Part shown: one piece after another, positions 1-64,000 of the stretch
Layout: each line of letters begins with the position of its first letter
How positions within the stretch are numbered: position 1 is the stretch's first letter
Assembly: GCA_000091205.1 (NCBI GenBank)
Contig: AP006487.2
Source: Cyanidioschyzon merolae
Lineage: Eukaryota
DNA: 64,000 nt
Strand: one strand, 5' to 3'
Translations under genes and position numbers: made by a program
The notes under the pieces: generated by a model
Told to the model about the DNA's origin: nothing
Databases searched by the model: none
What the model saw: only the letters and a program-made list of their open reading frames with translations

Positions 1-597
1 CGGGGTCTGTAAAATCGGGACATGAACGCCATCATCAAATCATTCGAATGCTGAGAATGGAGCTTGACAGAACGGAGCGACCGGTGTATTGTATGGCAGA
101 GAAAGCGAAAGGAGGCAGTTACAGAAAATTCCGCAAGATCTGGTATTGATGCCATTTGGAAGAGACCCAAACTTTCGCAAGTACGTCCGCGTCCACCAAG
201 TCGTCCTCTTCGATTTTATGCTGACACGGGTATAAAAAGTCCAGTGATGAGATGAGCGGAACCTCTCCCAGATTCGCGGTTTCTTCGCTGGGGTACCTCT
301 GGGATGGACGGCACTCACGCATGTATACATGCATGCGCATGCTCACCCCGAGAAAAGCATACATAAAAAGGCAGCAACCTCATTCGTAGAACGAGGGCAG
401 CGGGTGATGATGCTCGTGACTGAATCAACTCATCATCGAGTCGCTCCTGGCAGGAGTATCGGGTACCGTGCCCAGTATGCCTGTAAGCAGACGCCATTTC
501 ATGGCTGTTTCGCAGCGCCGCCTAGCGGCCTCGTCACTCCACCCGGACGCATGCACGCTGCCGACGCAAAGGCGAACCGCAACCTGCTGCGCAAACC

Positions 598-2901
598 CTA
601 ATGAGAGCCGTTGGAGCCATCGAGGTCGCGGCTTGTCCGGATCGGGAGCTCAACCGGGTTGTATGGAACAAAAACGTTCTGCATATATTGCAAGAATCGT
701 CGACGATAGAAAGCTGGCGGGCAAACCGATGGCGCTGCACCGCAATAAATAAAGAGTTTCCAGCCAAACTCCAGTCTTTTGGGTACGCTGTAATCCTGCA
801 GTGCATCAATAATGCCGAGGCGAAGCTTGTATCCAACGTAGTTGCCAGCCTCTCGGCGAAACGCGATCAGATCCCGAAAAAGAAGCTTGTCTTCAGTGGC
901 ATCGGTGATTCTCTGGGCGAGAGTTGGACTTTGCGGGGCCATCCCGGGCGTCGAACCTGGCAGCTGCAGTGTAAGCTTCGCCAGCGGCGACACAGTGCTC
1001 AAGAGAAGCCCCTCCTGGTCTGTGTTTGTTGATTCCAAAATGACCGGCAGCGATTGCTTCTGCGTCTCATCGGCAAACGGGATTTCCGATCCATGCGCTC
1101 GTCCTTCGTGAGTCGCACTGTGCGTGCGTTTCCATAATGGTGCCGGGATCGGTTCCGAGAGCCCAATGAGAAGCGAGTAGTCCATAATATGGAGCTCCTC
1201 CAGGAACGCCGTGTCCCTCTCGATCATGCGCATGAGGATGGTGTAATCATTTGCGCGAATCAGAAACGGTGAGCGAATGTCATCCTCTCTGAATATCGGC
1301 ACCGCAACCAGTTGAGAGAATGCAATTCTCTCTGACCACTCATGCTCCACGAAAGACGTTTGGGGCACCTGCAAATGCAATGGAGGTCTCTCTGTTCCGG
1401 TCTCATTTGAAGCAGCTGGTGATTTGCTTGAGCGAGTGCGTGCATCCGCAAGAGACGCACTTGCCTTTTTCTTGTACCGTTGAGGAAGGCTCCGTAGCGA
1501 CCTGGGGCGCGGCTTCGATCGCCGGCTTCCTTTCAGATCGTACTTTTCATGCAAGCGAAAAGCGGACGGGAATAGGTCCGGGACGACAACGAAACGAATA
1601 TGGTGTCTTTGTCGAGTCCGGATCTGAAACAGCGCTAAGTACTGCGGGAGCAGAGTGCCCAACGGATCTGAAGAAACGTAAGCGAAGTATGCTGGTAGCA
1701 GTTGAATCAGCTTCGAGTACTCCTGTCGCGTAATGGTCTTGAGTAGAAACTGCTGATCGTGCGTCAGGAAGAAAAGTGCCTGGGAGTTACCTGGACTGGG
1801 TATCTCTACCAGTCCTGCTGGGTTGCAGAGCGACCCCAGGAACTCATCGTCAGTGTAGCCGAACACGCGACGCAGACGTGCGAAAACGCGCGGTGCCGAA
1901 AACTCCCATTTGATCGAGTCGCTAAGAGGTTCTATATACCGGTTCGGTACTTCGCGGACACGGTCTCCGGCTTCCACATGGCATACAAAGGCTGCCACAA
2001 AGTCCGCATCCTGCAGAGGGGCATTGCGCTGCTGCCGCTCCTGCTCGTGGAGGACTTGAAGGGATCGGCGCACACCGGCCTGAATATTCAGCGCAATAAA
2101 CCATGAAGGATTATCCTTGAATACAGTAATCCCGGATTTGTTCCGCCGCATCACTTTCGGTTGCAGCGGGCCCCGCAGAAAAGTCGGAAGACTTCGCCGC
2201 GAACCAATACGAAAAACTCCCAGGCGCTGGAAGGTGCGCAGAAAGTCCTCCCTCAGGTTCACTTGTTCACTGAGAGAGTACTCTCGCTCAAAAGCTTGTG
2301 TCAGTTGATCGAGGCCCAAATACTGGACTCGCCGAGCCCCAGTAGAACAGAGCCGATCTCCGCCTGTCCCAGGGCTGTTGGCGTCTGTCGGCGTTGCGTG
2401 CTCGTCGCTTCGAGGGTCATCAAAGTAGCTGTTTCGCAGGTGACCATCATCAATCAACCAAAAGCCGCCTTCGTTCCCTGTATCGATAAACCGTCCGGGT
2501 TGCGGATGCCGTTCACGAACGATCCGTTCGAGCTGTTCGCGATCCATGTCATACACTCGCTTCGCATATTCGTAACGCACTCGCGTGTTTACAGGGAGCT
2601 CAACAAGCGCCTCCCACACCGGGTATGTGCTGGGTGAGGTCTCCAGCGCCACAGCGCGCTCCGCGTCCCAACAACCAAGCGATTCACATGAACCGAGTAA
2701 GATGATGTCCTCGTTCGCGATGGTGTACGAGCGAACCCGAAATACGGCTTCGCAGGTGCTAGGACTTTGGTTTTCGTCAGCATCCACGTTCGAAACGCTC
2801 ACTGAGTTCGAACGAGTCTTCGAAGCGTGGGTTCCTCTGCCTCTCAGGAGGCCGCTCACAGCGGGAATCAGAGACCAAGGCCGTCTCCTCGGCCTCTTCA
2901 T
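598..2901 (-). CDS. Phosphatidylinositol-phosphate kinase (PIPK catalytic core) with N-terminal CBM20-like carbohydrate-binding module
   Basis: Uninterrupted 767-aa ORF starting at a true ATG (cat at 2899-2901 on + strand). PIPK-core motifs read directly: GNSQALFFLTHDQQFLLKTITRQE, HIRFVVVPDLF, MDYSLLIGL, LRLGIIDALQDYSVPKRLE. Residues ~50-125 (FRVRSYT..ILLGSCESLGCWD..YPVWEALVELP..RVRYEYAK) look like a CBM20 starch-binding fold. Confidence 0.8.
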   Translation of the reverse strand: MKRPRRRPWSLIPAVSGLLRGRGTHASKTRSNSVSVSNVDADENQSPSTCEAVFRVRSYTIANEDIILLGSCESLGCWDAERAVALETSPSTYPVWEALVELPVNTRVRYEYAKRVYDMDREQLERIVRERHPQPGRFIDTGNEGGFWLIDDGHLRNSYFDDPRSDEHATPTDANSPGTGGDRLCSTGARRVQYLGLDQLTQAFEREYSLSEQVNLREDFLRTFQRLGVFRIGSRRSLPTFLRGPLQPKVMRRNKSGITVFKDNPSWFIALNIQAGVRRSLQVLHEQERQQRNAPLQDADFVAAFVCHVEAGDRVREVPNRYIEPLSDSIKWEFSAPRVFARLRRVFGYTDDEFLGSLCNPAGLVEIPSPGNSQALFFLTHDQQFLLKTITRQEYSKLIQLLPAYFAYVSSDPLGTLLPQYLALFQIRTRQRHHIRFVVVPDLFPSAFRLHEKYDLKGSRRSKPRPRSLRSLPQRYKKKASASLADARTRSSKSPAASNETGTERPPLHLQVPQTSFVEHEWSERIAFSQLVAVPIFREDDIRSPFLIRANDYTILMRMIERDTAFLEELHIMDYSLLIGLSEPIPAPLWKRTHSATHEGRAHGSEIPFADETQKQSLPVILESTNTDQEGLLLSTVSPLAKLTLQLPGSTPGMAPQSPTLAQRITDATEDKLLFRDLIAFRREAGNYVGYKLRLGIIDALQDYSVPKRLEFGWKLFIYCGAAPSVCPPAFYRRRFLQYMQNVFVPYNPVELPIRTSRDLDGSNGSH

Positions 2902-5540
2902 TGTAAGCGTAGGGTACTCTTAGCTGTGCCAACCTCTCCCGACACCTTTACATATCCCAGAGCGTGCGAGTTCTGAACCCGAAACGCTACTCAGTGGAAA
3001 GCGCTTGTCGAGTGTCGACACGAGCGCCGCTTCCCGTTCCCCGGCAGCAGACCAGCGGCAGCAAGCGACGATTCGGGGGTTCAGGGAGGTGCCGATCCGC
3101 AGCCTGCTGGGACGGGTGCGCGCTCGCCAGCAACGCAGGCCGCCGGATACCGGGGCATGTCCACGGTGCACTCGCAGACGGCGTCGGGGTAGGCACGGAC
3201 GGCAGAGTGGGTATCCGTATGGGCGCTTGAAGGGAGCCTGATTGCCGCAGAGGTCCTCTTCGTGATTCATGGAACTTGAACGAATTTATGCGGCATGCAT
3301 CTTGCTTCGCTGGCTCTCGATAACAATCGCGCAGCCGTGGAAACCTTTGTTCGACGCATTGATGCCGCACCCGATAAGGACTAGGGAATGGAGTATGCGA
3401 GAGCCCGCTCCGTGCATCGCTGATGGTGTACGCAGCCGATAGCTCTGTTGCGCGCTTTCGCTTCAAGGAGCATCGCTGGGGACGCATTCGATGCATGCTG
3501 GTCGGTTTCATACCGAACAGAATTTGCGGTCGATCGACGATGACTCCAGAGCGTTCGACCCGAAGTTGATCGAGCACCAAATGTTGTTCAGCAGGTAGCT
3601 TCTGATGGAAGCTTTTGTTGCTGGTTCGCGGTGATGGACTCGGCGGTTGCCGATGTCTGGTGTGTTCTCGTGCGTTGCACGTTCGCGCACTGCGCCTTGG
3701 TCAGATACGAACGAAGCACGGATGTGCTCGTTTTGTTTCTGCGTTACGATCTTTTCTGCAGTTTTTGAAGATGAACTGCGCCGTCATTGGAAGTTTGCGT
3801 GTAAGAGCTTATGGACTTGCATGTAGCTCTAGGACTTTCGGTCGACTTTTTTGGAGTTGATGCTTCTCCGCTCGAATTCTGTTCTACACGGGAATCGAGA
3901 TGATTCTCGTCGCTCCTGGACCAGCATTCGTGCAAGAACTGATATCACGATACAACTCGCACGTATAGGCTTCCATTTTCCTCCTCGCCTTACGTGCAGC
4001 ATATTCAGATCACGGAAAAATCAGTTGTTCGATGTTGCTGTTTCAACGCAAGTTGCGTGCGCTGCAATTGGCGCCACTGGATGGACATGACACAAAAATT
4101 TGGTGTCGTCCATTGACGATTCGTTGAAAAGCACATGTGAAATGTTCTCGGAACATGTCACGTAAAATAACCAATTCCATTCCAAGTCCGTATTCTTGTA
4201 AGTTTTCGATCAAAGATGAGACGGTGCTCCAAAAGAGTATGGTACCTCCCAGGGGATATGCCTCCAGAATCACATGGTTTCGCTGTTTGCATGGAAAAAA
4301 GTTCTTGGGGCTCGGATTTTCCGCAAAGAAACGATCTCTCTCAAGGAGAAAAGCGTCATCGCTTTGCACGAAGCAAGCGTGGACGGATCCGAATTCGTCG
4401 AATTTTATCCATTCCGGACGCTTTTCCAGGTACTTGTTTCTTCATGGACAACAGCGTCGCGTTCCGTAAATCCTCGATCGAATGGGGCAACGAGCGTTTC
4501 TCTGTGCTGCGGTCAGAACACTCGCTGAAGAGATTTGGTAGCAGAAGCCCATTTTCGTACGGTACGGAGCTCGCGGGCAGGGTAACCGTAGACGGAATCC
4601 AATGGGACCTTCTGAGCCCGTCAAGCACATGTACCGAATGATATGGCAAGCGTTTGCACGCAACGCGGCAGCTTCACGAGCAGGAGATGTGCTTGACATT
4701 TGGGATCACTTGACGACCGTCAAGTTTCACTGCTGCAAAGCTAGCACCGAGGCAATATACAAAAGCATGAAAGCGGCAAAAAAGCCTCGATCGCATCTTG
4801 TGTCTGTGCATGAACTGCGTCACCAACAGGCGGATGCTGCGAAATCGGGAATCAAACGCCGCCACCTGCATCCTTCGGCTCTTGACAACGGAACTGGGAT
4901 CACAAGACACTCGTGCGCATTCAGAGCCGTAGACTAGAGATAGCAAAAGGAAGCTGTGCCCAAAAATTCCACAAACGCCGGTGTTGATCGTATTCAGAAT
5001 AGTCATAAACTTTGGTGTGAACGCCCGTGTTTTTCCCAGTGCACTTTTTTTCAAGCACGATTGCAATAGCAAAGCGTCTGGTGCAAGAGCGTTGCAATCG
5101 CCGTCGCTCCCAGGATACCGATCTGCCGTACGCGCCGCTGCAGGGTCCGCGGATCGCGCGCCCGTGCCAAGCAACGCATCCGCCCTTGGAGCGTTACGCG
5201 CAATGCATCGATGCGATGCATTGCGCTGCGCGCTGCAGGATACCCGCCTGCAGCCGATGCCGTGCGGTGTTCGATCTCCGCATCGACTTGCGTTCAGCGT
5301 TCCAGGGGTTTCGGTTACCGCTCAGCGGCACCTAGGAATCAGAACGCTGTGGAACAGAGCGGTTCTAGGTCTAGTGGACTGTGCCATTTAAATTCTAGGA
5401 AACTTGAACGTTTCTACGGGAGCAATACATCGTCAGGAACCCCAAAACATTAAAGTGTGGGAAGCTGTCGCCACGCGCTGCAAAGGTGCCCGCGTACGGG
5501 TGCGAGCTGCCGACTGTACCGAACAGAATTCGGTCTGAAA

Positions 5541-6302
5541 ATGTTTAAATCTAAACTATATCGACGCTCTTGGCGGAAAAGGCGACAAGATAATCAGCAG
5601 ATCCTGAGAAATCGGGTGCTCAAACGCAAGCAGCAGGGGCAGGAACAGCAGCAGGAACAGCAGCAGGAACAGCAGCAGGAACAGCAGCCCTGGCGACTAT
5701 GCGCGGACGTGCACGCCCTGTTCCATCGCCTGAGTGAGCACAACGCCCCCGGCGAGAAAGATATGGCACACGCTTCTCCTATGCAATCCATTACGAGGCC
5801 CGGTTCGTTGACATGTACCAGTCCGGCGCTTCGCAAAGTTCTTTCTGAGACCCGGGCAGAACTTTTTCGCACGCGGGATCGTCTCCGGGAGACGCAGCAG
5901 CAGGTCCGTGAACTGGAACATGATCGGACGAGCCTCGAGCAGGCGCTCATGCGTGTCCTTGAGTTGGATCAAGTCCTCCAGAATGGGCAGACGCCATTCC
6001 GTGCTTCCCACGTCTGGGAAACTCCACGAGAGGATCGATTGTTTTCACGTGTCGGGGTGGCGAGCACCCCATGGCTGGAGCGGAGCACGGTGTGGTTCTC
6101 CCCCCGAGAACCCAACTCTGCGAAACGAGCGTTGATCATTCAAGAGGCCCTCGAGAAACGATTTCCTCAGGAAAGGGCCCCTCGTGACGAATGGGACTGT
6201 TCACCTGTTCTCCAAACGAGCGATCTGACAGCGGACCACATTTCTTTACCTAGGAATGACACATCCGCAGCATATGAACACTTTGCCGATCGATCTATAT
6301 GA
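5541..6302 (+). CDS. Hypothetical coiled-coil protein with Q/E repeat
   Basis: ORF-track ORF 5457-6302 begins at GTG; the first ATG is at 5541. It has a (QQE)n tract encoded by 12-bp repeats at ~5632-5690 and a heptad-like stretch LRETQQQVRELEHDRTSLEQALMRVLELDQVL. No family recognised. Confidence 0.3.
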   Translation: MFKSKLYRRSWRKRRQDNQQILRNRVLKRKQQGQEQQQEQQQEQQQEQQPWRLCADVHALFHRLSEHNAPGEKDMAHASPMQSITRPGSLTCTSPALRKVLSETRAELFRTRDRLRETQQQVRELEHDRTSLEQALMRVLELDQVLQNGQTPFRASHVWETPREDRLFSRVGVASTPWLERSTVWFSPREPNSAKRALIIQEALEKRFPQERAPRDEWDCSPVLQTSDLTADHISLPRNDTSAAYEHFADRSI

Positions 6303-7387
6303 CTAGGGGCGCGCAGTGTTCCCTTCGATCGCTGACTATAGATCCCATGTATGATCGCGTGCGAGTATGTCGCCATCCGAAACATTGCAGCTCAGTACAG
6401 GCAGCGATTCACTTGCTCTGGCGATGAAGAAAGATCCTGAGAAACTGCATGGAATGCTCGTTAAACCGCATGGGAAGCAGTGCGCTGCTGGTGATATGCG
6501 CCTGTGGTATGCGCCGCGAGGTCCTCAGACACCGCTGCCGCTGGCGTCACCATGGCAGCGCCCTCTCGACTCGAACCGCATATGCTGTTGAAACGGCGTC
6601 GATGGATACCGAGGCCAATGCTCCACCGTCTCCCAATAGCACCTCAACTTCTGGGCTACATGGCTGTGGGTCCATCCAAGTTCCGAAGATGCTTCGCAAG
6701 TCGTCTTTGCCGGCCGCTATGTTTGCGAGGAAACAGCACTCGGCCACCTTAAAAAGCTGCAGCATCAACACGGCGTCGGGAATGGCTCGCATAACCTCCG
6801 CCTGTTCTGCAGCGCGACACGAAGCAAGCTTCGAGGCTGGTGGTAGTAGCTGGTTGCGTCCACGCTGCAGTTTGTCGGAAGCGAGGAAGCTGCAAGCGCC
6901 CCGTATCCGGCCAAGCTGGGGGTGCTGCGAGCTCTCCTCTATTCCCTTCAGGACGATATTGCTTTCGACCAGTGACTGAGCGCTGGTTGATGCGTCTGAA
7001 GTGCGAACGAGATAAATTAACAGAAAAACGTCAGCACAGGCGTCCGTTCACAGCTCCGTTGTATCGCCACCGCAAACGCAGTGAGAGTGCGTCGGACGCA
7101 TTCAGCGTTTCTGCAGTCATTGTTTCCTCCTGTTTCCCAAGTGCCAACGTATCAAGACGTGGGTGCTTCAACGCACACAAAGAGCAGCAGAGGAGGGTTC
7201 TCTCGATGATGAAATACGCCAGGTGTGCGCGCCGAGGACGCTGGTGCAGCGCTGACGAGCCCCTACGACCGTAGGCTGCGCGGCGAGCACATCTGTCGTA
7301 CCCCTAGGTTTGATTGGGTTCGTTCAAGTGAGCAACCGCAAAAACTAAAGCCGTGCGAGCTTTGGGCAGAAGACCTCTATCTCAGTG

Positions 7388-8689
7388 ATGCTCGCAAGTG
7401 CCCGCGCACTGAACCGATCGCTGACTCAGCGAACTTTTTCTTTTGCTGGATTCGGGGACTCGCGAGTAACTGGACCTCACGCGAGCTCTGTCCGGCGCCT
7501 CTGCACTGGGCGCTTGGGTGCTGGGGCAGCTCGGCTTCCCGAGAACATTGCGCCAAACATCCTGCGGGAACTGACAAGTGCATTCAGTGCAGGTAAAGAA
7601 AGCCCGGTTTCGATACGAGAACTGCGCCGGGCGCTTTTTGACACTGTGACAGGACTTTCACCTGCATATGTCGGTCACGCCAAGGCGCTGGCGCTTCTCG
7701 CCTGGAAGGCACCTGGGCACTATGCTGCACTGCGCAGCGTCTTGTTGCGTTTATCCATAATGCGACCAGCCTGGTCACCGAAGCATATCCTCGATATTGC
7801 GAGCACCTCTGGGGGAATGGGCATCGTAGCTGCTCAGGCAACATGGCCCTCTACGAAACTCGATGCCGTGCTCCTGCACTCACACCTTGAGGCGACCGCG
7901 GCGTGCCAAACGTGGCTGCGTGCGGATACGAAAACGCGTTCCTATTTGGAATCCCCTGACGACTATGACCTAATCACCGCCGTGCATTGTCGATCTGATG
8001 GCGGCGCTTACGAACGAAGCCTCGACTTCTTCGAGCAGCTTTGGATGCGCTGTCGGGGGATGCTCGTGATCATCGAGCCCGGTTGTGCTGAAGGTTTTGC
8101 CCGTATGGAAGCTGTGCGCAGCCATTTACTGCAGCGCTTCCATTCCTCCGTGAAAGTCGCGGCACCGTGCCCCCATTCCGGTCCGTGTCCGCTGAGCACG
8201 AAGCACAATACCAAGATCGCGGCGGAGCGGGGCGAACACGGCTACCGCCACAACTTTTGCCATTTTGCTCAACGCTATCATCGAGATCCATCCCTGAAAG
8301 CGTTCGGCGCTCTGGATCGCGAAGGAAAACGTATGATGCCCTCGCATCGGGGTCATGCTCTGCGCAGATACGCTTACGTTGCGCTGGAACGAGTCCAGGA
8401 GGACGACGGCGACGACGCTGCGCGCGCCGCAACGCAGTCACAGGCTCCACCAGGTCGAATTCTGCGGGAGCCGCTACGACGTGGAGGCCACGTTGTCATG
8501 CATGTCTGCCAGCGCAACGGCCAAATTGAACAGCACACATATACGCGTCGCAAGCACGCAGACGGAACCTATCAAAGAGCGCGGCATGCTGCCTGGGGCG
8601 ACGAATGGGACGCTTCTGATCGAGACGCAGCATGTGGACTCGCTGATGCAGAGACACCGCTCGACCGTGCAGGGACGAATGTGTCCTGA
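7388..8689 (+). CDS. Rsm22/METTL17-like mitochondrial small-subunit methyltransferase
   Basis: 433-aa ORF from ATG 7388 (track start 7385 is GTG). N-terminus is presequence-like (MLASARALNRSLTQRTFSF). Has a SAM-fold stretch ILDIASTSGGMG and an Rsm22-type block LVIIEPGCAEGFARM .. APCPHSGPCPL .. CHFAQRY. Confidence 0.6.
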   Translation: MLASARALNRSLTQRTFSFAGFGDSRVTGPHASSVRRLCTGRLGAGAARLPENIAPNILRELTSAFSAGKESPVSIRELRRALFDTVTGLSPAYVGHAKALALLAWKAPGHYAALRSVLLRLSIMRPAWSPKHILDIASTSGGMGIVAAQATWPSTKLDAVLLHSHLEATAACQTWLRADTKTRSYLESPDDYDLITAVHCRSDGGAYERSLDFFEQLWMRCRGMLVIIEPGCAEGFARMEAVRSHLLQRFHSSVKVAAPCPHSGPCPLSTKHNTKIAAERGEHGYRHNFCHFAQRYHRDPSLKAFGALDREGKRMMPSHRGHALRRYAYVALERVQEDDGDDAARAATQSQAPPGRILREPLRRGGHVVMHVCQRNGQIEQHTYTRRKHADGTYQRARHAAWGDEWDASDRDAACGLADAETPLDRAGTNVS

Positions 8690-8818
8690 TCAGAGCCAGA
8701 AACAATGATTGTACCAGTCGCTCATGATCGAGCGGCCCAAGCGAAGGTGGCGGACAGCCGACTGCCTCGCGAGCAGTGCCCTACGCAGCAGTAACGCGAG
8801 GAACGTTTGCTGTAGCGC

Positions 8819-8856
8819 GCTGTGCTGTGCTGTGCTGTGCTGTGCTGTGCTTTGCT
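8819..8856. repeat. (TGTGC)n pentanucleotide microsatellite, ~7 units
   Basis: Direct reading: tgtgc repeated 6 times from 8821, followed by one degenerate unit (tttgc). Confidence 0.9.
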
Positions 8857-9567
8857 GGATGGGATACATCTTGCACAGGGACGCGCGATAAGCTCCTGTC
8901 GCATGGCTTTTAGAGCTCAGTGATGAACCGGCTCCAGGTGGGCGCTTCTATCGGCACCAGGTGTGAAGGCGCGGGCTTCTCTGATGCTGCTTCTCGTCCA
9001 GAAAAGGATGTCGAAGCCCGTCCTCATCACCGGGCAATCGGTATGGGTACCTCACGGGCGCTGCGCTGGAGCACTTTATGGATCCCCACTACCGAATACG
9101 ATACGCACCACGCCGTCGGCGATGCGCCACCGGCATGCCCTCATCTAGTGCGGACACGTTGCACGACGACACGCATGCGGCCGTGCGTGTGTTCCGCGCT
9201 GCCCATCACCGCTGGACACGTGCACAGCATCAGTTCGCGAACGGTGCGTGCGCGCGTGCATGGCTTCCGAGTGAGCGGCGGCGGGATATGCGTGCACAGG
9301 ACACGTGTACAGGTCGCATGCGTGCGTGCATGCGTGATAGAAACGAAAACACGGCGGCAGCGCCCTGGAGCATCACATCGTGCTTTCTTTTCTTGCTGTC
9401 GTTCATTCACCAAAGCGCATTCTTTTTCGGGATGTTACCGCTTTCACGGATAGACCGGAATCAGTTCCGCAATGAATTACGTGTGATCGGAGTATAGCAG
9501 GTGATCTGGAGTATCGATTACGATTCGCAATTGTCGGCAAGAAACTCGTGGGTTTACTGCGTGTGCG

Positions 9568-10959
9568 TCACTGCTGTTCGTGCAGTTCACGATCGAGTGT
9601 TTCCGATAAAGCCGTCCCGATGTCTGGTGTGTATTTCGCATCGTCCGGCGCGAGGAGCTCCTCGTCGCTAGCGCGCTCCTCTGCCAGCGACACGAAGAAT
9701 CGGATGGCTAACTGTTGTGCATACGCCGGCGTAGCGTCGTCCAGGGCGTGCGCACCCGGGGCCCCCAGATGGCTCTGGAACCATGCCTGGACGCCAGCGC
9801 TTAACTGCTCGACCCGCTCCGTGGGGTACAGACGCAGAACGGCAAGCCACTGGTCCGGAGAACCTGGCAGAACGGTTTCCGATTCTCCGAGGACAAGCCG
9901 GGCCGAGTCCCCAGCAATGCACAGCGGGATACAGCCAGCGCTCATGGCCACGGCGATACGTCCCTGCCAATGCGGACTCGCCGAAACCAAGCAGAAACGA
10001 GTGCTCGACGCCAGCGACCAGAGGTCCAGAGCGTCGCTGCTGGTGAAGAAGCGAACGTCAGTCTCGGCATACCAGGACGCCACGTAGAGTGATTCGGACG
10101 GCAGCAGCTGCGTCAACACGGAAACCGTATACGGCCGCGATTCCGTTGTCTTTTGTCTGGAGCTTGGCGCGTCGAATGCATTCGGAAAAGGCGGAACGAG
10201 CCAGCGCACTTCCAAGCTTGGCACGCTAGTGTCGAAGAGCATCTCAGTGGAGGACACGATAAGCGCAGTCTCGCCTGCGAGGATGACATGGCGACAGCGG
10301 CGACAACACGACTCTGAGCCACGGTTCGCCGCCAGTGCGCGACAAAGCGCTCGTGCAGCTTCGATGGGGCCGCGCGATGCAACGCTGGGCGAAGCGCTCG
10401 CCAGTAGCGTCACCAGGATATCAGCGGCGTCCGGGTCAACAGTGCGGTACGGATAGTGCAGCGCATACTGCTGCGCCGCATTCGCTGCCAACGCAGCGTA
10501 CGCTGGTACGTACTGGGATGCACTGCCGCCCCAGAGTTGACTATACAACCACCCAGGATACACGAAAATGCGTGGGGGCGTCAGATTCTGGGCCTTCGAC
10601 GTCCAGGCCCAGGACGTCGTTGACAATGTGGCAAGTGATTCGAGCGCACTGATGCGTCCCAGCTGAGCGTTCGGCGCTGACGCGGGTTCCGCGGTAGCCG
10701 CTTTCGCCCGGAACGGCGCCGAGGGGGTGTCCCAGAACGCCGCCGACGGGCTATCGCGGCTGGCGGCTAGCGCATCCAGCCAGTCCGCGAGGTTACCTCG
10801 ATCCGGAGCCATCAGTCGCAGCGTCGAATAGACTGCCAAGCATGCAATAATAAGGTGCACAGCCCAGCGTCGTAGGTGGTAGAGACTTGCGTTGGCGGAC
10901 CAGCGCCGCAGCAGCGACGCGTACGGCGTGACGCTACCTGGAAAAGGTGTCCGCAACAT
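9568..10959 (-). CDS. Exostosin-like (GT47-type) type II membrane glycosyltransferase, putative
   Basis: Track ORF starts at GTG (11130); the first ATG gives 463 aa. Has an N-terminal signal anchor WAVHLIIACLAVYSTLRL and the block STRFCLVSASPHWQGRIAVAMSAGCIPLCIAGD. That block resembles the GT47 consensus S.FCL.P.G....S.R..EA...GCIPV. An IFVYPGW segment resembles the exostosin N-terminal motif. Confidence 0.45.
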   Translation of the reverse strand: MLRTPFPGSVTPYASLLRRWSANASLYHLRRWAVHLIIACLAVYSTLRLMAPDRGNLADWLDALAASRDSPSAAFWDTPSAPFRAKAATAEPASAPNAQLGRISALESLATLSTTSWAWTSKAQNLTPPRIFVYPGWLYSQLWGGSASQYVPAYAALAANAAQQYALHYPYRTVDPDAADILVTLLASASPSVASRGPIEAARALCRALAANRGSESCCRRCRHVILAGETALIVSSTEMLFDTSVPSLEVRWLVPPFPNAFDAPSSRQKTTESRPYTVSVLTQLLPSESLYVASWYAETDVRFFTSSDALDLWSLASSTRFCLVSASPHWQGRIAVAMSAGCIPLCIAGDSARLVLGESETVLPGSPDQWLAVLRLYPTERVEQLSAGVQAWFQSHLGAPGAHALDDATPAYAQQLAIRFFVSLAEERASDEELLAPDDAKYTPDIGTALSETLDRELHEQQ

Positions 10960-11237
10960 CGGCTCTTGCGAGGCTGCTACGTCGCAGCTGCGAAGAGCGA
11001 CGGTCGGCCTAGGTCCTTTCAGCGCACGCGCACCGTCTATAAGCGTTGCGCTTTGCCCGAGGAGCGTTCCCGGGCTGGCCGAGTGTAGCGCGCGCGTCCG
11101 GCGGAGGGCCAGGGCTTCGTGCCGGCGCACGTCGCCGCTGTCTTTCTTCTCCAGCGGTGGCGCTCGACGCTGCTGCGTTCCAGGTACACCCGCGGCCGGC
11201 GACCAGGATCCAAACTGGTGGTCCGCTTGCGCAACCT

Positions 11238-12689
11238 ATGGATGCGGATCTGCTCGAAAAAGCCCGAGCACTAGCGGATCCGGCCTACGTTACTGTCGCC
11301 GAAGCCGCCCGCCGAAGTCGCACGGCGCTATTTCGTCAACTCCTTACCCAGCGAAGACTTTTGCCTCAGGGACTCGACGAGCACACCGTTCGTCTATTGG
11401 TCGACGAGCTCGCCGGCCTGGACGCAAACCAGTTTATAGACCAAGCCAACGTCGGCGAGCGCGAAGGCCGTATTTACAGCGAACTCGTGCGGGCGCGCCA
11501 TTTCGGAATGGCGCACGGCATGGGCCGGGCCGGCGACCTGGCTGCCTCGCAGCCCAAGGCCTGCGGTGCATCCATCCTCGTGCGTTTATGCGCGGCGCTA
11601 TTGCTGGATGCGCTCCATGTTGCCGGTTTCAGGAGCTGCCGTCGGGTCGCGCTGCTGCCGATCGCCACCGGCATGGCGATGACGCTGTGCCTGCTGGCGC
11701 TTCGCTGGCAGCGACCCGCCGCAGATCGCGTCCTCTGGATCCGCATCGACCAGAAAGCATGTCTGAAATGCATCAGAGCCGCTGGCTACCAGATTGATGT
11801 TCTGGAAAACAAACTCGATGGCGACCAGGTCGTCACCGATATGGAGGCGTTGGAGAAGCGTCTGGCAGCGAGCGACCCCAGCCGCTACGCTGCCGTCATC
11901 AGCACCACATCGTGTTTTGCGCCGCGTGCCCCTGACCGTGTTGTTGCTATCGCTCAGCTTTGTGCACGTTACGGCATACCGCACCTCATTAACCATGCCT
12001 ATGGCGTGCAGAGCCGCCGCTGCAACGGGCTCGTGTGCGCAGCGTGTCGCCTAGGTCGGGTCGATGCCGTCATTTTCTCGTTCGACAAGAACTTTATGGT
12101 GCCCGTCGGCGGCGCCGGCGTTGCTGGCACCTCCCCCACGTTCATCGAGGCAGTGGAGTCGTTATATCCGGGTCGCGCCTCCGTGGCACCGGTAGTGGAT
12201 CTGTTCATTACACTGCTCCAACTCGGCCGCGACGGCTTCTCGGGACTGCTGCGCGAACGCGAGCGTCGTTTCCAGCGCTTCCAGGCGCAGCTGGCGCCAG
12301 TACTCGCCAAGCACGGCGAACGACTATTGCACACGCCCGATAACCCAATCTCATTCGCAATCAGCCTGGAACACACCATGCTCGAGGGCGGCATCGAGCC
12401 AACGGCGATCGGGAGCATGCTGTACGCGAGGCGCTGTTCAGGGCCGCGCGCCGTGCTCGGCACCGAGCGGCGTCTCGTGCAGGGGGTGCTTCTAGCCGGG
12501 TACGGTGCGCATATCGCGGATTATCCGGTGCCGTACCTCAACCTGGCAGCAGCCATTGGGATCCGGGATATCGACATCGAACGATTCTGTCGCCGCCTGG
12601 ATGAGGTGCTGGGGCAGGTGCGCGGCACTCGCCACGCCTCTGCAGCTAGCGCGGCGCTTGGGCCCCGAGCCGATCCAGGTCCGCCATGA
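11238..12689 (+). CDS. SEPSECS: O-phosphoseryl-tRNA(Sec) selenium transferase (SepSecS / SLA-LP)
   Basis: Long collinear match to the SepSecS family from memory: VGEREGRIYSELVRARHFGMAHGMGRAGD, QPKACGAS, PIATGMAMTLC, WIRIDQKAC, STTSCFAPRAPD, NHAYGVQS, SFDKNFMVPVGGA (PLP lysine context), LYPGRAS, LLHTPDNPISFA. Track start 11046 is TTG. The ATG at 11238 (MDADLLEKAR) matches the family N-terminus. Confidence 0.92.
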   Translation: MDADLLEKARALADPAYVTVAEAARRSRTALFRQLLTQRRLLPQGLDEHTVRLLVDELAGLDANQFIDQANVGEREGRIYSELVRARHFGMAHGMGRAGDLAASQPKACGASILVRLCAALLLDALHVAGFRSCRRVALLPIATGMAMTLCLLALRWQRPAADRVLWIRIDQKACLKCIRAAGYQIDVLENKLDGDQVVTDMEALEKRLAASDPSRYAAVISTTSCFAPRAPDRVVAIAQLCARYGIPHLINHAYGVQSRRCNGLVCAACRLGRVDAVIFSFDKNFMVPVGGAGVAGTSPTFIEAVESLYPGRASVAPVVDLFITLLQLGRDGFSGLLRERERRFQRFQAQLAPVLAKHGERLLHTPDNPISFAISLEHTMLEGGIEPTAIGSMLYARRCSGPRAVLGTERRLVQGVLLAGYGAHIADYPVPYLNLAAAIGIRDIDIERFCRRLDEVLGQVRGTRHASAASAALGPRADPGPP

Positions 12690-13761
12690 GGCGCGGCAGG
12701 CGCACCAGTCCGCGGATTCGTGCACCGACGCGACCGTCCCTGCGAATGACGAACGTGAGATCATCGCTCGGTTTCACATTCGATGCACGCGCACACTCTT
12801 CCCGGATCCAGGCAAGCCATTCCTGAGGATTCGCTGGGGTTGCGATCCAGAATGCATTCGCTCGTCTGCGGGCGGCATCCAGGGCAACGAGCCAAGCATC
12901 GAGCACACCTGAAGCAGACCGCGTTTCCGCGCTGGACGGCACTGTAGGCGTTTGTCGGGCCGCGTCCCAGAGGACTGGCACCCAGACAACGCTCCGCTGA
13001 ATGAGTGCATCCGAATGCGGCTCGGCCTGAGCGAGCCACTCGCGCGCTTTCTCCAGACTCGTGACAGTGATGATGACTCGATACTGCCCTCGCAGGGAAG
13101 CGAGGGGAAAGCGCCAGCGAGGTCCCGGCTCCGACTCTAGCTGTAGCGCAGCGAGGCGCGCTCCCTGTTGCATGCGCTCGAGGCGTCGCTTGGCAGCCAC
13201 ATCGTCCCAGCGGTAGAGTGCTGCACAGAGCACACCAGAGGTCACGTCGATACCGAGGTTGCGCGCAGCCTGCCACCAGCTCTCGGTGGCGGTTGCACTG
13301 CCCGTGAGGGCCACCAGGCTACTCAGCGCGATAACGCTGGCGATGGTTGCACTCGCAACGCCGCCGGCATAGAGAAACTGGCGCGCTTTGCGGAACGGTG
13401 CCTCGGCCTCCTCGCGTAGCTGCCGTCGCTGTGCGGCACTGAGCGCAGCACTTGCTGGTGGTTCCCGGATAGTGCGCGCCTCCCGGAGCTGCGGTTTCGG
13501 ATAGCGGCTCTCGGGCTCCGTTCCCTGGTGGCTGCTCACGCTCGCACAGGCAACTGGCACACGCAAGTGCTTCTTGTGTGTAGGCGAGGAGCGTGCCGAT
13601 GGCATAACTGCCGCGGTGCGCGTAGCGCATGCCGCACCATGCACCCACGCGGAGCGCGAGTACCTGCACTGCCGTGTGCACACCGCAGGTACAAAACCGA
13701 ACCACAGCGACTCCACGGTAAAAGCAAGTTGTCTCTGATGACGTGCCGGTCTCGAAACCAT
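12646..13761 (-). CDS. DUF3493 / LOW-PSII-ACCUMULATION-1-like protein with N-terminal targeting extension, putative
   Basis: 371-aa ORF from ATG (cat 13759-13761). The segment QRRQLREEAEAPFRKARQFLYAGGVASATIASVIALSSLVAL is followed by a second hydrophobic helix. This resembles the DUF3493 signature (EAEAPFR..R.F.Y) seen in cyanobacterial and plastid proteins. The function call is from memory only. Confidence 0.4.
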   Translation of the reverse strand: MVSRPARHQRQLAFTVESLWFGFVPAVCTRQCRYSRSAWVHGAACATRTAAVMPSARSSPTHKKHLRVPVACASVSSHQGTEPESRYPKPQLREARTIREPPASAALSAAQRRQLREEAEAPFRKARQFLYAGGVASATIASVIALSSLVALTGSATATESWWQAARNLGIDVTSGVLCAALYRWDDVAAKRRLERMQQGARLAALQLESEPGPRWRFPLASLRGQYRVIITVTSLEKAREWLAQAEPHSDALIQRSVVWVPVLWDAARQTPTVPSSAETRSASGVLDAWLVALDAARRRANAFWIATPANPQEWLAWIREECARASNVKPSDDLTFVIRRDGRVGARIRGLVRLPRLMADLDRLGAQAPR

Positions 13762-13971
13762 AAACTTGCAGCGGAGTTTGCTTTAAGTCAGTTCCCCGAA
13801 AGGCGTCGTGCGCTTAACCTGTTGCACAGGCGCACGTGCCAGCACAAAGTGGCAGCGTTATGGATCGGCGCACACCTGCACATAGCAGCGTTCACGTTTG
13901 TACCCGTGGCTGTGCAGCCCAGTGTTGTTGCAGAGTCTGCGTCCAGGAGAGTGCAAGGAAGCGGCATGGAA

Positions 13972-15345
13972 CCGCACACCGAATGAGGTCTCGTGATCGA
14001 GTCATCTACGAGTTTGACTCCGTTCCCGCTAAACTCTGTCTAATAGAAACATACATCGACTGAGGTCTCGTGATCGATTCATCTACAAGTTTGACTCCGT
14101 TCCCGCTAGACTCTGTCTAATAGAAACGTACATCGACTGAGGTCTCGTGATCGATTCATCCACGAGTTTGACTCCGTTCCCGCTAGACTCTGTCTAATAG
14201 AAACATACACCGACTGAGGTCTCGTGATCGATTCATCTACGAGTTTGACTCCGTTCCCGCTAGACTCTGTCTAATAGAAACATACACCGACTGAGGTCTC
14301 GTGATCGATTCATCCACGAGTTTGACTCCGTTCCCGCTAGACTCTGTTTAATAGAAACAAACATCGACTGAGGTCTCGTGATCGATTCATCCACGAGTTT
14401 GACTCCGTTCCCGCTAAACTCTGTCTAATAGAAACATACACCGACTGAGGTCTCGTGATCGATTCATCCACGAGTTTGACTCCGTTCCCGCTAGACTCTG
14501 TTTAATAGAAACATACATCGACTGAGGTCTCGTGATCGATTCATCCACGAGTTTGACTCCGTTCCCGCTAGACTCTGTCTAATAGAAACATACATCGACT
14601 GAGGTCTCGTGATCGATTCATCCACGAGTTTGACTCCGTTCCCGCTAGACTCTGTTTGATAGAAACATACATCGACTGAGGTCTCGTGATCGATTCATCC
14701 ACGAGTTTGACTCCGTTCCCGCTAGACTCTGTCTAATAGAAACATACACCGACTGAGGTCTCGTGATCGATTCATCCACGAGTTTGACTCCGTTCCCGCT
14801 AGACTCTGTTTAATAGAAACAAACATCGACTGAGGTCTCGTGATCGATTCATCCACGAGTTTGACTCCGTTCCCGCTAGACTCTGTCTAATAGAAACATA
14901 CACCGACTGAGGTCTCGTGATCGATTCATCCACGAGTTTGACTCCGTTCCCGCTAGACTCTGTTTAATAGAAACATACATCGACTGAGGTCTCGTGATCG
15001 ATTCATCCACGAGTTTGACTCCGTTCCCGCTAGACTCTGTCTAATAGAAACATACATCGACTGAGGTCTCGTGATCGATTCATCCACGAGTTTGACTCCG
15101 TTCCCGCTAGACTCTGTTTGATAGAAACATACATCGACTGAGGTCTCGTGATCGATTCATCCACGAGTTTGACTCCGTTCCCGCTAGACTCTGTCTAATA
15201 GAAACATACATCGACTGAGGTCTCGTGATCGATTCATCCACGAGTTTGACTCCGTTCCCGCTAGACTCTGTCTAATAGAAACATACACCGACTGAAGTCT
15301 CGTGATCGATTCATCTACGAGTTTGACTCCGGTCCCGCTAGACTC
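13972..15345. repeat. 77-bp tandem repeat array, ~17.7 units, with 6-unit (462-bp) higher-order periodicity
   Basis: ctgagg unit starts at 14060, 14137 and 14214 give a 77-bp period. Consensus: TGAGGTCTCGTGATCGATTCATCCACGAGTTTGACTCCGTTCCCGCTAGACTCTGTCTAATAGAAACATACATCGAC. Stops occur in all six frames, and the track shows no ORF of 60 aa or more between 14063 and 15184. Confidence 0.97.
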
Positions 15346-15985
15346 CATGTTTCGTACGAGGCGCTCGCGAGGATCACCCGCGTGATACTGGGACGCGCTC
15401 GAATGCGTTGCACTCACAGAGCCTCAGTTCTCACTGGTCCCCGTGGGGCATCGTATTTGGGACGGCTTCTGCCGATGCATCATGAATCTAATCGATATAT
15501 GTGTATCTTCAGTCAGCGTGGTGATTGCATCTGTATCGCTCTGCGAGGTGTCTGGGCTCTCCGCGAATGCGTATGGTGCCCGCATCGAAAGTTTCGACAG
15601 ACGGGGTGCCAGTGGTAAAGTGAGGCTGTAACCAGGCTCTTGGAAAGACGCGTTTATCGAACAGCGCTCTGTTCATGATGTAGAACGTGTAAACACGAAG
15701 CTGCAGTCACGACATGTGCTCTGTGAAAAACAACGAGGGCCCAGGTATGCTCTGGGCCATCGCTTGGAGACAGGCTCCCTCATCCTCCATCTGTTTTGCA
15801 CAGGAGAGAGGCCGCATAGTCAAGAGATCAGCGGCCTGACATGTGTACGATGCAAAGGTAGCAGTCAGAGCCTTCTGATCCACCGGGTGTTTCCAGGACG
15901 CCCGGCGCTGCACCTACGGAGCTCGCGCTTGCGCTGGACTCTAGGGTTCAACACCCGTAGCGCTTGTCTGTTTGCGGTCGGTACT

Positions 15986-16600
15986 ATGCTGCGTCTGGCC
16001 GAATGGAAAGACGCACAAACCACAGACGATGCAGACAAAAGTGACGAAGTTCGCAGCACCTCGCAACTGGCGAGCACCCCGCCGCAACCGAGTTCCCAGG
16101 TAGCTGGAGTGCCAACACCCGCGTCGCTACGCTGGCTGAGTCAACAGCGTCTCCAGCAGGACTTGACGGAGCTCGGCGTGACTGCACCGGAACTCGAGCT
16201 GCAGTTTCCGGACCTTTCGGATATCTCCCGGTTTATCGTAACGCTGTCTCCAGCAGAGGGCTGGTACAAGGGTCTGTGCTTTCGCTTTGCGTTTACGGTG
16301 CTGGAGACGTATCCTTTCGAGCCGCCACTGGTTCGCTGCCTCGACGCTGTCTGGCACCCTAACCTGGACGAACACGGTGCGGTCTGTCTGAGTATTTTAC
16401 GTGAGGACTGGCGACCCGTGTATACGCTCGTATCGCTAGTTCAAGGGCTTTTGCACTTGTTACTGGAGCCGAACCCGAACGATGCTCTAAACGCTGCAGC
16501 CGCCGAGATGCTGGTGCAAGACCCCGCCGCCTTTCAGGCTCGTGTTCACCAGCAGGTTCGGGAGCGCCAATACCATTTCGAGAACGCTGCACCTCCATGA
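15986..16600 (+). CDS. UBC12: NEDD8-conjugating E2 enzyme (UBC12/UBE2M type)
   Basis: UBC fold motifs YPFEPPLVRCLDAVWHPNLDEHGAVCLSILREDWRPV (catalytic Cys) and LLEPNPNDALNAAAAEML are typical of UBC12. The track ORF (15716) has an implausible N-terminal extension, so I use ATG 15986 (MLRLAEWKD). Confidence 0.85.
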   Translation: MLRLAEWKDAQTTDDADKSDEVRSTSQLASTPPQPSSQVAGVPTPASLRWLSQQRLQQDLTELGVTAPELELQFPDLSDISRFIVTLSPAEGWYKGLCFRFAFTVLETYPFEPPLVRCLDAVWHPNLDEHGAVCLSILREDWRPVYTLVSLVQGLLHLLLEPNPNDALNAAAAEMLVQDPAAFQARVHQQVRERQYHFENAAPP

Positions 16601-16808
16601 GACATGCAGACCGGAAACGGCTTCCTGCGTCGCTTATGCATATCTGCAGTGTCGCTGGGGCGCAGCTCGCCGGTGTCTGAAGTCTGCGCACTTTAGACGC
16701 TGCCGCCGAAAGCATTTCCAGTCTGGAAGGGTGGCTCGTTCACAAGCTATGGCCAGCGTACACCAATGCAGGATCCGCTCACGATACCGTGCGAGTGTCA
16801 GCGCGCAA

Positions 16809-18395
16809 CTAGCCGTACTGTGTGCTTCCCAGCAGGACGTCGCTTCGCGCTGCAGATGTGGATGCTCCGAGGTCAACGAATTGTGTGTCCAGAAAAGTTT
16901 CGAGCGGCAGCTGCTGTTCCGTTGCCGCTAAAAGCCAATCTATTCGATATGCTCGCGCATATCGACACCGAAACCACGCCGTCACCGGAGGTGTCAGCGC
17001 TTCCTTCATGCCGATCAGGCTGCCGATTTCGAGACGACCATGCGTTTCATTCAGATTCTCTTGTCCTGGAGCGGATCGCATTTCTACGAGGAACCACGGC
17101 AACGCTGGCCCATTCATCTGGGCATCCGTCGCACCAGCGGTATCGCCAGGAGCATCTGATGTATCCCACGGTTCGAGCGCATTTCGCTCAAAGCGAGGAC
17201 ATCCGCGACCTTTCCACACCATCCATCGATGTTCTTCGTCTTGGCAAATATGTCGAAGTACATGGAGAGAACGAGGACTCGTTAGGTGTTCCAGTCGCTG
17301 CCATATCATTTTCCGCAATGAAACCCATGAAGGATGGTCAACGCGCAGGCTAAACATCCAAATCCGTAACAAAAGCAAGAGCTGGAAACAGTCATCCGTG
17401 CGAAGTTGCTCCAGAAGGCTGGCGTCGAGAGCGCCCACCGCACAGGCCTCGACCCAGTTGTAGGTTTGGATGAGCGATCGCTGAACACCAGCGAAATGAA
17501 TCGATCGATGCCAACTCGATATGTCGGAGCTCTTGTCTTCAACGCCATCGCCAGGTGCAGGGAGAAAATCAGTCAGAACGCGGCTGGCGTCAGTTGCGTC
17601 CACAGGAACGTTACCTCCGAGCATCCGCAACAGAGCTGCAAGTGCAGTCGGACTCGGTGCCATGCTCGGCTGCTGCTCCGGGCGAGTAGATTCCGTGCTC
17701 ATTCCCTGCGTAGAAGCATGCGTTCGCTTCTGCTGATCATCAGAGTGATTCGTTGTGTCTGCGTGGGACTGCTCGGGACCAGACATCGTTATCGTCGTCG
17801 TTTTGGTAATATCCGCCTTTGTATCTGTTTCATTGGTCGAGCGCGATGATCTGGATATAAATGCTGACGCGTGGAGCGCCGCTCCCTCTTTTTCAACGTT
17901 CGGGATCTGCCGAGGCCAGTGCGAACCCGGTGCCAGAGAAGCATACGCATTCCGCAAGTTCACGTGCGAGCGATCGTCAACTGGTAGCGCTGCACTCAAC
18001 AGTCGCATAGCTCGAGCACGCAACTGCCAGTCCCGCATTCCAGAAGTGCGAGCCATGAGTCCACGCCAGAGCGCTCGAATGAGCGTCAGACCCTCCCGCG
18101 GTGTCAACGGTTCCCCGCGGCGTGCTGCGACGTACCCCTCTAGCGCTTCGAGGACCGACTCAACCTGGGACGCTCGACTGATCGTGACAGGGACCGCTTC
18201 CAACCATTCTTCAATAGTTTTCCAGTCGCCTTGGGCAAGTTGATCACGCAAAAAATCGACCGGGGAGCTCGTAGCGCCATCAGAGGCCGCAGCCGGCGCT
18301 GCCACGAAAACGCTTGCCACTTCGGTCGTCTCCGACCCGGAGGCACGAGACGCTGCGGTTGCTTTTCCTGTGCGTTGCCGTTTGGTCCCGGGCAT
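16809..18395 (-). CDS. Hypothetical protein, 528 aa
   Basis: Long uninterrupted ORF from ATG (cat 18393-18395) with non-repetitive composition. No domain recognised. Confidence 0.45.
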   Translation of the reverse strand: MPGTKRQRTGKATAASRASGSETTEVASVFVAAPAAASDGATSSPVDFLRDQLAQGDWKTIEEWLEAVPVTISRASQVESVLEALEGYVAARRGEPLTPREGLTLIRALWRGLMARTSGMRDWQLRARAMRLLSAALPVDDRSHVNLRNAYASLAPGSHWPRQIPNVEKEGAALHASAFISRSSRSTNETDTKADITKTTTITMSGPEQSHADTTNHSDDQQKRTHASTQGMSTESTRPEQQPSMAPSPTALAALLRMLGGNVPVDATDASRVLTDFLPAPGDGVEDKSSDISSWHRSIHFAGVQRSLIQTYNWVEACAVGALDASLLEQLRTDDCFQLLLLLRIWMFSLRVDHPSWVSLRKMIWQRLEHLTSPRSLHVLRHICQDEEHRWMVWKGRGCPRFERNALEPWDTSDAPGDTAGATDAQMNGPALPWFLVEMRSAPGQENLNETHGRLEIGSLIGMKEALTPPVTAWFRCRYARAYRIDWLLAATEQQLPLETFLDTQFVDLGASTSAARSDVLLGSTQYG

Positions 18396-18984
18396 GCTCC
18401 AGACCTCACTGAAAGCACGTCCGTAACAGTCGCACTGATGGACTTGGCCCTGAAGCGCTCACCGAGACGCAGCGACAGTACGGCTAGGCGCAAGCGCTGC
18501 GCCCTGGCGATGGAGGCGCCCTCACAGAGCCGCTGTGCCAAACTGCCGAGCGACTCTCCCTCTACAAGCAAGATCGAAGCGCCGAACTAGAATTCGGTCT
18601 GACTTGGGGAGTTGCAGACTGTGGTCAGGGAAGAGAGCTTCATCTCTCGGAAGGTGACTGAACACGCCGCAACTGCTCGACCCCGTCTTCTCGCCGGGCA
18701 CGATCACAAGGTGAGAGCCGCGCAACGCTACGGGTATCCAGCCTTGCCCAGAAGGTCGTAGCGACACCTGCAACCTCAATGGTGTGAGATGCATGAGTCT
18801 GAACAGGTTCGCATTGGGTGCTAAAGTGGTTTCGGGGAATACGAAAGGGATCCAGGTTCCTGCAGGTACACTGCTGCTTACGACAACAGTCTGAGTACAA
18901 TTGCTCCGTGGAAGTGAGGCCGCGTCCGTGTCAGCATTATTTGGAACGGGTCGTGCGTCTCTGGCGTATACGCTAAACTTTGAC

Positions 18985-20270
18985 GCTGTTTGCAGTGGCT
19001 TGAACACTGGTCGAGCTGTCTATATCTGCTTCTACTTCCTATTCCTCTCTGTTCCCTCGGATGGAAACGCGCAGGTCTGTCGATTACGTCTAGCTCCGTT
19101 GCCAGCAGTCGAAACATGTTGGTGGCAGCCTTGCAGTCCTGATTTCGCCGCATTCGGCTCTTGTCAACACATCGCAGAGAAAGACAGTAGTTGCGGTCTA
19201 GATTTCGCTTTCCATGTTCATCTTCTTTGGACACAGCGAGGCGCTTCGCAAAAGGTGAAATTCGGCGACGCTCAGGTGCTCCAAGATGTCAAGCACACCG
19301 CTTTTGCCTACGAGGATCATCCCGTGGCGCGTGAACGCTTACTTCATCGCACGCTACATGCCCTTGACGGGAACTAGAGGCTCTACTCGATGCCTTGCTC
19401 CATTTCGGCGCCTGGTACCGCACCTTGGCATCACGGGCTTTTCCTGGGCGATCCCCTTGACGAGTACTCGGTTCGCTGCAGAAGGGATACGCCACTCTAC
19501 TCGATAGAGGATTTGTGGAACGCACTCATGTCTGTCAGAGCACAAGTACTGGAAGGAGAATCTAGGCTGCAGATCGCGTCGAGAAATTTCGATCGGTCTA
19601 TGCTGGCTTGTACACTGCGAGGACGCACGCTCTGCTGGAAGTGATCGCGGCAGTGATTGGATTCCAAATGCAAGACTCTTTGCCACGCAAACGGGCAAGA
19701 TGATAGCCGCTGTGAGCATATTCCGTGAGAGCTATCAAGCTGCAATGGAATCCCGTTTCGTTTACAGGCACGAACATGCAAGTATTCGTATTTCGAATGG
19801 AAACGATTACTGGATGTGACAAGTTCAAAGAACTTTCGGCATGCGCTTGTGAAGAATCCGTCAACGAACGTCGTCAGTTGCGTTACCTAGTCCATCCAGC
19901 GCTGCACATTGCTGCACCTTCGATTCGACTTGGAATCGAAAAATCGAATTCTTGGAGAATGCATGATTTGAGCTTGCTAAACGTCAGGAAAGGAGAACAT
20001 CGGAGGCCTGCACCCATATATTGGATCACGATATCGGTTAGGTAACGAACGCTAGTTCGAGGGCGTCGCCAATGGTCTTGACGCCGGTAACGTCACGAAC
20101 TCCAGTGGGAAAGCGTCGCAGGAGCCACTCCAATGAGACGACCGAAAATCCTCGTTCTACCCATGAATCCAGCATAGCTCTGCCATGCATTTCAATGTCG
20201 TAGCCGTGCAACTAAGAAAAGTTCCGGAAGAAAATCGAAAGGTAAAAATAGATGGACCCGTGCTGTTTTC
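18985..20270 (-). pseudogene. TnpB/Fanzor-like RuvC nuclease relic, family II copy 1 (TnpB-sized, ~1.2 kb, frameshifted)
   Basis: Minus-strand fragments in order: SLEWLLRRFPTGVRDVTGVKTIGDALELAFV; VNETGF; CALTDMSAFHKSSIE (RuvC-I-like, D codon 19532-19530); TEYS; HVACDEVS; LRCVDKSRMRRNQDCKAATNMF (RuvC-III-like, D codon 19138-19136). It aligns by eye with copies at 22.2-23.5 kb and 59.1-60.4 kb. Multiple stops and frame changes. Confidence 0.55.
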
Positions 20271-20506
20271 CATTGTCATCGAACATAGGTATGGCATAGC
20301 GTGGACTCCTGCATGTAGCGACGTCGCCGCCGCCGCCGCCGGCGGTGCGCTTTAGAGACACGCCGAACAACCCCAACGACAAGGCTGCTTCTGTCTGTAG
20401 CGTTTCCGCGTTCTGGTAGCCGTCAACACGTTTCGCTTCGTTCGATGTACAAAGCTTTCGACGGTGCAGCGAACGCTTTCCCGTGTCCATGAAGAAGCGC
20501 TTTTAG

Positions 20507-21592
<1,086 letters not shown>

Positions 21593-22229
21593 AAGCCGGG
21601 TTTTGGCTCAACGGGGTACGAGCGGTGCGCTCTGGAAGAATGATGCGCAGGCGTTGTGCGCGTTCGGCGGCAATCGCTGAAAGTGAAATGTGCAGATAAT
21701 GCAAAGTGTCCAGTCGTCCGATTAGGCTCCATGGATGAATGAGGAAGCGGAAGGCGTCCCTGCCATGGTTTTCCCCAGCGTCTACCAGCTGAGTCTATTT
21801 TGGGCGGCACTACTCGAACGCGTCGGGGGAAAAGACGACCCCAGACTCCGGAAAGGCGCCACAGTGTACACCATTTTGGCTATGTTGTGGCGAATCTCGT
21901 GTATCTGTTCGTGTGGATCCACTTCGGGCTGCAGGCAAAAATGGGTACGTCGCACTAACGCGCTATCCTTCATCCGTGGGTCTGAAACACCACTGCGCGG
22001 GAGATCTTTTCGCCCCGTGGAGCATGCCTCCGATAACTTAAGCTTGTCAAAGACGGAGAGAACCATAGCTTACCTATGTGCGCGTAGGAACGCGTATCTG
22101 CCATCAGCACTAGTCGGGAGAACCTGCATGGACTATGAGTAGCCTTGTGCACGGAGCAAGTTCCCTGAAAAACTACCCACCCATGCCCCCGTGTCAGATT
22201 CAAATGGAACACGAAACCGCTTGCTCTGT

Positions 22230-23465
22230 CGCAGCCTTTCTATTTTGGCAAAAATTGGTTTAGATATACAGCCCCGGCATTCGAAGTTTATCAGTATGGG
22301 CTAGCGGATCTACGGGTGGTATTCGGATTCTCGGTCACCTTTACGATGTGGCTCTTTCGACGCTTTGCCGCTGGAATTCGTATATTACCGGAACCGAAAT
22401 GATTCGCAATGGCATCGAATCATGATTCGAAAAATAATCGATGTCGTTCCCCAATTCCTATGTACAAGTCTCTGCACTTGTCTTTTGCTATGTGAAGCGT
22501 GCTCTTGTCACGCATTATGCCAAGTTTTCGAGCTTTCTGTTCCAAGGCGACTCGAGGGCACAGCAGTTTGCGCACCTGAATTCACGACGGAAAGAGAAAA
22601 CGACGTCGTCTCTCGACGGCTCTTTCGCAAGGCTCCTCGCGAACATTCACCCCACTGCTGACGTGAAATTATCGATTCCATGCGAACAACATATGCGTCT
22701 CTCTTGTGGCCGTCGACTAGACGAGATTCCACAACAGCTGGAGACCGCTCACGGGATATGCTTGCAGAGGCGCCCATCTCTTTTTTTTTTGCGTGGAGAA
22801 AGACCCCGGACTCCGACTTGAGACATTCCAGAGATCAGTACCAGTGGGGCGTGCGTCGCTGCTTTGCTTGAAGCAAGTGCAGACGAAGCGAAAGCTCTCG
22901 TCCTGGTCTCGAGCCTGCATTCGCTTTTTCATAATTGTTTCATCATGGTCAACATCGGATTCCACAACTCGTCTACAGAATGGAACAGCGTACGCTTGTT
23001 TGTACCGCGGACAGAGTACTCGCCAATGGTATCGCTCAGAAAAAGTTCATGATCGTTGTGCATTGCACTGGGCAGGAAACCGAGAAGAGCAGCGAGGCGA
23101 AACCTCTGCTCTCTGACCTGGATGTATCGGACGGTAAAGCAAGCATTTTCGCGCCACAATGCAGCACTCGTAGGGGAAAGCGTAGCGGACATGCGGGAAC
23201 ACCCGACCACAACCTCCGGTCACTGCGACGAACGGAGTACCAGGACTATTTCCAGAAGTGATGAACGCAGATGGCGACGCATCGTTCACAGATGCTTTGG
23301 GGTCATGAAATGCGTCAATCACAGCCGCAAGTGTCGAAATCGGTACTCGAACGCTGCCACCAAAATGCTTGGATCGCTGACAACGGACCTGGAAGCGCAG
23401 CAGAGAACCTACTAATCAATGCCGGATATGAAAGATGGGAAAAGCAAGCAGGCATAGAAAACGTT
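22230..23465 (+). pseudogene. TnpB/Fanzor-like RuvC nuclease relic, family II copy 2
   Basis: One frame from 22864 to 23415 is broken by a single stop (~23050). It reads CFIMVNIGFHN (RuvC-I position, N codon 22951-22953), TEYS, NAALVGES, GHCDERSTRT, then KCVNHSRKCRNRYSNAATKML (zinc-ribbon remnant plus RuvC-III position, Y codon 23344-23346). Upstream blocks (ggattctcgg.. at ~22325; RLDEIP) align with copies 1 and 3. Confidence 0.55.
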
Positions 23466-23659
23466 CGCAAAGGCCAATAAGGATGGTATGGAGAAGACAA
23501 CAGCATTTGAATATGTATGCCCGAGTTATAGGGCCCGTTCTGTTTTCTAGTCTTCCAACTCAATTGTGTTTCCCCTCAGATGCGGTGAATAGCAGGAGGT
23601 CGAAATCACGATGGCATGTGTTGTATAGCTTGCAGACGAGGTGACTGTAGGATATATTC

Positions 23660-24500
23660 GTTACTGAATAGTTCAGGGAGAACTGCATTCCTGCTTCGGG
23701 TGAATCATAACACTGTGCTCAGATATCTGAGGAACACTGAAAGAAACAGGTACATGCGTTCCGCGCCAAAACTGGCTCAGTGAAAAACTGCCCGCAATCA
23801 ATCGTATGAAACGGCTCTTTAATCGCCTTACGGAGAACAAAAGCGACGACAGTAGCTGCCAAGAGCGTCTACGTATCTGAATACCTCGTTGGTGCGGTCC
23901 TGAAAATACTTGGGTACAGTCGCATATAAAGTCCAATGTCATTCACGGCCATCTTCAACCGAAATGTCCATTACAGCATTCCAGGGAAGTCGCCATCCGT
24001 ATGAAGCACAGGGATGTGGGTTTGTTTTTCCAGTCGATGAAACTTCCTTCGAACAGAACGGTCAGAGCATGTATAGGTACCCGTGGAGACGGAGCCCGTT
24101 GTATGTGCGATCGAAATCGAAGCGAACTGAGACATCATCACCTGTTCTCGCTACAGTAGATACATTTGGCGGCCTTCGTTTCTCTCCTAGAGAAGGCTCA
24201 TGCAACAGCACCATGCATTTTGTCAAATCACTGAGGACTTTTCTCAGACGCCTGGCGACATCTTTCTATTGGACAACGAGGTATTTCATCTTTCCTCCTC
24301 CGTTCGAGATTTTGCCGATTCTATAGGGATAGGCTTGCTTCTCGTTCCGCCGTACGCTCCGTGATTCAAACCAATCGAACGGGTGTTTCCTATCGTGAAA
24401 CGTAATGATCGCTTCACAGAGCGACTCACTGAAGCGTTCAGCACACGGTGATTCCAGGGCAAATGCCGTCTTGCTTCCGCAAATCCTTCTCGCTCCGAGG
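23660..24500 (+). mobile_element. Tc1/mariner-superfamily (DD34E) transposase relic
   Basis: HTH-like VNHNTVLRYLRN (~23700-23740). First D in VFPVDETSF (gat 24036-24038). Second D in LLDNEVFH (gac 24272-24274). E in LLLVPPYAP*FKPIERVFPIVKR (gaa 24377-24379), 35 codons after D2. In-frame stop and frameshifts present. Confidence 0.6.
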
Positions 24501-24559
24501 GGGGTCCTCTGGCGAGAGCATAAAGGAGTAAGCTCATTTTAAAGAAATTAAGGGATGAG

Positions 24560-25215
24560 CCGGGATGTAAACTCCTGAAGGCCGAAATGGAGGAACGTCA
24601 GCGAAGCACTTCGGATATAGAAAAGCCCGGAGCGCTGTTCGAGCAGCAAATGGCACAGAGGGCACGAGTTCGAGGACTCCGTGCACTGGTGCGTTCAACG
24701 AGCTCCAACAAACGCATGGAGTTCGTGAACAGGGACGAAAACGCTGCTATCAATATCAGACGATTTGCGGTGCCAAAAACGGGACCCGATGAGCAGACCC
24801 GATCCAACGTTGTGGGGTCAGCGTCTCAAACTCGAATTGCATATGGATAAACAGAAACAGGTAGCAGCCGGCAGGCAGGCAGGCAGGCCGTGCAACACTG
24901 GAAGGCGGCAGCACGTCGGTATACATTGAGCGTAACGACGCGAAGCGTTTTCGCTCTGATAACCACATAGCCCAGTCGTCGTATGCTTTTTCTGAGAACC
25001 GTTTCTCGTGATAGTGAAACGCATCGCAGTGGTACTGGTTGCGAATACTTCGCCAGGAAGGGTTTAAAAATCTAGTGACAAGCTGGGGCGTCTCTCCACA
25101 CTCTTGAACGGACACCGGGGACGCCTCCAGTTGCAGCGCACAGTCGTATGAGCTGCTGCCGCGTCGCACTGTACTCTTAAACGGACACGTGGGACACCCT
25201 AAGTTGCAGATCGCG
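24560..25215 (+). pseudogene. TnpB/Fanzor-like relic, family I copy A (3' module plus non-coding tail)
   Basis: AQRARVRGLRALVRSTSSNKRMEFVNRDENAAINIRRFAV (D codon 24734-24736). It aligns at nucleotide level with the copies at 42.2, 48.7 and 54.8 kb. Downstream, ~24900-25215 shares diverged blocks with the tail of copy B (cgctct..catagcc; acggacacgtgg). Confidence 0.55.
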
Positions 25216-25276
25216 TACCGCTTGTGGCTCTTCGGTGCACCAGCTGAACGCCAGGCTCTCAGGCAGAGGGCGAGCG

Positions 25277-27349
25277 ATGCGACAGCAAACGAACGCAACG
25301 GAGCTACCAGCATGGAAGCACCGAGACGAAATCATCCACGCCGTCAAGAACCACGTTGTTGTGCTTCTACTAGGCACCACTGGTTGCGGCAAGACAACAC
25401 TCGTGCCCCGCTTCCTCGATGAACAGGGCTTCGGTCCCGTCGCGATAGCGCAGCCACGTCGCTTGGCAGCCATCAGCGTCGCCAGACGCGTCAGTCAGGA
25501 GCTATCCTGTCGACTCGGAACATACGTGGGGTATGCAGTCCGCTTCGACGACTGCTCCGATCCCGAGAAAACTCGTTTGCGGTACGCCACAAGTGGTGTA
25601 CTCTTGCGCGAGGCCATCAGCGATCCGCTTTTTCGTCGCTATGGGTCTCTGGTCATCGATGAAGTACACGAACGTCTCATACAGACGGACATTTTAATGG
25701 CGGTTGCACGTCGAGCGCTTATCGAACGCCGCAAGCAGCCGACCTGTGCGACGGACGCTTTCCGGGTGGTGCTCATGTCAGCAGCAGTGGACGTGACGAC
25801 GCTATTGCGCTACTTTCAAAGCGCAGCGATCGGGCCGGTCAGCGTGTGTTCGATACCAGGGAACCTCCATCCGGTCGATATTCTCTACACAGCGGACTAC
25901 TGCGCAGAGCATCTGGATGCGGCGTTGAACCTGGTCCTTCAACTTCATCTCCATCTGGAAAACGTGCCTGGGGATATTCTAGTATTTCTAACTGGCCAAG
26001 AGGAGATCGAACTCGCCGTCAAGCTACTCCCAGAAAGGCTCCGGCGACGGGGTCCGGGAAGCGCGCCGCTCTTTGCGGTACCCTTGTACGCTACGTTGCC
26101 TCCAGCGCAGCAGCTAGCTGCGATCAATCAGAGCCGTCCGCAGACGCTTGGATCCGTTGCTGCTCGCAAGGTCATTTTCGCGACCAATGTTGCCGAGACA
26201 TCGCTGACGATTCCCGGAGTGCGTTTTGTTATCGATACAGGCTTGAGCAAACAACGCATCCTGGATCCATCCCTGGATGCGGATGTTTTGCAGGTTCGTC
26301 CCATTAGTCGAGCACAAGCCTTGCAACGGGCGGGGCGCGCTGGACGCGAAGCCGGCGGTGGCATCTGCATTCGGCTCTATCCAGAGACGCTGTGGCCAAA
26401 GCTCAGCGCGTATCCAGTCCCCGAACTATGCCGTTGCGATCTGGCGAGCACACTCTTGCAACTGTATGCCATGGGTATGGATCAGCCCTGGAAACTGCCG
26501 CTTGTGAATCCACCACCGCGATCCAGCATGGAACGCGCACTTGTTCACTTGCACGAGCTTGAAGCCCTGGACGATCAACTTCAACTGGACCCGCTGCTCG
26601 GTCGACAGATGGCTGGCCTGCCGTTGGAGCCGATGGAAGCGCGTATGGTGTTGGCCGCCAAGGCGCTGCACGAGCCTATGGTGCTCTCCCAGGTAGTGGA
26701 GATTGCAGCGATGCTCAGTGTGGATGCATGGAGCAGTGGACTCTTGGTTGTGCTGCCCGGGGAGCGCCGGATCGATGTTCAGAGGCACTGGCAGCAGCTC
26801 TTTGTCGAGGAGCGTGCTGGCGACCTCGTTACCGCTGGGCGCATACTGCACCAGTATCTGCAGCAGGCACCGCCGCTGCGAAAGCGCTGGTGCATCCAGC
26901 ATCATCTCAATGAACGTTTGCTGTCCGCTGCTGCAGATGCTTTCACTCAACTCATGCAGCTGCTGGAGTGCACCCCGCTATACGCAGCGAATGCGCCGCA
27001 GCTGGACGCGTTGGCAGCGCAGGTCTCTGCGAGCATACCTGCGGAAGTCTCAACGAGAGAACGATTGTTGGAGCTCGTTCAAAGATGTATCTGTGTGGGT
27101 TTCTTCCGGCATGCAGCGCGTCGGGAAGGTCAGCGATCCTATCGGATCATCCGTACAGGGTATCATCCTGTCGCTCTACATCCGTCATCGCTGTACGCCA
27201 GCGGTGCATATCCCGAGTGGATTGTTTATCGAGATTTCATCTACACAAATAAGCCCTATTTACGAGGCATCACTGCGTGTGAGCCCATGTGGATCCAGAG
27301 TAGTCGCTGCTCGACAGCGACGTTTGCATCTCGCGAAGCCTGCAGGTGA
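25277..27349 (+). CDS. DEAH-box RNA helicase (DHX family)
   Basis: GTTGCGKTT (motif I), IDEVHER (DEAH), FLTGQEEIE, TNVAETSLTIPGVRFVIDTG, QRAGRAGRE, plus an HA2/OB-like C-terminal region. Track start 25235 is GTG; the first ATG is 25277. Confidence 0.9.
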   Translation: MRQQTNATELPAWKHRDEIIHAVKNHVVVLLLGTTGCGKTTLVPRFLDEQGFGPVAIAQPRRLAAISVARRVSQELSCRLGTYVGYAVRFDDCSDPEKTRLRYATSGVLLREAISDPLFRRYGSLVIDEVHERLIQTDILMAVARRALIERRKQPTCATDAFRVVLMSAAVDVTTLLRYFQSAAIGPVSVCSIPGNLHPVDILYTADYCAEHLDAALNLVLQLHLHLENVPGDILVFLTGQEEIELAVKLLPERLRRRGPGSAPLFAVPLYATLPPAQQLAAINQSRPQTLGSVAARKVIFATNVAETSLTIPGVRFVIDTGLSKQRILDPSLDADVLQVRPISRAQALQRAGRAGREAGGGICIRLYPETLWPKLSAYPVPELCRCDLASTLLQLYAMGMDQPWKLPLVNPPPRSSMERALVHLHELEALDDQLQLDPLLGRQMAGLPLEPMEARMVLAAKALHEPMVLSQVVEIAAMLSVDAWSSGLLVVLPGERRIDVQRHWQQLFVEERAGDLVTAGRILHQYLQQAPPLRKRWCIQHHLNERLLSAAADAFTQLMQLLECTPLYAANAPQLDALAAQVSASIPAEVSTRERLLELVQRCICVGFFRHAARREGQRSYRIIRTGYHPVALHPSSLYASGAYPEWIVYRDFIYTNKPYLRGITACEPMWIQSSRCSTATFASREACR

Positions 27350-27414
27350 CGCGGAGAGCCGCATGCGTCTTCCGAGGCCAACGATGGGTGTCATCGAGGG
27401 TATTCTAGTTCATG

Positions 27415-28170
27415 CTAAATGCATGGAACACTGACGTCTTCTTTCCAGATAGGTACATAGCGCTTGAGAGCCTCAAGCGCCAGACGTACGCTCTCCACTG
27501 AGGGGCCAGTCACCAGCACGGAGACGGAACCCACGGGCACGCTTCCTGCAACAGTATGGACAAACATGTGGAGGTTTTGTTCTGCAGCGATGCGATGTAT
27601 GTAGAGCATTGCCATTTCTCTGTAACTTTCGTAAACAAGTGCCGACACGACCCTATCGCTGGAAAGTCGATCCTTGCGTACCAGACCACAAAAGCTCACT
27701 GCTGCGTTTTCAGCTTTCTTCAAGTACGCTGGGGGCACAGGCTCTTCGAGCAAAGCGACCTGCGGTATCTGCAAACTCTCTGTCCCGGTTTGAGAGGGCG
27801 CTTGTGCACCATAACCGGACAAGAGGCATTCTTTCTCGAAAACGGGATCATCTTGACTCGACTTCTGAAACTCCAGACCGCGCCCATGGTCGCTTCGTTC
27901 CATTGGAGTGCGTCCGTTCGCAGGAAGGCGATCCCAGTACTGTGGCTTTTCGAGACCAAGACTTGGCTCCTCTTCCCTTGCTTCCATCGGAACGCATCTG
28001 TTGATCAAAAAACTCTTCAACACGGTCCATGCCTCTTGACGGTGACTCGTCGCAACCACGAGCTGCTCTTCACCGACCGCGCACCGGACGACTGCCCCAA
28101 CGTTTTCTCGTGAGACTCGCTGAATCACTTCGTCGAAACTGATTGAAGCAGGCAGCCTGTAGACAGTCAT
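27415..28170 (-). CDS. Molybdopterin synthase catalytic subunit (MoaE/MOCS2B-like) with large internal insertion
   Basis: N-terminal ISFDEVIQRVSRENVGAVVRCAVG matches MOCS2B LSVDEVSQLV..GAISLFVG. C-terminal LVYESYREMA .. GSVPVGSVSVLV .. LEALKRYVPIWKED matches LEYEAY..MA .. VPVSEASIII .. LKAKVPIWKKE. About 110 residues between the two parts have no counterpart. Confidence 0.65.
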   Translation of the reverse strand: MTVYRLPASISFDEVIQRVSRENVGAVVRCAVGEEQLVVATSHRQEAWTVLKSFLINRCVPMEAREEEPSLGLEKPQYWDRLPANGRTPMERSDHGRGLEFQKSSQDDPVFEKECLLSGYGAQAPSQTGTESLQIPQVALLEEPVPPAYLKKAENAAVSFCGLVRKDRLSSDRVVSALVYESYREMAMLYIHRIAAEQNLHMFVHTVAGSVPVGSVSVLVTGPSVESVRLALEALKRYVPIWKEDVSVPCI

Positions 28171-28334
28171 AGAGAGCGTTCCCCAACGTAGGTCAACGCA
28201 CCGCTCAGTGACGGTCTTTAGAACAGCGGGTCTACGGTCTGCAGTGCTCCGTTCCTGTAACGTTGCTCTGCAGCCGCATTCGTACTGACGCTAGAGAGTA
28301 TCGCGGTTCGCTGGGACTCGGGCCAAGCCGACCT

Positions 28335-29444
28335 ATGACCGCGGGGCACGACCCAGAACAAACTAAACGCTCTGGGGGCCTGACGGTGCTCTGGTTGACG
28401 GGCTCTGCAATAGCACTGCGACTGATAACCCTTCCACTGGAGGCCTACCAGGCCCGTCAGTGGCTACGCTTGCGTGAGGCGCAACGACTCGCTTCCGCTG
28501 CCTACCAACTGCTGACCCGTTCGAGCCAAGTACAACTGAATCATCGGACCAGTGCCTCGAACGATGACCTTCTTTCGAGTTTGACGTGCTTGCAACGAAA
28601 AGCGTTACAACGGTACGGCACAAGTCGCTGGAGAGCGCTTGTACCTTGGGGACGCGTTGTCGGCTTGCCAGCTTTTGTCTTCGCTGCACTGCGAGTTCGA
28701 CAGCTCGCTTTGGCAGGTGACCTTGGCGGGACGCTGCCGGGTCTTTGGTTGAAAGATCTCTCCGAACCGGATCCCTTTTACTTGCTGCCGTTATGCAATA
28801 TGGTGCTCATGTTGCGGAACTTGGAGTACAGCTTCCCCTTGATGCCTTTCAGTAAGGCCGGAAATACCTCTGCTGAAACGCGATCGCCTCCTACACAGCA
28901 GTACTGGCTACAGAGCCAGTCGCTGAAAGTGTTGCTCCAAGGTGCGGTGCTCGTGATAACGCCGGGGGTCGTGAACCTGCCCTCGGCGGTGTTGCTCTTC
29001 TGGTTGACAAACTCGTGCATTCAGACGGCACTGACGAGCGCATGGTGGCGCCAACGATGGCACCGATGGATACAGCAGACCGCGCTACCTGATAAGCAAC
29101 GCGAACTAGACAAGTTCAGCGATTCAAAGGAGGAGCCTGCAAACCGTCTTGAGGCGCAGCTCGATCAGGCACTGGATCAGGCTAGCAGAGAGATACGCTG
29201 GGTCAACCGAGCAATTGCTGATGTTGTTCGACATCGACCAGTCACGCCATCCTTGCTGAAACAGGTAGAGTTTGAGCTGCAGCGCTGGCGAGCACGAAGG
29301 CTTATTCAGCTGCCATGGCGCGCAACTGTTCGTGACGCCCCGTCCGGGAGGCCGATGTTGGCCCTGTATCTTGAGAGCTCGGGTTCAGAGGGCGAGCACG
29401 CTGCGGCTTCCGAAACCCCGAGCAGTGCCTCTGTAAAGCACTGA
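28335..29444 (+). CDS. Oxa1/YidC/Alb3-family membrane insertase, putative
   Basis: LWLTGSAIALRLITLPLEAYQ (the family's ..iR..t.Pl.. helix) and GLWLKDLSEPDPFYLLPLCNMVLMLRNLE (G..W..DL...DP.y.LP). C-terminal coiled-coil tail. Track start is TTG; the first ATG is 28335. Confidence 0.55.
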   Translation: MTAGHDPEQTKRSGGLTVLWLTGSAIALRLITLPLEAYQARQWLRLREAQRLASAAYQLLTRSSQVQLNHRTSASNDDLLSSLTCLQRKALQRYGTSRWRALVPWGRVVGLPAFVFAALRVRQLALAGDLGGTLPGLWLKDLSEPDPFYLLPLCNMVLMLRNLEYSFPLMPFSKAGNTSAETRSPPTQQYWLQSQSLKVLLQGAVLVITPGVVNLPSAVLLFWLTNSCIQTALTSAWWRQRWHRWIQQTALPDKQRELDKFSDSKEEPANRLEAQLDQALDQASREIRWVNRAIADVVRHRPVTPSLLKQVEFELQRWRARRLIQLPWRATVRDAPSGRPMLALYLESSGSEGEHAAASETPSSASVKH

Positions 29445-32400
29445 CGCCACAGGCAGTACAACCGAGCATTTTGCCAGCAGCACCGCGCATGAGACGCAAA
29501 TCTACAGTTGTTGTGGCTGCATTCCTGTGCAATGACGACGGTTCCTCAGTGTATCGATCTGGACCTGGAATGTACTACGAAATGCTGCAAGCATCGAAGC
29601 GATGCTGTGTCGATATGCACCGGTTCCCCGCTGTATTCATATGCTCGATTCGTGCGGGACACGTGGAGGCTTCGACTCTCTGCGCCACCCTGAACAGAGA
29701 GCGTGCCCGCTACCTATCGCTTGTTACTTGCTACCGGTCTGGTTGGAGCGCTTTCATTGATCTCCTGGGGAACGCAGGAAAAAAGACCAGTTCGAGTCTG
29801 GCAATTGGAAAAGCGTGCCCCAAGTTTGACGCCCGTCTGAAGCATGCCATCACATCCTACGTCGCTGCTAAGGTCGTTTTCCGAATAATTAATTTCAGTT
29901 GGGGCTGCGTCGCCAAGCCGCGGACCCCGGATTTTTACTACTGTATCCATAGCGAACAGCGTAGTGCACTCCACTATAGGAAAACGACGAGTTGAGAGTC
30001 TCCTTTGGCACCTTGCTGACTATGATTTGGATTGCGAACTCCATGTGGAGTCGGTGCTGATCCGTTTTGCGCCAAGGAACAGCAAGTGTTCCATCCTTTT
30101 CCATAAGTGCTGTGGTGCAACGAACCACTTCAGCGAGCTCGAGTTGTAGAATCTCTTCGACAGTCCCTGTATACAGAGCAACTGCCTCTACTGCGCCAGC
30201 AAATGCGCTGATTGCGACTACGCAAGCGGTTCCCTGCTGACCGCAACACTGTGCAAGCGATGCTCAAGATACCGAGCGGTGCTCGGTACGTCCAAGATTC
30301 ACAGCTCCCAAGCTGTCGATTTCGCTTCAGAAAGCTGATCAAGTGGATGCTCCGTACAGCTGCGATTCGTAATGCAAACAAAGCACCAGGATACGCCTCG
30401 AGCGACATTGACCACAGACAGCTTGTAAATATGTCGCGATCGAGTCTATACATCGACTTTAGGGCAATTTGGGTTGAACGTGGGCATATTGCGCCACCCT
30501 CTTGCGCATCTGAGAGCACACCAGCACCCCAAGCATTCGACGCATAGAGGAATAGATCGCAGGCGTCGGGATCAAGCCGTGCCGCTTCCGCATGTCCGGA
30601 ATTTTTGCCGGCGATTGGCCAGATGCACGCTGCTACTACTGGAGCCAGCGCCTGCAGTATCTTGAGTAATCGTCAATTCCTGAGATGTTTTTGGTTGCAA
30701 TCAGAGCAGCGAATGTCCGATTACCCGTACCAGCACGCTCTTTTGGTTATTGTTTGGTTTTCTTGCAGGTATTCGATAAAAAGAATGCATCGTGTCGATC
30801 CGATTACAGTCGCTGGATGAATTGGTATTGTCTGTGGTAGCTCGCGAAAAGAACGGCCCCACCTGTGCCTGTCCTTCTATAATGAACTGGGGCATGAACC
30901 GCTTTTCTCATCGCTCTGATCCGACACGTCAGTCTCCCGCAGTAGAACCCTCCAGAACCTCTCTTCGACTGTTTCCTTGCCGATTGATTGTGTAGCGTAC
31001 TTGGATGAAGAAATACTACCAAAGTCACCGCTGGATTTTGACGCCTCCGTACCGCTAATGACAACGGTGATGAAGAGACCCAGAAATACGAATCGAAAAG
31101 CACGCCTGTATGCTAGATAGTCACGCGTCGAAGAGCGCAAGACTGATCTCGTCGTGAAACGCGAGCGCTTATCACAGGACGAACGAGAGTTCATCTCGTG
31201 CAACGAAATGTCCTTCGGGGGAAATGGTACACCTGCACTTGGCTACGCAAACCGGAGCAAACCACTGTTCTGAAAGACGAGCGAAACGGGACGGACGACA
31301 ACACCAGCCCTAGCAGCGATTTAATCCCTTGATCACCGAATCGTCGCCGAACGGACAAGATCGTTCAACAACTCGTGCTTGGTCGACGTATTCTGTGGCT
31401 TCTTTTTTCCCATTTTGTTCCGTCCGGCTCGTAGGTATCATCGGATTGCGTCAATCAGGAGCGGTCAAGGACACCGCAGCTGGCATCGCAGTTGAGCTGG
31501 TCTCTGTGCTGGCTTGTTTTCTCTGGCTCAATCGAAACGAATTCGTTTTTCCAAGACATCCCAGAGCATTTCTATGTTCATCGATGATTAAACGAATCTT
31601 TCGCGTTCGCGACACCAAAATATGCTGCGTACTTTTACGGATCGCAACCCCCCTTCACCGCGCTCGTCTTGCCTGGCTTTTCTGTTTCCTGCCTCGACGC
31701 GTCTCCTCAACCGATTGTTCATACAAGTTTCGGAAGCGAGATCGCCAGTTGTCTACACTCCACTCGATTTTTCGATCAAACCTTCGCGCGACAACACGAC
31801 ACAAATGTTCAGAGCAGATGATGCGATTCGACGTGAGCGAGGCATCAGCGTTTTGCGCATATGCGTACCAGCATATCTTGCCGCGTCGCCGCGCCATCTC
31901 GACGATCGAAGTATGTGAGGTGCCGGTCCTAAAACGTACCAGGCAAACCTCAGAAAGCAACATCATGTCCGGGTTCAGTTCGGGCGCTTTATGAGGCGCG
32001 CATTGTCGACGTTTTCCAGTCATGGTACTGGCCCAGAAAAGTGGGCACTGTTTGAAGGTATGCTACCGTTCAGAGAGAACACGAGCGATCAAGCGGCGCA
32101 CGCGGACGATCGTTACGGGGCGTTCATACGAGCGCGCGGAGGTCACCAACAGTTTCGGTTGTACAGAAGCAAGAAGCGTACATGCACTCACTTCGACTAA
32201 GAGTTGTAAACGAAAATCTCCGATATGTCGTGTGGTTGGGTGCCAGGCAATGGCGCTGGAAGCACTGGAGCGCGCGATGACTGCACCCTTGCGGACTTGT
32301 GGACGGCGTCCAACGAGTGCGGGAATCGATTCCATACGACTCCCGTAGATGCATTCAGGACGATGCCCTCGCATCAATAGCATGGGTGCTCAATGAAACA

Positions 32401-33700
32401 GGCAGAGAAAAAGCACCTGAAACAGAGCCGGATACACGAGACGGTGTACGTCAGGCCGAGCGAACATCAGCTGGCGAGAATATTGACGACCAGAGGATTG
32501 CAAAAGCGAGATTTCAGGAGCAAAATACCTCGATGTACATCCGGGAATGTCCGGTGTTCGCACAGCGCCCAACAGCTTGGTGATCAACGAACCTTTGAGG
32601 GAATCGCGCAGTACTTCGTGTAAACACGGATCTGAAACGCTGAAGACTTGCGATGGAAAACAACAGTGACCATGACAGCGTGTATTTCATCCATGTTTGA
32701 AGCAAGACACTTGTATGAGACGGTTCAGCAGTCCAGAATGGCTGCCATGCCCCATATATACACATGGAACGGTTTTCCTAGAAATTCATGAACGAATATC
32801 CTGCTCCGTAATTCGACTTGACGATGTACCGACATGCAAAGCGGCGTCCTAGGTGCTCTAGCCTAGACGCCCGCCCCCGAAGACCTGCACGGTGTCGCCC
32901 TGCGAGCCTTATTTACCGCACCATACATCCCTGGGATATTTATGATGGCTCCGGCCTTGAAGATCACGCGTTTGTGTGTACGTCAGCAGCGTCGATGCGT
33001 CGCTCTAAAATCCATCTACACAGGTGTTCACGGAATGCTCGGCATTTAAAAGCGAGCCCGCTCAACTTCGTATACAATGTGTCATGCATGTAGACTTGCA
33101 TTTTCGAACGAGATCCGTCATTGGGGCACCAGCTCGAGACTGATCAAGCATCAAGCTTCGTGCACGGTAGACAGGCTGTGCTATGAACGGTTCGGCATTC
33201 GACGCCAGGCGCTGAACCCAGACTTGCGTCACCGTACAGTGCGTTTAGGGTTCCATCAGCAGTGCCTCGTTCTTTGCGTTCGTCCTGCAATTCTCCAGGT
33301 CATAGAAGCGTATCCGCAGCATGAAACTGTTCAGTGTGAGCCGAAGTAGCAACATCCAGCATAGGCATTGAAGCGCGTGTCCTATAGATTCCAAGTGCCT
33401 GTGAGCGCTCCCGCACCGGCGATGCACCTTCGTACGAGGACGCGCTCCATACCAAGTCAGCCGAAACATTTCCTATGAATCAAGTGAGGCAGAACTCGCG
33501 ATTTGTGCACTAATCCAGAAGCACGCTTTCGGGAAAGCTTAGCAACAGAATTCGGGCGATTATGTTTTGGTCTATGGTCGAGTCTTGGCTGGGAATCCCA
33601 GCTACGCAATGGATACCGACGTCAGGGAAAGCGCTAACGCATACTCGGCACTCTACGGATTATATGAACGAGCCGTTGCCTCCAACAGGGAATATGGATG

Positions 33701-34087
33701 TATCCGGCGAGATATAGAGACCTGGTGCGGAATGACTAGTGATTTCATAGGCACCGTTGAGGTAGTCGTCTGCAGGGAACTCCTGCTCGTGTCGCAGAAG
33801 CTGCGTTACCGCCACACCAGCATCGAGTGGTATCCGGCGAGATATAGAGACTTGGTGCGGAATGACTAGTGATTTCATAGGTACCGTTGAGGTAGTCGTC
33901 TGCAGGGAGCTCCTGCTCGTGTCGCAGAAGCTGCGTTACCGCCACACCAGCATCGAGTGGTATCCGGCGAGATATAGAGACTTGGTGCGGAATGACTAGT
34001 GATTTCATAGGTACCGTTGAGGTAGTCGTCTGCAGGGAACTCCTGCTCGTGTCGCAGAAGCTGCGTTACCGCCACACCAGCATCGAG
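33701..34087. repeat. 130-bp tandem repeat, ~3 units
   Basis: tatccggcgagatatagagac starts at 33701, 33831 and 33961. Units are >95% identical by eye. 130 is not a multiple of 3, so the repeated peptide in minus-strand ORFs (MKSLVIPHQVSISRRIPLDAGVAVTQLL..) shifts frame between units. Confidence 0.95.
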
Positions 34088-36087
34088 CAGGCAAGGCCCT
34101 CCCGGGCGATTCCCGGCGCTGTGCGCGAGCCCCGATCGTATGCACGCTGCCGCTGGCTAGCGTCTGAGCCCTGGTACGTTCTCTCCTCCGTCTTGTGCAG
34201 ACGATGCAGCGAGCCGTGCCTAGGATGCTTCAATCAAGTACTGGCCAACTTCGGACCGGGCGCGGGTGCTCGTCAGGGACGACTTTGTGGAAAGCTGGGT
34301 CTCGGCGTTGCAGTGCGTTCCACAGCTGTCAATCGTTGAGTGCTGAGAACCTTTATCAGCCCGCATCTCTGGCGCTGAGAACAGAGAATCGCCAAATCCG
34401 TCGTCTGGTAACGGTGGAGCCAGCGGGCGCGTCTCTTGGACGCACCGTGACAGGGCGCTTCCGCCCGGTTTTGGCGTTGGAACGCGTCGCTGCTGAGGCG
34501 GTCGGTCGGCTGGAAACGCGCAGCTTCACTTACCGCCGAGCTGGATGTACTTCAGGCCTGCTCCAGCTTCTTCTGGATGGAAAAAAAGCTCTAGATGATA
34601 CATAGATTCACCGGTTGGCTCCAGTTCTGCAGAGCGTGTGATGGAAGGCTCTCGCAGAGCTGAGCTGGCCGACATGCTGGCTTGCTGAAACAACTACTGT
34701 ACGCACCAGTGCGGTGTGTTGGTACACTGGCGGAAAAACGTGTGACGATTCGAGATGAAACCAGCAGTGGATAGTTCAGGCTCTCGTGATTAGAATATAC
34801 GCCGTGGGACTTGAAAGTATTTGAGCTCGTCTCCCTCAGGACATGTGCGGCTTCCTGGGTCTGAGGTTTGGAAACGAAGGACCGCAACGATGGGGCATTG
34901 CGCTCTCGAGAAACAAAGCACATTTCATTCGCTACGTTTCCATCATCACGCAGAAACCAGGACGGTAATCAGTACCGAATATCGGGCACTGCGCTTTGGA
35001 AACGACGCAGATTTCGTTGGTTATGTTTCCATTAACACCAAGAAACCATACTGGTCTTTGGTACTGCGGTCGAGGCTATGACACTGCCTGTGGCCCGACA
35101 ATGCCACCATGTTGTCGCCTGGCGGAGCACTTTCCCCTGTGATGCCAATGGATATTTTGTTCTTTTGTGCTGGGCGATCGATGAGCGTACCCAGAGTTCC
35201 CCGCATGCGCAATGATTACCAGCAACTGCAGGAGAGATCTTAGGCATGGTCGGGACGCTTCGGTGTACCTCAACATTCAGAGCAGCTTCTATTTTCGTGC
35301 ATTCGAGCTGAATCGATCCAGCGTACCTTCGGGCGTTGAGTCTCGTGTAGGACGCATGCTGCACCGGTGGACGTGCAGTCGCAGTCGCTTCGATGGCATC
35401 GGCTCGATACTCCGGTGTCTGGTGGAACCTGCGCCGGCGTTCTTCGCAAGCGTGGCCCGAATCAACAGCGAATCCCAAAGAGTCCAGCAAGGACGCGTCC
35501 ACAAATCTAAAGCGTAGCATCCAGTGTTCTACCAAAAAGTGCCAACCTTTGCCTGGTACACGGCGCTGGATCCCAGGAGCAGGCATGAACAGCACCGGCC
35601 TGTTTAAGAGTCCTCGAGTTCTGGCTCCGTGTTCAACCTCATAATGCGCAGCACTAGCGCAACTTTTTTGCCTGCAGCAATGCGAAGGAAAAGCGATAGT
35701 CGCAAATGTGGTATTCTTGAAAGGCCATAATTTTTACCGCATACGCAGATACCGTGAAAGCGTGCTGAGAAGCTATCTCAGGAAATGCACCGGAACACCC
35801 GGAACTCAACTGCAATATTCCCCAGCATATTCTAGTGGAACGTGCATACCAACCAAAATTCGATATCCAAGCAACGACAGGTTGCAGAGCGCAGACGCAC
35901 CAAGTTCCGCGCTTGCCGCACGAGTCTGAATTTGAATGCCACTGATCCGCCCAGCTGGACAACGCATTCGCGCTGCAAACGCTGAGCGAGCTGGTACCGG
36001 TGCCCGCAACGTTTAAACTGTGCTGAGCAGCGCGATACCATATAAATCCACAGCACGCGCGTTGAGCCACTGTCGGTGTCGGCGGTA

Positions 36088-36939
36088 TCAAAACAACAGT
36101 AAGCACATAATGACGAACATGCCAAGCATGAGCAGCATGCGGCTCACCATCGCTTGCGTTGCATCTTCAGTCTGTACAGAAACTGGGACTCCTCCGTAAG
36201 CGCCTGAGTCACCAGGATTCACCCGAGCTGCGGTCGAAGATGTAGCGCTCGGCGCTCCCGTGGGCGGCTGCGGCGGGAAGGTGAACTGAACGCCGAATAT
36301 AGAGGGAAACAGTCCGAACGGAGTGAAAGATATACCGCCCGCCGTGCCGTACGGCATGAAGCTGCCCGCACCGACGCCGACGTTCCAGTCGCTGAGGTGC
36401 TCTGCTCCCGGCCGCAGCGGCGGAAGCGCTCCGTTGGCAGTCTGGGGTGGAGGTTCGACCCGCCTCGCGGCAGGCCGCGGTGGAATCGCTTCATTTGGCC
36501 TGGCGACCTTCGTCTGCTGCTTCGGGGCATCGCTGACGTCCTCGCGTGTGCGCCCGCGTCCGTAAAGCGGAATGACTCGTTCCCGATCCACCAGCGACTT
36601 GCAAACCGGACACGTCGCGTGTTGCGCCATCCAGCGGTGCAGGCACGACCAGCAGAACAAGTGCCCACACATGGTGACCACAGGATCCTCCAGCGGCACC
36701 TCAAAACAGATGGAGCAGTCAAACGGTTGCTCACTGCTTGACGCTACTGAGGATGCCGCCGCTGGTCGCTTGGCTGCGGCGTCTGTCGCCTCCGCATCCA
36801 GAGACTTGGACAGTTCAGACGTGCCGTGTGCGCTCGCCTCGAACCCTGTGTCGTCTGGGGAGTGCACAGGTGCACGTGTGTCCCCTGTCAAAGGTACCGC
36901 GTCGGTAGGCGACCGGTTGACCTGGCCGCTCTCCGCCAT
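36088..36939 (-). CDS. RING-type E3 ubiquitin ligase, RNF5/RNF185 (RMA1) type, C-terminal membrane anchor
   Basis: FDCSICFEVPLEDPVVTMCGHLFCWSCLHRWMAQHATCPVCKSLVDRERVIPLYGRG is the RNF5-type C3HC4 RING plus flanking motif. The C-terminal hydrophobic tail is MVSRMLLMLGMFVIMCLLLF. Confidence 0.85.
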   Translation of the reverse strand: MAESGQVNRSPTDAVPLTGDTRAPVHSPDDTGFEASAHGTSELSKSLDAEATDAAAKRPAAASSVASSSEQPFDCSICFEVPLEDPVVTMCGHLFCWSCLHRWMAQHATCPVCKSLVDRERVIPLYGRGRTREDVSDAPKQQTKVARPNEAIPPRPAARRVEPPPQTANGALPPLRPGAEHLSDWNVGVGAGSFMPYGTAGGISFTPFGLFPSIFGVQFTFPPQPPTGAPSATSSTAARVNPGDSGAYGGVPVSVQTEDATQAMVSRMLLMLGMFVIMCLLLF

Positions 36940-38762
36940 CGCTTACAACTCACGTCGTTTCGGTGCCGCTCAAGCGCAACACTGGATACCGTTTGCACCA
37001 CGCTGCGCCTCCGCTGCGTCACGTTTCGGGAAGCGCGTGCGACGCTCCAGCGGCGGGGCATCTCGCGAGGCGCCGGCGGCGGCAGCCGCAGTGCACGCAT
37101 CCGTTGACGGTTCATCTGTTCGGGAGCGCGCCTGCCAGCTGTTCACTTCAATTGCGTTCCACGTTCGAGTGCGTGTCGCATCGAATGCCTTGACGCGGTG
37201 TACCGTAGACACGCTCGACGTGCGCTCGTTCAACCATCGAGTCCATAAACGGCAGTCACAGCGTTGCGATGTCGTTTCCGCTGATACCGGTTACTGGGAA
37301 AGCACCGCTGCATCACGGTCCGCGCGATAGCCTCTGTGGCGTAGCGAGACTGTGACAATGAATGAGGGCTATGCGCGGCAGGCGTCGGACGCAAGCATGG
37401 CACTCGGCACGCACCAGTGTCGTTGCGTATACCTGCGAGCGAGCTGCAGACTGGCACCTAGGCTGTGCACGGTGAATCAGCAACAGCTTCACACTGCGTC
37501 GGGACATTGGACAAGGCTCGTCGAGCAGGATCGGCATCACCATTCTACTTGGCGTAAGCTGTGGGGCGTCTCATATTCGCAGCTCCATTGCTCTGCTCGT
37601 TATGGGCGTACGCTGGATCCATCTCCCGCTTCTGACAGATCTATGCATTGGGTGTGCGCAAGTCAGCGCAGAGGGATATCGCAGGCAACACGCTCTGGCG
37701 TGGATAGAAGGTTTACACAGGAAGCGGAGCGTACGAGCTACCTATAATTTTCCAGGACCTGCAGTCCGAGTGTGCATGATGCATGCGTCGCGCAAGAAGA
37801 TATCTCTGGTCATCGGCAGCTTGCACTTTTGGACATCGCTGTTTCTCGCCGTCGGCATGCACGAGCGCACTTGGTTTCCTCGGTGACTCGAATGTCGGAG
37901 CTGCCCGGCAGACTCGCGTCGACGCAAACTTCAACGTTTCCGCGACGCTTTGCCTGCAGAGAGGGCCGAATCGCTCAACAGGGTGCCTGGAGCCGGAGCC
38001 CGGGGCGGGCGCCCAGAACCTCGGCAAGACTGAAGCGCTCCCTGATGGAGCCAGATGCGCTGTGGTCGGCTGATATCGCATTCGGAGCTCCGAAACGCGA
38101 GTTACGCAACCACCGCATCTACCGTCGCCCGTTTTCGAAACGGCTACCTCCAAGCTGTGACCCTGCCGTCCGTAGATGTATCAGGAAATCAGACTTGTGA
38201 TTCACTCTAAAAATCCAATAGGTTCAATGACTGAACCCGCTGCTGTTCATGGAGCAGAGTTCATGGACTTTATCAGAATCCTCCGGAATGTGTATGCGTT
38301 CCCGGTCAGACGGCGTACTGGGCACAGAGGTTGCCGCTCCAGCGGACGCGACAAATGCGTACAACGCATTTGCTCTTGGTGGCGAGCGGCATTCGCTGCT
38401 CACTCGTAACGACGACAGCGCATCCAGCGCCTGTGATTCATGCGTTCATTTTCGATTCCCGGCGAATGCCGGCTTCATCGAGACTTCGCGGCAGGGTGTC
38501 TTCCGGTGAGCGGCCGACACGCGAACCCCGAAACGAAACCACCGCATGAACTACTCTATGCGATTTTACCGCTGTTGCTTAACACCCAGAGTCCGAGGAC
38601 GTATACGAGCATCGAATGCATCGTTTCGTGGTCTTCCACACAGAGCAGCGCGAATGCAGGCAAGCGATGCGCGTTCCAGCGTCAGAGTTGCACAGGGCCG
38701 GTAAACGAGGACCCCACGAGCTCTCAGACCATCCGATCCTGTTGTTTATGAACTTGAGTCGT

Positions 38763-40277
38763 CTACGCAATTGCACGTTTACGGCGTACGTATCTTTGCA
38801 CGAGCTCCGCAAACTGCGTCGCTGGACAAGCCCTCTGAATGAACGGATGCGTCAGGAGCCGATCTACGCTCCAACGATCCATGGGTTGCATCGCGAGGCA
38901 GGAGTGTAAAAAGTGGTGAAATTCTGGGCTCCAGCGGGCAGCTTCCGCCAGCTTGGGCGGCCCTCGGGTCGTGATCAGGAACATGGCCCGGAGCGGTGTC
39001 TCTTTGATCCATGGAGGCTCGCCCTCGGCGCATTCTATGGCGAGAATCCCGAGGCTCCAGACGTCAACTTTGTAGTCGTACTCCATGCTTCTGATGAGTT
39101 CGGGCGCCATCCAAAACGGAGTGCCAACGCATGTCGTTCGCTTGTCGCGCTCTGGTGTCAACTGGGCACAATATCCAAAGTCAGCGAGCTTGATGGCCCC
39201 CGACGATTGACCAAGCAGACAGTTATCAGACTTGATATCACGATGGATGCGACGTAGGCGGTGCAGCTGACCGAGCGCAATCAGAACCTCTCGGCAGACA
39301 TAGGCGATCTCTGGCTCCGTCATTCGTTCACCATGCTCTGCCAGATCATAAAGCAAGTCTGTGAGACTGCCCCCGTCCATGTATTCGAGAACAATCCACA
39401 TCGTGTTGCGATGGAGAAACGCCTCGTGAACCTGCACGATGTTCGCGTGGCGAGTGCTATGCATCATGAAGATCTCCTGCTCGAGCGCGCTCATGACCTT
39501 TTCGGACCGAACTTCGACCCTTTTCATCGCAACAATTTTGGTTGGATCGGTTCGAGAGGCTGCCACATAGACAACGCCCATTGCACCCTCGCCCACTTTA
39601 CGCAGGCGCACGTAGACGTCGCTGGGGTCTCGTTCCTGAATGGCGGGAAAGCGTCCCGAGGCCCTCAGTACAGGCTCGCCCCCGGTTTGGCGTGCATCTT
39701 CGGGGCTCGTCTCAGTGAGCAGCTTCGCAGCCGAGTCATCCTGGTGGAGCGCGGTCCGTTCGTTGCGCTCTTTTAAGGCTGCGACTTGGCTGGGATGGTG
39801 CGTTGGCGACGCCGCCCCAGATCGACGCAAATGAAAGTCCATGATATCGCGTACGACTTGCGGATTCGTCAAGACCTCTGTGCGACTGATACCGTTGCCA
39901 ACGAGTAGGTGCTCCCACTCGCGTGGGAGGCCAGAAAATCCCGTCTCAGAGGTGAGGTCGCGGCGCACAGTCACTTTCTTGCGAACCTTGATCGGTGTCC
40001 CTATCTGGGGTGTTTCCTCAGTACTGTCGGATACATCGTTTTGTTTCGGTGCTGTGGGCTTCATATTCGGCTTTCTGGTGCTGGCCGTCCCCGGATCCGT
40101 CGCGTTGTCTGGCGCGTGGCGTGCACAAGACGGCTTGCGCTTCACTCCAGTCGAGGCGTGCGTCGGGGTTCTCGTCAACGCGCTTAAGGCAGCGAGACCC
40201 GCTAACGCGCGCAGTGCGCCTTCAGGTTCAGCAGAGGTCTCCGGGCTCTTGGAGCTGCGCTTCACTCGTGTCTTCAT
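38763..40277 (-). CDS. STE20/PAK-family serine/threonine protein kinase
   Basis: GEGAMGVVYVA, VAMKRV, HRDIKSDNCLL, ADFGYCAQL, GTPFWMAPE, DVWSLGI. The upstream PAK-type box is GLPREWEHLLVGNGISRTEVLTNPQVVRDIMDF. I found no clear CRIB motif. Confidence 0.88.
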   Translation of the reverse strand: MKTRVKRSSKSPETSAEPEGALRALAGLAALSALTRTPTHASTGVKRKPSCARHAPDNATDPGTASTRKPNMKPTAPKQNDVSDSTEETPQIGTPIKVRKKVTVRRDLTSETGFSGLPREWEHLLVGNGISRTEVLTNPQVVRDIMDFHLRRSGAASPTHHPSQVAALKERNERTALHQDDSAAKLLTETSPEDARQTGGEPVLRASGRFPAIQERDPSDVYVRLRKVGEGAMGVVYVAASRTDPTKIVAMKRVEVRSEKVMSALEQEIFMMHSTRHANIVQVHEAFLHRNTMWIVLEYMDGGSLTDLLYDLAEHGERMTEPEIAYVCREVLIALGQLHRLRRIHRDIKSDNCLLGQSSGAIKLADFGYCAQLTPERDKRTTCVGTPFWMAPELIRSMEYDYKVDVWSLGILAIECAEGEPPWIKETPLRAMFLITTRGPPKLAEAARWSPEFHHFLHSCLAMQPMDRWSVDRLLTHPFIQRACPATQFAELVQRYVRRKRAIA

Positions 40278-42009
40278 CCGCAGTCACCGAAAGCCTTCAC
40301 AAACGCAAGCACAATGCGGGCGCTGGAACGCACCACCGGAGGTGCTCAGCTTCCGGAGGATCCCGATACACGTCGCGATGGCGGACACGCGGGCATTCGA
40401 ACAGCGGCCGCCGTCGGCATCGCGCACACCCAGCGCACACACTGCAACGGCCGGGGTGCGGCGGCGCTCATCAGGGACGGATCAGCGCCGGCGTGCTGTC
40501 CTCCGGCGCGGGGCTGTCGACAGCCGTAGAGCGCCCGCCGTTCCCGCGGCTGGAGAGGCGGCGGCGCTCGCAGTTCCCGCTGCACCCTGGTGCGAGTCCG
40601 GGAGCCTGCACCTTCAGGTTGCAGCACTGAGGGCGGTGGGGATCGGCGTGGGCGCGCCCAGCTCCACAGCATGGCAGGTCTCTGCATGGAGTGCATTTGC
40701 ACAAGAAAGTCGCATCGAGGACTCTGCGTATCTGGACTGCATGTGCGCTTTGCCGATACACGTATACCAGAATAAGACGGAACAGGTCCACGCAGCGAAC
40801 ACGGGCGTGCCTAATAAAGTTTTGATCGCTTCCCGTAAGAGTCAACACAAGATTTTGTGCGTATTTTTGTGACTTGTTATTTTTATTGCTCTTTTTTTGC
40901 TGAATTTCAATGTGCTGGTCTCTAATGTGTCTGCAGCTCCGTTTGTCAGCAGTCGAAGAATGCTGATGGCAGCGTTCTCCTCCCGAGTTCGCAGCATTCG
41001 ATTCTCATTCACGCATTTCGAACAGGCAGGCTGAAGTTGCGATCTCGGCTGCGCTTGTCATGATCATATCCTTTGTAGACAGCCTCAGTGCGCCCTTTGC
41101 AGCATGAACCTTGGCCACGGTCAGTGATTACCGTACGTGCACGACACGACACCTCTTCCGAAAAATGCCCTGTGCCGCACCAAGGAATGCTTCGCTGATC
41201 GGTGTGCGCGTTTGACTGGTACAGAGGGCCCGATGTGTTCCCTGTATTCGTTTTCGCGCCCGGTGCCGTGTTCTCCGATCATGGGCTTGCTCATGGCGAT
41301 CCTTCCAGGGTGTACGCTATCCCCTGCACGCACACGCTGTAACATTGGATGGGCGATTTTTTTGGAACGCGATCTTGTTCATGATGGAGCGGTTGGCGGA
41401 AGGGAATTCCAGGATGGTGAGCAATAGAAAAAATTTAGAGTCGTTTATGTTCAGTTCCTAGAACGCAGTGACATACTCTCTACTCTGAGTAATCGCCGCA
41501 ATGACTGGTGTGCAGCACGAGTCGTTGCTTCCGCTGTGAGCGGCGAGGCTGGATATCGGCGTCATGGCTGGTGCCTGCTCGCAGACGGGTGCTGCGATGG
41601 TCACCTGGCACCGCTTATGGCACCCAGAGAACCGCTTCTGCTGCACGTTCGAACAGACGACGGAGCCAGCGGACCTCTGTGACGACCTCGAAAGCTAGCC
41701 AGGTATTCCAGCTCCTTTGGCGGTGTTCCGCGACGGTTTCATCTCGGCAATGATGCAGCGGATGCACCTCGAGGACAATGGAAACCTACGCTTATCGAAG
41801 TCTGAGCGCGTCTTGTCGCAACGAACTCCAGAGACTGGCATGTTTCGCGTCTCGCATGATACGCTGGCCTCGTTTTAATGTTGCACCTCATTTGTGTTCC
41901 GCTTGCAGGTGCGTGTCATCAAGTGCTTCCTCGCGGGTTATAGCGGACGTGTTCAAAGAGCGTCCATTTTCAAAAATAAACTATCCTAGGGAGATGTGTA
42001 TGTATGAAA

Positions 42010-42690
42010 ATCGGGGATCCTGATGTGCTAGTGTCGCCGGTTTCAACAGAAAAAACGAAAAATTCTCTTCTCACCGACCATCGAGCGAAGGAGAGCAAGT
42101 TTTATGAAAAAGTAGAAAAAGAGAGGAACGGCGGGTGAAAAGTTTTTGTATGCCTGATGTGACGATTACGAGACTGTAACGGGACAGAGGGCACACTGAC
42201 GAAGGCGCCTTGCATTGATGAGTCCCATCAGAGGCAGCAAACGCATGGAATTCGTGAACAGAGACTTGAACTCCGCCATCAAAATCAGACCATTTGTGTT
42301 ACAAAAGGCGAGGCGCGCGGAACTTACGTTAGCGAAAGGTTTGGGACAGCCTCTCAGGTTCGAAGTGTACACGGGACAAATTGAAACCGATATCTGGTTG
42401 CTGGTCAGAAAAAGGCTTCGAGGCGCCTGTGAGTGCGTATCATTTTCCCCTGTCGAGCCGACGCTCTCTGTGGTGCGGCATAGCCGTTCTGTCTCCGTGC
42501 AAGGACCGCATCGGCCCTGTAGACGCTATCGCCGACGCTCTGGGCATGCACTCGGCGCACGATAGAACGTACGGAACGACCATTATATCCGAGAGAAAGT
42601 ATGGGTTACGGAACGTGGAAGTAAGGCGTGGAATGAGGGATACCTTACAGCGCGCTGATGACGAGCGCAGAATCCGAGAACGCTCGCCAC
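42010..42690 (+). pseudogene. TnpB/Fanzor-like relic, family I copy B (5'-truncated, plus tail forming the left palindrome arm)
   Basis: SKRMEFVNRDLNSAIKIR (D codon 42263-42265). Upstream, ..ccatcgagcgaagg.. aligns with copies C and D. Downstream conserved block LVRKRLRGACECV. The tail from ~42452 is the left arm of the palindrome. Confidence 0.5.
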
Positions 42691-42987
42691 AGCAACCACT
42701 TTGGCATTTTTTCACTGACAAAACGTTTACTTAGGCCAGCGTTCTCCGATTATGCGCTTTTTTCTTTTCTTTCTTTTTTTTCAGTGCGAGGTGAGGTATC
42801 CATCAACCCCCTACCTCCATGTTACATTACCTATACTTCGTCTCGGATATTCTGGTCGTTTCATACGTCCTATCGTGTGTGCCTAGTACCTGCCGTTCCG
42901 TATTCGCGTCTGCGCTTGAACCGCTGGAGCAGATAGCTCATAGGGCTAAAACAGCTTTTCTATACCACAGAGGGCGTCGGCTCGAGG
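42452..42987. repeat. Large imperfect palindrome (inverted duplication): arms ~42452-42688 and ~42734-42987, 45-bp centre
   Basis: The reverse complement of 42795-42878 matches 42558-42644 (cacgatag.acgta..gaacgacca..atatccgaga..aagtat.ggt...gggatacc). It extends inward (gcgcagaatccgagaacgctcgcc 42665-42688 vs revcomp of 42734-42757) and outward (ctgtcgagccgacgctctctgtggt ~42450-42474 vs revcomp of 42961-42987). It also shows as YFLSDIMVVPYVLSC / YFVSDILVVSYVLSC in opposite-strand ORFs. Confidence 0.85.
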
Positions 42988-42989
42988 TG

Positions 42990-45900
42990 TGCTTCATCCG
43001 ACGTAGAATCGGGTCTCGTCGTCAGTTTGTGCTCGTACAGTCTGCGGATGCAGGCTTGCCTTCGCTGCACGACACGCTGGAGAAACTTGGTTGTTAGGAT
43101 GAATTCTGGGAGCTGCCTCTCTCCTTCGTGATCATGCATGGAATGCATTGTTGTCGGTTGGCTATGCGGATTTGTGCTTGACACCCACTACAGAAGGAAG
43201 GCGTAGAGAGCACTAAACCCGTGTGCGCATCCGATCCGCTGGACCTTCCGCCTAGAAGGTAGCACGTGAGTTTGTTGGCCACTAATGAGCACTGAGGATC
43301 TGTTAGCGAACCATCAGTTGCCAGTGCTGCACTCAGAGTGAGTGTCCGGCCTTCGACTATCACGGTGTTGCCGAGCTGCTGCTGTCCTTCGAGGAGCTCG
43401 CTGCGCTCCTGCTTCTAGCGCGGCCACTGTAGGCCTAAATATGTCAGCGTCTCGGGGATTTCGTCTCGATAGCAGGTACAGTGTGACTCCCAGTGCGATT
43501 CCAGGGTTCCTATCCGGCTTAGAGCCGGTGCTGGTAGCCAGGAGCCACCAACGCTGATTTTGGCGAGCCACTGGGTACCTCGAGCAAGTCCCGGGAATTC
43601 CAGCGCCTCCCACCAGTAATTGCATGTGTATGCTAGGTTGTAGTTCCGGTATAGAGTCAAGCCGGCGTTACTCGCGCGACTGGTACTGTATCTACGTTCC
43701 CATATTGTTGTTCGGACCGTTCGCTTGAGGCGACGGGAGAATTCTATATTCCTGGGGAATGATTGGGTAGCGTGTTTTCGCCTAAGAGGCGCTTCAGCCA
43801 AATCTGCGCTGATTTCATCCAAGTGATCTTGCGGTGCGTTGGGGTCTGCATGGATATCCGACTGAACCAGGTGTTCATGGTTGGCCCTTTGCCCCATATG
43901 CGTGCCCGGCAGCCTGCTGCTATCGCCTCTGTCGAGGGTATTTGGAGTTCAAGTCCGAGTGCCAGCAGGTTGGTTGCTCTGCTCTGCATTGAGCATCCAA
44001 CTACAACGAGTCGCATTGCCCTGTTGGCGGCTGTCTGCAGACGCGAGGCATTTGTGTGCTTCATGCCGCACCATTCAGCACCACAGGTCGCAGGCTGGAT
44101 GATACATATCCTTAGTGCGCTGGTACGGATTGCTAAGGGGATAGAGGGGTCGGATAAGAATGGGCATGCGATCGCTGTACGTCTATGCATCTTGGCGATC
44201 ATCTCGTTAACGTGTGCCTTTTCGTCGAGCGTCGGCGTGAGACAGACCCTAGGTAGCGATATTTTTCCACGATTGGAATTTCCTGATTCTGCAACCGCCA
44301 CGAGCGATTGCGAATGCTCTGCGAGTCTCCATGGATGGCCATGACGCCGCACTTCGATGCTCCTATGCTCATCTCCCAGCGATCGGCCCAGGCGCTGACT
44401 TGTTCCATGCTAGCCGCAAGCGTTTCCGGGGCGGGTGCCAACAGCACGACATCGTCCGCAAATAGAAGGCCTGCGAGGCGGTTCCCATATGGGCGCTCCC
44501 CATCGGGCATCTCCACAGTCTATCCACGGCACCTCAAGCCCGTATTGTCTGTAGTTGTTAAGCAGATCGTTGATGAAGATGTTGAAAAGGAGCGGGGATG
44601 CAGGATCGCCCTGTCGCAGTCCACGGCGGATTCTTATCGAAGGGGTTCTTGAGCCGTCGCCTAGTCGGATGCGCATCCACGAGTCTGCATAGAGCGCACG
44701 GAAGAACGCTAAGCACTTTGCGGAGACTCCGGCTCGTTCCATCTTCATAAATGGAGCCTCATGCGGGAACGTGTCAAAGGCCTTTTGGAAGTCGACGAAG
44801 CATACGTAAGTTGGTTGTTGGTCGCTAATGAAGCGACGTTGCACCACTTCAATGAGGGTCAGGGCATGGTTCATGCACTCCTCGTGGCTCCGGAATCCAG
44901 CCTGTTCTGGGGCGAAGAACTTGCGTTCCTGGAGGCCGCTGTGGATACGGTTCGTGAGCATGGCGCGAAGTAGCTTCATGATTGACGGGATGAGGCGCAT
45001 AGTCCGGTAGATGTTCATGTCTGTGTGTGTGTGGGAGTCCTTTTTGAGGATCGGTACGACCTCGACAGCCCTCCGTACATCTGGGATGTACGCTTCTTCA
45101 AACATGCGTTGAATGAGCTCCAGAAGGCGTTTGCCTAAGATTGTGTCAGGTTCATCTGGTATCGATGGTGTCCCTGTTGTCCCGTCTTTTGGGGTCGCCA
45201 GTTTCATCCACTCCGCAGGGATACCGTCGATGCCAGGTGTTTTGCGATTGCTTGAGCATAGCAGAGTCCGAACAGATTCAGGCCAGAAAATTGGGTCGTT
45301 CCATTCCGGTACCGGGTCGAGGCGCGGTAGTTCTGCAGCATATCGGTGCCAATAGATTCGGTCTTAGCAGTGCCCAGTTGCGTCTTCATGTAATTCTGTG
45401 CCGTGGTCCGTCCAGGCCTCATTCACTGAGGCACGCTCCGTCCTCAGCGCTTCCTTTTAACAGTTGGTGTGAGCCCCAAGCACTTTCTTGGTGGGTCCAG
45501 TCTCGATCGGATGTAGCCTGGGGTTTCATCTTCGTTGGTGCTCTTCAGCATAGATTCCGCCAGGGAGGCCATTTTGCGGTTTCGATCCTCTCGTTTGTCT
45601 TCTCTGGAAAGTTTCTTCGTTCTTTTGATAGCTTCCTCATGTTGCGCCTGTAGCGCCGGTAGCGCTGCCTTCGCTTCCTTGTCTCCGGCGTTGGCGCGTA
45701 TGGCGGTGCGGTTGACAATCTTGTTGAGTCGGTGGCATTCATGAATCCGAGTTTTGGTACGTCGTTTGAGGTACTGCGGCTTGCTACTGTTGTGTTCAGG
45801 TGCAAGCAGTCCCAATTTTCTGGCAATCTTCTGATTCCCATCTACAAACTCGCGTGCCAATTGGTCTGAAGATTTGTATTCACGGCTTTTCGGATCTTCA

Positions 45901-46950
45901 GCGCTGTGAGCAGGTGCCTGGGATTGGCGACGGCTTTCTTGAGTTCCAGCTGGGGTGCCCTTTCGGGGGATACCTTGTGATGGGCTCGTTTGGGAGTTCT
46001 TCTTTCTATTCTTCTGTTTTTTCTTGCTGGTCTACTTCTTCTTCGGGCTCTTTCCTGAGCTGCTTTCTCTGGTTATTTTGCATTTAAGGGGATCATGAGG
46101 TTTCTGTGTCTCTTTCTCCGTACCTCGTTGGGTCTCTTTTCCAATTGTAGAGTCCTCGACTTGTATCAGTTCTTCATTACTGTACTGGTAATTCGATATC
46201 TCGTGGTTAAATACCGAGGCGATCCCGCTAATATTCCATGATGCGAAACCTATCGAGTCGTAGCGCATAAGGGAATAGGAGTAACGCTGCGGTACTCCAG
46301 AGATACGTTGTCGATTTAGACGCAGCTTCCACAGGGTGTGTGAGAGCACATGCCACCATTGCCTCCTGCATTCCAGTCGTTCACTGAGTGTCTGCCGCAG
46401 CGCTAGCGTAGAATCAGATGTACATTAGTCAAGGTCGATTCGAATGCGAACTTTGTCTTTCCGGACGCGTGAAGCTACCCTCAACCATTGGGAAAAGTCT
46501 GCAAACCACCATTTCAGCGGCTTTGTATCCGCTCCCCAAACACATAGGCGGGCAAGTCGCTTATTCCACTTTCGACAGTGAGCATACTGCCAGCTGTCTT
46601 CCAAAGTATCCGCCGAGATTGTTTCCAAAGTTGAGGTAGGTACTCAAGGTAGAAGGTGAAACTGAGCCCGAATTCAGGGATGGATCCAGTATTTGTGCCC
46701 GAACCTGCAGCGTTGTTTCGGGAGCAGCGGATGACTGCGCTCAGAATTATCGTCATCATTCTCTGCTACTGCCTACGCCCCTCCGTTCGTTGCGGTCAAG
46801 GCCCCTGGCGTGGACTTCCTTCGCAGTCGCTCAAGCACCCCGCGTTAACCCACTTTCAGAGGTTCTCCGGAAAGACTAGACCCCTTAGGCGGACGTGGTT
46901 TGTGGGGCTTTTAAGATAGTGGTTCCTTGATAAATAGTTTGCGACTAGTT
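42990..46950 (-). mobile_element. Non-LTR (LINE-type) retrotransposon relic: APE-like endonuclease plus reverse transcriptase, multiply frameshifted
   Basis: RT blocks on the minus strand: PGIDGIPAEWMKL, NIYR.., FDTFPHE, RRGLRQGDPASPLLFNIFINDL, GLLFADDVVLLA (D codon 44456-44454), YLG, PATCGAEWCG. C-terminal Cys motif: CTCYRDEIPETLTYLGLQWPR. Endonuclease-like fragments at 46.0-46.9 kb (FYLEYLPQLWKQSRRILW, VWGADTKP, NHEISNYQ). The 3' limit is uncertain. Confidence 0.8.
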
Positions 46951-47159
46951 TGCATCGCGCTCGGTGAGCGCACCTCGGAGATCGGGCAGGCATGAGACGC
47001 TACGCGCATGCCACTGTTGAAGGGAAACACGTGACCTTGATCAATAGCGTGTTGTTCTGCTGTAAAAGTCGGATTCCCGTTGAGGGCGTAGCAAAGTATA
47101 GTTTTCAGTTCATTTCTGTTTCAACCCTCAAGTAAAAATACTCGAGTGTTTTTTCGCAG

Positions 47160-47167
47160 TATATAAG
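47160..47167 (+). promoter_or_regulatory. TATA-like box (TATATAAG) ~210 bp upstream of the family I copy C start codon
   Basis: Direct reading, inside an A/T-rich block (47100-47340) that is unusual for this window. No functional evidence. Confidence 0.2.
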
Positions 47168-47376
47168 AGAAGCGTTCAAAGAGCATTCTTTTTAAAAAAA
47201 CTAAAAAAAGGAAAAGTATGTAGGAGCAAGTCCACGATCCTGGAGGCCCACTGTCGCAGGCTGCCAGAAAGAAAACAAAAAACAGTGCCGAGTCCAGAAG
47301 AACAGGGAGAGAGAAGAAGAACCGAAGAGGGGAGGCCCTACGTCGAAGGTGGCAAGAAAGACGACTGTACAACGAG

Positions 47377-48980
47377 ATGGTGGTGAAAGCCTTTCTTCTT
47401 GGACATATCAAGGATCCCTACAGGGAAAAGTTGCGAGACGCTATCGAAAAACGTGTCGACTCGTATTCCGAGAGTATTATCAAGGCGTCGTCAGGGCTGA
47501 TGCATTTGGCGAGGGAGATGTATCGCGACATGGCGCACATGGAAACAGTCGAGATTCCGGACGAGTTTCTCGACATGACCTTTATTTGTCAGCTAATGCT
47601 TGGTACAGCGGAAACGCGGAAGGAAAATGTGCTAGTGCACGCCCTCCACGAAGAACATACCTTTTACAGCTTCAATGGTACTCGATACAAGGTGACGGAG
47701 ATATTTACATCTATGGGGCGATGAAGTACCTCACGAATCTGAAGAACCATTTGACAATGAACCTCGAACGTTTCACGGTACGCGCCGTGTGTGCACTCTA
47801 CCCGGGCCTATCTCGCAAAGGAAAATGGGCGATTATCAATGGCATCACGAAAGATCGTAAGCATGAAGATGAGACGGATTTCGTTGACAAGAAGGCGTCA
47901 AACGAGAGCACGAATGAAGCTTCTGTAATCCGTGCTGCTATTCAAGAGCACCGTGCAATCCTGGGACTGGATTATCCAGCAGAAAAGATATCAGAGTTGA
48001 AAAAAGATAAGGAAACATACGATCGCCTCATTCTACGGTATTTCGTGTTTCTGGACCAAGAACTCGAACGCGAGGCGGAGATGAAGGTGAATAGGGGAAA
48101 AATGAAGAGTGGGAGAGACGGAAGGCTGTCCTAACGGGGAAGCGCTTCAACGTGGTTCCATTGTGCAACATCAAGTCAGATTTTGTGACCATCGGCTCCG
48201 GCGTCCTTTACGGCATCATGAAGCAGATCAGTCCGGAGTTCAGTGTCAGCAGGGAGGACTTCACCGGCGAAAACCGGGAGACGTACTGCAAGAGTATCTT
48301 CGATTTCAAACGTCTGAGAGTGAGCAAGCAAAAGTTGTTTACTGGGATGATCGTAACCGATGGAGTAGAATTGTGTGCAAACTATCGGCGGTTGAAGAGA
48401 GATCGGCCAGTCCCTCCCTCGGCTGCGCCCGTGACGAAGGATCAAGAAAACAAAGAGGTGTATCCTGCGACGCAGGAGGTGGAGGATAGAGACCTTGTCG
48501 TTGACGTGACCAAGGATGAAGAAAGGGAGGAGGCGGATCTTGCGACGCAGGAGGTGCAGGATTACGACCTTGTCGTAGGCGTGGACCCTGGGAATACGAA
48601 TGTCCTAACCATCGCAGCACCGAAGCGTGCGGAAGATGGAAAAGTGCCAGCGGAATCCTGAAGATATACAAAAGTACGGACCGCTGACGGAAGGGCGAAT
48701 GGAAAGGAGAGCGAAAGTTCGAGGATTGCTTGCATCAGTAAGTACAACCAGTGATGGCAAGAAACGGATGGAGTTTGTGAAGCGAGGTTTTAATGCCGCA
48801 ATCAATCTACGGAGATGTGCGGTGCTAGAGAATAAACCTCCAGACTGGACAAGAAGGAACCTTGTTGGACAATCTCTCAAAGGTGAACTATATGAGAGAA
48901 AGCTGGAAGCAGTAGTGGGTAGCCAGTCCAAAAAGACGGGGGGGGGGCGTCTGCACGTCAGCTGGAGACGATTTGTCTAA
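47377..48980 (+). pseudogene. TnpB/Fanzor-like gene, family I copy C: longest copy, N-terminal ~400 codons retained, three frame changes and an internal deletion of the RuvC-II/zinc-finger segment
   Basis: Four consecutive ORFs in frames 1,0,2,0: 47377-47724, ~47700-48134, 48152-48661, 48627-48980. RuvC-I-like [17 protein letters not shown] (gac 48584-48586). RuvC-III position KRMEFVKRGFNAAINLRR (G instead of D, ~48786) lies only ~67 codons later. A 60-bp internal duplication gives [14 protein letters not shown] / [15 protein letters not shown]10 homopolymer at 48938-48947. Confidence 0.6.
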
Positions 48981-49117
48981 GGCGCGTTCGCCGCCATTGC
49001 TGCGTACTGCCGGCGTCGTTCGACTTCGAACGGCGTTCGTGACCGAAGCTCATCCGCGGATCCAGCTGCACGCCGCTGCTTCATTCAGGACGCGTTGTAT
49101 AACAACGTCAGGGAACC

Positions 49118-49438
49118 ATGACGAAAGGAACATCTTCCAAGGGTCGCCGTCACGGCAAATCACATACACTCTGTATCCGTTGTGGACGACGATCGTACCA
49201 TATCCAGAAAAGTACCTGTGCGAGCTGCGGGTACCCGTCGCCGCGAAAGCGGACTTACAACTGGAGTTTGAAGAGCAAGCGGCGACGCACTACAGGAACT
49301 GGGCGCATGCGGTACTTGAAGACGGTTGCTAGACGGTTTCGAAACGGGTTCCGCGAAGAGAACACTCGTAAGGCGATAAAGAGGACAGTGGCTGCCGCTC
49401 CCGCACAGGAGAGCGGCCAGGAAGCAGCGAGCTCTTGA
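49118..49438 (+). CDS. RPL37: 60S ribosomal protein L37 (eL37)
   Basis: [68 protein letters not shown] is the canonical eL37 sequence with its C4 zinc ribbon. Confidence 0.95.
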
Positions 49439-50717
49439 TTCGGAGTAGACGCGGCGCTACCCGTGTAGCACCGTATGCAGCGCAGCCTCTCGTCGGAGAG
49501 CAGCGATTGAGGTTGCTAATGGGGTCTTTATGTGGTGAATCGAACTGGTGTAAAACTTCTTCCGAGTGTCCCCTAGCGCTCATACCAACACCCATGGACG
49601 TTACGTCGCTCGTATCGCGTACGCGGTGCGCGCTTGTCGCAGCACGTATTGCCGTGGCCCTTTGCGGGTCCGTCGAGCAACTTTGTACCACAGCTGCATG
49701 GCTTGCGCTCTTGTTTATGAGCCTGGTACGACGCGAGCCGATACGTTCCAGTCCCGACTGGAGCGCATCGGGTACCCGTTCCCGCTTGGAAGCTTGGGCA
49801 CCCATCGCACTGCGTCGGCAGCGTTCCTAAATCGCGCATATCACCAACGATGGCCCGACACGAAATGGTTTCCGCGCGTCGATTCTCTTCCTTCTGTCCT
49901 GAATAGGCGGAGAACATCATGGCTTGTCCATGCCTACCGGTGCATGAGCACCCATCCAGGAGTCGGTCGTGAGCGTTCTCGATCAGTGCTCTGGAGGCCG
50001 CCAAGTTCATTTGAGGAAGCCCGACTTGCATGCGATGCGGCATGCAGCGGCGGGAAATGGCCTGCCGCTTCACACTGGGCGTAAAGTTGGGAGCAGTTGG
50101 CGTTGCTGACTCGCCGTTGTCGTTGTCGATGGCGAGTCGTGTACTTCGCTCGTGCTGAACTCGATGCAAAAATTGCTCGCTCGCATAGAAAACATGATAT
50201 TCGAATCATGCGCATATGACGGACGGCGAATACGCGCTACAGCACATGGGCAAAGCTAGTCCACGCTGCGACTCGTATTCTTCCATCAAGCCCGAGGTTT
50301 CCCGATGGATAGGCCGAAGGTTTTCGCAGGTTTGCGATCAGCGCTAGCGCGGGCGCTGGGCATTCATTCGTGCTCCTGGCTTGTGCTTCGTCATCGAACT
50401 TGAGCTACTCCGCACCGCAATCATTCCCGGAAACGGCACTGGTTACTCTTCAACTGGCATGCATTTCGGTATTTCGCGGCATCGACGACGGCGTACACTC
50501 CTGATGCACCACAGCGTAGAACTCTTGCTCCCGGGAGATGCCACTATTATCTTGCTTGCTGAACGTGTAAGCAGTTACGAAACTAGGGCGCGCTGCTCCT
50601 CCATGCAAGTCGACAAATATCGTGTTCTGGAATCTGCTCTGATACATCCGTTCTACATCATAAATGAACGTATCATCTATGCTGGCGTCGTAGCTCGTTG
50701 TCCAGTACTGCGCGGCG

Positions 50718-52019
50718 ATGGTATTGCGGGTATCGTCCCGAGCGCGTCAGGCAGCGCTGCTGGTCCGCATCGACAAGGGCATTGTAACCGGGACTCGCTT
50801 TGCGAGCTGGGGCGCTTTACACCAGGACTTGTTTGCTGGGTGGAAGGGCATGGAGTGGCCTGTCCGTTTTCATCGACTGCCTGGCGCTTTGCGGTTGACG
50901 GATACCGTTCTTCAGTTCCTGCCTCTGGATCGCGATGCAACCGTTCGCATCATACCGCTGAGTCGGGTGAAGCAGGTTCTGGTATCGGCCCCGGGAAGCC
51001 GCGTACACCTTCTAAAACTACAACTGGAGGATGCAACCTCCGCAGTTTTCGAGTTTGGCGGGGACCAGCGGTCCCGTGACCAGGCACGTGAGGCGATCGC
51101 TCGTGGGCTTCGGCGTCGTGGGGAGGTGGTGGCGGCGGCGGCGGCTGCAAGGCCCGTGGACGACCACGATCCGCTCTATCGGGAGCTGGTCGAGTCCGGT
51201 CTTGTTCCTGAGGATGTTTATCGCCTGTATGCGCCGTATCGGGAGGCAGCAAGCTGGCAGGCGAGGCTTTTCCAGGGTGGCACGCTTGTTGAGGCACCCG
51301 CGCAACGTGCCGGTCTACCGTCGGCACTCTTATCGGAACTTCGACCCGCCGAGGAGAGCGGGCGCCGTGTCAAGTATCGCTTTGATCCGGCAACTATTCA
51401 TCAGATCTTTGTAGAGGAACCTGCGGTTCAGCGCGCCTACGAGGATACAGTGGCTCGTGGCGTCCTTGATGAGAAAAGCTTCTGGAAAAAGTATGTTGAA
51501 ATGCGGACGGCGTTGTCGGCATCTGCAAATGGAGTCAGGCCCAGTGATGCCCACGCTGCCGCACGTGCCTTTTTTGCCAAATACGAACAGCATACTCGAG
51601 ATCATTCAAGCCGGAGCGATCATGAGAACGAGGCTGCGGGAGCTTCGCAGAGCGCGCTCCCTCTCGACGTGGACCTTCGCCGCAACGAATACGCCTCGCA
51701 GGAGCATCGTGAGGAGCACCTCGCTGATGCCCTCGAGCTCCTCCATCGTTTCAACCGTCATGGTCAACTGGTAATGGATGCGAGCCACTTTCGACCGGAA
51801 GAGCAGGAGTGGTTGAAACGTTCTTCCCTGATTCTCGAAGAGCTGGTGGAATCGCCTGCCTCCGATTCCAGCGATGACAACGTTGAGCTCGACGGCCGCG
51901 CCTGCGACGCAACAGTGCTCGCCGCTGGCCTGCTTCCCGCTCCATTTCAAATAGAGCGGGTCGCTGGTGAAGCCTATCGTGCAGCACTTTGTGCGCTCTC
52001 CGATGCAAATCTGTGCTAG
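50718..52019 (+). CDS. TFB1: TFIIH core subunit p62/Tfb1 (PH-like N-terminus plus BSD domains), short C-terminus
   Basis: Collinear with human p62 from memory: DPLYRELVESGLV (DPVLFQLYKDLVV); GLPSALLSELRP..VKYRFDPATIHQIFVEEPAVQRAYEDTV..EKSFWKKY ([48 protein letters not shown]); LLHRFNRHGQLVM (IIKRFNHHSAMVL). The start is uncertain; a later Met at GMEW is possible. It lacks about the last 150 aa of p62. Confidence 0.8.
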   Translation: MVLRVSSRARQAALLVRIDKGIVTGTRFASWGALHQDLFAGWKGMEWPVRFHRLPGALRLTDTVLQFLPLDRDATVRIIPLSRVKQVLVSAPGSRVHLLKLQLEDATSAVFEFGGDQRSRDQAREAIARGLRRRGEVVAAAAAARPVDDHDPLYRELVESGLVPEDVYRLYAPYREAASWQARLFQGGTLVEAPAQRAGLPSALLSELRPAEESGRRVKYRFDPATIHQIFVEEPAVQRAYEDTVARGVLDEKSFWKKYVEMRTALSASANGVRPSDAHAAARAFFAKYEQHTRDHSSRSDHENEAAGASQSALPLDVDLRRNEYASQEHREEHLADALELLHRFNRHGQLVMDASHFRPEEQEWLKRSSLILEELVESPASDSSDDNVELDGRACDATVLAAGLLPAPFQIERVAGEAYRAALCALSDANLC

Positions 52020-53116
52020 GGTTCCTGCTGCAGCACACAATATGCACAGCGCGAGGATCCATGCCCCCGCAGATGCCACTGTATGTTACCTGTTGGCAGA
52101 CAGGGCACATACAAGAGGCAGGGCGCCTTGGTATCCCGCGAACACGCAACAGCCTGTGCGGATGCGAGACGGACTGTTGCACTATTGGCCAGTATCCGAA
52201 TCGAATGGAGCGTGCATCACCCGTGACCAGCTCGAGCTGTGCTATTTTTTCAGCGACTGACCTGTAATCGCGAACGCCCATGCATAGCCAGGACGGCGTC
52301 GATCCGTTCCCTGGTTTCAATAGCACAGGCGATGTCGAGAACGGCGCAAATAGGCTTGCGTTCACATCATGAAACCTCGATGACAGCTCATGAGGGTCAT
52401 CGCACAGTCGCGAAAAGGCATATTGTCCAAGGCGCGTGTCGACATCGACCGGAACCCGTCGGCCTGGTGAACGCACCATGGCGTGCCGTCTTCAGGCATA
52501 ACCTCTCCGCGATGCGCGTTCGCGTTCGAGCGTGATCAAAAAGCTGTACCTTGTTTTGCCGAAGACTGCAAGCACCCAATTTAGGGATGACGTAAACGCC
52601 CCTGTACGTTACGGTGTGCCTGGTTCCCGAGTCGCGCTCGTTCGAACCGACAAGTCGCCTACCCGCGAAGAAACCAAGCACTGGAGGCGTTTTTCAACAA
52701 GCTACTGCTTCGGGTCCAACGGGATGCGCTTTTCGCCGTCGCTGCGCCTTAGCAGTGCCTCCTGCTGATCCTGAAGCCCGGTTACGCGTGATCGCAGGAA
52801 CGAGAGAGAGTCATCCCTGGAAAACACATTATCAAAGCGATTTGCGCGCCACTTCACTGGTCCCGAATCACACGGGTAAGCATCTTGTCCAGGAGGGGAA
52901 TCGTCCGTCCATTCGTACACGGCGCGTCCATGTTCCCGGGAATCCGTATGCATCTTAAATGCCGCTTTCGACGCCGACACCCTGTTGCCCCAGTGAACAA
53001 GGAGGTGTCCCTCTGCTCGACAAATTGCCTTGCGAGGCGGAACGCAGGTGTGCGTGGATCGCTGCGAGCTTCCGGTACGCTGTCGATTGCCAGCGGTACG
53101 CCCGCACTCGGGTTCC

Positions 53117-54289
53117 TCAGCTTGTCGATCGAACGATTCGCCCTACGACAACAGTCACATCATCCGCTTTGCCGCCATAATACCAGAAGCCAGCACTACG
53201 AGCGTTCACTGCAAATGGCGACATTCGGTTTTCGTCTGCTGCGAGCGTCACCGCCATCTGTGCCAAGCGCGTTGCCAGGTCTTGCAGCACAGGCGCGCCG
53301 TCCACAATCATCGCTGGTGCGGGTGCACAAGTGTTTGGCTCAGTGGCGATGTGCATTTCCCGACGTGCGTGGCCATCCGGCTCGCTTTTCAGCGTGGATT
53401 TGATCACAGCATTCGCTCGGGATCGCTCCGCCGGCGGCACGTCTGTTGCCGCCGCTTTCTTCTCAGTACGCTCCCGGTACCAGTCCTGAATGCAATCAAC
53501 AATTTCTTTATCGTACACATTGTCGAAAAGGCCGTCTGTGCCCAGAACGAACCAGTCGCCCGCCTGCACTTCGAAACGGTCCACGAACGCATCGTACGCG
53601 GTATCTTTGCTCTGAGATCCGAGCTGATACGGGCAGTTGAAGTAGTGCTGTTGTTCTTTCGAACGAAAGATAACATCGCCCTTGCGCATGACCAGGAGCC
53701 CAGAATCCCCCAAGTTCACACACGTGAGCGTACCACGTCGCGACACGACCTCCGCGCTCTCCAACGGAGTACTGAGCGCCACGAGGCACGCAGTGCAACT
53801 ACCGACCACATCATTGGACGCGGCCGCTTGATCCAGGACACTAACCAGGCTACCAGAAGCGTCCATACTTTCTGTGCCTGCACGCACGAGCTCGGCAAGC
53901 CGCCTTGAATAGAGGCCCGGATCGACGCCTAGCGCCGACCAGCCACCGACACCGTCGAAAACACCGGCTGCTCGTTTTGTGAGGAAGAACGCGTCCTCGC
54001 CACCACGTTGGCGCTTGTTCGGATGCGGGATCATTGCGACACCCGCTTGGAAGTGAAGTCGTCGGCTGCAAACTATCCACCAGGCAGCGTGGCTAGGCAC
54101 CCGCGGGGCATACCAGGCGGCTCGACGGCGCTCGGCAACGTTCCGTAGACCAGCTTCCGTTCGATTGGAAGCGAGCGAGCTCCACGGTCGAAAACTGCAC
54201 GAAGCAGCACTCGCTCCCTGAGCGAACACCCAGCCGGTCAAGCGATAGTTAGCTGCCGCCTCTGCTGCCCAGAAAAACGCCCTCGTCAT
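53117..54289 (-). CDS. PTC7-type PP2C/SpoIIE-like protein phosphatase with N-terminal presequence
   Basis: HPNKRQRGGEDAFF, GVFDGVGGW, GSCTACLV, NLGDSGLLV, GDWFVLGTDGLFDNV, GGKADDVTVVV. The track ORF extends to 54712 through a (GAAC)n tract. I use the first Met after the repeat (cat 54287-54289, MTRAFFWAAEAA). Confidence 0.8.
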   Translation of the reverse strand: MTRAFFWAAEAAANYRLTGWVFAQGASAASCSFRPWSSLASNRTEAGLRNVAERRRAAWYAPRVPSHAAWWIVCSRRLHFQAGVAMIPHPNKRQRGGEDAFFLTKRAAGVFDGVGGWSALGVDPGLYSRRLAELVRAGTESMDASGSLVSVLDQAAASNDVVGSCTACLVALSTPLESAEVVSRRGTLTCVNLGDSGLLVMRKGDVIFRSKEQQHYFNCPYQLGSQSKDTAYDAFVDRFEVQAGDWFVLGTDGLFDNVYDKEIVDCIQDWYRERTEKKAAATDVPPAERSRANAVIKSTLKSEPDGHARREMHIATEPNTCAPAPAMIVDGAPVLQDLATRLAQMAVTLAADENRMSPFAVNARSAGFWYYGGKADDVTVVVGRIVRSTS

Positions 54290-54303
54290 CGCAACCGTTG
54301 CAA

Positions 54304-54350
54304 GACGAACGAACGAACGAACGAACGAACGAACGAACGAACGAACGAAC
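54304..54350. repeat. (GAAC)n tetranucleotide microsatellite, ~11.5 units
   Basis: Direct reading. It lies 15 bp upstream of the proposed PP2C ATG on the minus strand and is translated as FVRSFVRSFVRS in the extended ORF. Confidence 0.95.
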
Positions 54351-54569
54351 AGGTAGTGCAAAGAACACACCGTACCGGTAAGTCGCGCGTGCCGTGGAGG
54401 CGAACGCTGTCGTTCATTCGGCAGCGCTCGAGGCTGGCACCGACTTGCCCGACTAGATGCACTACTTTTTGCTCTTTGACCACAGTGAGATTGATTAGTC
54501 AGGTGTGTGTCATCAAATGCCTTATTCGGTTTATAGCAGATGGGCTGCAAAGTGCGTTCATTTAGAGAA

Positions 54570-55060
54570 ATAGAGAATATAAGATATAGGTATGGAGATT
54601 GAAGTCGAGGATCCTGGATTGCCTCTGTCCACGGGTGTCGGAAAAGAACGGGAATTTTCTCATCTTTTCGACGATCGAGCGAAGAAGACCAAGAAGAGGG
54701 GAGATGGACCACAAAAATGTGTTTGCCCGACGGGGCGATGACGAGAATCTAATCGCACAGAGGGCACGAGTTCTGGCAATCCCTGCATTGATGCGTTGCA
54801 CCAGATGAACTGCATAGAACGGCTCGTGAACGGAGACTTCGACGTCACAAGCAATATCAGGAGATGTGCGGTGCTGAAAACGAGACTCGCGGAGCTGACG
54901 CGAACTAAATTCGAGTGGCAGCCTCTAATACCCCCAGTGTGCCTGGATAAAAACCGCAACCGATGGCAGTCGGCGGATAGAAAAAGACTGGGCGGTGTCT
55001 GCGCGTGGGCAGCTATATGTACTCTCGATGGTGGTAAAACATTGCACGTTTTATAAATCA
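54570..55060 (+). pseudogene. TnpB/Fanzor-like relic, family I copy D (most degraded)
   Basis: ILDCLCPRVSEKNGNFLIFSTIERRR aligns with [21 protein letters not shown] of copy C. AQRARVLAIPALMRCT then CIERLVNGDFDVTSNIRRCAVLK (gac 54835-54837) aligns with KRMEFVNRDENAAINIRRCAVL. The tail block is RKRLGGVCAW. Confidence 0.45.
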
Positions 55061-56596
55061 TATGCCGAAGAGCAAGTTCGATTTGCAGCGTATGGAACCT
55101 AGTAGCGTTTCTTAAGCAAGTCTGGTCGTTTTCTACGTAATCAGAAGCATTTGCTCCGCCATCGCTACCTGAATGGAATCATTGATCCTGCATCATCAAC
55201 ACTGATTCCGTTGCACAGGACGTACGTAGAGCGCAATGATCACCGTGTGACGCCATGGCTCGCCAAAGCTCCAGGATCCGAGCACTGTGCAGGGACCAGC
55301 GAAGCTGCCGACTTTGTGGTTCCTCAAATGATAACACCTCGATTCGCGTCGAACGGTCTTCTGATCCACCAAAAAAATTTGGTGGGTCGTGATTTTGCGT
55401 TCTCCAAGCACGCCTCCATACACTGCTGCATCAGAGAACCCACTCGAAATGATGCCGTGTCCGTTATTGAATGACGCTTCCGAGCACTGGGCCTGCATGA
55501 AGCCGGTAGTCGATCCCTGAACGCTTCATGCGCGGACACGTACTATGCATAAGACTCGGAAACTCCGGGCTGCACAGGTCCATTGTCTGATGCTTCCAGC
55601 ATCAAAGTCGATCCCCGCTGACTGCCTAGATGACAAGCGAGATCCGCGTACAAGCCCGAGATCCCGTGCATCCAGCATCAAACGCGATTTCGCTCTACTG
55701 CCCAGAAGCGCAAGCATGAAAGCGTCTTGCTCCCGTATTCGACTGTTCCCGACAATGGTCTCGGGCATATGTTTGCTCCCGAATGAATACACCTTCGTGG
55801 AGCGCGCAGCATAGTGCTTTCTTTCCATCGCGCAAGATCAGAAAAGTCTAACCAGTTCTACCACGGATGCGTGTCGCGCGCTGGGCGTCGTACACGACCA
55901 CGATGCCGTGCATCCACCGATTCTCATGATGCAGACACGGTGTATCGAAGGAGTCGATTCTGAGTAGCCGAACGGTGTCGATACCAGCGCCTGGACCTCA
56001 CCATTTCCGCGCACGCTTCTTCCTTCTTCTATGCCAGCAGCAGCGTTCCTACATAAAAAACCCGCGCCATGAGACCTCTATCCGTCTACTGGGATAGCAT
56101 AGGCCGGCCGCACTTGCTTGGCCGGGCACATGCGCTCGATTCGAAATCCTGTCAAAGCACAGTGCCATCCACGTAACCTGCAAAAGAGCGGAGCTTCTCA
56201 GTAAAGCCTGTGTTTGCCGCCTGCCCGAACGAGGTATCAGAAACGTGCTCACCGACGCGCTGCGCACCGGCGCCTTCCAGCGCTGGAAGCAGTGCGCCTC
56301 GAGTGCACGGGTGCGGCGCCTGCCTGCCTGCCTGCCGGCTCCTCTCTATTCCGCTAGCGAACCAAGCACCCTGCTCTTTCCCCAGACACCTTGTCCACTG
56401 TGGAGGCCGCTCAGCTACAACTCCGACGTGCAGCGTCTGTCCACGATCAACACGAGTACGCACCTTGTGAAGGGTACAGTCGCGAGATACGTATGCTGGG
56501 CGCCAGCGCTGGCAGGTAGGCGGCGCCCCGCGCATTCTCTGCACACCCGAGGCGCGTTTTCGCGACTTTCCGTTACGTGAAGTTGGTGTCGGGTTC

Positions 56597-57661
56597 ATGG
56601 CGTTTCTTTCAAGTTGTCCGGGTGGATCGTGCCTGACACGAGATCATCATAAGCATCGGTTGGCGATCCGTTCTCGTCTGCAACGGTCTCTGTGTTGCAC
56701 GACGGCTCGCACCGAGCAGCAGGTCCAGGCCCAAGAGGTGGAGCGCCCCAAGCACTTTTTCGGACGCGTTATTACCGCTCTGGTGACGCCATTCAAATTG
56801 ACTGGCGTTGAGGTGGACTATGGTGTTGCTGAATCTTTAGCTGCTCACCTTGCTGAGAACGGTTCGGATGCGATAATTGTTGCAGGCACCACGGGAGAGT
56901 CGGCAACGCTGACCTGGTCGGAAGAGTACGAACTCTTTCGGGTGGTCAAGTCGGCCGTTGCAGGGACAAAGTGTCGGGTGATAGCGGGTGCTGGCTCGAA
57001 CTCGACGGAAGAGGCGATTGAGGCGACCAAAAAGTCGGCAAAGTTGGGTCTCGATGGAACCCTACAAGTTGTCCCGTACTACAACAAACCCCCACAACAG
57101 GGTATTATGGCACATTTTCGGGCGATAGCCAACGCAGCACCTGATCTGCCTATGATGCTCTATAACATCCCCGGACGCACGGGCATCAATATGACAGCGG
57201 AAACGTCGATCAAGCTGGCGGAGATGTGTCCGAATATCGTGGCGCTGAAGGAAGCATCAGGCAACCTGGAGCAGTTTGCTCGAATTCGGCGAGCAACGTC
57301 ACCCGACTTCGCCCTGTACTCTGGAGACGATGCGCTGACGCTTCCGCTTCTATCGCTCGGAGGCAATGGTGTGGTGAGCGTTGCCTCTCATTTCATCGGT
57401 CCCGAGATCCAGCGGATGATTGAGCACTTCGTGGACCTGGGGAATCCAGAAGAGGCGTTTCGAATTCACTGCCGATATATGGACCTGTTCGAGGCACTCT
57501 TCGTGATGGCGAATCCAATACCGGCAAAAGCAGCGCTGCGTTTGCTTGGCTGGCCGGTGGGCCCCACGAGACTTCCGCTCACGGATATCACAGCATCCGC
57601 AGAGCAGCAGTTGCGGCAGGCCATGATTGCGGCAGGCCTGCTTTCCAATGGAAGCGGATAG
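56597..57661 (+). CDS. DAPA: 4-hydroxy-tetrahydrodipicolinate synthase (DHDPS/DapA) with ~55-aa N-terminal targeting extension
   Basis: ALVTPF, GSDAIIVAGTTGESATLTWSE, RVIAGAGSNSTEEAI, GLDGTLQVVPYYNKP (active-site Tyr region), MLYNIPGRTG, ALKEASGN (Schiff-base Lys), GVVSVASH. The N-terminus MAFLSSCPGGSCLTRDHHKHRLAIRSRLQRS precedes the conserved core. Confidence 0.93.
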   Translation: MAFLSSCPGGSCLTRDHHKHRLAIRSRLQRSLCCTTARTEQQVQAQEVERPKHFFGRVITALVTPFKLTGVEVDYGVAESLAAHLAENGSDAIIVAGTTGESATLTWSEEYELFRVVKSAVAGTKCRVIAGAGSNSTEEAIEATKKSAKLGLDGTLQVVPYYNKPPQQGIMAHFRAIANAAPDLPMMLYNIPGRTGINMTAETSIKLAEMCPNIVALKEASGNLEQFARIRRATSPDFALYSGDDALTLPLLSLGGNGVVSVASHFIGPEIQRMIEHFVDLGNPEEAFRIHCRYMDLFEALFVMANPIPAKAALRLLGWPVGPTRLPLTDITASAEQQLRQAMIAAGLLSNGSG

Positions 57662-59139
57662 TGCTTCCTGGCAAGGCTAGCGCAGGTCTCGTGCCTGTGG
57701 CTGCGTTATCCACATGGGGGCCAGTGCCTTTCGCCCGCGTCTCGCTCTATGTGCGGCGACTTTGGGATCGCGCTCGCCTTTCACGCCAGTGTGTGTGTAT
57801 CTATGTGTGGGTTGCCCTGTCTTTCATGCAGGGCTTGCGTACCATGCGGGCGTTTGTTGCCCTGCCCTTCGTAGTTCGCATCAAGTTGGAAAGACGCGAG
57901 TTTCAAAAAGCTCCGGACTGGATCAAAGCACATGGCCAGGAGTTCCCGAACGAGCACGTAAAGTTTGAAGCTGCGCGTTGTTGTCTCTCGGAGGTCGAGA
58001 CGGACAGAAACGGATTTGTTTGGAAAGCCGACCAGGGCGCATTGGTCACGCAGGGCGCCTCGAGCGGAGTCCTGTTGCACACGAGAACGCTGTCGAAGCC
58101 GAAAGGAGCATTTTCGAGCCAGAGCGCCATCGGGGCTGTTGCGCGTAAAACGGATCTTGCGACTTTATGCAGCCGCTGCTTGCATTAAAAATAAGCCTAC
58201 TATGATCGTCTGCATGTCCTCGGTCGTGCGAAGATGCACGGCAGCTAGCTGGGTCTCAGCGGCGACAGTTTACGCTGGCCTGGTGGCATCGGCCTGTAAC
58301 CGCAGGGCACCCGAAGGGATGGGCATTTCGGCCGCGCTCCGGGGACATGGTGATAAGTCCCCGCATTCATGCGTGCCGAGCTTCCCTGAACGTCGGTAAT
58401 GATCGCGCACGTGAGCATTCCGGAGGACAGACTCAACAATCCAGCACCGTGAAAAATGGACGCGTATCGCCGGGACTCGAGCCCCGTGGACACCACGGCC
58501 AGCTGCGGTTGCCGTGGCAGAGCGCGAGCGGTGAGCGCCGGCTCCTTTTTGACGAATGCTTGACCCTGAGCCTGTCGATTTGCGTTCGAGAACCGCGAAC
58601 ACTCGCCGATGCTCTGGTTACGGATGCATCATCACAGCGCCACACGGCGCTGAACCGAAGGCACTGCAACACTGGGGGAGTGCATTGGCGTGCGGACGAT
58701 TCGCTGGGGGTTTCGCAAGACGTTCGGATTTGCTCGTCATGAAGCAGGTTGGGATCTGGGTCTCTCATATGCAATCGCCACTGGGCATCGAATGGATTTG
58801 TTGACCTCGAATGGGGTTCGGATCCCGCTGGCTGGGTAGCTCGGCTACGCGCGCACTGGGCGCGCTTGTGCTGCTCCGGAGCACGGACTACCGAAGCAAC
58901 ACAGCTGGACGCAGGGCTTGGATCCCGTCAGGCCAGAGAGGGCCGGCTTACTCAAGCGCGTTTTGAACACGTTGCAGGCGGTGAGCTCGAGGCACAATGT
59001 CTTCACATGCTGATCCTGAAGAAACTAAATTCACGCGCGGGGATTTTGTGTGCTGCAGACGAGGCTGGACACCGCAGCGACGACCTCCACCAATGGGAGA
59101 TTAAAATGGAGCACTGGGCTGCTCGCTATGTACGTGGAT

Positions 59140-60375
59140 AGGTTCTTCTCGACTTGTCTTTTCAGATGTAGAGCTGTGACTTTTCGAGAGCAGCAACAAG
59201 GGCTTGAGCACTCGTGTGTCGGTTTAGGATTCTCGGCCATAGTTTCAGAGTGGTTTTTTCGACGCTCTTCCACTAGGACTCGTTACATCACCGAAATCAA
59301 GACCATTCCCGATGTTCCGGAACTAGGGTTCGTAAACGAACCAATATTCGTCTCCAATGTGTACGTAAAGGTTTCCAATCTTCTCAATATCTTACTTTTG
59401 TAGCGTGCTCAAGCCACGTATGCTTGTAGTTTTGTCTCTTTCTTTCTCAAGGCAACTCATTGATATCGCAATGCTCGCCATTGCTTCGACGAGGGAAAAT
59501 GCTGGACGTCGTCCCTCGGAGACTTGTTCACGAGTTCATACCGACAATACGCGCAACATGCCACTTCGAATCATGCATTGCTTTCAAGCGGTACACTCAA
59601 TGCTCTCTGCGGCGGTCAACGAAACAGGATTCGCTATCTGCCTCGTACGTCTCACAGGACATACTTCCGGAGGCTGCAGTCTGTCTCTATTTTGCCTGGA
59701 ACGTTGTCTAGATTTCGGAATTGAGTCATCCGGGTGTCCGTGTCGAGTGCTACGTACGTCACTGTTTTGCACGAAGGAAGCGTCAAGGGATCGAATACCT
59801 TCGACTTGTTATCCAATCTGGATTTACCCCCCGATGTTTGTTTCATCACGAACAACATCGTGTTCCACCAATACGTTATCGAACGGAACAGGGCGCGGTT
59901 GGACTTGCAGCCATCAGCGCCGTCGCCGAGTACATCGCTCAGATCAAGCACGTGATCGCAGAGCACGGCGCCGGGTGCGGAAACTGCAATGGATATCAAG
60001 GGGAATCTTCTCTTCTCCGAAATGGCAAGTAGCCTGCGATGAAGCACGGGATCGCGCGCTGTAGGACGGCGCTCGGAGGACGAGGAGATATGGTCGATGC
60101 ATAGGCACACTTGGCAGCGGTCAAATGTCACCGCTGTGAAGCGCGGACCCCAGCTGTACACAAAAACAGATGAAAACAGCAAGCGAAGCGCGGATCGCGA
60201 TTTTCACCTGTGCATGGTTTGCGTGACCAGCAGCCGGACGCAACGGAATCGGAACTCGAATGCCGCCATCAACAACCCGCGAATGCTGAGAACGGAACCG
60301 AAGACTCACGAGAGACCAGCATATGTAGATCAGCAGATAATCGAGAAGGAAAGAAAGTAGTCTCAGAAAATGCAC
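59140..60375 (+). pseudogene. TnpB/Fanzor-like RuvC nuclease relic, family II copy 3
   Basis: In order: VSEWFFRRSSTRTRYITEIKTIPDVPELGFV; VNETGF; CFITNNIVFHQ (RuvC-I position, N codon 59854-59856); AEYIAQIKHVIAEHGAG; NVTAVKRGPQLYTKTDENSKRS (resembles the v.v.E.yTSKtC..C block); HLCMVCVTSSRTQRNRNSNAAINN (C-x2-C plus RuvC-III position, N codon 60253-60255). Several frame changes. Confidence 0.55.
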
Positions 60376-60557
60376 TCAGAATCTGGTATTGGTGATACGA
60401 GCACGTGATCAAAACGCTTGCGTTCTCGCCCGCGTCAGCAAAGTGATCGCGCGCATCGTTCCCCCACGCTGACACGCGTGTCCAGCGAGCTGCCTGCCAG
60501 GCACGCAGACGCGCACGCATGGCGGCGGATCGCGAAGGCGCCACCGCCGCGCTTCGG

Positions 60558-60618
60558 CGGCGATGCGCAGGAGCGCGCGGCGATGCGCAGGAGCGCGCGG
60601 CGATGCGCAGGAGCGCAG
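60558..60618. repeat. 20-bp tandem repeat x3 (CGATGCGCAGGAGCGCGCGG)
   Basis: Units start at 60561, 60581 and 60601, in the spacer between family II copy 3 and the DCC-family gene. Confidence 0.9.
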
Positions 60619-60723
60619 CGCCAATTCAACGCAAACAATTTCCGTTGTATACGATCATCTTCGGATTTTGGTTGAATTCGTTTGTTTCGTGCCTTTGAGG
60701 GCACCAGAGCAAGTGTTTGTGCA

Positions 60724-61461
60724 ATGAATTCGAGTTTTATAGTTTCCCCTGTGTACAAGAGTTGTAATTTGCGGTGTCGGGCTCTTTTGCTACGAAATCA
60801 CTGCGCTTTTGGGTCGAACGTGAGCGGGAGCGTGAACCGCCAGTGCACCCAGTTCTGGCGTGCACCGCAGCGACGTGTCTTGCGATGCGGCCTGACAGCT
60901 ACGGATTCTGGTCGGTCAACGCTTCCATCGCCCAAAGTTCGAGAAGAATCTAGCCGGAGGTTCTCAGATCAGGAGATCGCGTCTGAAACCCCGCTGGTCA
61001 CCTTGCTCTACGACGGTGAATGCCCGATCTGCATGAAGGAAGTACGCTTCCTACAGTCGCGGGACGCGGGCCGTGGCCGTATTGCATTCGTTGACATTAC
61101 GTCGCCAGACTACGACCCCGCGAAATATGCCGGTATCACGTTTGAGCAGGCAATGGGCCGCATTCACGGTATTCTCCCCGACGGCACGGTTGTGAAGAAG
61201 GTGGACGTCTTCCGAGCGTGCTACGAAGCAGTTGGCCTCGGCTGGCTTTGGGCAGTGACTAGCGTTCCCCTGGTGAAGAAGTTGGCGAATGCCGTGTATG
61301 ACTTTTGGGCGGATCGGCGTCTGCAGTGGACCGGGCGCGGCACGCTCGAAAGCGTACTTGCAGCACGCCGCGGTGCAGCACCGGCCGCCGATGGGGACGA
61401 CTGTTCCGAACGCTGCGTGATCGACTGGGGTGAAGATGAAGAGCCGGAGGAAAAGAAATAG
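60724..61461 (+). CDS. Thiol-disulfide oxidoreductase DCC family (DUF393) protein with N-terminal extension
   Basis: LLYDGECPICMKEVRFLQSRD (D-C-x2-C signature), IAFVDITS, GILPDGTVVKKVDVFRACYEAVGLGWLWAV, AVYDFWADRR. Track start is TTG; the first ATG is 60724. Confidence 0.75.
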   Translation: MNSSFIVSPVYKSCNLRCRALLLRNHCAFGSNVSGSVNRQCTQFWRAPQRRVLRCGLTATDSGRSTLPSPKVREESSRRFSDQEIASETPLVTLLYDGECPICMKEVRFLQSRDAGRGRIAFVDITSPDYDPAKYAGITFEQAMGRIHGILPDGTVVKKVDVFRACYEAVGLGWLWAVTSVPLVKKLANAVYDFWADRRLQWTGRGTLESVLAARRGAAPAADGDDCSERCVIDWGEDEEPEEKK

Positions 61462-61835
61462 TTTTCTTTTCAAAGGATCTGCGAACCATTGAGGTCATGC
61501 ATGACGTGAAGCTGCGTTCGTTGCGCGCTGCGAGCACACCGAGCGACGGCGTTGGCGTCGCTTAACGCATTTGCGGACTCGCGATGCGCGGTTGGTGCCC
61601 ACATCGAGTGCGTGCCCCAGCGGCGATTTGACCGCACATGTGCCAAGGCTGGTCGAGTAGGGAAGAAGGTTGAAATATTTGGAACAAATAGATTATTATG
61701 GACAAATGTGCATGCATATGCCCAGATTGACGCTGGTTCCTGTTCCCCCATGCTATGTAAAGTTGTCAACACTCGTACGTTTCTCTTTCCAACAAGGTGC
61801 CGCTGTTTCGCAGCGCTTTGTGAGCGTGAGCTCCA

Positions 61836-63569
61836 ATGCACGCGGGGGCTTTTTTGTCGGCACAACCAAGTGGTACGCTGGGTTACACGGCTAACCTTTG
61901 CCAGAGTTCTTTCGGCAAGCACTTGGATGCTCACTCTACGGCGCTCGGAAGCGCTGTACCCGCTTTCCGACGTTCACGTCACCGGCGGGGCGCAGGCGCC
62001 TTGCTCCTGCGACGCCGGTCGCTCCTCGCCGAGTGCGAGCAGCGTGGCAGACTGCTCAGGTCCGCAGCTACGAAAGGACAGAGGGACGTCGAAAGGCACA
62101 CCGCTACAAAGACGCTGGTGCTCACTCGACCGGTCTTTTACTCGAGGTGTCCTCAGCACCACAAGGCGTTCGAGAGACCAATAGCACGCTGGATGCAGGC
62201 AGCTTCGCTGTCGAGAACAGGCGGAACAGCGCGTGCCTCGGTGCCAAGCTTCCCGACGGCGCTGCGCCACATTGCGAACACTCTCCAGGAACCGCTTCAG
62301 TACACAGACTTTGTTGCAGTGGAGCGCGCGCGTCGGCATGTCGAGGCGCTGCTGCGGGGCGGGCCCCAGAACCTACCGGCTTTTGAGTTTCTGGCACCTG
62401 TCTCCGAGGAAGCGCCGCAAAATGCTCGCGGGCCGCGGAACCGCGCAGCGCCGTCGCGCTATCCCTCGCGAAGCCCGGGCGGTGTTGCACCACCCCATCG
62501 CTACTATGAGTTACGCTTGCGGCCACCGGGTGAAGAGATCGTTCTGCGGTCTAGCGATTATAAGGAGCGATGCTGTGGGCGCATGGGCGAGGAATGCCTC
62601 GCTAGCCAAGACTCGAATGGTGTCCAGTCATCGAGCGGCTCTTGCGAGCGCGAAGGGACTGCGTTTATTCGAGTTCCAGGGGTTGTAGATTGGACGGCGA
62701 AAGGCGCTCTCGAGAAATGGTTTGCACGAGCATCTCGTTGGCAACTGTTTGACGACGGCACCTTTGCTACCACCCAACGGCCGGTGATTGAGCTTTCCCA
62801 TCGCGAGGAGTCGGCAGCAGCCGCACCGTTCGCTGAGCCAGTCGTTGGATTCCGGATACATGATCGCCAATGGAGCCGCTACCTCTGCAACCATCCACGC
62901 GTCATCGCGATCGGTGACGTACATGGCTGTATCACAGAGCTGCAGGACCTACTCCGCGTCTGCGACTATCGACCTGGCGACGAGTTGATTCTGCTCGGAG
63001 ACCTGGTAGCAAAGGGCCCCGATTCGCAAGCCGTCGTGCAAATGGCCCGTGAAATCGGTGCTCGGGCCGTGAGAGGCAACCACGACCACGAGGTCATTCG
63101 TTGTCGGGAAGCAATGATGCGAGGCCACGATCCCAGCTACGCCTCCGTCGATCATCAGCGTATCGCGCGGCAACTGAGCCAACAGGAGCACGAATGGTTG
63201 CGGAGCTGCCCCTGGTACATCCGCTCAGAGGATCTGGAAACGGTCTTTGTTCACGCCGGATTCCAGCCGGATGTGCCTTTCGAGGAACAGCTGCCTCGCC
63301 ACATGATGAATCTGCGTTCTGTGCTCGAAAACGGTGCTCCAAGCGCTCGCCACTCGAATGGCATGGCTTGGGCGCGCCTCTGGAAAGGTCCGCTTCGTGT
63401 TGTATTTGGACATGACGCATACATGGGCCTCCAGCTCTGGGACAAGTGCATCGGCCTGGATACCGGATGCGTGTATGGTGGTAGACTCACAGCGCTGCTT
63501 TTGCCCGAAAATCGCCTGATATCTGTCCCTGCACGAAAGATGTACGTTGCTCCACGCAAACGAGGATGA
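61836..63569 (+). CDS. ApaH-like / PPP-superfamily metallophosphatase with ~340-aa uncharacterised N-terminal region
   Basis: VIAIGDVHGC (GDxHG), ILLGDLVAKGPDS (GDxVxxGP), VRGNHDHE (GNHD/E), VFVHAG, VVFGHD. Start codon uncertain: ATG 61836 is the first in frame, and internal Mets exist. Confidence 0.75.
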   Translation: MHAGAFLSAQPSGTLGYTANLCQSSFGKHLDAHSTALGSAVPAFRRSRHRRGAGALLLRRRSLLAECEQRGRLLRSAATKGQRDVERHTATKTLVLTRPVFYSRCPQHHKAFERPIARWMQAASLSRTGGTARASVPSFPTALRHIANTLQEPLQYTDFVAVERARRHVEALLRGGPQNLPAFEFLAPVSEEAPQNARGPRNRAAPSRYPSRSPGGVAPPHRYYELRLRPPGEEIVLRSSDYKERCCGRMGEECLASQDSNGVQSSSGSCEREGTAFIRVPGVVDWTAKGALEKWFARASRWQLFDDGTFATTQRPVIELSHREESAAAAPFAEPVVGFRIHDRQWSRYLCNHPRVIAIGDVHGCITELQDLLRVCDYRPGDELILLGDLVAKGPDSQAVVQMAREIGARAVRGNHDHEVIRCREAMMRGHDPSYASVDHQRIARQLSQQEHEWLRSCPWYIRSEDLETVFVHAGFQPDVPFEEQLPRHMMNLRSVLENGAPSARHSNGMAWARLWKGPLRVVFGHDAYMGLQLWDKCIGLDTGCVYGGRLTALLLPENRLISVPARKMYVAPRKRG

Positions 63570-64000
63570 TCATTGCGCACCAGAACGGACAAGGGATCGA
63601 GCGAGACGCGCCTGTGCAGTGCGCTGCTGATCTTGGGTCTGCGAAAAGATGCCAATGCGACTTGGCGTTGGCGAGATATGTATCGAGCATTCGCCACACG
63701 AAGCTTGCGCATGTATCCCGGGTATTCGATCTGGAGATTGAATCCATGCAGAGAACTGATAAGTGCTCGCACATCGAGGCTGTGGATCGCACGAAAGCGC
63801 CCTTCCACGAAGGACATCACGAGCGCTTTCCGTTGTATATCGACGGACTCGGTCTAGATCCAGAGACGTTGCATTGACCCCATTCTGCTCATGAAATTCA
63901 TGGAGAGCAATGATGTTACGCGCGCGCCTCGACGTGGACGGCAACGATGCAAGCATTGCTCCAGCGGCGACAGCGCACTGGTCTCTCGCTCGTGTCCGTC

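Follow-up and report, generated by a model that had tools for sequence, protein, structure and literature searches.

The closest described relative of the locus studied here is CMe-1A, the element that carries the CMe-1 Fanzor1 gene, which was described from Cyanidioschyzon merolae in 2013, with a copy number of about 150 and about 80% identity between each copy and the consensus (Bao & Jurka 2013, Mob DNA 4:12; PMC3627910). Intact members of the CMe-1 family are TnpB-like proteins of 734-752 aa with a Lys/Arg-rich N-terminus. The hallmark of Fanzor proteins is a rearranged RuvC-II motif, in which Gly or Pro occupies the canonical site and an alternative Glu lies downstream. Host, copy number and membership in Fanzor1 have thus been in print for this family since 2013, and the existence of one more copy is ordinary; because members are about 80% identical to the consensus, decayed copies are expected.

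We analyzed a 64,000-nucleotide stretch of C. merolae DNA (the window) and focus on one locus within it, copy A. Our main reading, to which we assign a probability of roughly 0.93, is that copy A is a broken, dead member of CMe-1A, the only transposon family with a Fanzor1 gene in C. merolae, that its damage was neutral and came after insertion, and that the 521-bp deletion in its nuclease core is found in this copy only.

Family membership and coding lesions of copy A

The window resides in the C. merolae genome, as three of its ORFs match C. merolae 10D proteins exactly (BAM79382.1, which is RPL37, BAM79375.1 and BAM79387.1). The unit itself, its lesions outside the nuclease core and its upstream neighbors are as follows.

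46956-49037, plus strand: copy A, the Fanzor1-bearing unit of CMe-1A, equivalent to consensus positions 648-3169 by blastn and pairwise alignment to the 3169-bp consensus
47160-47167, plus strand: TATATAAG, a TATA-like motif with a putative promoter role in the A/T-rich leader (GC 0.32), some 55 nt before the true ATG
47218-48980, plus strand: decayed Fanzor1 ORF (pseudogene) that keeps the native ATG and native TAA stop, from the stitched translation set against the consensus protein
47221-47223, plus strand: TAG stop at codon 2, giving M*EQV where the consensus protein starts with MEKEV
47271-47312, plus strand: three single-base insertions (net +3), from consensus 895-1000 aligned with window 47207-47315
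47689-47690, plus strand: 1-nt deletion in a G-run at consensus position 1375, frame 1 to frame 0
48092-48093, plus strand: 1-nt deletion at consensus position 1779, frame 0 to frame 2
48430-48579, plus strand: pair of acidic 75-bp (25-codon) tandem units immediately upstream of RuvC-I, a 75-bp insertion relative to the consensus
48938-48947, plus strand: G10 run, an in-frame 3-nt expansion of consensus ACTGGGAGG that turns KKTGRR into KKTGGGR
42707-43965, plus strand: upstream module X, which adjoins the Fanzor unit directly in metagenome locus L001
43966-46951, minus strand: LINE-like insertion directly upstream of copy A, with reverse-transcriptase fragments at 44199-45207 on the minus strand (RVT_1, E=3.3e-19)

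The blastn match between copy A and the published CMe-1A consensus is far above chance (E=0 over 1554 bp). Nucleotide identity is 84.6% over 1554 bp, 88.1% over 135 bp and 85.6% over 382 bp (consensus 648-3145, extending to 3169), which places copy A above the 80% identity over most of the consensus by which we assign a copy to CMe-1A. The left and right limits of the unit are identical when set against each of the metagenome loci L001-L006, and the stitched translation is 75% identical to the 734-aa CMe-1 consensus protein over 560 aligned positions.

Upstream, copy A departs from the published arrangement. The consensus carries a 635-bp TE-N2_CMe module at its 5' end, directly joined to the Fanzor unit; in copy A, consensus homology starts only at position 648 (window 46956), and the LINE-like insertion and module X stand upstream instead, which places TE-N2-like sequence about 4 kb away (42810-43013 within module X, with an inverted partner at 42453-42623). 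The LINE-like insertion is absent in L001 and present in L002-L004, and in L005 and L006 the TE-N2_CMe module is contiguous with the Fanzor unit. Since the module is not contiguous, copy A belongs to a 5' variant of CMe-1A. The window contains no tRNA genes. Of the upstream signals in the original prediction, both TATATAAG at 47160 and the A/T-rich block are real (GC 0.32 for 47085-47217 versus 0.556 for the window), and TTTATAGC occupies the homologous position in the consensus and in two further window pieces described below, c42 and c54.

Copy A had been described as four abutting ORFs in frames 1, 0, 2 and 0, and we recover these at 47377-47724, 47349-48134, 48152-48661 and 48627-48980, along with every peptide quoted from them and the G10 run. 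The proposed start at 47377 is displaced, however: the true start is the ATG at 47218, 53 codons further upstream, with TAG as its second codon. The N-terminal region of about 400 codons, said to be retained, is consequently not intact, as it combines the codon-2 stop with several frameshifts; the three insertions alone scramble about 14 codons of the Lys/Arg-rich region, a putative nuclear localization signal. The reported internal duplication exists, not as 60 bp but as a 75-bp tandem repeat (48430-48504 and 48505-48579, 80% identical). The number of such units varies across CMe-1A, with one in the consensus and, as read by eye, about five in the intact CMe-1 ORF P0001 and repeated 75-bp matches in L001.

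The nuclease core and the 521-bp deletion

Three features of the core separate copy A from its intact relatives or tie it to them.

48584-48586, plus strand: GAC, the RuvC-I Asp codon within GVDPGN, kept; in profile alignment the Asp of the family motif GxDPG falls on SpuFz1 D383
48635-48639, plus strand: junction of the 521-bp deletion, with GATGG microhomology, frame 2 to frame 0; consensus 2246-2766 is lost, about CMe-1 residues 448-621
48786-48788, plus strand: GGT (Gly) in place of the RuvC-III Asp, so that NRDFNAAINI becomes KRGFNAAINL; the family Asp aligns to SpuFz1 D606

The assignment of these motifs comes from a profile of five intact relatives, which matches the Fanzor1 enzyme SpuFz1 (8GKH) at E=2.7e-6 over 373 profile positions and which, together with the amino acid identity to CMe-1 Fanzor1 given above, bears out the proposal of a Fanzor-like gene. 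The Asp, Glu and Asp of the CMe-1 family fall on residues 777, 935 and 1000 of the SpuFz1 fusion construct, that is, on native D383, E541 and D606, which coordinate Mg. In the family these residues lie in GxDPG (RuvC-I), VDEFRTS (the alternative catalytic Glu) and NRDFNAAINI (RuvC-III), and the canonical RuvC-II position is Gly (VVAYGAG). A placement of GVDPGN outside RuvC-I had been set beforehand as the outcome that would overturn the prediction; its Asp, encoded by the GAC already pointed out, instead aligns to SpuFz1 D383. Pfam scans of the stitched copy A protein and six intact relatives, with a library lacking PF26935/DUF8286, gave no match to any model, TnpB models included. The precomputed domain match is PF26935/DUF8286.

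Against this frame, the Gly codon noted in KRGFNAAINL lies 67.3 codons downstream of the RuvC-I Asp codon. That this spacing is abnormal holds up, as the native distance in the family is 240 aa and SpuFz1 D383 and D606 are 223 aa apart; the yardstick originally applied, about 170 residues in TnpB, should be replaced by the Fanzor1 value of about 220-240 aa. The shortening is due to the deletion, which took out the Fanzor-type strand of RuvC-II together with the alternative catalytic Glu, a helical insert and the first half of the segment equivalent to the zinc ribbon. The predicted loss of RuvC-II is correct; as for the zinc ribbon, the part lost is that first half of the equivalent segment. 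In the family that segment aligns to SpuFz1 C942-C985 (fusion construct) and reads THHELGC...GLLALVS, without the four Cys; an AlphaFold2 model of P0001 from an 8-sequence alignment (mean pLDDT 41.7, pTM 0.28) is too poor to judge it. With both the canonical RuvC-II position and the alternative Glu inside the deletion, copy A fails to show the Fanzor1 arrangement that the family displays. It lacks two of the three catalytic residues, keeping the RuvC-I Asp alone, and the locus cannot make a nuclease.

How did the deletion arise? The junction of copy A reads GAAGATGG|AAAAGTGCC, and the flanks of the deleted segment in the intact locus L001, CGAAGCGTGCGGAAGATGG on the 5' side and CGAAGGGTCGGGATGG on the 3' side, form an imperfect direct repeat of 16-19 nt. 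Slippage or microhomology-mediated repair between these repeats most likely produced the 521-bp deletion. On our main reading it is one of several neutral injuries that copy A suffered after insertion, together with the codon-2 stop, five single-base indels and the RuvC-III Asp-to-Gly change. A junction between direct repeats could in principle also mislead an assembler, and a gap in coding sequence could reflect the splicing of an intron instead of a loss of DNA from the genome, but we consider both vanishingly improbable. The repeats are much shorter than they would have to be for reads to collapse. The C. merolae 10D genome has been finished. Neither an intron nor a retrocopy explains the gap, as the lost stretch encodes protein in every other copy and no boundary choice within the microhomology yields GT...AG ends; an intron of copy A is moreover impossible because the segment is absent from its genomic DNA.

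We now consider whether other copies share the deletion. The distance between its flanks is 516-520 nt in 84 of 84 other copies and -4 in the window copy (85 copies scored), with the caveat that the external loci (the best-scoring 80 of at least 375 tblastn-confirmed matches) and the database proteins (called ORFs) are both biased towards intact copies. Every database protein that spans both motifs has 240 aa between DPG and RDFNAA, and no database protein carries the junction of copy A; even ORFs that terminate a short way past RuvC-I first read into TDGNLRQKDM. L002-L004, which at 85-89% identity are the closest paralogues, are undeleted at the site, as is the CMe-1A consensus built from about 150 genomic copies. 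Judging from these sequences, the loss of the nuclease core is confined to copy A among the 85 copies scored and does not mark a propagating nuclease-less lineage.

Other Fanzor1 pieces in the window and the 3' end

Self-comparison of the window DNA at default sensitivity finds no second copy of the copy A locus, and the other copies come to light only when proteins, profiles or the consensus are used for the search.

24554-24838, plus strand: c24, the 3' part of a CMe-1A copy truncated at its 5' end (consensus 2736-3022), which keeps NRDENAAINI
31868-32640, plus strand: c32, a heavily decayed remnant of a Fanzor1 lineage that is more divergent (match to protein P0077 at E=1e-14, 33% identity)
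41906-42428, plus strand: c42, an ORF-less mini derivative in which consensus ~819-969 is joined to ~2815-3082
54500-55006, plus strand: c54, a second mini derivative with the architecture of c42, collinear with it and 66-69% identical
49012-49037, plus strand: 3'-terminal hairpin of copy A, GGCGTCGTTCG-ACTT-CGAACGGCGTT, at the element end, 57 nt past the stop codon

These pieces bear on the claim of the original prediction that an internally deleted derivative without a RuvC core is the form that was amplified, with two further copies, B and D, sharing the short RuvC-I to RuvC-III spacing. Other window pieces do carry a D(E)PG-like triplet 60-82 codons before the RuvC-III motif, and c42 and c54, minis derived by another and far more extensive deletion, have counterparts at other loci. 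The triplet of c42 and c54, however, is homologous to the N-terminal EDPGGP (47236-47244 in copy A; residues 6-11 of the consensus protein), lying in a 5' part that comprises the leader, the ATG and the first ~21 codons (consensus ~819-969), and the DEPG of c24 is homologous to HELGC; neither is RuvC-I. None of c24, c42 and c54 has the acidic repeat or RuvC-I sequence, and c24 and c32 keep sequence that lies inside the deletion of copy A (in c32, RLY..KKR, G.GAG and VDAFRT). The 3' breakpoint of the minis was considered as a match to the junction of copy A and rejected: their 3' homology begins at about consensus 2815-2906 rather than 2767, so the breakpoints differ. The homologies of the triplets and the retained sequence, together with the undeleted external copies, spanning proteins and consensus, make the spread of such a derivative highly improbable. 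The short spacing of copies B and D, which we identify with these pieces by inference as their coordinates were not given, is not confirmed and most likely rests on a non-homologous DPG. The correction has some value of its own, as the N-terminal DPG of CMe-1 can be mistaken for RuvC-I. Two minor leads are the ORF-less minis, as an old CMe-1A subfamily, and c32, as the remnant of another, more divergent lineage of Fanzor1 in a genome credited with just one family.

The retained 3' end raises the question of whether copy A is entirely without function. By homology with Fanzor1 enzymes such as SpuFz1, an intact CMe-1 protein would bind an omega-RNA from the element 3' end and cut DNA matching the flank. 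Copy A and the minis alike could then have been kept for a working 3' ~350 nt (a putative omega-RNA scaffold with the terminal hairpin) and the promoter-like leader, supplying guide RNA in trans to the Fanzor1 of intact copies. What all CMe-1A-type fragments in the window (c24, c42, c54 and copy A) have retained is indeed the 3' region; DNA conservation runs past variable stop codons, 57 nt beyond that of copy A, to the terminal hairpin; 45 of 51 unique element ends fold at -8 kcal/mol or lower, and the 40-nt window around the copy A hairpin at -16.7 kcal/mol; and ORF-less 'ghost' elements and extra fRNA copies exist in other Fanzor1 families. Yet retention of the 3' end is equally explained by 5' truncation during transposition, and the divergence between the minis, 31-34%, resembles neutral decay. 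RNAalifold found no conserved RNA fold among the element 3' ends, the consensus structure being weak at -9.4 kcal/mol (51 ends) and -5.0 kcal/mol with a covariation term of -0.07 (30 ends). Hairpin variants that appeared compensatory do not count as covariation in the strict sense, since the two variants form their pairs in different registers. Selective retention of this kind is thus very unlikely. There is a small chance that copy A and the ORF-less minis persist as omega-RNA sources and transposon-end carriers on which the few intact Fanzor1 proteins of CMe-1 draw in trans, in which case the guide of copy A would be read from the flank starting at 49038, some 80 nt before the start codon of RPL37.

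Comparison with known systems

The CMe-1 family and ISDra2 TnpB (IS200/IS605) belong to the same superfamily, sharing a single RuvC domain, a D/E/D triad and an RDxNAAxNI-type RuvC-III motif. The canonical RuvC-II Glu of TnpB (E278) is Gly in the family, and the CMe-1 protein is about twice as long, has a eukaryotic host and a Lys/Arg-rich N-terminus, and is not accompanied by TnpA. Membership in bacterial TnpB was rejected on that Gly, on a native spacing of 240 rather than about 170 aa and on the lack of a match to the Pfam TnpB models.

SpuFz1 of Spizellomyces punctatus (PDB 8GKH; Saito et al. 2023, PMC10432273) aligns with intact CMe-1 relatives over a stretch that runs from the WED-like segment, takes in RuvC-I and the alternative Glu and extends through RuvC-III, with similar RuvC-I to RuvC-III spacing (223 versus 240 aa). 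The kinship is distant, being detectable by profile only (E=2.7e-6); SpuFz1 has CxxC...CxxxxC cysteines that the CMe-1 family lacks, and, unlike in the SpuFz1 element, no inverted repeats are seen in the family. The 'Ghost Spu-1' elements and fRNA-only Fanzor1 copies (PMC10432273; PMC10530073) offer a parallel to the minis c42 and c54 and to copies in L020, L024 and L026, which likewise keep both ends without the ORF. Unlike 'Ghost Spu-1', the CMe-1A minis are degenerate and, at about 66-69% mutual identity, old, and copy A is not a mini, as it keeps about 80% of the ORF length.

The closest system remains CMe-1A itself, with which copy A shares its genome, ATG, stop, 3' end and absence of visible TIRs, and from whose consensus it differs by the codon-2 stop, several frameshifts, one extra 75-bp unit, the 521-bp internal deletion and the RuvC-III D-to-G change.

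Family identity of copy A

We searched protein databases with a stitched 528-aa translation of copy A, the decayed locus at 46956-49037 (+), and found 112 relatives, all metagenomic proteins, several of them intact at 634-752 aa. A profile built from five intact relatives matches only Fanzor1 structures in a PDB search, with SpuFz1 (8GKH) on top (E=2.7e-6, 373 profile positions), which upholds the Fanzor-like identity in the original prediction. The family's GxDPG Asp, VDEFRT Glu and NRDFNAA Asp align to fusion-construct residues 777, 935 and 1000, corresponding to native D383, E541 and D606, which coordinate two Mg ions (Saito et al., PMC10432273); the proposed reading of GVDPGN as RuvC-I agrees with the alignment to D383. 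At the canonical RuvC-II position (VVAYGAG) the family has Gly, the rearranged RuvC-II that Jiang et al. describe for Fanzor proteins, and full-length members keep the rearranged catalytic triad intact. A canonical four-Cys zinc ribbon is not evident in the family sequences.

One Fanzor1 family is listed for C. merolae, CMe-1A (Bao and Jurka, 2013, PMC3627910): ~150 copies, each ~80% identical to a 3169-bp consensus, with a 734-aa protein (CMe-1), no TIRs, no recognisable TSDs, and a first 635 bp (5') in common with another element, TE-N2_CMe. Using the consensus from Additional file 2 of that paper, we find that window 46956-49035 aligns to consensus 648-3169 in three blocks (84.6%, 88.1% and 85.6% identity) and that CMe-1 and the stitched translation agree at 75% of aligned residues (421/560 positions). 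Taken with the profile match, these sequence comparisons identify copy A as one member of an already published family, whose original description was from this very genome. At least 375 CMe-1-like copies are also present in a few JGI metagenomes (Ga0080006, Ga0078972, JGI24721, Ga0123519, Ga0207433, Ga0209012), on long eukaryotic contigs that presumably derive from environmental Cyanidioschyzon relatives.

Decay and surroundings of copy A

Four abutting ORFs in frames 1, 0, 2 and 0 are present as described, with all the quoted peptides, the GVDPGN and KRGFNAAINL sites, the G10 run, the TATA-like motif and the A/T-rich upstream block (leader GC 0.32 vs 0.556 for the window). The ORFs stand, but the start at 47377 does not, the native ATG lying 53 codons upstream of the first quoted ORF. 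Likewise the internal duplication exists, at 75 bp rather than 60.

Features of copy A (+ strand; changes are relative to the CMe-1A consensus)
47160: TATATAAG, TATA-like motif
47218: native ATG, then TAG at codon 2 (M*EQV vs MEKEV)
between 47271 and 47312: three single-base insertions, net in-frame, scrambling a Lys/Arg-rich region
47377-47724, 47349-48134, 48152-48661, 48627-48980: the four ORFs
47689/47690: 1-nt deletion, frame 1 to 0
48092/48093: 1-nt deletion, frame 0 to 2
48430-48504 and 48505-48579: 75-bp tandem pair, 80% identical, one unit more than consensus
48584-48586: GAC, RuvC-I Asp, inside GVDPGN
consensus 2246-2766: 521-bp deletion, frame 2 to 0
48786-48788: GGT, RuvC-III Asp to Gly in KRGFNAAINL, 67.3 codons 3' of the GVDPGN GAC
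48938-48947: G10 run, made by a 3-nt expansion
48978-48980: native TAA stop
49012-49037: hairpin, the element's own 3' end

With a single catalytic residue left of the three, and TAG as its second codon, copy A, judged by its sequence, cannot be an active nuclease. Directly before RuvC-I sits a 25-aa acidic unit (..ATQEVQDxDLVVD..), each unit duplicating the first half of the RuvC-I strand; it is found once in the consensus, twice in the window (48430-48579) and, by eye, ~5 times in the metagenomic relative P0001, and was also noted in metagenome loci L001, L005 and L006.

Copy A ends ~80 nt before the start codon of RPL37, one of three exact matches to annotated C. merolae 10D proteins, which share a single 528,682-bp record.

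20519-21592: BAM79375.1
49118-49438: RPL37, BAM79382.1
61836-63569: BAM79387.1

Directly upstream of copy A is a LINE-like insertion of ~3 kb, whose RVT_1 fragments lie on the minus strand; upstream of that is module X (42707-43965, +), which holds TE-N2_CMe-like sequence; in L001, module X adjoins the Fanzor unit directly, without the LINE. The composite of all three (42707-49037) is 85-89% identical in L002, L003 and L004, where the downstream gene is an SMC gene, not RPL37. Because the composite recurs beside different genes, it must have been duplicated or moved as a block.

Content, origin and distribution of the 521-bp deletion

The deleted segment covers about CMe-1 residues 448-621 (EDGTDGNLRQKDM...TLQRVE) and took with it the helical insert that follows RuvC-I, the strand carrying VVAYGAG, the alternative Glu and, of the segment aligning to the SpuFz1 zinc ribbon, the first half. 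The claim of a collapsed RuvC core was essentially right about the missing parts, but its comparator, the ~170 aa between RuvC-I and RuvC-III of TnpB, should have been Fanzor1 (240 aa in the CMe-1A family, 223 aa in SpuFz1); the 67-codon spacing is not native to the family. In the intact paralogue L001 the deletion flanks read CGAAGCGTGCGGAAGATGG/TACTGAC and CGAAGGGTCGGGATGG/AAAAGTG, and the window reads GCGTGCGGAAGATGGAAAAGTG. Because the breakpoint lies inside a perfect microhomology of 5-6 nt (L001 has GATGG and the consensus AGATGG), itself within a 16-19-nt imperfect direct repeat, the deletion probably arose by replication slippage or microhomology-mediated repair. We rejected an intron as the source of the gap, since no boundary choice within the microhomology yields GT...AG ends.

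It had been proposed that this deletion derivative, not the intact gene, is what spread. We fetched 80 of the at least 375 confirmed metagenome stretches encoding relatives and scored each copy by how far apart the probes on either side of the deletion site lie. This distance is 516-520 nt in 84/84 external copies and -4 in the window only. The DPG-to-RDFNAA distance is 240 aa in every database protein spanning both motifs, no junction-like peptide occurs in the database proteins, and ORFs ending shortly after RuvC-I still run into TDGNLRQKDM. The majority-rule consensus contains the segment, and the closest paralogues (L002-L004, 85-89% identical), which have the upstream LINE-like insertion in common with copy A, are undeleted at the site. 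Across metagenome copies, proteins, consensus and window, with external loci and database proteins biased to intact copies, these sequences indicate that copy A's deletion derivative did not spread. The observation at this locus is largely correct; the evolutionary inference is wrong.

Other Fanzor-derived pieces and the element's 3' end

DNA conservation continues 57 nt beyond the stop codon, whose position differs among copies, up to the terminal hairpin; no conserved RNA fold was recovered for the element's 3' end. By analogy with characterised Fanzor1 enzymes, an omega-RNA would be transcribed from this end, with a guide read from the element flank, and would direct RuvC cleavage. The terminus is a 10-12-bp hairpin (window 49012-49037 and 51 unique 3' ends from L001-L086) in two variants, GTTCGAC-TTT-CGAAC and GTTTTTC-TTTT-GAAAGG, both of which fold, although their registers differ. 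The sequence following ...GGCG frequently reads TT(T)G(N)TGGTG and may mark either the real end of the element or a target-site preference.

Two further copies, B and D, were said to have the same short spacing. Their coordinates were not given, so we looked at all remaining Fanzor-derived pieces of the window, and their identity with the pieces below is inferred.

24554-24838 (+): c24, 5'-truncated 3' fragment
31868-32640 (+): c32, very degenerate, nearer the divergent metagenomic protein P0077 than CMe-1
41906-42428 (+): c42, consensus ~819-969 joined to ~2815-3090
54500-55006 (+): c54, consensus ~819-969 joined to ~2815-3090

None bears out the claim. In c42 and c54 the DPG lying 75-82 codons ahead of RuvC-III is homologous to copy A 47236-47244 (the N-terminal EDPGGP), not to RuvC-I, and the DEPG of c24 corresponds to HELGC of the family. 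Moreover, c24 keeps ~35 nt from inside copy A's deletion, and c32 keeps RLY..KKR, G.GAG and VDAFRT, the region deleted there. With 33% aa identity to P0077 (E=1e-14) vs 27.5% to P0001/CMe-1, c32 is the degenerate remnant of a second Fanzor1 lineage that is more divergent; the list of Bao and Jurka (2013, PMC3627910) has a single Fanzor1 family for C. merolae. A candidate sixth piece at 60106-60318 is not a significant match (E=0.93). All 5/5 Fanzor-derived pieces (6 with the doubtful one; 24554-60318) are on the + strand, with a chance p of ~0.03-0.06.

The first block of c42 and c54 holds a leader with a TATA-like motif, the ATG and ~21 N-terminal codons; the second holds the last ~95 codons, including RuvC-III. 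The two are collinear, 66-69% identical to each other, and their architecture is also found in L024 (6896-7414, -), L020 (6294-6857) and L026 (7517-7776, -). Because of this recurrence, we read these minis as a deletion derivative that propagated long ago, lacking nearly the whole ORF and unrelated to copy A's deletion. They make up an old, ORF-less subfamily of CMe-1A, ~520-560 bp long including the 3' end, with a common linking segment, TTCTCTTCTCGCCGACCATCGAGCGAAGGAGAGCAAG, that has no recognisable consensus alignment at that point. A microsatellite, (GAAC)n / ACGAACGA, lies directly upstream of c54 (~54340-54390), and an inverted pair of TE-N2_CMe-like segments ~190 nt apart (42453-42623, -, and 42810-43013, +; consensus 84-282, 76-81% identity) immediately follows c42. 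The minis resemble the 'ghost' Spu-1 elements of S. punctatus (PMC10432273).

Follow-up and report, generated by a model that had tools for sequence, protein, structure and literature searches.

Fanzor1-type relics upstream of RPL37 and other Cyanidioschyzon merolae genes, and a polar position bias of the family I (CMe-1A) element

Host genes and element relics in the window

The window analysed here is a 64,000-nucleotide stretch of Cyanidioschyzon merolae 10D chromosome 5. Its gene RPL37 (eL37) begins with the ATG at 49118, the position given in a first-pass annotation of the same DNA and borne out by Pfam (PF01907 Ribosomal_L37e, 2.4e-25) and by complete identity with C. merolae 10D BAM79382. 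More generally, proteins identical to those of C. merolae are encoded by this DNA. Pfam also agrees with the start codons and identities given there for the DIM1 (ATG at 20519), DEAH helicase (25277), PP2C (54289) and DCC-family (60724) genes; the ATGs of THOC1 and a PAK-kinase gene lie at 18395 and 40277. Among these genes we found relics of two Fanzor1-type element families and of a LINE-like retroelement:

12-210, + strand: family II copy truncated by the window boundary (nhmmer, profile positions 1164-1371)
3690-5049, + strand: family II copy
18944-20299, - strand: family II copy 1
22182-23545, + strand: family II copy
23546-25003, + strand: copy A, from an older lineage, ~1.45 kb long; end predicted, +/-60 bp
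31868-32640, + strand: diverged family-I-like Fanzor fragment
40781-41700, - strand: family II copy, 5'-truncated
41883-42511, + strand: family I copy B, shortened by internal deletion, with the 3' region kept; ends approximate
42707-46951, - strand: LINE-like retroelement relic
46952-49044, + strand: family I copy C, a Fanzor1 element of CMe-1A type, pseudogenised
48981-49044, + strand: non-coding 3' tail of copy C, with terminal hairpin CGTCGTTCGA-CTTC-GAACGGCG and GT-rich end
49045-49117, + strand: host spacer between the end of copy C and the RPL37 ATG (74 bp)
49118-49438, + strand: RPL37 (eL37)
54499-55090, + strand: family I copy D, a short copy B-like derivative
59084-60451 (+~20), + strand: family II copy 3 (nhmmer family II profile)

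The relic next to RPL37

Copy C was delimited by tblastn and blastn. The intact 752-aa relative P0001 covers its positions 47311-48869 across three frames, in segments that are 57-78% identical, while blastn to L001 and many other loci sets the limits of the element at 46952 (5') and ~49034-49044 (3'). The ORF carries two frameshifts and has lost ~aa 503-674 of full-length P0001, the part with the VDEFRTS segment; VGVDPGNTN is kept, and the RuvC-III aspartate is replaced by glycine (KRGFNAAINL versus NRDFNAAINI of relatives). An intact ORF with the RuvC catalytic residues (RuvC-I D, E and RuvC-III D) is absent from copy C, a relic that is no active nuclease. Its 5' edge abuts the 5' side of the LINE-like relic, which is missing from the earlier annotation. 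This LINE-like relic contains an RVT_1 ORF (44410-45207; Pfam, 3.3e-19) and a zf-RVT-like C-terminal ORF (~43415-43897, motif CPCCG..ET..CPRW), and its stretch 42707-43965 is 89.5% identical to L001 8402-9667.

The last frame of copy C ends in a stop codon at 48978-48980. The distance of 138 bp to the RPL37 ATG that had been assigned to copy C is correct for this stop codon but not for the element, whose tail reaches ~49044 and leaves a gap of ~74 bp. This spacer is shared with no other element copy, and copy C is the sole case in the window of a 3' end close to a co-oriented ATG.

A 3'-end alignment of many independent copies showed that family I elements run ~64 bp beyond the stop codon, in the order GGCGCG..GCCGCC, ACTACTGTACAC, hairpin CGTTCGActtTCGAACG and GTTnnTGgtg; past this point the flanks diverge at once. 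GATG is frequent within the element end. This tail is kept in 25-31 independent family I copies, and its hairpin variants retain pairing, in two length variants that are out of register in the alignment. The fold energy of the tail was not better than that of shuffles (z 0.54), no Rfam family matched it, RNAalifold on 26 and 25 family I 3' ends returned no convincing consensus structure, and no promoter-like motif was recognisable within it. In characterised Fanzor/TnpB systems the guide RNA is encoded at the element 3' end and read outward.

Family I is CMe-1A

Pfam searches with the relic ORFs and their intact relatives gave no match and a PDB sequence search was likewise empty, so the Fanzor relationship is visible only by fold: the RuvC-containing fold is nearest to solved Fanzor1/TnpB/Cas12 structures. 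Intact relatives do carry the complete RuvC catalytic set (GxDPGxTN, VDEFRTS, NRDFNAAINI) of Fanzor1/TnpB nucleases such as Guillardia theta Fanzor1 (9cer) and ISDra2 TnpB (8h1j), and the structured-looking conserved 3' tail occupies the guide-RNA position of the characterised systems. Unlike those systems, the window copies are inactive relics.

Family I is CMe-1A, a known Fanzor1 family of C. merolae, with ~150 copies in the 16.5-Mb genome of strain 10D. Its copies share 78-87% identity across a core of ~2.75 kb together with a 5' module of ~650 bp, and no terminal inverted repeats, no ends shared between copy ends and no target site duplications were found in the family. The published description of CMe-1A (Bao & Jurka 2013, Mob DNA 4:12, PMC3627910), in the sections used here, gives an element of ~3 kb with copies ~80% identical, no terminal inverted repeats, no recognisable target site duplications, a ~635-bp 5' module that is also the separate repeat TE-N2_CMe, and some copies that encode intact Fanzor1. 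Size, identity, termini, the ~635-650-bp 5' module and the existence of intact copies all match our family I, which departs from that description in that the 5' module here resembles a LINE-like 3' end and copy C is a pseudogene; the same sections make no mention of position or orientation relative to host genes.

Position 9671 of L001 was considered as the element left end and rejected, as the upstream flanks are also repeated, with a ~650-1270-bp LINE-like module in either orientation; the 3' side of family I is for this reason known with more confidence than its 5' boundary and the distances on the 5' side. A tblastx self-comparison of the window was too noisy for direct use.

Other relics in the window

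Copy A resembles family I only in the C-terminal RuvC-III region at 24557-24817 (tblastn, aa 665-752). Protein homology stops at 24817, an nhmmer profile of the family 3' end matches 24658-24920, nucleotide homology continues to ~24920-24950, and the predicted end lies at ~24993-25003; ~1.25 kb of the unit is common to L015, L028 and L036. The downstream stretch 25000-25215 is matched in no other copy. The tail that had been placed 62 bp before the helicase ATG instead ends ~275-400 bp away.

The same profile matches copy B at 42200-42430, a copy common to L012 and L015b, and copy D, found by blastn to copies A and B, at 54760-55006. At its 3' end (~55090), copy D is separated from the DHDPS ATG by 1.5 kb, and its 5' edge (~54499) lies 210 bp from the ATG of the divergent PP2C (PTC7-type) gene, rather than the reported 281 bp. 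We considered copies A, B and D as 5'-truncated retro-copies and rejected this as a general reading, because copy A is a longer, older lineage and copies B and D, which retain 5'-proximal and 3' parts, are internal-deletion derivatives. The diverged fragment (tblastn with P0080 at 32000-32500, E 1e-14) sits within the long Oxa1-RING spacer, with no confirmed start codon adjacent.

Family II is a discrete 1.36-kb unit with only remnants of the C-terminal RuvC/zinc-finger region akin to family I. The 3' end of copy 1 is ~545 bp from the THOC1 ATG and its 5' end 220 bp from the DIM1 ATG, where 249 bp had been given; for copy 3, the 349 bp to the DCC-family ATG becomes ~250-270 bp. The copy at 3690-5049 ends ~490 bp upstream of a probable gene at 5541-6302 (+; codon score 0.063), the 5'-truncated copy ends ~503 bp from the PAK-kinase ATG, and the copy at 22182-23545 begins 590 bp after the DIM1 stop codon, with copy A directly following. 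In the copy truncated by the window boundary, the 3' end looks onto the PIP5K stop codon (598), ~388 bp away.

Position of the relics relative to gene ends

The first-pass annotation held that the relics sit just upstream of host start codons. This is real for RPL37 and other genes, but as a window pattern it describes a selected subset and does not exceed chance. Six further relics had been omitted (the family II copies at 12-210, 3690-5049, 22182-23545 and 40781-41700, copy B and the diverged fragment), one of them facing a stop codon. By our count, 4/7 divergent, 2/6 tandem and 1/6 convergent spacers of the window contain relics; within the window, gene-start spacers (6/13) do not differ significantly from convergent spacers (1/6; Fisher p=0.33).

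Gene ends around copies of both families on related contigs were subsequently compared. The family I sample comprises 41 independent copies on related (metagenome) contigs, 35 in a first set and 6 in a hold-out set fetched afterwards, mostly ascertained via an intact mid-ORF motif; the gene calls are ORF plus codon-score calls, few of which are verified by Pfam or orthologues. In the first set, 23 of the 3' ends point at a gene start and the other 12 at a gene end (p=0.09); the median distances are 119 bp to the ATG versus 559 bp to the stop codon. Under a null of uniform insertion into spacers sized as in the most compact relative, which depends on the assumed pre-insertion sizes, 14/35 copies end within 140 bp of an ATG versus 18.5% expected (p=0.0025). 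Five of the six hold-out sites face a start and 4/6 lie within 140 bp; one hold-out copy (L087-L089) abuts a stop codon.

Taking both sets together, the 3' end faces a co-oriented gene start rather than a gene end in 28:13 copies (p=0.028), and 18/41 3' ends fall within 140 bp of a co-oriented ATG versus 18.5% expected (p=1.6e-4). The plain 5':3' ratio of family I is only modestly significant (p=0.03-0.09). Element ends lie 0-33 bp from the ATG at L045, L053, L021, L070, L092, L085 and L008; at L045 the PEX10 ATG is 0-8 nt past the element end, and orthologues aligning with the protein from its first residue establish this start. Genes of a DEAD-box helicase and a Macro-domain protein also have their ATG within 30 bp of an element end. 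Further transposable elements (LINE fragments) pile up on the family I 5' side; in the sampled copies, none was found separating the 3' end from an ATG close to it.

Family II has no gene-start bias. Across its 27 independent copies the 3' end faces gene 5' versus 3' ends at 16:11 and the 5' end at 16:10, median distances to gene ends are ~440-630 bp, and an excess over the spacer-aware null is absent; the family I distances differ from these (Mann-Whitney p=0.002). Among the sampled copies, a 5' excess over the spacer-aware null is thus present for the family I 3' end and not for family II. The proposal that only 5' intergenic space tolerates insertions is unsupported as a general rule, given the family II ratios at distances of ~500 bp.

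Absence of the relics from relatives

The spacer between the PAK-kinase gene and RPL37 measures 8841 bp in C. merolae, versus 594 bp in Cyanidiococcus and 334 bp at a Cyanidium-like locus; likewise DIM1->DEAH is 3685 versus 113 bp and DHDPS->DCC 3063 versus 1280/426 bp. No family I, family II, LINE or Fanzor signal was found in 20 kb of syntenic Cyanidiococcus (L081) and Cyanidium-like (L082) sequence, and the element is also absent from the PEX10 orthologous loci. The 74-bp spacer shows no significant alignment to the RPL37 upstream regions of these relatives (103/500 shuffles score equally), which makes a MAFFT alignment of RPL37 upstream DNA with Cyanidiococcus/Cyanidium a weak basis for comparison.

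The relics had also been proposed as co-opted promoter or 5' UTR sequence. As an ancient co-option this fails, because the spacers at the Cyanidiococcus and Cyanidium-like syntenic loci are short and free of relics; of the suggested promoter targeting or co-option, a polar version survives, for family I only, in the 140-bp excess described above. It could still be that the relics upstream of RPL37 or other window genes are now necessary promoter or 5' UTR sequence under selection, as the mere 74 bp left before the RPL37 ATG would suggest, together with the later insertions of the 8.8-kb island, which all lie upstream of copy C and never between it and RPL37. We consider this very unlikely, since the orthologous RPL37 sites of both relatives carry no relic, copy C has diverged about as much as other copies (~80%) with no special constraint visible, and entire divergent spacers of this lineage are as short as 165-280 bp, so that 74 bp may hold a core promoter.

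Discussion

The explanation we favour, at about an even chance of being right, is that the relics are lineage-specific decayed insertions with a family I polar effect superimposed, likely via a survival filter. The two Fanzor1-type families inserted into spacers that had measured only ~100-600 bp; in spacers of this size any insertion is at most a few hundred bp away from the end of some gene, and with about two thirds of spacers holding a start codon, this by itself explains the window pattern and all of family II. On top of this, the family I 3' end, which would be the guide-RNA end as in Fanzor/TnpB, is over-represented 0-140 bp upstream of co-oriented ATGs, and RPL37, at 74 bp, is one instance. 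The most likely cause would be that insertions so near an ATG persist only where expression of the downstream gene is preserved, either where the remaining short spacer suffices as core promoter or where transcription out of the element 3' end supplies the 5' UTR or promoter. The family I polar effect is best read as one of survival or targeting that is specific to this family. The data show what the relics are, where they end, that the relatives lack them and that the statistics are polar; outward transcription and the selective filter are inferred.

In a stronger form, which we regard as quite unlikely, CMe-1A would persist preferentially where its putative guide-encoding 3' end abuts a host gene start. 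This could result from transcription out of the element end replacing a displaced promoter or 5' UTR, on which the host gene would become dependent, or from guide-RNA addiction, whereby a guide copied from the first bases past the element would target the host gene start region, and an important gene would lie open to cleavage once the element is lost, which would favour retention. In the homing model of TnpB in IS200/IS605, excision leaves a donor joint that the guide matches, and this model predicts a guide copied from the DNA directly past the element 3' end, which would give a relation between the 3' end and its flank.

The polar statistics also apply if family I actively targets, in fixed orientation, the 5' ends of transcription units, with nucleosome-free or transcribed promoter DNA as the target and closeness reflecting insertion preference without a survival filter. 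P elements of Drosophila, Tf1 of S. pombe, Ty1/Ty3 of yeast and mPing of rice insert preferentially at the 5' ends of transcription units, and P elements are reportedly enriched at heat-shock promoters. CMe-1A shares the enrichment at gene 5' ends of gene-dense DNA with these elements and is unlike them in that its bias is polar, involving only the element 3' end co-oriented with the gene, reaches 0-30 bp from the ATG and is found in one of two related families. The distances of 0-33 bp at seven loci resemble site choice more than drift, and the L045 and L053 junctions share GGTG|ATGGCGAC, a hint of microhomology with the element's GGTGATGG-type end. However, no common target motif was seen by eye in 27 flanks, one third of copies face gene 3' ends, and no transposition enzyme can be named for CMe-1A, for which we know of no TnpA-like transposase. 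Target site duplications and terminal inverted repeats are lacking here and likewise in the sections of PMC3627910 used. Active targeting is therefore unlikely in our judgement, and we give a similarly low weight to the reading that chance and compactness account for family I too, its excess arising from ORF-calling artefacts, non-independent copies or an ill-chosen null. The window-only test and the first-set 5':3' ratio are compatible with chance, GATG in the element end can lengthen called ORFs, and two short ORFs (L010, L042) are doubtful calls; however, the hold-out loci replicate the excess, 17/39 copies within 140 bp remain without the doubtful calls (p=2.7e-4), the PEX10 N-terminus is confirmed by orthologues, and family II lacks such closeness when passed through the same pipeline.

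For annotation, the lesson is that the relics are ordinary insertions, and that where spacers measure 100-600 bp, a nearby start codon is on its own no evidence of function. To our knowledge, the native role of Fanzor nucleases in eukaryotes is poorly understood. As a host, C. merolae is haploid, tiny and almost intron-free, and homologous recombination makes its editing easy. If the CMe-1A 3' end does lie at start codons beyond chance, outward transcription from the guide-RNA end, its effect on host gene expression and the constraint that nuclease and guide may place on element loss would be testable in this organism, and read-out dependence or addiction, if true, would link host genes and an RNA-guided transposon nuclease in a new kind of relationship.

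Fanzor1-type relics and host genes in the window

Self-comparison of the window revealed two diverged repeat families, and their relics were shown to be the remains of Fanzor1-type transposons. Family I has already been described in the C. merolae genome as CMe-1A, with about 150 copies of ~3 kb that are ~80% identical to the consensus, lack TIRs, have undetermined TSDs and share their 5' 635 bp with another repeat, TE-N2_CMe (Bao & Jurka 2013, PMC3627910); these described properties were all observed here too.

Family I features and adjoining LINE-like relic in the window
46952-49044, + strand: copy C, by three-frame translation against the intact metagenomic protein P0001 (752 aa)
Copy A: the C-terminus of an older, third lineage of ~1.45 kb
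Copies B and D: ~0.55-kb internal-deletion derivatives
31868-32640: family-I-like fragment in the middle of a 6.6-kb spacer
42707-46951, - strand: LINE-like relic with an RVT_1 ORF, abutting the copy C 5' edge

Copy C is 57-78% identical to P0001, segment by segment, with two frameshifts and ~aa 503-674 missing, and reads KRGFNAAINL where intact relatives have NRDFNAAINI. An 11-G run in its last coding frame (48941-48951; GGGAGG in relatives) is likely a slippage site in the relic. The Fanzor ORF also contains 75-bp (25-aa) acidic repeats ('..KDEE.EEA.PATQEV.D.DLVVD') in variable number, with two units in the window (48430-48579) and ~4 in L001, a locus on another contig (11146-11450); this stretch is disordered in the predicted model (pLDDT <50, residues 374-472). 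Pfam and PDB sequence searches returned no match for family I proteins. Family II is a discrete 1.36-kb unit with six copies in the window, one cut by the window edge, and its consensus keeps remnants of the same kind of protein ('GxGxG..PVKRMY', 'VDIxEHLT..C', 'CxxC' and 'RNRDSNAAxNI').

A LINE-like element, with an RVT_1 ORF and a zf-RVT-like C-terminus ('CPCCG..ET..CPRW'), adjoins the family I 5' edge in nearly every locus, so the published TE-N2_CMe module of CMe-1A may be a LINE 3' end. Most often a 5'-truncated LINE 3' end of ~650 or ~1130 bp lies there, oriented like the family I copy; the window and L001 (8401-9667) differ in that the LINE 5' side is at the edge and the orientation is reversed. 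Template switching, a chimeric retrocopy or LINE targeting of this junction are possible causes. Directly after copy B lies a 350-bp imperfect palindrome (42543-42894, 65.6% complementary) made of two LINE-like 3' ends, tail to tail, and in two further loci (L036 and L050) a LINE 3' fragment likewise directly follows the family I 3' end.

The long ORFs of the window are ordinary eukaryotic genes (PIP5K, Rsm22, SepSecS, LPA1, UBC, THOC1-like, DIM1, DEAH helicase, MoaE, Oxa1-like, RING protein, PAK kinase, RPL37, TFIIH-p62-like, PP2C, DHDPS, DCC1-like and metallophosphatase). Four window proteins are identical to C. merolae 10D proteins (BAM79371, 79375, 79382 and 79385) and CME157C is also matched, which places the window in chromosome 5 of this red alga. 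The gene map was based on a codon-usage score trained on long ORFs, which separated Pfam-supported genes from most other ORFs in the window, with RPL37 as the exception (-0.067). Two spacers hold tandem repeats: where the LPA1/Rep27-like and UBC genes diverge, a 77-bp unit (13889-15420; ~20 units, ~95% identity) takes up most of the spacer, and three 130-bp units (33700-34089; 97-98% identical) lie in the long Oxa1-RING spacer. Just downstream of the latter, 34478-34665 has 71% identity to Cyanidiococcus DNA near a called 132-aa gene, and a small candidate gene may thus exist at ~34.2-34.7 kb.

Distances to start codons and comparison with relatives

The first-pass annotation had placed nuclease relics just before the start codons of host genes. 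These elements do exist, and copy C is even closer to RPL37 than stated: its stop codon (48980) does lie 138 bp before the RPL37 ATG (49118), but the element does not end there. Alignment of the 3' ends of 25-47 family I copies from independent loci showed a conserved tail past the stop codon, closing with a hairpin and a GT-rich motif, with flanks diverging only after it, so that copy C ends at ~49044, 74 bp from the ATG. Several other figures had to be revised: copy A to the DEAH ATG (25277), ~275-400 bp instead of 62 bp (homology with any other copy stops at ~24920-24950; predicted end ~24993-25003); copy D 5' edge to the PP2C ATG (54289), 210 bp instead of 281 bp; the end of family II copy 3 to the DCC1-like ATG (60724), ~250-270 bp instead of 349 bp; and the 5' end of family II copy 1 to the DIM1 ATG (20519), 220 bp instead of 249 bp. 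The sample was also selected, comprising five of at least 11 relic ends in the window; the unlisted ones include a family II copy directed at the PIP5K stop codon, another 590 bp past the DIM1 stop codon, and the family-I-like fragment at 31868-32640. Two 37-bp direct repeats (25100-25136 and 25172-25208; ACTCTTRAACGGACAC..GGGACRCC..AGTTGCAG), 70-180 bp upstream of the DEAH ATG, are present in no element copy and may be what had been taken for the copy A tail, or candidate promoter elements.

Within the window, relics occupy 4/7 divergent, 2/6 tandem and 1/6 convergent spacers. Spacers with a start codon hold relics in 6 of 13 cases versus 1 of 6 for those without, and the upstream pattern is not beyond chance (Fisher p=0.33). 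We then compared the syntenic loci of Cyanidiococcus yangmingshanensis (L081) and of a Cyanidium-like contig (L082), whose RPL37 clusters with that of Cyanidium caldarium at ≥90% identity.

Spacer lengths in the window, L081 and L082
PAK/RPL37: 8841 bp; 594 bp; 334 bp
PP2C/DHDPS: 2308 bp; 980 bp; 599 bp
DHDPS to DCC1-like: 3063 bp; 1280 bp; 426 bp
THOC1/DIM1: 2124 bp; not covered; 275 bp
DIM1 to DEAH: 3685 bp; not covered; 113 bp

In the syntenic 20 kb of L081 and L082, no signal of family I, family II, a LINE or Fanzor was detected. This identifies the relics as lineage-specific insertions that postdate the split from Cyanidiococcus and went into 100-600-bp spacers, which are so short that any insertion sits near some gene end.

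Polarity of family I across independent loci

To extend the sample, 79 family I loci were collected by one metagenome scan with alignment of family I proteins, giving ~0.95 Mb together with L001. They appear to derive from C. merolae-like populations, as proteins identical to those of C. merolae are encoded on metagenome contigs of up to 103 kb from JGI, ENA and Logan. Element ends were set by nhmmer profiles, copies with the same flank were collapsed, TE DNA was masked, and host genes were called by the same ORF-plus-codon-score rule that recovers the window gene map.

Family II copies, which were not the basis of ascertainment, showed no significant bias, polarity or closeness to gene starts: of 27 unique copies, 16 had the 3' end towards a gene start and 11 towards a gene end, and for the 5' end the split was 16 to 10 among 26 copies, at median distances of ~440-630 bp. 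The proposal that only 5' space tolerates insertions is thus unsupported as a general rule.

Family I behaved differently from family II. Of 35 unique sites, 23 had the 3' end pointing at a co-oriented start codon and 12 at a stop codon, with median gaps of 119 bp and 559 bp, respectively (Mann-Whitney p=0.005), and gaps to ATGs were much shorter than those of family II (p=0.002). Fourteen of the 35 lay within 140 bp of an ATG, versus 18.5% expected (p=0.0025) under uniform insertion in random orientation with the spacer sizes of the most compact relative. Further loci, recovered through seven previously unused fragment proteins, yielded six new unique sites, five facing a start codon (gaps of 8, 27, 98, 120 and 343 bp) and one abutting a stop codon. 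Combined, the start:stop ratio was 28:13 (p=0.028), and 18/41 sites fell within 140 bp of an ATG (p=1.6e-4). Across ~40 independent copies, family I thus tends reproducibly to end, on its 3' side, just before a host start codon. The one new site at a stop codon, in L087-L089 (element end ~2750-2865), is a counter-example: a convergent Myb-domain gene of 437-443 aa ends there, with its stop codon at a gap of ~0 bp from the 3' end. On the 5' side, starts and ends of genes occur in roughly equal numbers, 43-2200 bp away, and this is where other TEs, mainly LINE-like 3' fragments, have accumulated.

Host genes at family I 3' ends

In the wider sample, family I 3' ends are followed by conserved host genes of ordinary kinds, whose ORFs are intact. 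Their sequences resemble ATP synthase beta, glycerol-3-phosphate dehydrogenase, a sigma factor, RPS4, glutaredoxin, NAD kinase, biotin synthase and PEX10, of which only PEX10 has a database name and Pfam support. PEX10 is also the tightest case: orthologues of 46-47% identity align from Met1 ('MA....VR.PVA.QAE..RASEKD'), placing the ATG 0-8 nt past the element's last conserved bases, and the orthologous loci have no element.

Two independent insertions, in L045 (~3570-3590) and L053 (~12270-12290), share the junction GGTG(TG)|ATGGCGAC, the host start codon in each sitting right at the element end. The family I terminus is itself often GGTGATGG, which points to microhomology at ATGG as the means of joining. 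A public 801-aa gene call (P0108), named glycerol-3-phosphate dehydrogenase with matching Pfam domains, is matched by a Fanzor-relic query over 18% of its length; it is probably a Fanzor C-terminal remnant fused to the dehydrogenase, since in L014 the element end (~4473 in L014/L015) lies ~6 bp before a 689-aa ORF. Another fused call of this kind seems to be P0107 (EAP30 domain).

Possible basis of the polarity

In characterised TnpB/Fanzor elements, the 3' end carries the guide-RNA sequence, whose transcription continues outward past the element boundary. The likeliest explanation of the polarity, of moderate probability, is a survival filter: insertions only tens of bp before an ATG would persist only with the gene still transcribed, requiring either a sufficient promoter in the leftover short spacer or transcription out of the element. 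If transcription were element-borne, only a co-oriented 3' end could supply the host gene, which would give exactly the observed polarity, and outward transcription would explain why no later TE lies between the family I 3' end and the ATG. In the case of RPL37, the remaining 74 bp may well suffice as a promoter, as some entire divergent spacers here measure only 165-280 bp. The conserved family I tail has a hairpin in two versions, both of which pair; the structural evidence is weak, since thermodynamic and RNAalifold tests of tail structure were not significant, and Rfam gave no match.

Active promoter targeting by family I, in a fixed orientation, would also place 3' ends before start codons, and we regard it as unlikely. 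Residual artefact or chance behind the closeness is likewise improbable: with two doubtful ORF calls dropped, 17/39 sites remained within 140 bp (p=2.7e-4). The first-pass interpretation had included co-option of the relics as promoter or 5' UTR sequence; in its ancient form this is excluded, because the host genes work without relics in syntenic relatives, and true domestication we consider very unlikely. That interpretation is partly supported: nothing within the window exceeds chance, and the support comes from the polar closeness of family I to start codons in the wider sample.

The elements themselves are already known as CMe-1A, and the accessible portions of the literature contained no mention that we found of their positional polarity relative to host genes. 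Its link to guide-RNA-end biology is interesting but unproven, and the polarity of family I constitutes a modest new example of promoter-proximal TE distribution.

What the first reader, a model, noticed from the sequence alone, without database searches (positions are those of the whole stretch)
59140..60375. Family II is TnpB-sized (~400 codons), with different catalytic-residue decay in each copy
Three copies align by eye over ~1.2 kb: 18985-20270 (minus), 22230-23465 (plus, with a ~50-bp deletion near 22370) and 59140-60375 (plus).
- Shared blocks in order: xEW(F/L)(F/L)RR..R.(I/V)T.(I/V)KTI.D..EL.FV; VNETGF; CF-I-x-x-(D/N)-I/M-x-F-H; TEYS; the DE/TK block; the zinc-ribbon remnant; RuvC-III.
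- Spacing: ~230 codons to RuvC-I, ~130 codons between RuvC-I and RuvC-III, and ~400 codons in total. This resembles bacterial TnpB (408 aa in ISDra2) rather than long Fanzor1 proteins.
- RuvC-I Asp: kept only in copy 1 (TDMS, 19532-19530). It is Asn in copies 2 and 3.
- RuvC-III Asp: kept only in copy 1 (NQDCKAA). It is Tyr in copy 2 and Asn in copy 3.
Homology ends ~110 bp after RuvC-III, at ~18985, 23465 and 60375, after an A/G-rich block (gaggaataggaagtagaagcagatatagac and equivalents). That marks a candidate element right end.
Basis: partly seen in the sequence, partly recalled or inferred. Interest (0 to 1): 0.75.

Follow-up and report, generated by a model that had tools for sequence, protein, structure and literature searches.

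The report
Dead mariner-type transposon with Fanzor tail
The repeat is not a decayed TnpB-sized gene but an ancient, dead, 1.37-kb cut-down copy of a two-gene transposon (a Tc1/mariner-type transposase followed by a Fanzor nuclease); it litters the supposedly transposon-poor genome of the red alga Cyanidioschyzon merolae.

Summary
The window is Cyanidioschyzon merolae 10D chromosome 5. The repeat is real, but the window holds six copies, not three. Four are full length: 3699-5057 (+), 18929-20285 (-), 22192-23560 (+) and 59094-60474 (+). Two are partial: 40765-41508 (-) and 1-226 (+).

I added nine more copies from related hot-spring metagenome contigs and built a 14-copy consensus of 1,367 bp.
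- It ends in 19-bp terminal inverted repeats: TGTCAGATTAAAATGGAAC ... GTTCCATTTTATTCTGACA.
- Its first ~780 bp encode the N-terminal ~235 residues of a Tc1/mariner/IS630-type transposase (Pfam DDE_3, 37.6 bits, above threshold).
- The next ~520 bp (about nt 794-1317), in another reading frame, encode only the last ~175 residues of a Fanzor: zinc ribbon plus RuvC-III (Pfam PF07282, 31.5 bits, above threshold). This part aligns with the known C. merolae Fanzor1 (hhalign probability 93%).

One long copy carries 2,090 extra bases at the junction that continue the transposase in frame. An intact relative sits directly upstream of a 636-aa zinc-ribbon protein. Family II is therefore an internal-deletion, non-autonomous derivative, decaying neutrally. 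It is a new member of a known kind.

The parts
59094..60474 (+). Family II copy 3, the copy in the finding: a complete short-form element, inverted repeat to inverted repeat, 1,381 bp
   Evidence: 14-copy alignment and mapping of the termini. The sequence at the ends was read directly.
59094..59112 (+). Left terminal inverted repeat (TGGGAGATTAAAATGGAGC here; consensus TGTCAGATTAAAATGGAAC)
   Evidence: The consensus left end and the reverse complement of the right end match at 18 of 19 positions.
59166..59885 (+). Remnant of the 5' ~235 codons of a Tc1/mariner/IS630-type DDE transposase.
   Evidence: Consensus translation hits Pfam DDE_3 at E 2.4e-9, 37.6 bits, above the 28.6 cut-off. phmmer E 2e-17 and BLASTP E 5e-27 to the intact transposase P0117. 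Coordinates.
59879..59891 (+). Deletion junction. Transposase-derived DNA meets Fanzor-derived DNA here, with a change of reading frame.
   Evidence: The long copy L013 9067-12464 carries 2,090 extra bases at consensus nt 781-793. Mapping.
59892..60419 (+). Remnant of the last ~175 codons of a Fanzor1-type gene. It holds the G-x-G block, zinc knuckle 1 (60114-60137, AAVKCHRC), zinc knuckle 2 (60211-60222, CMVC), RuvC-III (60250-60276, RNSNAAINN with Asp replaced by Asn), a basic tail and a stop codon.
   Evidence: Consensus hits Pfam PF07282 at E 2e-7, 31.5 bits, above the 26.3 cut-off. hhalign against CMe-1 Fanzor1 proteins gives probability 93%, P 3.2e-7, score 57.8 against a shuffle maximum of 23.9. 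Coordinates.
60458..60474 (+). Right terminal inverted repeat, degenerate in this copy (GTTCCCCCACGCTGACA; consensus GTTCCATTTTATTCTGACA)
18929..20285 (-). Family II copy 1, full length (1,357 bp). It keeps Asp at the second DDE position (19532-19530) and at RuvC-III (within 19141-19115).
22192..23560 (+). Family II copy 2, full length (1,369 bp). The right inverted repeat is degenerate.
3699..5057 (+). Family II copy 4, full length (1,359 bp).
   Evidence: nhmmer E 3.3e-173. Mapping.
40765..41508 (-). Family II copy 5, the 3' 744 bp only.
   Evidence: nhmmer E 1.1e-76. Mapping.
1..226 (+). Family II copy 6, the 3' end with an intact right inverted repeat (..TTTTATGCTGACA). It is cut by the start of the window.
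   Evidence: nhmmer E 4e-24..

Best explanation
Family II is a non-autonomous DNA transposon of Cyanidioschyzon merolae, long dead.

**Parent (inferred).** The parent was a ~3.4-kb element bounded by 19-bp inverted repeats. It carried two genes on one strand. The first was a Tc1/mariner/IS630-type DD35E transposase of about 310 aa. The second was a Fanzor1-type RNA-guided nuclease of about 640 aa.

**Deletion (shown).** An internal deletion of ~2.1 kb removed the last ~70 codons of the transposase, including the third catalytic residue. It also removed the spacer and the first ~460 codons of Fanzor, including RuvC-I. What remains is a 1,367-bp element with both inverted repeats, a truncated transposase reading frame and, out of frame with it, the Fanzor zinc ribbon plus RuvC-III.

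**Spread and decay (inferred).** This short form was presumably moved by cut-and-paste by transposase supplied in trans by long copies. It spread to roughly one copy per 13 kb of the sampled sequence in a single old burst. Since then it has decayed neutrally at fixed positions between genes.

**Shown:** the copies, the termini, the two domain identities, the frame change, the long form, the two-gene relative and the neutral-like decay.
**Inferred:** mobilisation in trans, the order of events and the genome-wide copy number.
For: **Host and copies**
- The window is C. merolae 10D chromosome 5.
- There are six copies in the window and nine more in about 140 kb of related metagenome contigs.

**Consensus and domains**
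- The 14-copy consensus is 1,367 bp with inverted termini matching at 18 of 19 positions.
- The N-terminal reading frame hits DDE_3 at E 2.4e-9, 37.6 bits (cut-off 28.6), over profile positions 3-113 of 146. It also gives weak HTH_32 and HTH_33 hits.
- The C-terminal reading frame hits PF07282 at E 2e-7, 31.5 bits (cut-off 26.3).
- It aligns with CMe-1 Fanzor1 proteins at hhalign probability 93%, P 3.2e-7. The score is 57.8, against 15.0 +/- 2.6 for 200 column shuffles.

**Intact relative**
- P0117 (307 aa) has DDE_3 at 1e-16 and HTH_Tnp_Tc3_2.
- It matches the consensus from Met1 (MYSLDLR.. against MYSLDIR..) at E 2e-17 and BLASTP 5e-27.
- On its 3,273-bp contig it is followed after 92 bp, on the same strand, by a 636-aa PF07282 protein.

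**Long form**
- L013 9067-12464 has the same ends and 2,090 extra bases at consensus nt 781-793.
- The extra DNA continues the transposase in frame (..DNITFHQPSS..YIPTYSPWLN..). This gives DDE_3 to profile position 121 at E 1.4e-7, with the same D-to-YSP spacing as P0117.

**Decay**
- Identity to the consensus is uniform at 66-79% along the element. Pairwise identity is 53-61%, a star-like pattern.
- Orthologous copies in environmental relatives differ by 0.95-1.7%. That is close to other intergenic DNA (1.3-2.2%) and above most genes (0.1-1.2%).

**Precedent**
- Mariner elements that encode a transposase plus Fanzor1 are known (Bao & Jurka 2013, PMC3627910).
Against: - No target-site duplication could be recognised. 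TA flanks only 4 of 21 ends, where a Tc1/mariner origin predicts TA.
- Only one long copy was found among 13 copies that span the junction. Its extra 2.1 kb has no second copy in about 200 kb.
- The Fanzor N-terminal part of that long copy is too decayed to be recognised. The only trace is a RuvC-I-like 'VIGLGGMN'.
- The DNA of the intact two-gene relative could not be read, so its termini and its Fanzor could not be compared.
- No match to solved Fanzor or TnpB structures was found at sequence level.
- The domain calls rest on a consensus, not on any single window copy. Single copies and the 3-copy consensus gave no Pfam hit; a stitched 6-copy consensus gave only E 0.045.
Confidence: 0.85

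Rival explanations
1. One reading: each copy is a decayed TnpB- or Fanzor2-sized gene of ~400 codons, with RuvC-I about 230 codons in and RuvC-III about 130 codons later. It would belong to an IS200/IS605- or IS607-type element.
For: The zinc ribbon and the RD-x-NAA-x-NI motif are real. The total length of ~1.3 kb happens to match TnpB. The three- and six-copy consensus gave no competing domain hit.
Against: - The first ~235 codons are a DDE_3 transposase, collinear from Met1 with an intact Tc1/IS630-type enzyme.
- The supposed RuvC-I Asp is the D of the DDE motif D-N-x-x-F-H.
- The two halves lie in different reading frames in the consensus.
- The element has 19-bp inverted repeats, which IS200/IS605 and IS607 elements lack (Bao & Jurka).
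- A long form restores the transposase.
Confidence: 0.03
2. Family II is a diverged subfamily or fragment of the known C. merolae Fanzor1 repeat CMe-1A. That repeat is the 3.2-kb 'WSV486-like' interspersed repeat, the window's Family I.
For: Both carry a Fanzor C-terminus and occur in the same genome, sometimes close together. One example is copy 2 at 22192-23560 with a CMe-1A 3' fragment at 24586-25039. hhalign detects homology between them.
Against: - The shared region is only 25% identical at protein level.
- Family II keeps the four zinc-finger cysteines, which CMe-1 has lost.
- CMe-1A has no inverted repeats and no DDE transposase (Bao & Jurka).
- No DNA similarity links the two families.
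Confidence: 0.03
3. The short form is not a deletion product. It is the original element, encoding a natural transposase-Fanzor fusion or a truncated regulatory transposase. The long copy would then be a short element that received an unrelated 2.1-kb insertion.
For: The truncated transposase frame is almost open in the consensus, with one stop (TGA) at a position where a related decayed copy (P0116) has Arg. Only one long copy was seen.
Against: - The extra DNA of the long copy continues the transposase in the same frame, with the expected Y-S-P-x-L-N motif at the expected spacing.
- The short form lacks the third catalytic residue and any RuvC-I.
- The intact relative has two separate full-length genes.
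Confidence: 0.06
4. The loci are segmental duplicates of a host pseudogene rather than a mobile element.
For: All copies are dead and sit at fixed orthologous positions in related strains.
Against: - Fifteen copies sit at unlinked loci.
- Flanks are unrelated immediately outside the conserved inverted termini.
- Both coding remnants are transposon proteins.
Confidence: 0.01

Closest known systems
Tc1/mariner elements that carry a Fanzor1 gene (PGv-1, PUl-1, PUl-2, PUl-4; Bao & Jurka 2013, Mob DNA 4:12)
   Same: - The transposase lies 5' and Fanzor1 lies 3', on one strand, between short inverted repeats (24-33 bp in the PUl elements, 19 bp here).
- Total length is about 3.4-3.8 kb, against about 3.4 kb for the long form here.
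- Derivatives that lack a working transposase but keep the inverted repeats are known (PUl-4).
   Different: - Here the dominant form is a 1.37-kb internal-deletion chimaera that keeps only pieces of both genes.
- No TA target duplication can be seen.
- The host is a red alga, for which only the unrelated CMe-1A Fanzor1 family was reported.
- All copies are about 27% diverged from their consensus.
CMe-1A / CMe-1 Fanzor1 of C. merolae (Bao & Jurka 2013). [quoted passage not shown] 2007, BMC Biol 5:28).
   Same: The genome is the same. The Fanzor C-terminal architecture (G-x-G block ... E-x-x-T ... RD-x-NAA-x-NI) is shared and alignable. Both are old families, spread between genes.
   Different: - CMe-1A is 3.2 kb, has no inverted repeats and no DDE transposase.
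- Its Fanzor has lost the zinc cysteines.
- Some of its copies are still intact and it has many open relatives in metagenomes.
- Family II has no intact copy among the 15 seen, and only 25% protein identity to CMe-1 in the shared part.
Bacterial TnpB (for example ISDra2, 408 aa) and Fanzor2 of IS607-type elements
   Same: They share the zinc-ribbon (TNB) domain and the RuvC-III motif (Pfam PF07282).
   Different: - Family II has no RuvC-I or WED/REC part.
- It has inverted repeats and a DDE partner, not a Y1 or serine recombinase.
- The similar overall length is a coincidence of the deletion.
Internal-deletion non-autonomous DNA transposons (for example Ds from Ac, and deleted Tc1/mariner copies)
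   Same: Both ends are kept, the middle is lost, and the derivatives outnumber the autonomous form and depend on it.
   Different: The deletion spans two genes. It leaves a mosaic that mimics a single TnpB-sized reading frame.

Membership tests
TnpB/Fanzor (motif of Bao & Jurka 2013: D-X(125,275)-[TS]-[TS]-X-X-[C4 zinc finger]-X(5,50)-RD) | RuvC-III 'RD' motif (RD-x-NAA-x-NI) | tested here: met
   The consensus reads RNRDLNAAINIL. Among the window copies, Asp is kept only in copies 1 and 6.
TnpB/Fanzor | C4 zinc ribbon preceded by [TS][TS]-x-x, and a match to Pfam PF07282 | tested here: met
   The consensus reads T-T-A-K-C-H-R-C ... C-M-K-C. PF07282 scores E 2e-7, 31.5 bits, above the 26.3 cut-off. 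A stitched 6-copy consensus reached only E 0.045; single copies and the 3-copy consensus gave no PF07282 hit.
TnpB/Fanzor | RuvC-I Asp 125-275 residues upstream in the same reading frame | tested here: not met
In the short form, DNA upstream of consensus nt ~781 is transposase DNA in another frame.
TnpB/Fanzor | Open, full-length reading frame | tested here: not met
   All 15 copies carry stops and frameshifts. The protein searches found no intact relative of the Fanzor part.
TnpB/Fanzor | Guide RNA (omega RNA) gene at the 3' end of the element | tested here: inconclusive
   The consensus 3' 227 nt folds somewhat better than shuffles (z = -2.9, 1 of 200). There is no Rfam hit in the window. 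Covariation cannot be assessed on neutrally decayed copies.
Fanzor1 rather than Fanzor2 or TnpB | Long protein (about 600-1000 aa), associated with a eukaryotic DDE or other transposon rather than an IS607 serine recombinase | tested here: met
   - The neighbour of the intact transposase P0117 is a 636-aa PF07282 protein.
- The partner is a DDE_3 transposase.
- The C-terminus aligns with CMe-1 Fanzor1.
- I made no direct comparison with Fanzor2 or TnpB profiles.
Tc1/mariner/IS630 (ITm) DNA transposons | DDE_3-type catalytic domain with an N-terminal helix-turn-helix region | tested here: met
   - DDE_3 scores 37.6 bits on the consensus and 31.9 bits on the single long copy.
- HTH_32 and HTH_33 hits are weak.
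- The consensus is collinear from residue 1 with P0117, which has HTH_Tnp_Tc3_2 above threshold.
Tc1/mariner/IS630 (ITm) DNA transposons | Complete D-D-E/D catalytic triad | tested here: not met
   - In the short form, D1 (IDET) and D2 (MDN) are present in the consensus, and the third residue is deleted.
- In the long copy the region is present, with the DD35E spacing of P0117. The third position reads Met in this decayed copy.
Tc1/mariner/IS630 (ITm) DNA transposons | Terminal inverted repeats | tested here: met
   18 of 19 positions match between the consensus ends. The repeats are recognisable in most copies.
Tc1/mariner/IS630 (ITm) DNA transposons | TA target-site duplication | tested here: inconclusive
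   TA adjoins 4 of 21 scorable ends, and no copy has matching direct repeats. At about 27% divergence, roughly half would be expected to survive.
Non-autonomous internal-deletion derivative | A longer form with the same ends whose extra DNA restores the interrupted gene(s) | tested here: met
   L013 9067-12464 (and the same locus in L014) has 2,090 extra bases at nt 781-793. They continue the transposase in frame. Restoration of the Fanzor N-terminus could not be shown.

The most novel reading that the evidence does not exclude
The short form may not be a random deletion product.

**What it keeps.** It retains the two inverted repeats, the DNA-binding part of the transposase and the last ~575 bp. 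In Fanzor and TnpB elements that last stretch is where the guide (omega) RNA is encoded.

**What that would mean.** It would be a 'guide-RNA-carrying' non-autonomous element. It could use both the transposase and the Fanzor nuclease of long copies in trans: cut-and-paste movement, plus Fanzor-guided cutting of emptied donor sites to restore the copy. That would explain how it reached roughly a thousand copies.

**Consequence for the genome.** On that copy number, about 8-10% of a genome published as 0.7% transposons would be this one family.
Probability: 0.1. Interest if true: 0.55.

Novelty: new member of a known kind. Interest (0 to 1): 0.3.

Why it matters
**Corrects a tempting misreading.** A mosaic of two truncated transposon genes happens to be TnpB-sized, and its DDE aspartates were read as RuvC-I.

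**Adds to the record for C. merolae.** The literature I could search lists one Fanzor1 family for this alga (CMe-1A). It gives transposons as 0.7% of the genome, with eight class II elements (Nozaki 2007).
- Family II is a second, independent Fanzor lineage, tied to a Tc1/mariner-type transposase.
- If the sampled density holds (15 copies in about 203 kb, and 10% of this window), it would be one of the largest repeat families of the genome.

**Offers a neutral-evolution record.** The full-length copies, each ~27% diverged from the consensus, show very few indels relative to substitutions in an extremely compact genome.

**Limits.** It is not a new kind of system, and nothing suggests any copy is active.

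Tried and rejected
**Too few copies.**
- Three-frame translations of single copies and of the 3-copy consensus gave no Pfam hits.
- A stitched 6-copy consensus gave only PF07282 at E 0.045, nothing in the PDB and no homologues.
- The signal appeared only after I harvested more copies.

**Frame-finding on 4-6 copies failed.** Codon-periodicity and BLOSUM frame scoring did not single out a frame except in the last ~180 nt. My first stitched frame path was wrong in the N-terminal part.

- The same query found no relatives in viral contigs.
- The PDB sequence search with the improved Fanzor remnant found nothing.
- The DNA of the intact two-gene contig was unavailable.

**Readings I dropped.**
- I first took the ATG inside the left inverted repeat (AAAATGGAAC) as the start codon. 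The transposase starts at consensus nt 72 (MYSLDIR).
- I first placed the junction after an 'AYSP' that resembles the transposase YSP motif.
- The target-site duplication search (TA or longer direct repeats) was negative or inconclusive.
- I read Rudenko & Korotkov 2024 (PMC11050394), on dispersed repeats in C. merolae. The section I read (section 7) did not identify this family.
Full report
**Host and setting.**
- The window has long intron-free reading frames for ordinary eukaryotic genes: PIP5K, SepSecS, Dim1, a PAK kinase and a DEAH helicase.
- Three of its proteins are exact matches to Cyanidioschyzon merolae 10D proteins on the 528,682-bp chromosome 5 (CME163C and neighbours).
- No tRNA or Rfam family is present.

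**Checking the observation.**
- The three loci align over ~1.3 kb at 57-60% pairwise identity.
- All are full of stops and frameshifts.
- A DNA profile built from them finds three more copies in the window: 3689-5031 (E 3e-173), 40777-41509 (E 1e-76) and 12-209 (E 4e-24).
- So the family is real, but the window holds six copies. Mapped end to end they are 3699-5057 (+), 18929-20285 (-), 22192-23560 (+), 59094-60474 (+), the 3' half 40765-41508 (-) and the 3' end 1-226 (+). Together they make 10% of the window.
- Copy 2 has no 50-bp deletion.

**First attempts at identification failed.**
- With three or six copies, the consensus was still broken. It gave at best Pfam PF07282 at E 0.045, no PDB match and no homologous protein.
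- Frame-finding by codon periodicity or BLOSUM scoring was uninformative except at the very C-terminus.

**The other Fanzor family in the window.**
- A motif scan showed a second set of RD-x-NAA-x-NI motifs at 24731, 42260 and 48783. They belong to another repeat.
- This repeat includes a near-full copy at about 46.9-49.07 kb with a RuvC-I '[10 protein letters not shown]'.
- A protein search with it returned 80 relatives, several intact (for example P0034, 752 aa).
- They match the CMe-1 Fanzor1 protein printed in the supplement of Bao & Jurka 2013.
- This is the known CMe-1A family: 3,169 bp, about 150 copies, no inverted repeats. [quoted passage not shown] 2007.

**Harvesting more Family II copies.**
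- I used the contigs that encode those CMe-1 relatives as a sample of related Cyanidioschyzon genomes from hot-spring metagenomes.
- The Family II profile found nine further copies in about 140 kb of non-redundant sequence. That is 15 copies in about 203 kb in all.

**The 14-copy consensus.**
- It is 1,367 bp long, and each copy is 67-73% identical to it.
- Its two ends are inverted repeats matching at 18 of 19 positions: TGTCAGATTAAAATGGAAC ... GTTCCATTTTATTCTGACA. Flanks are unrelated outside them.
- One reading frame runs from an ATG at nt 72 for ~260 codons, with a single stop.
- A different frame is open over the last ~180 codons to a stop at nt 1315.

**What the two frames encode.**
- The first frame hits Pfam DDE_3 (the IS630/Tc1-mariner-type transposase domain) at E 2.4e-9, 37.6 bits, above the 28.6 cut-off. 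The match covers profile positions 3-113 of 146. Weak helix-turn-helix hits lie upstream.
- The second frame hits PF07282, the TnpB/Cas12f zinc-ribbon domain, at E 2e-7, 31.5 bits, above the 26.3 cut-off.
- The second frame reads ..VIVGYGTGRGNG..VVDIWEHLTTAKCHRCE..FCLCMKCVDNSRKQRNRDLNAAINILRLL... That is the [TS][TS]-x-x-C4-RD signature of Bao & Jurka.
- A profile of this part aligns with the CMe-1 Fanzor1 proteins over their last ~150 residues. Probability is 93%, P 3.2e-7 and score 57.8. Two hundred column shuffles gave 15.0 +/- 2.6, maximum 23.9.

- 'xEW(F/L)(F/L)RR...' is the helix-turn-helix region read in the wrong frame.
- 'VNETGF' is the first catalytic Asp of the transposase (consensus IDETAF).
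- 'CF-I-x-x-D..F-H', called RuvC-I, is the second Asp in the classic D-N-x-x-F-H motif.
- Only the zinc ribbon and RuvC-III are TnpB/Fanzor-derived.

**An intact relative with the parental layout.**
- A protein search with the consensus found P0117 at E 2e-17. It is a 307-aa intact transposase with DDE_3 (1e-16), HTH_Tnp_Tc3_2 and HTH_Tnp_IS630.
- It is collinear with the Family II frame from the first residues (MYSLDLRNTAIR.. against MYSLDIRSAAIR..), at BLASTP E 5e-27.
- On its 3,273-bp metagenome contig the transposase gene (110-1033) is followed on the same strand by a 636-aa gene (1126-3036) that carries PF07282.
- That is a transposase plus Fanzor1-sized two-gene element. Bao & Jurka described this architecture for PGv-1 and PUl-1. 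The DNA of the contig was not available.

**A long form proves the deletion.**
- One harvested copy (L013 9067-12464, and the same locus in L014) matches the profile in two pieces separated by 2,090 bp.
- At DNA level, the short consensus follows the left piece up to about nt 781 and the right piece from about nt 793.
- The extra DNA continues the transposase in the same frame..FFITDNITFHQPSSLW.TPMNRSFIIVYIPTYSPWLNTNMSFGDLEKLF... The Y-S-P motif lies at the same distance from the second Asp as in P0117 (DD35E spacing).
- This single decayed copy scores DDE_3 at E 1.4e-7, 31.9 bits, now reaching profile position 121.
- The short, abundant form is therefore an internal-deletion derivative. It fuses transposase codon ~238 to the last ~175 codons of Fanzor, out of frame.
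- The rest of the extra segment is too decayed to recognise as Fanzor. The only trace is a RuvC-I-like 'VIGLGGMNAFFT'. No second copy of it occurs in about 200 kb.

**State of the copies.**
- Identity to the consensus is flat along the element (66-79% in 60-nt windows).
- Pairwise identity is tightly 53-61%. This is the star-like pattern of one old burst followed by independent decay. It explains the 'different catalytic-residue decay in each copy'.
- Copies 1 and 2 are present at the same positions in three environmental relatives. There they differ by 0.95-1.7%, close to neighbouring non-repeat intergenic DNA (1.3-2.2%) and above most genes (0.1-1.2%). I see no sign of constraint.
- Indels are strikingly rare: 118 events against 4,395 substitutions, mostly 1-3 bp. 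This is why 1.37-kb copies, each ~27% diverged from the consensus, are still full length.
- No target-site duplication can be recognised.
- The consensus 3' 227 nt, where a Fanzor guide RNA would be expected, folds modestly better than shuffles (z = -2.9). That is only a hint.

**Comparison with what is known.**
- The element works like, and is best filed as, a Tc1/mariner/IS630-type DNA transposon that had captured a Fanzor1 gene. It survives mainly as a non-autonomous deletion derivative.
It has no RuvC-I in frame, it has a DDE partner, it has inverted repeats, and its source gene was long.
- It is distinct from CMe-1A. The shared part is 25% identical at protein level, the zinc cysteines are kept, and inverted repeats are present.
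- The papers I could search list only CMe-1A as a Fanzor family in this alga. They put class II elements at eight copies and transposons at 0.7% of the genome.
- I could not check Repbase, so prior deposition of this family cannot be excluded.

**Verdict.** The thing itself is an ordinary, though previously overlooked or at least little-documented, dead transposon family. It is a new member of a known kind. Interest is modest. The main points of value are the corrected anatomy, a second Fanzor lineage in C. merolae, and the likely large share of this 'transposon-poor' genome that it occupies.

Noticed in passing
window 46900-49070 (+); 24586-25039 (+); 41828-42455 (+); 54427-55027 (+): - These are copies of the known Fanzor1 repeat CMe-1A (the window's 'Family I').
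- One is near-full but internally deleted, with RuvC-I '[10 protein letters not shown]' near 48.5 kb joined almost directly to the C-terminal 'KRMEFVKRGFNAAINL'.
- The other three are 3'-terminal fragments of 450-630 bp.
- All four lie on the + strand, and the three shorter ones are truncated at the 5' side.
- Intact relatives (up to 752 aa) are abundant in hot-spring metagenomes.
   Followed up: partly
window 42453-42985: - This is an imperfect palindrome of about 533 bp (arms about 80% complementary).
- Its right arm starts like the 5' end of the CMe-1A / TE-N2_CMe consensus (..TGACAAAACGTTTAC.. and ..GAGGGCGTCGGCTCGA).
- It appears to be two element 5' ends placed head to head, right next to a CMe-1A 3' fragment and about 950 bp from the truncated Family II copy 5.
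   Followed up: partly
window 13976-15345: This is a tandem array of a 77-bp unit, 17.8 copies, 96% matches, between the DUF3493 gene and the ubiquitin-conjugating enzyme gene. It appears about 1 kb shorter (collapsed or truly shorter) in the metagenome contigs of related strains (L001-L003).
   Followed up: no
window 33700-34087: This is a tandem repeat of a 130-bp unit, 3.0 copies, 98% matches.
   Followed up: no
window 60540-60612: This is a short G+C-rich tandem repeat (GGCGATGCGCAGGAGCGCGC, about three copies), about 70 bp downstream of the right end of copy 3.
   Followed up: no
all Family II copies (window and L004-L014): - The indel rate is very low relative to substitutions: 0.027 events per substitution, nearly all 1-3 bp.
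- The elements are about 27% diverged from their consensus, and 12 of 15 copies are still full length.
- This is unexpected for so compact a genome. It suggests that genome compactness here is not maintained by a strong deletion bias.
   Followed up: partly
L013 9067-12464 (same locus L014 5598-8994): This is the only long form of Family II seen (about 3.4 kb). Its extra 2,090 bp holds the transposase C-terminus and, presumably, the decayed Fanzor N-terminal two thirds. It is the best starting point for rebuilding the autonomous element.
   Followed up: partly
window 18396-20518 and 2902-5456: Copies 1 and 4 each fill most of a divergent intergenic (two-promoter) region. Copy 1 lies between CME163C and Dim1, and copy 4 between PIP5K and the next + strand reading frame. 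Only about 230-530 bp (copy 1) to about 400-800 bp (copy 4) of non-repeat DNA is left upstream of each flanking gene. I did not examine whether the elements contribute promoter sequence.
   Followed up: no
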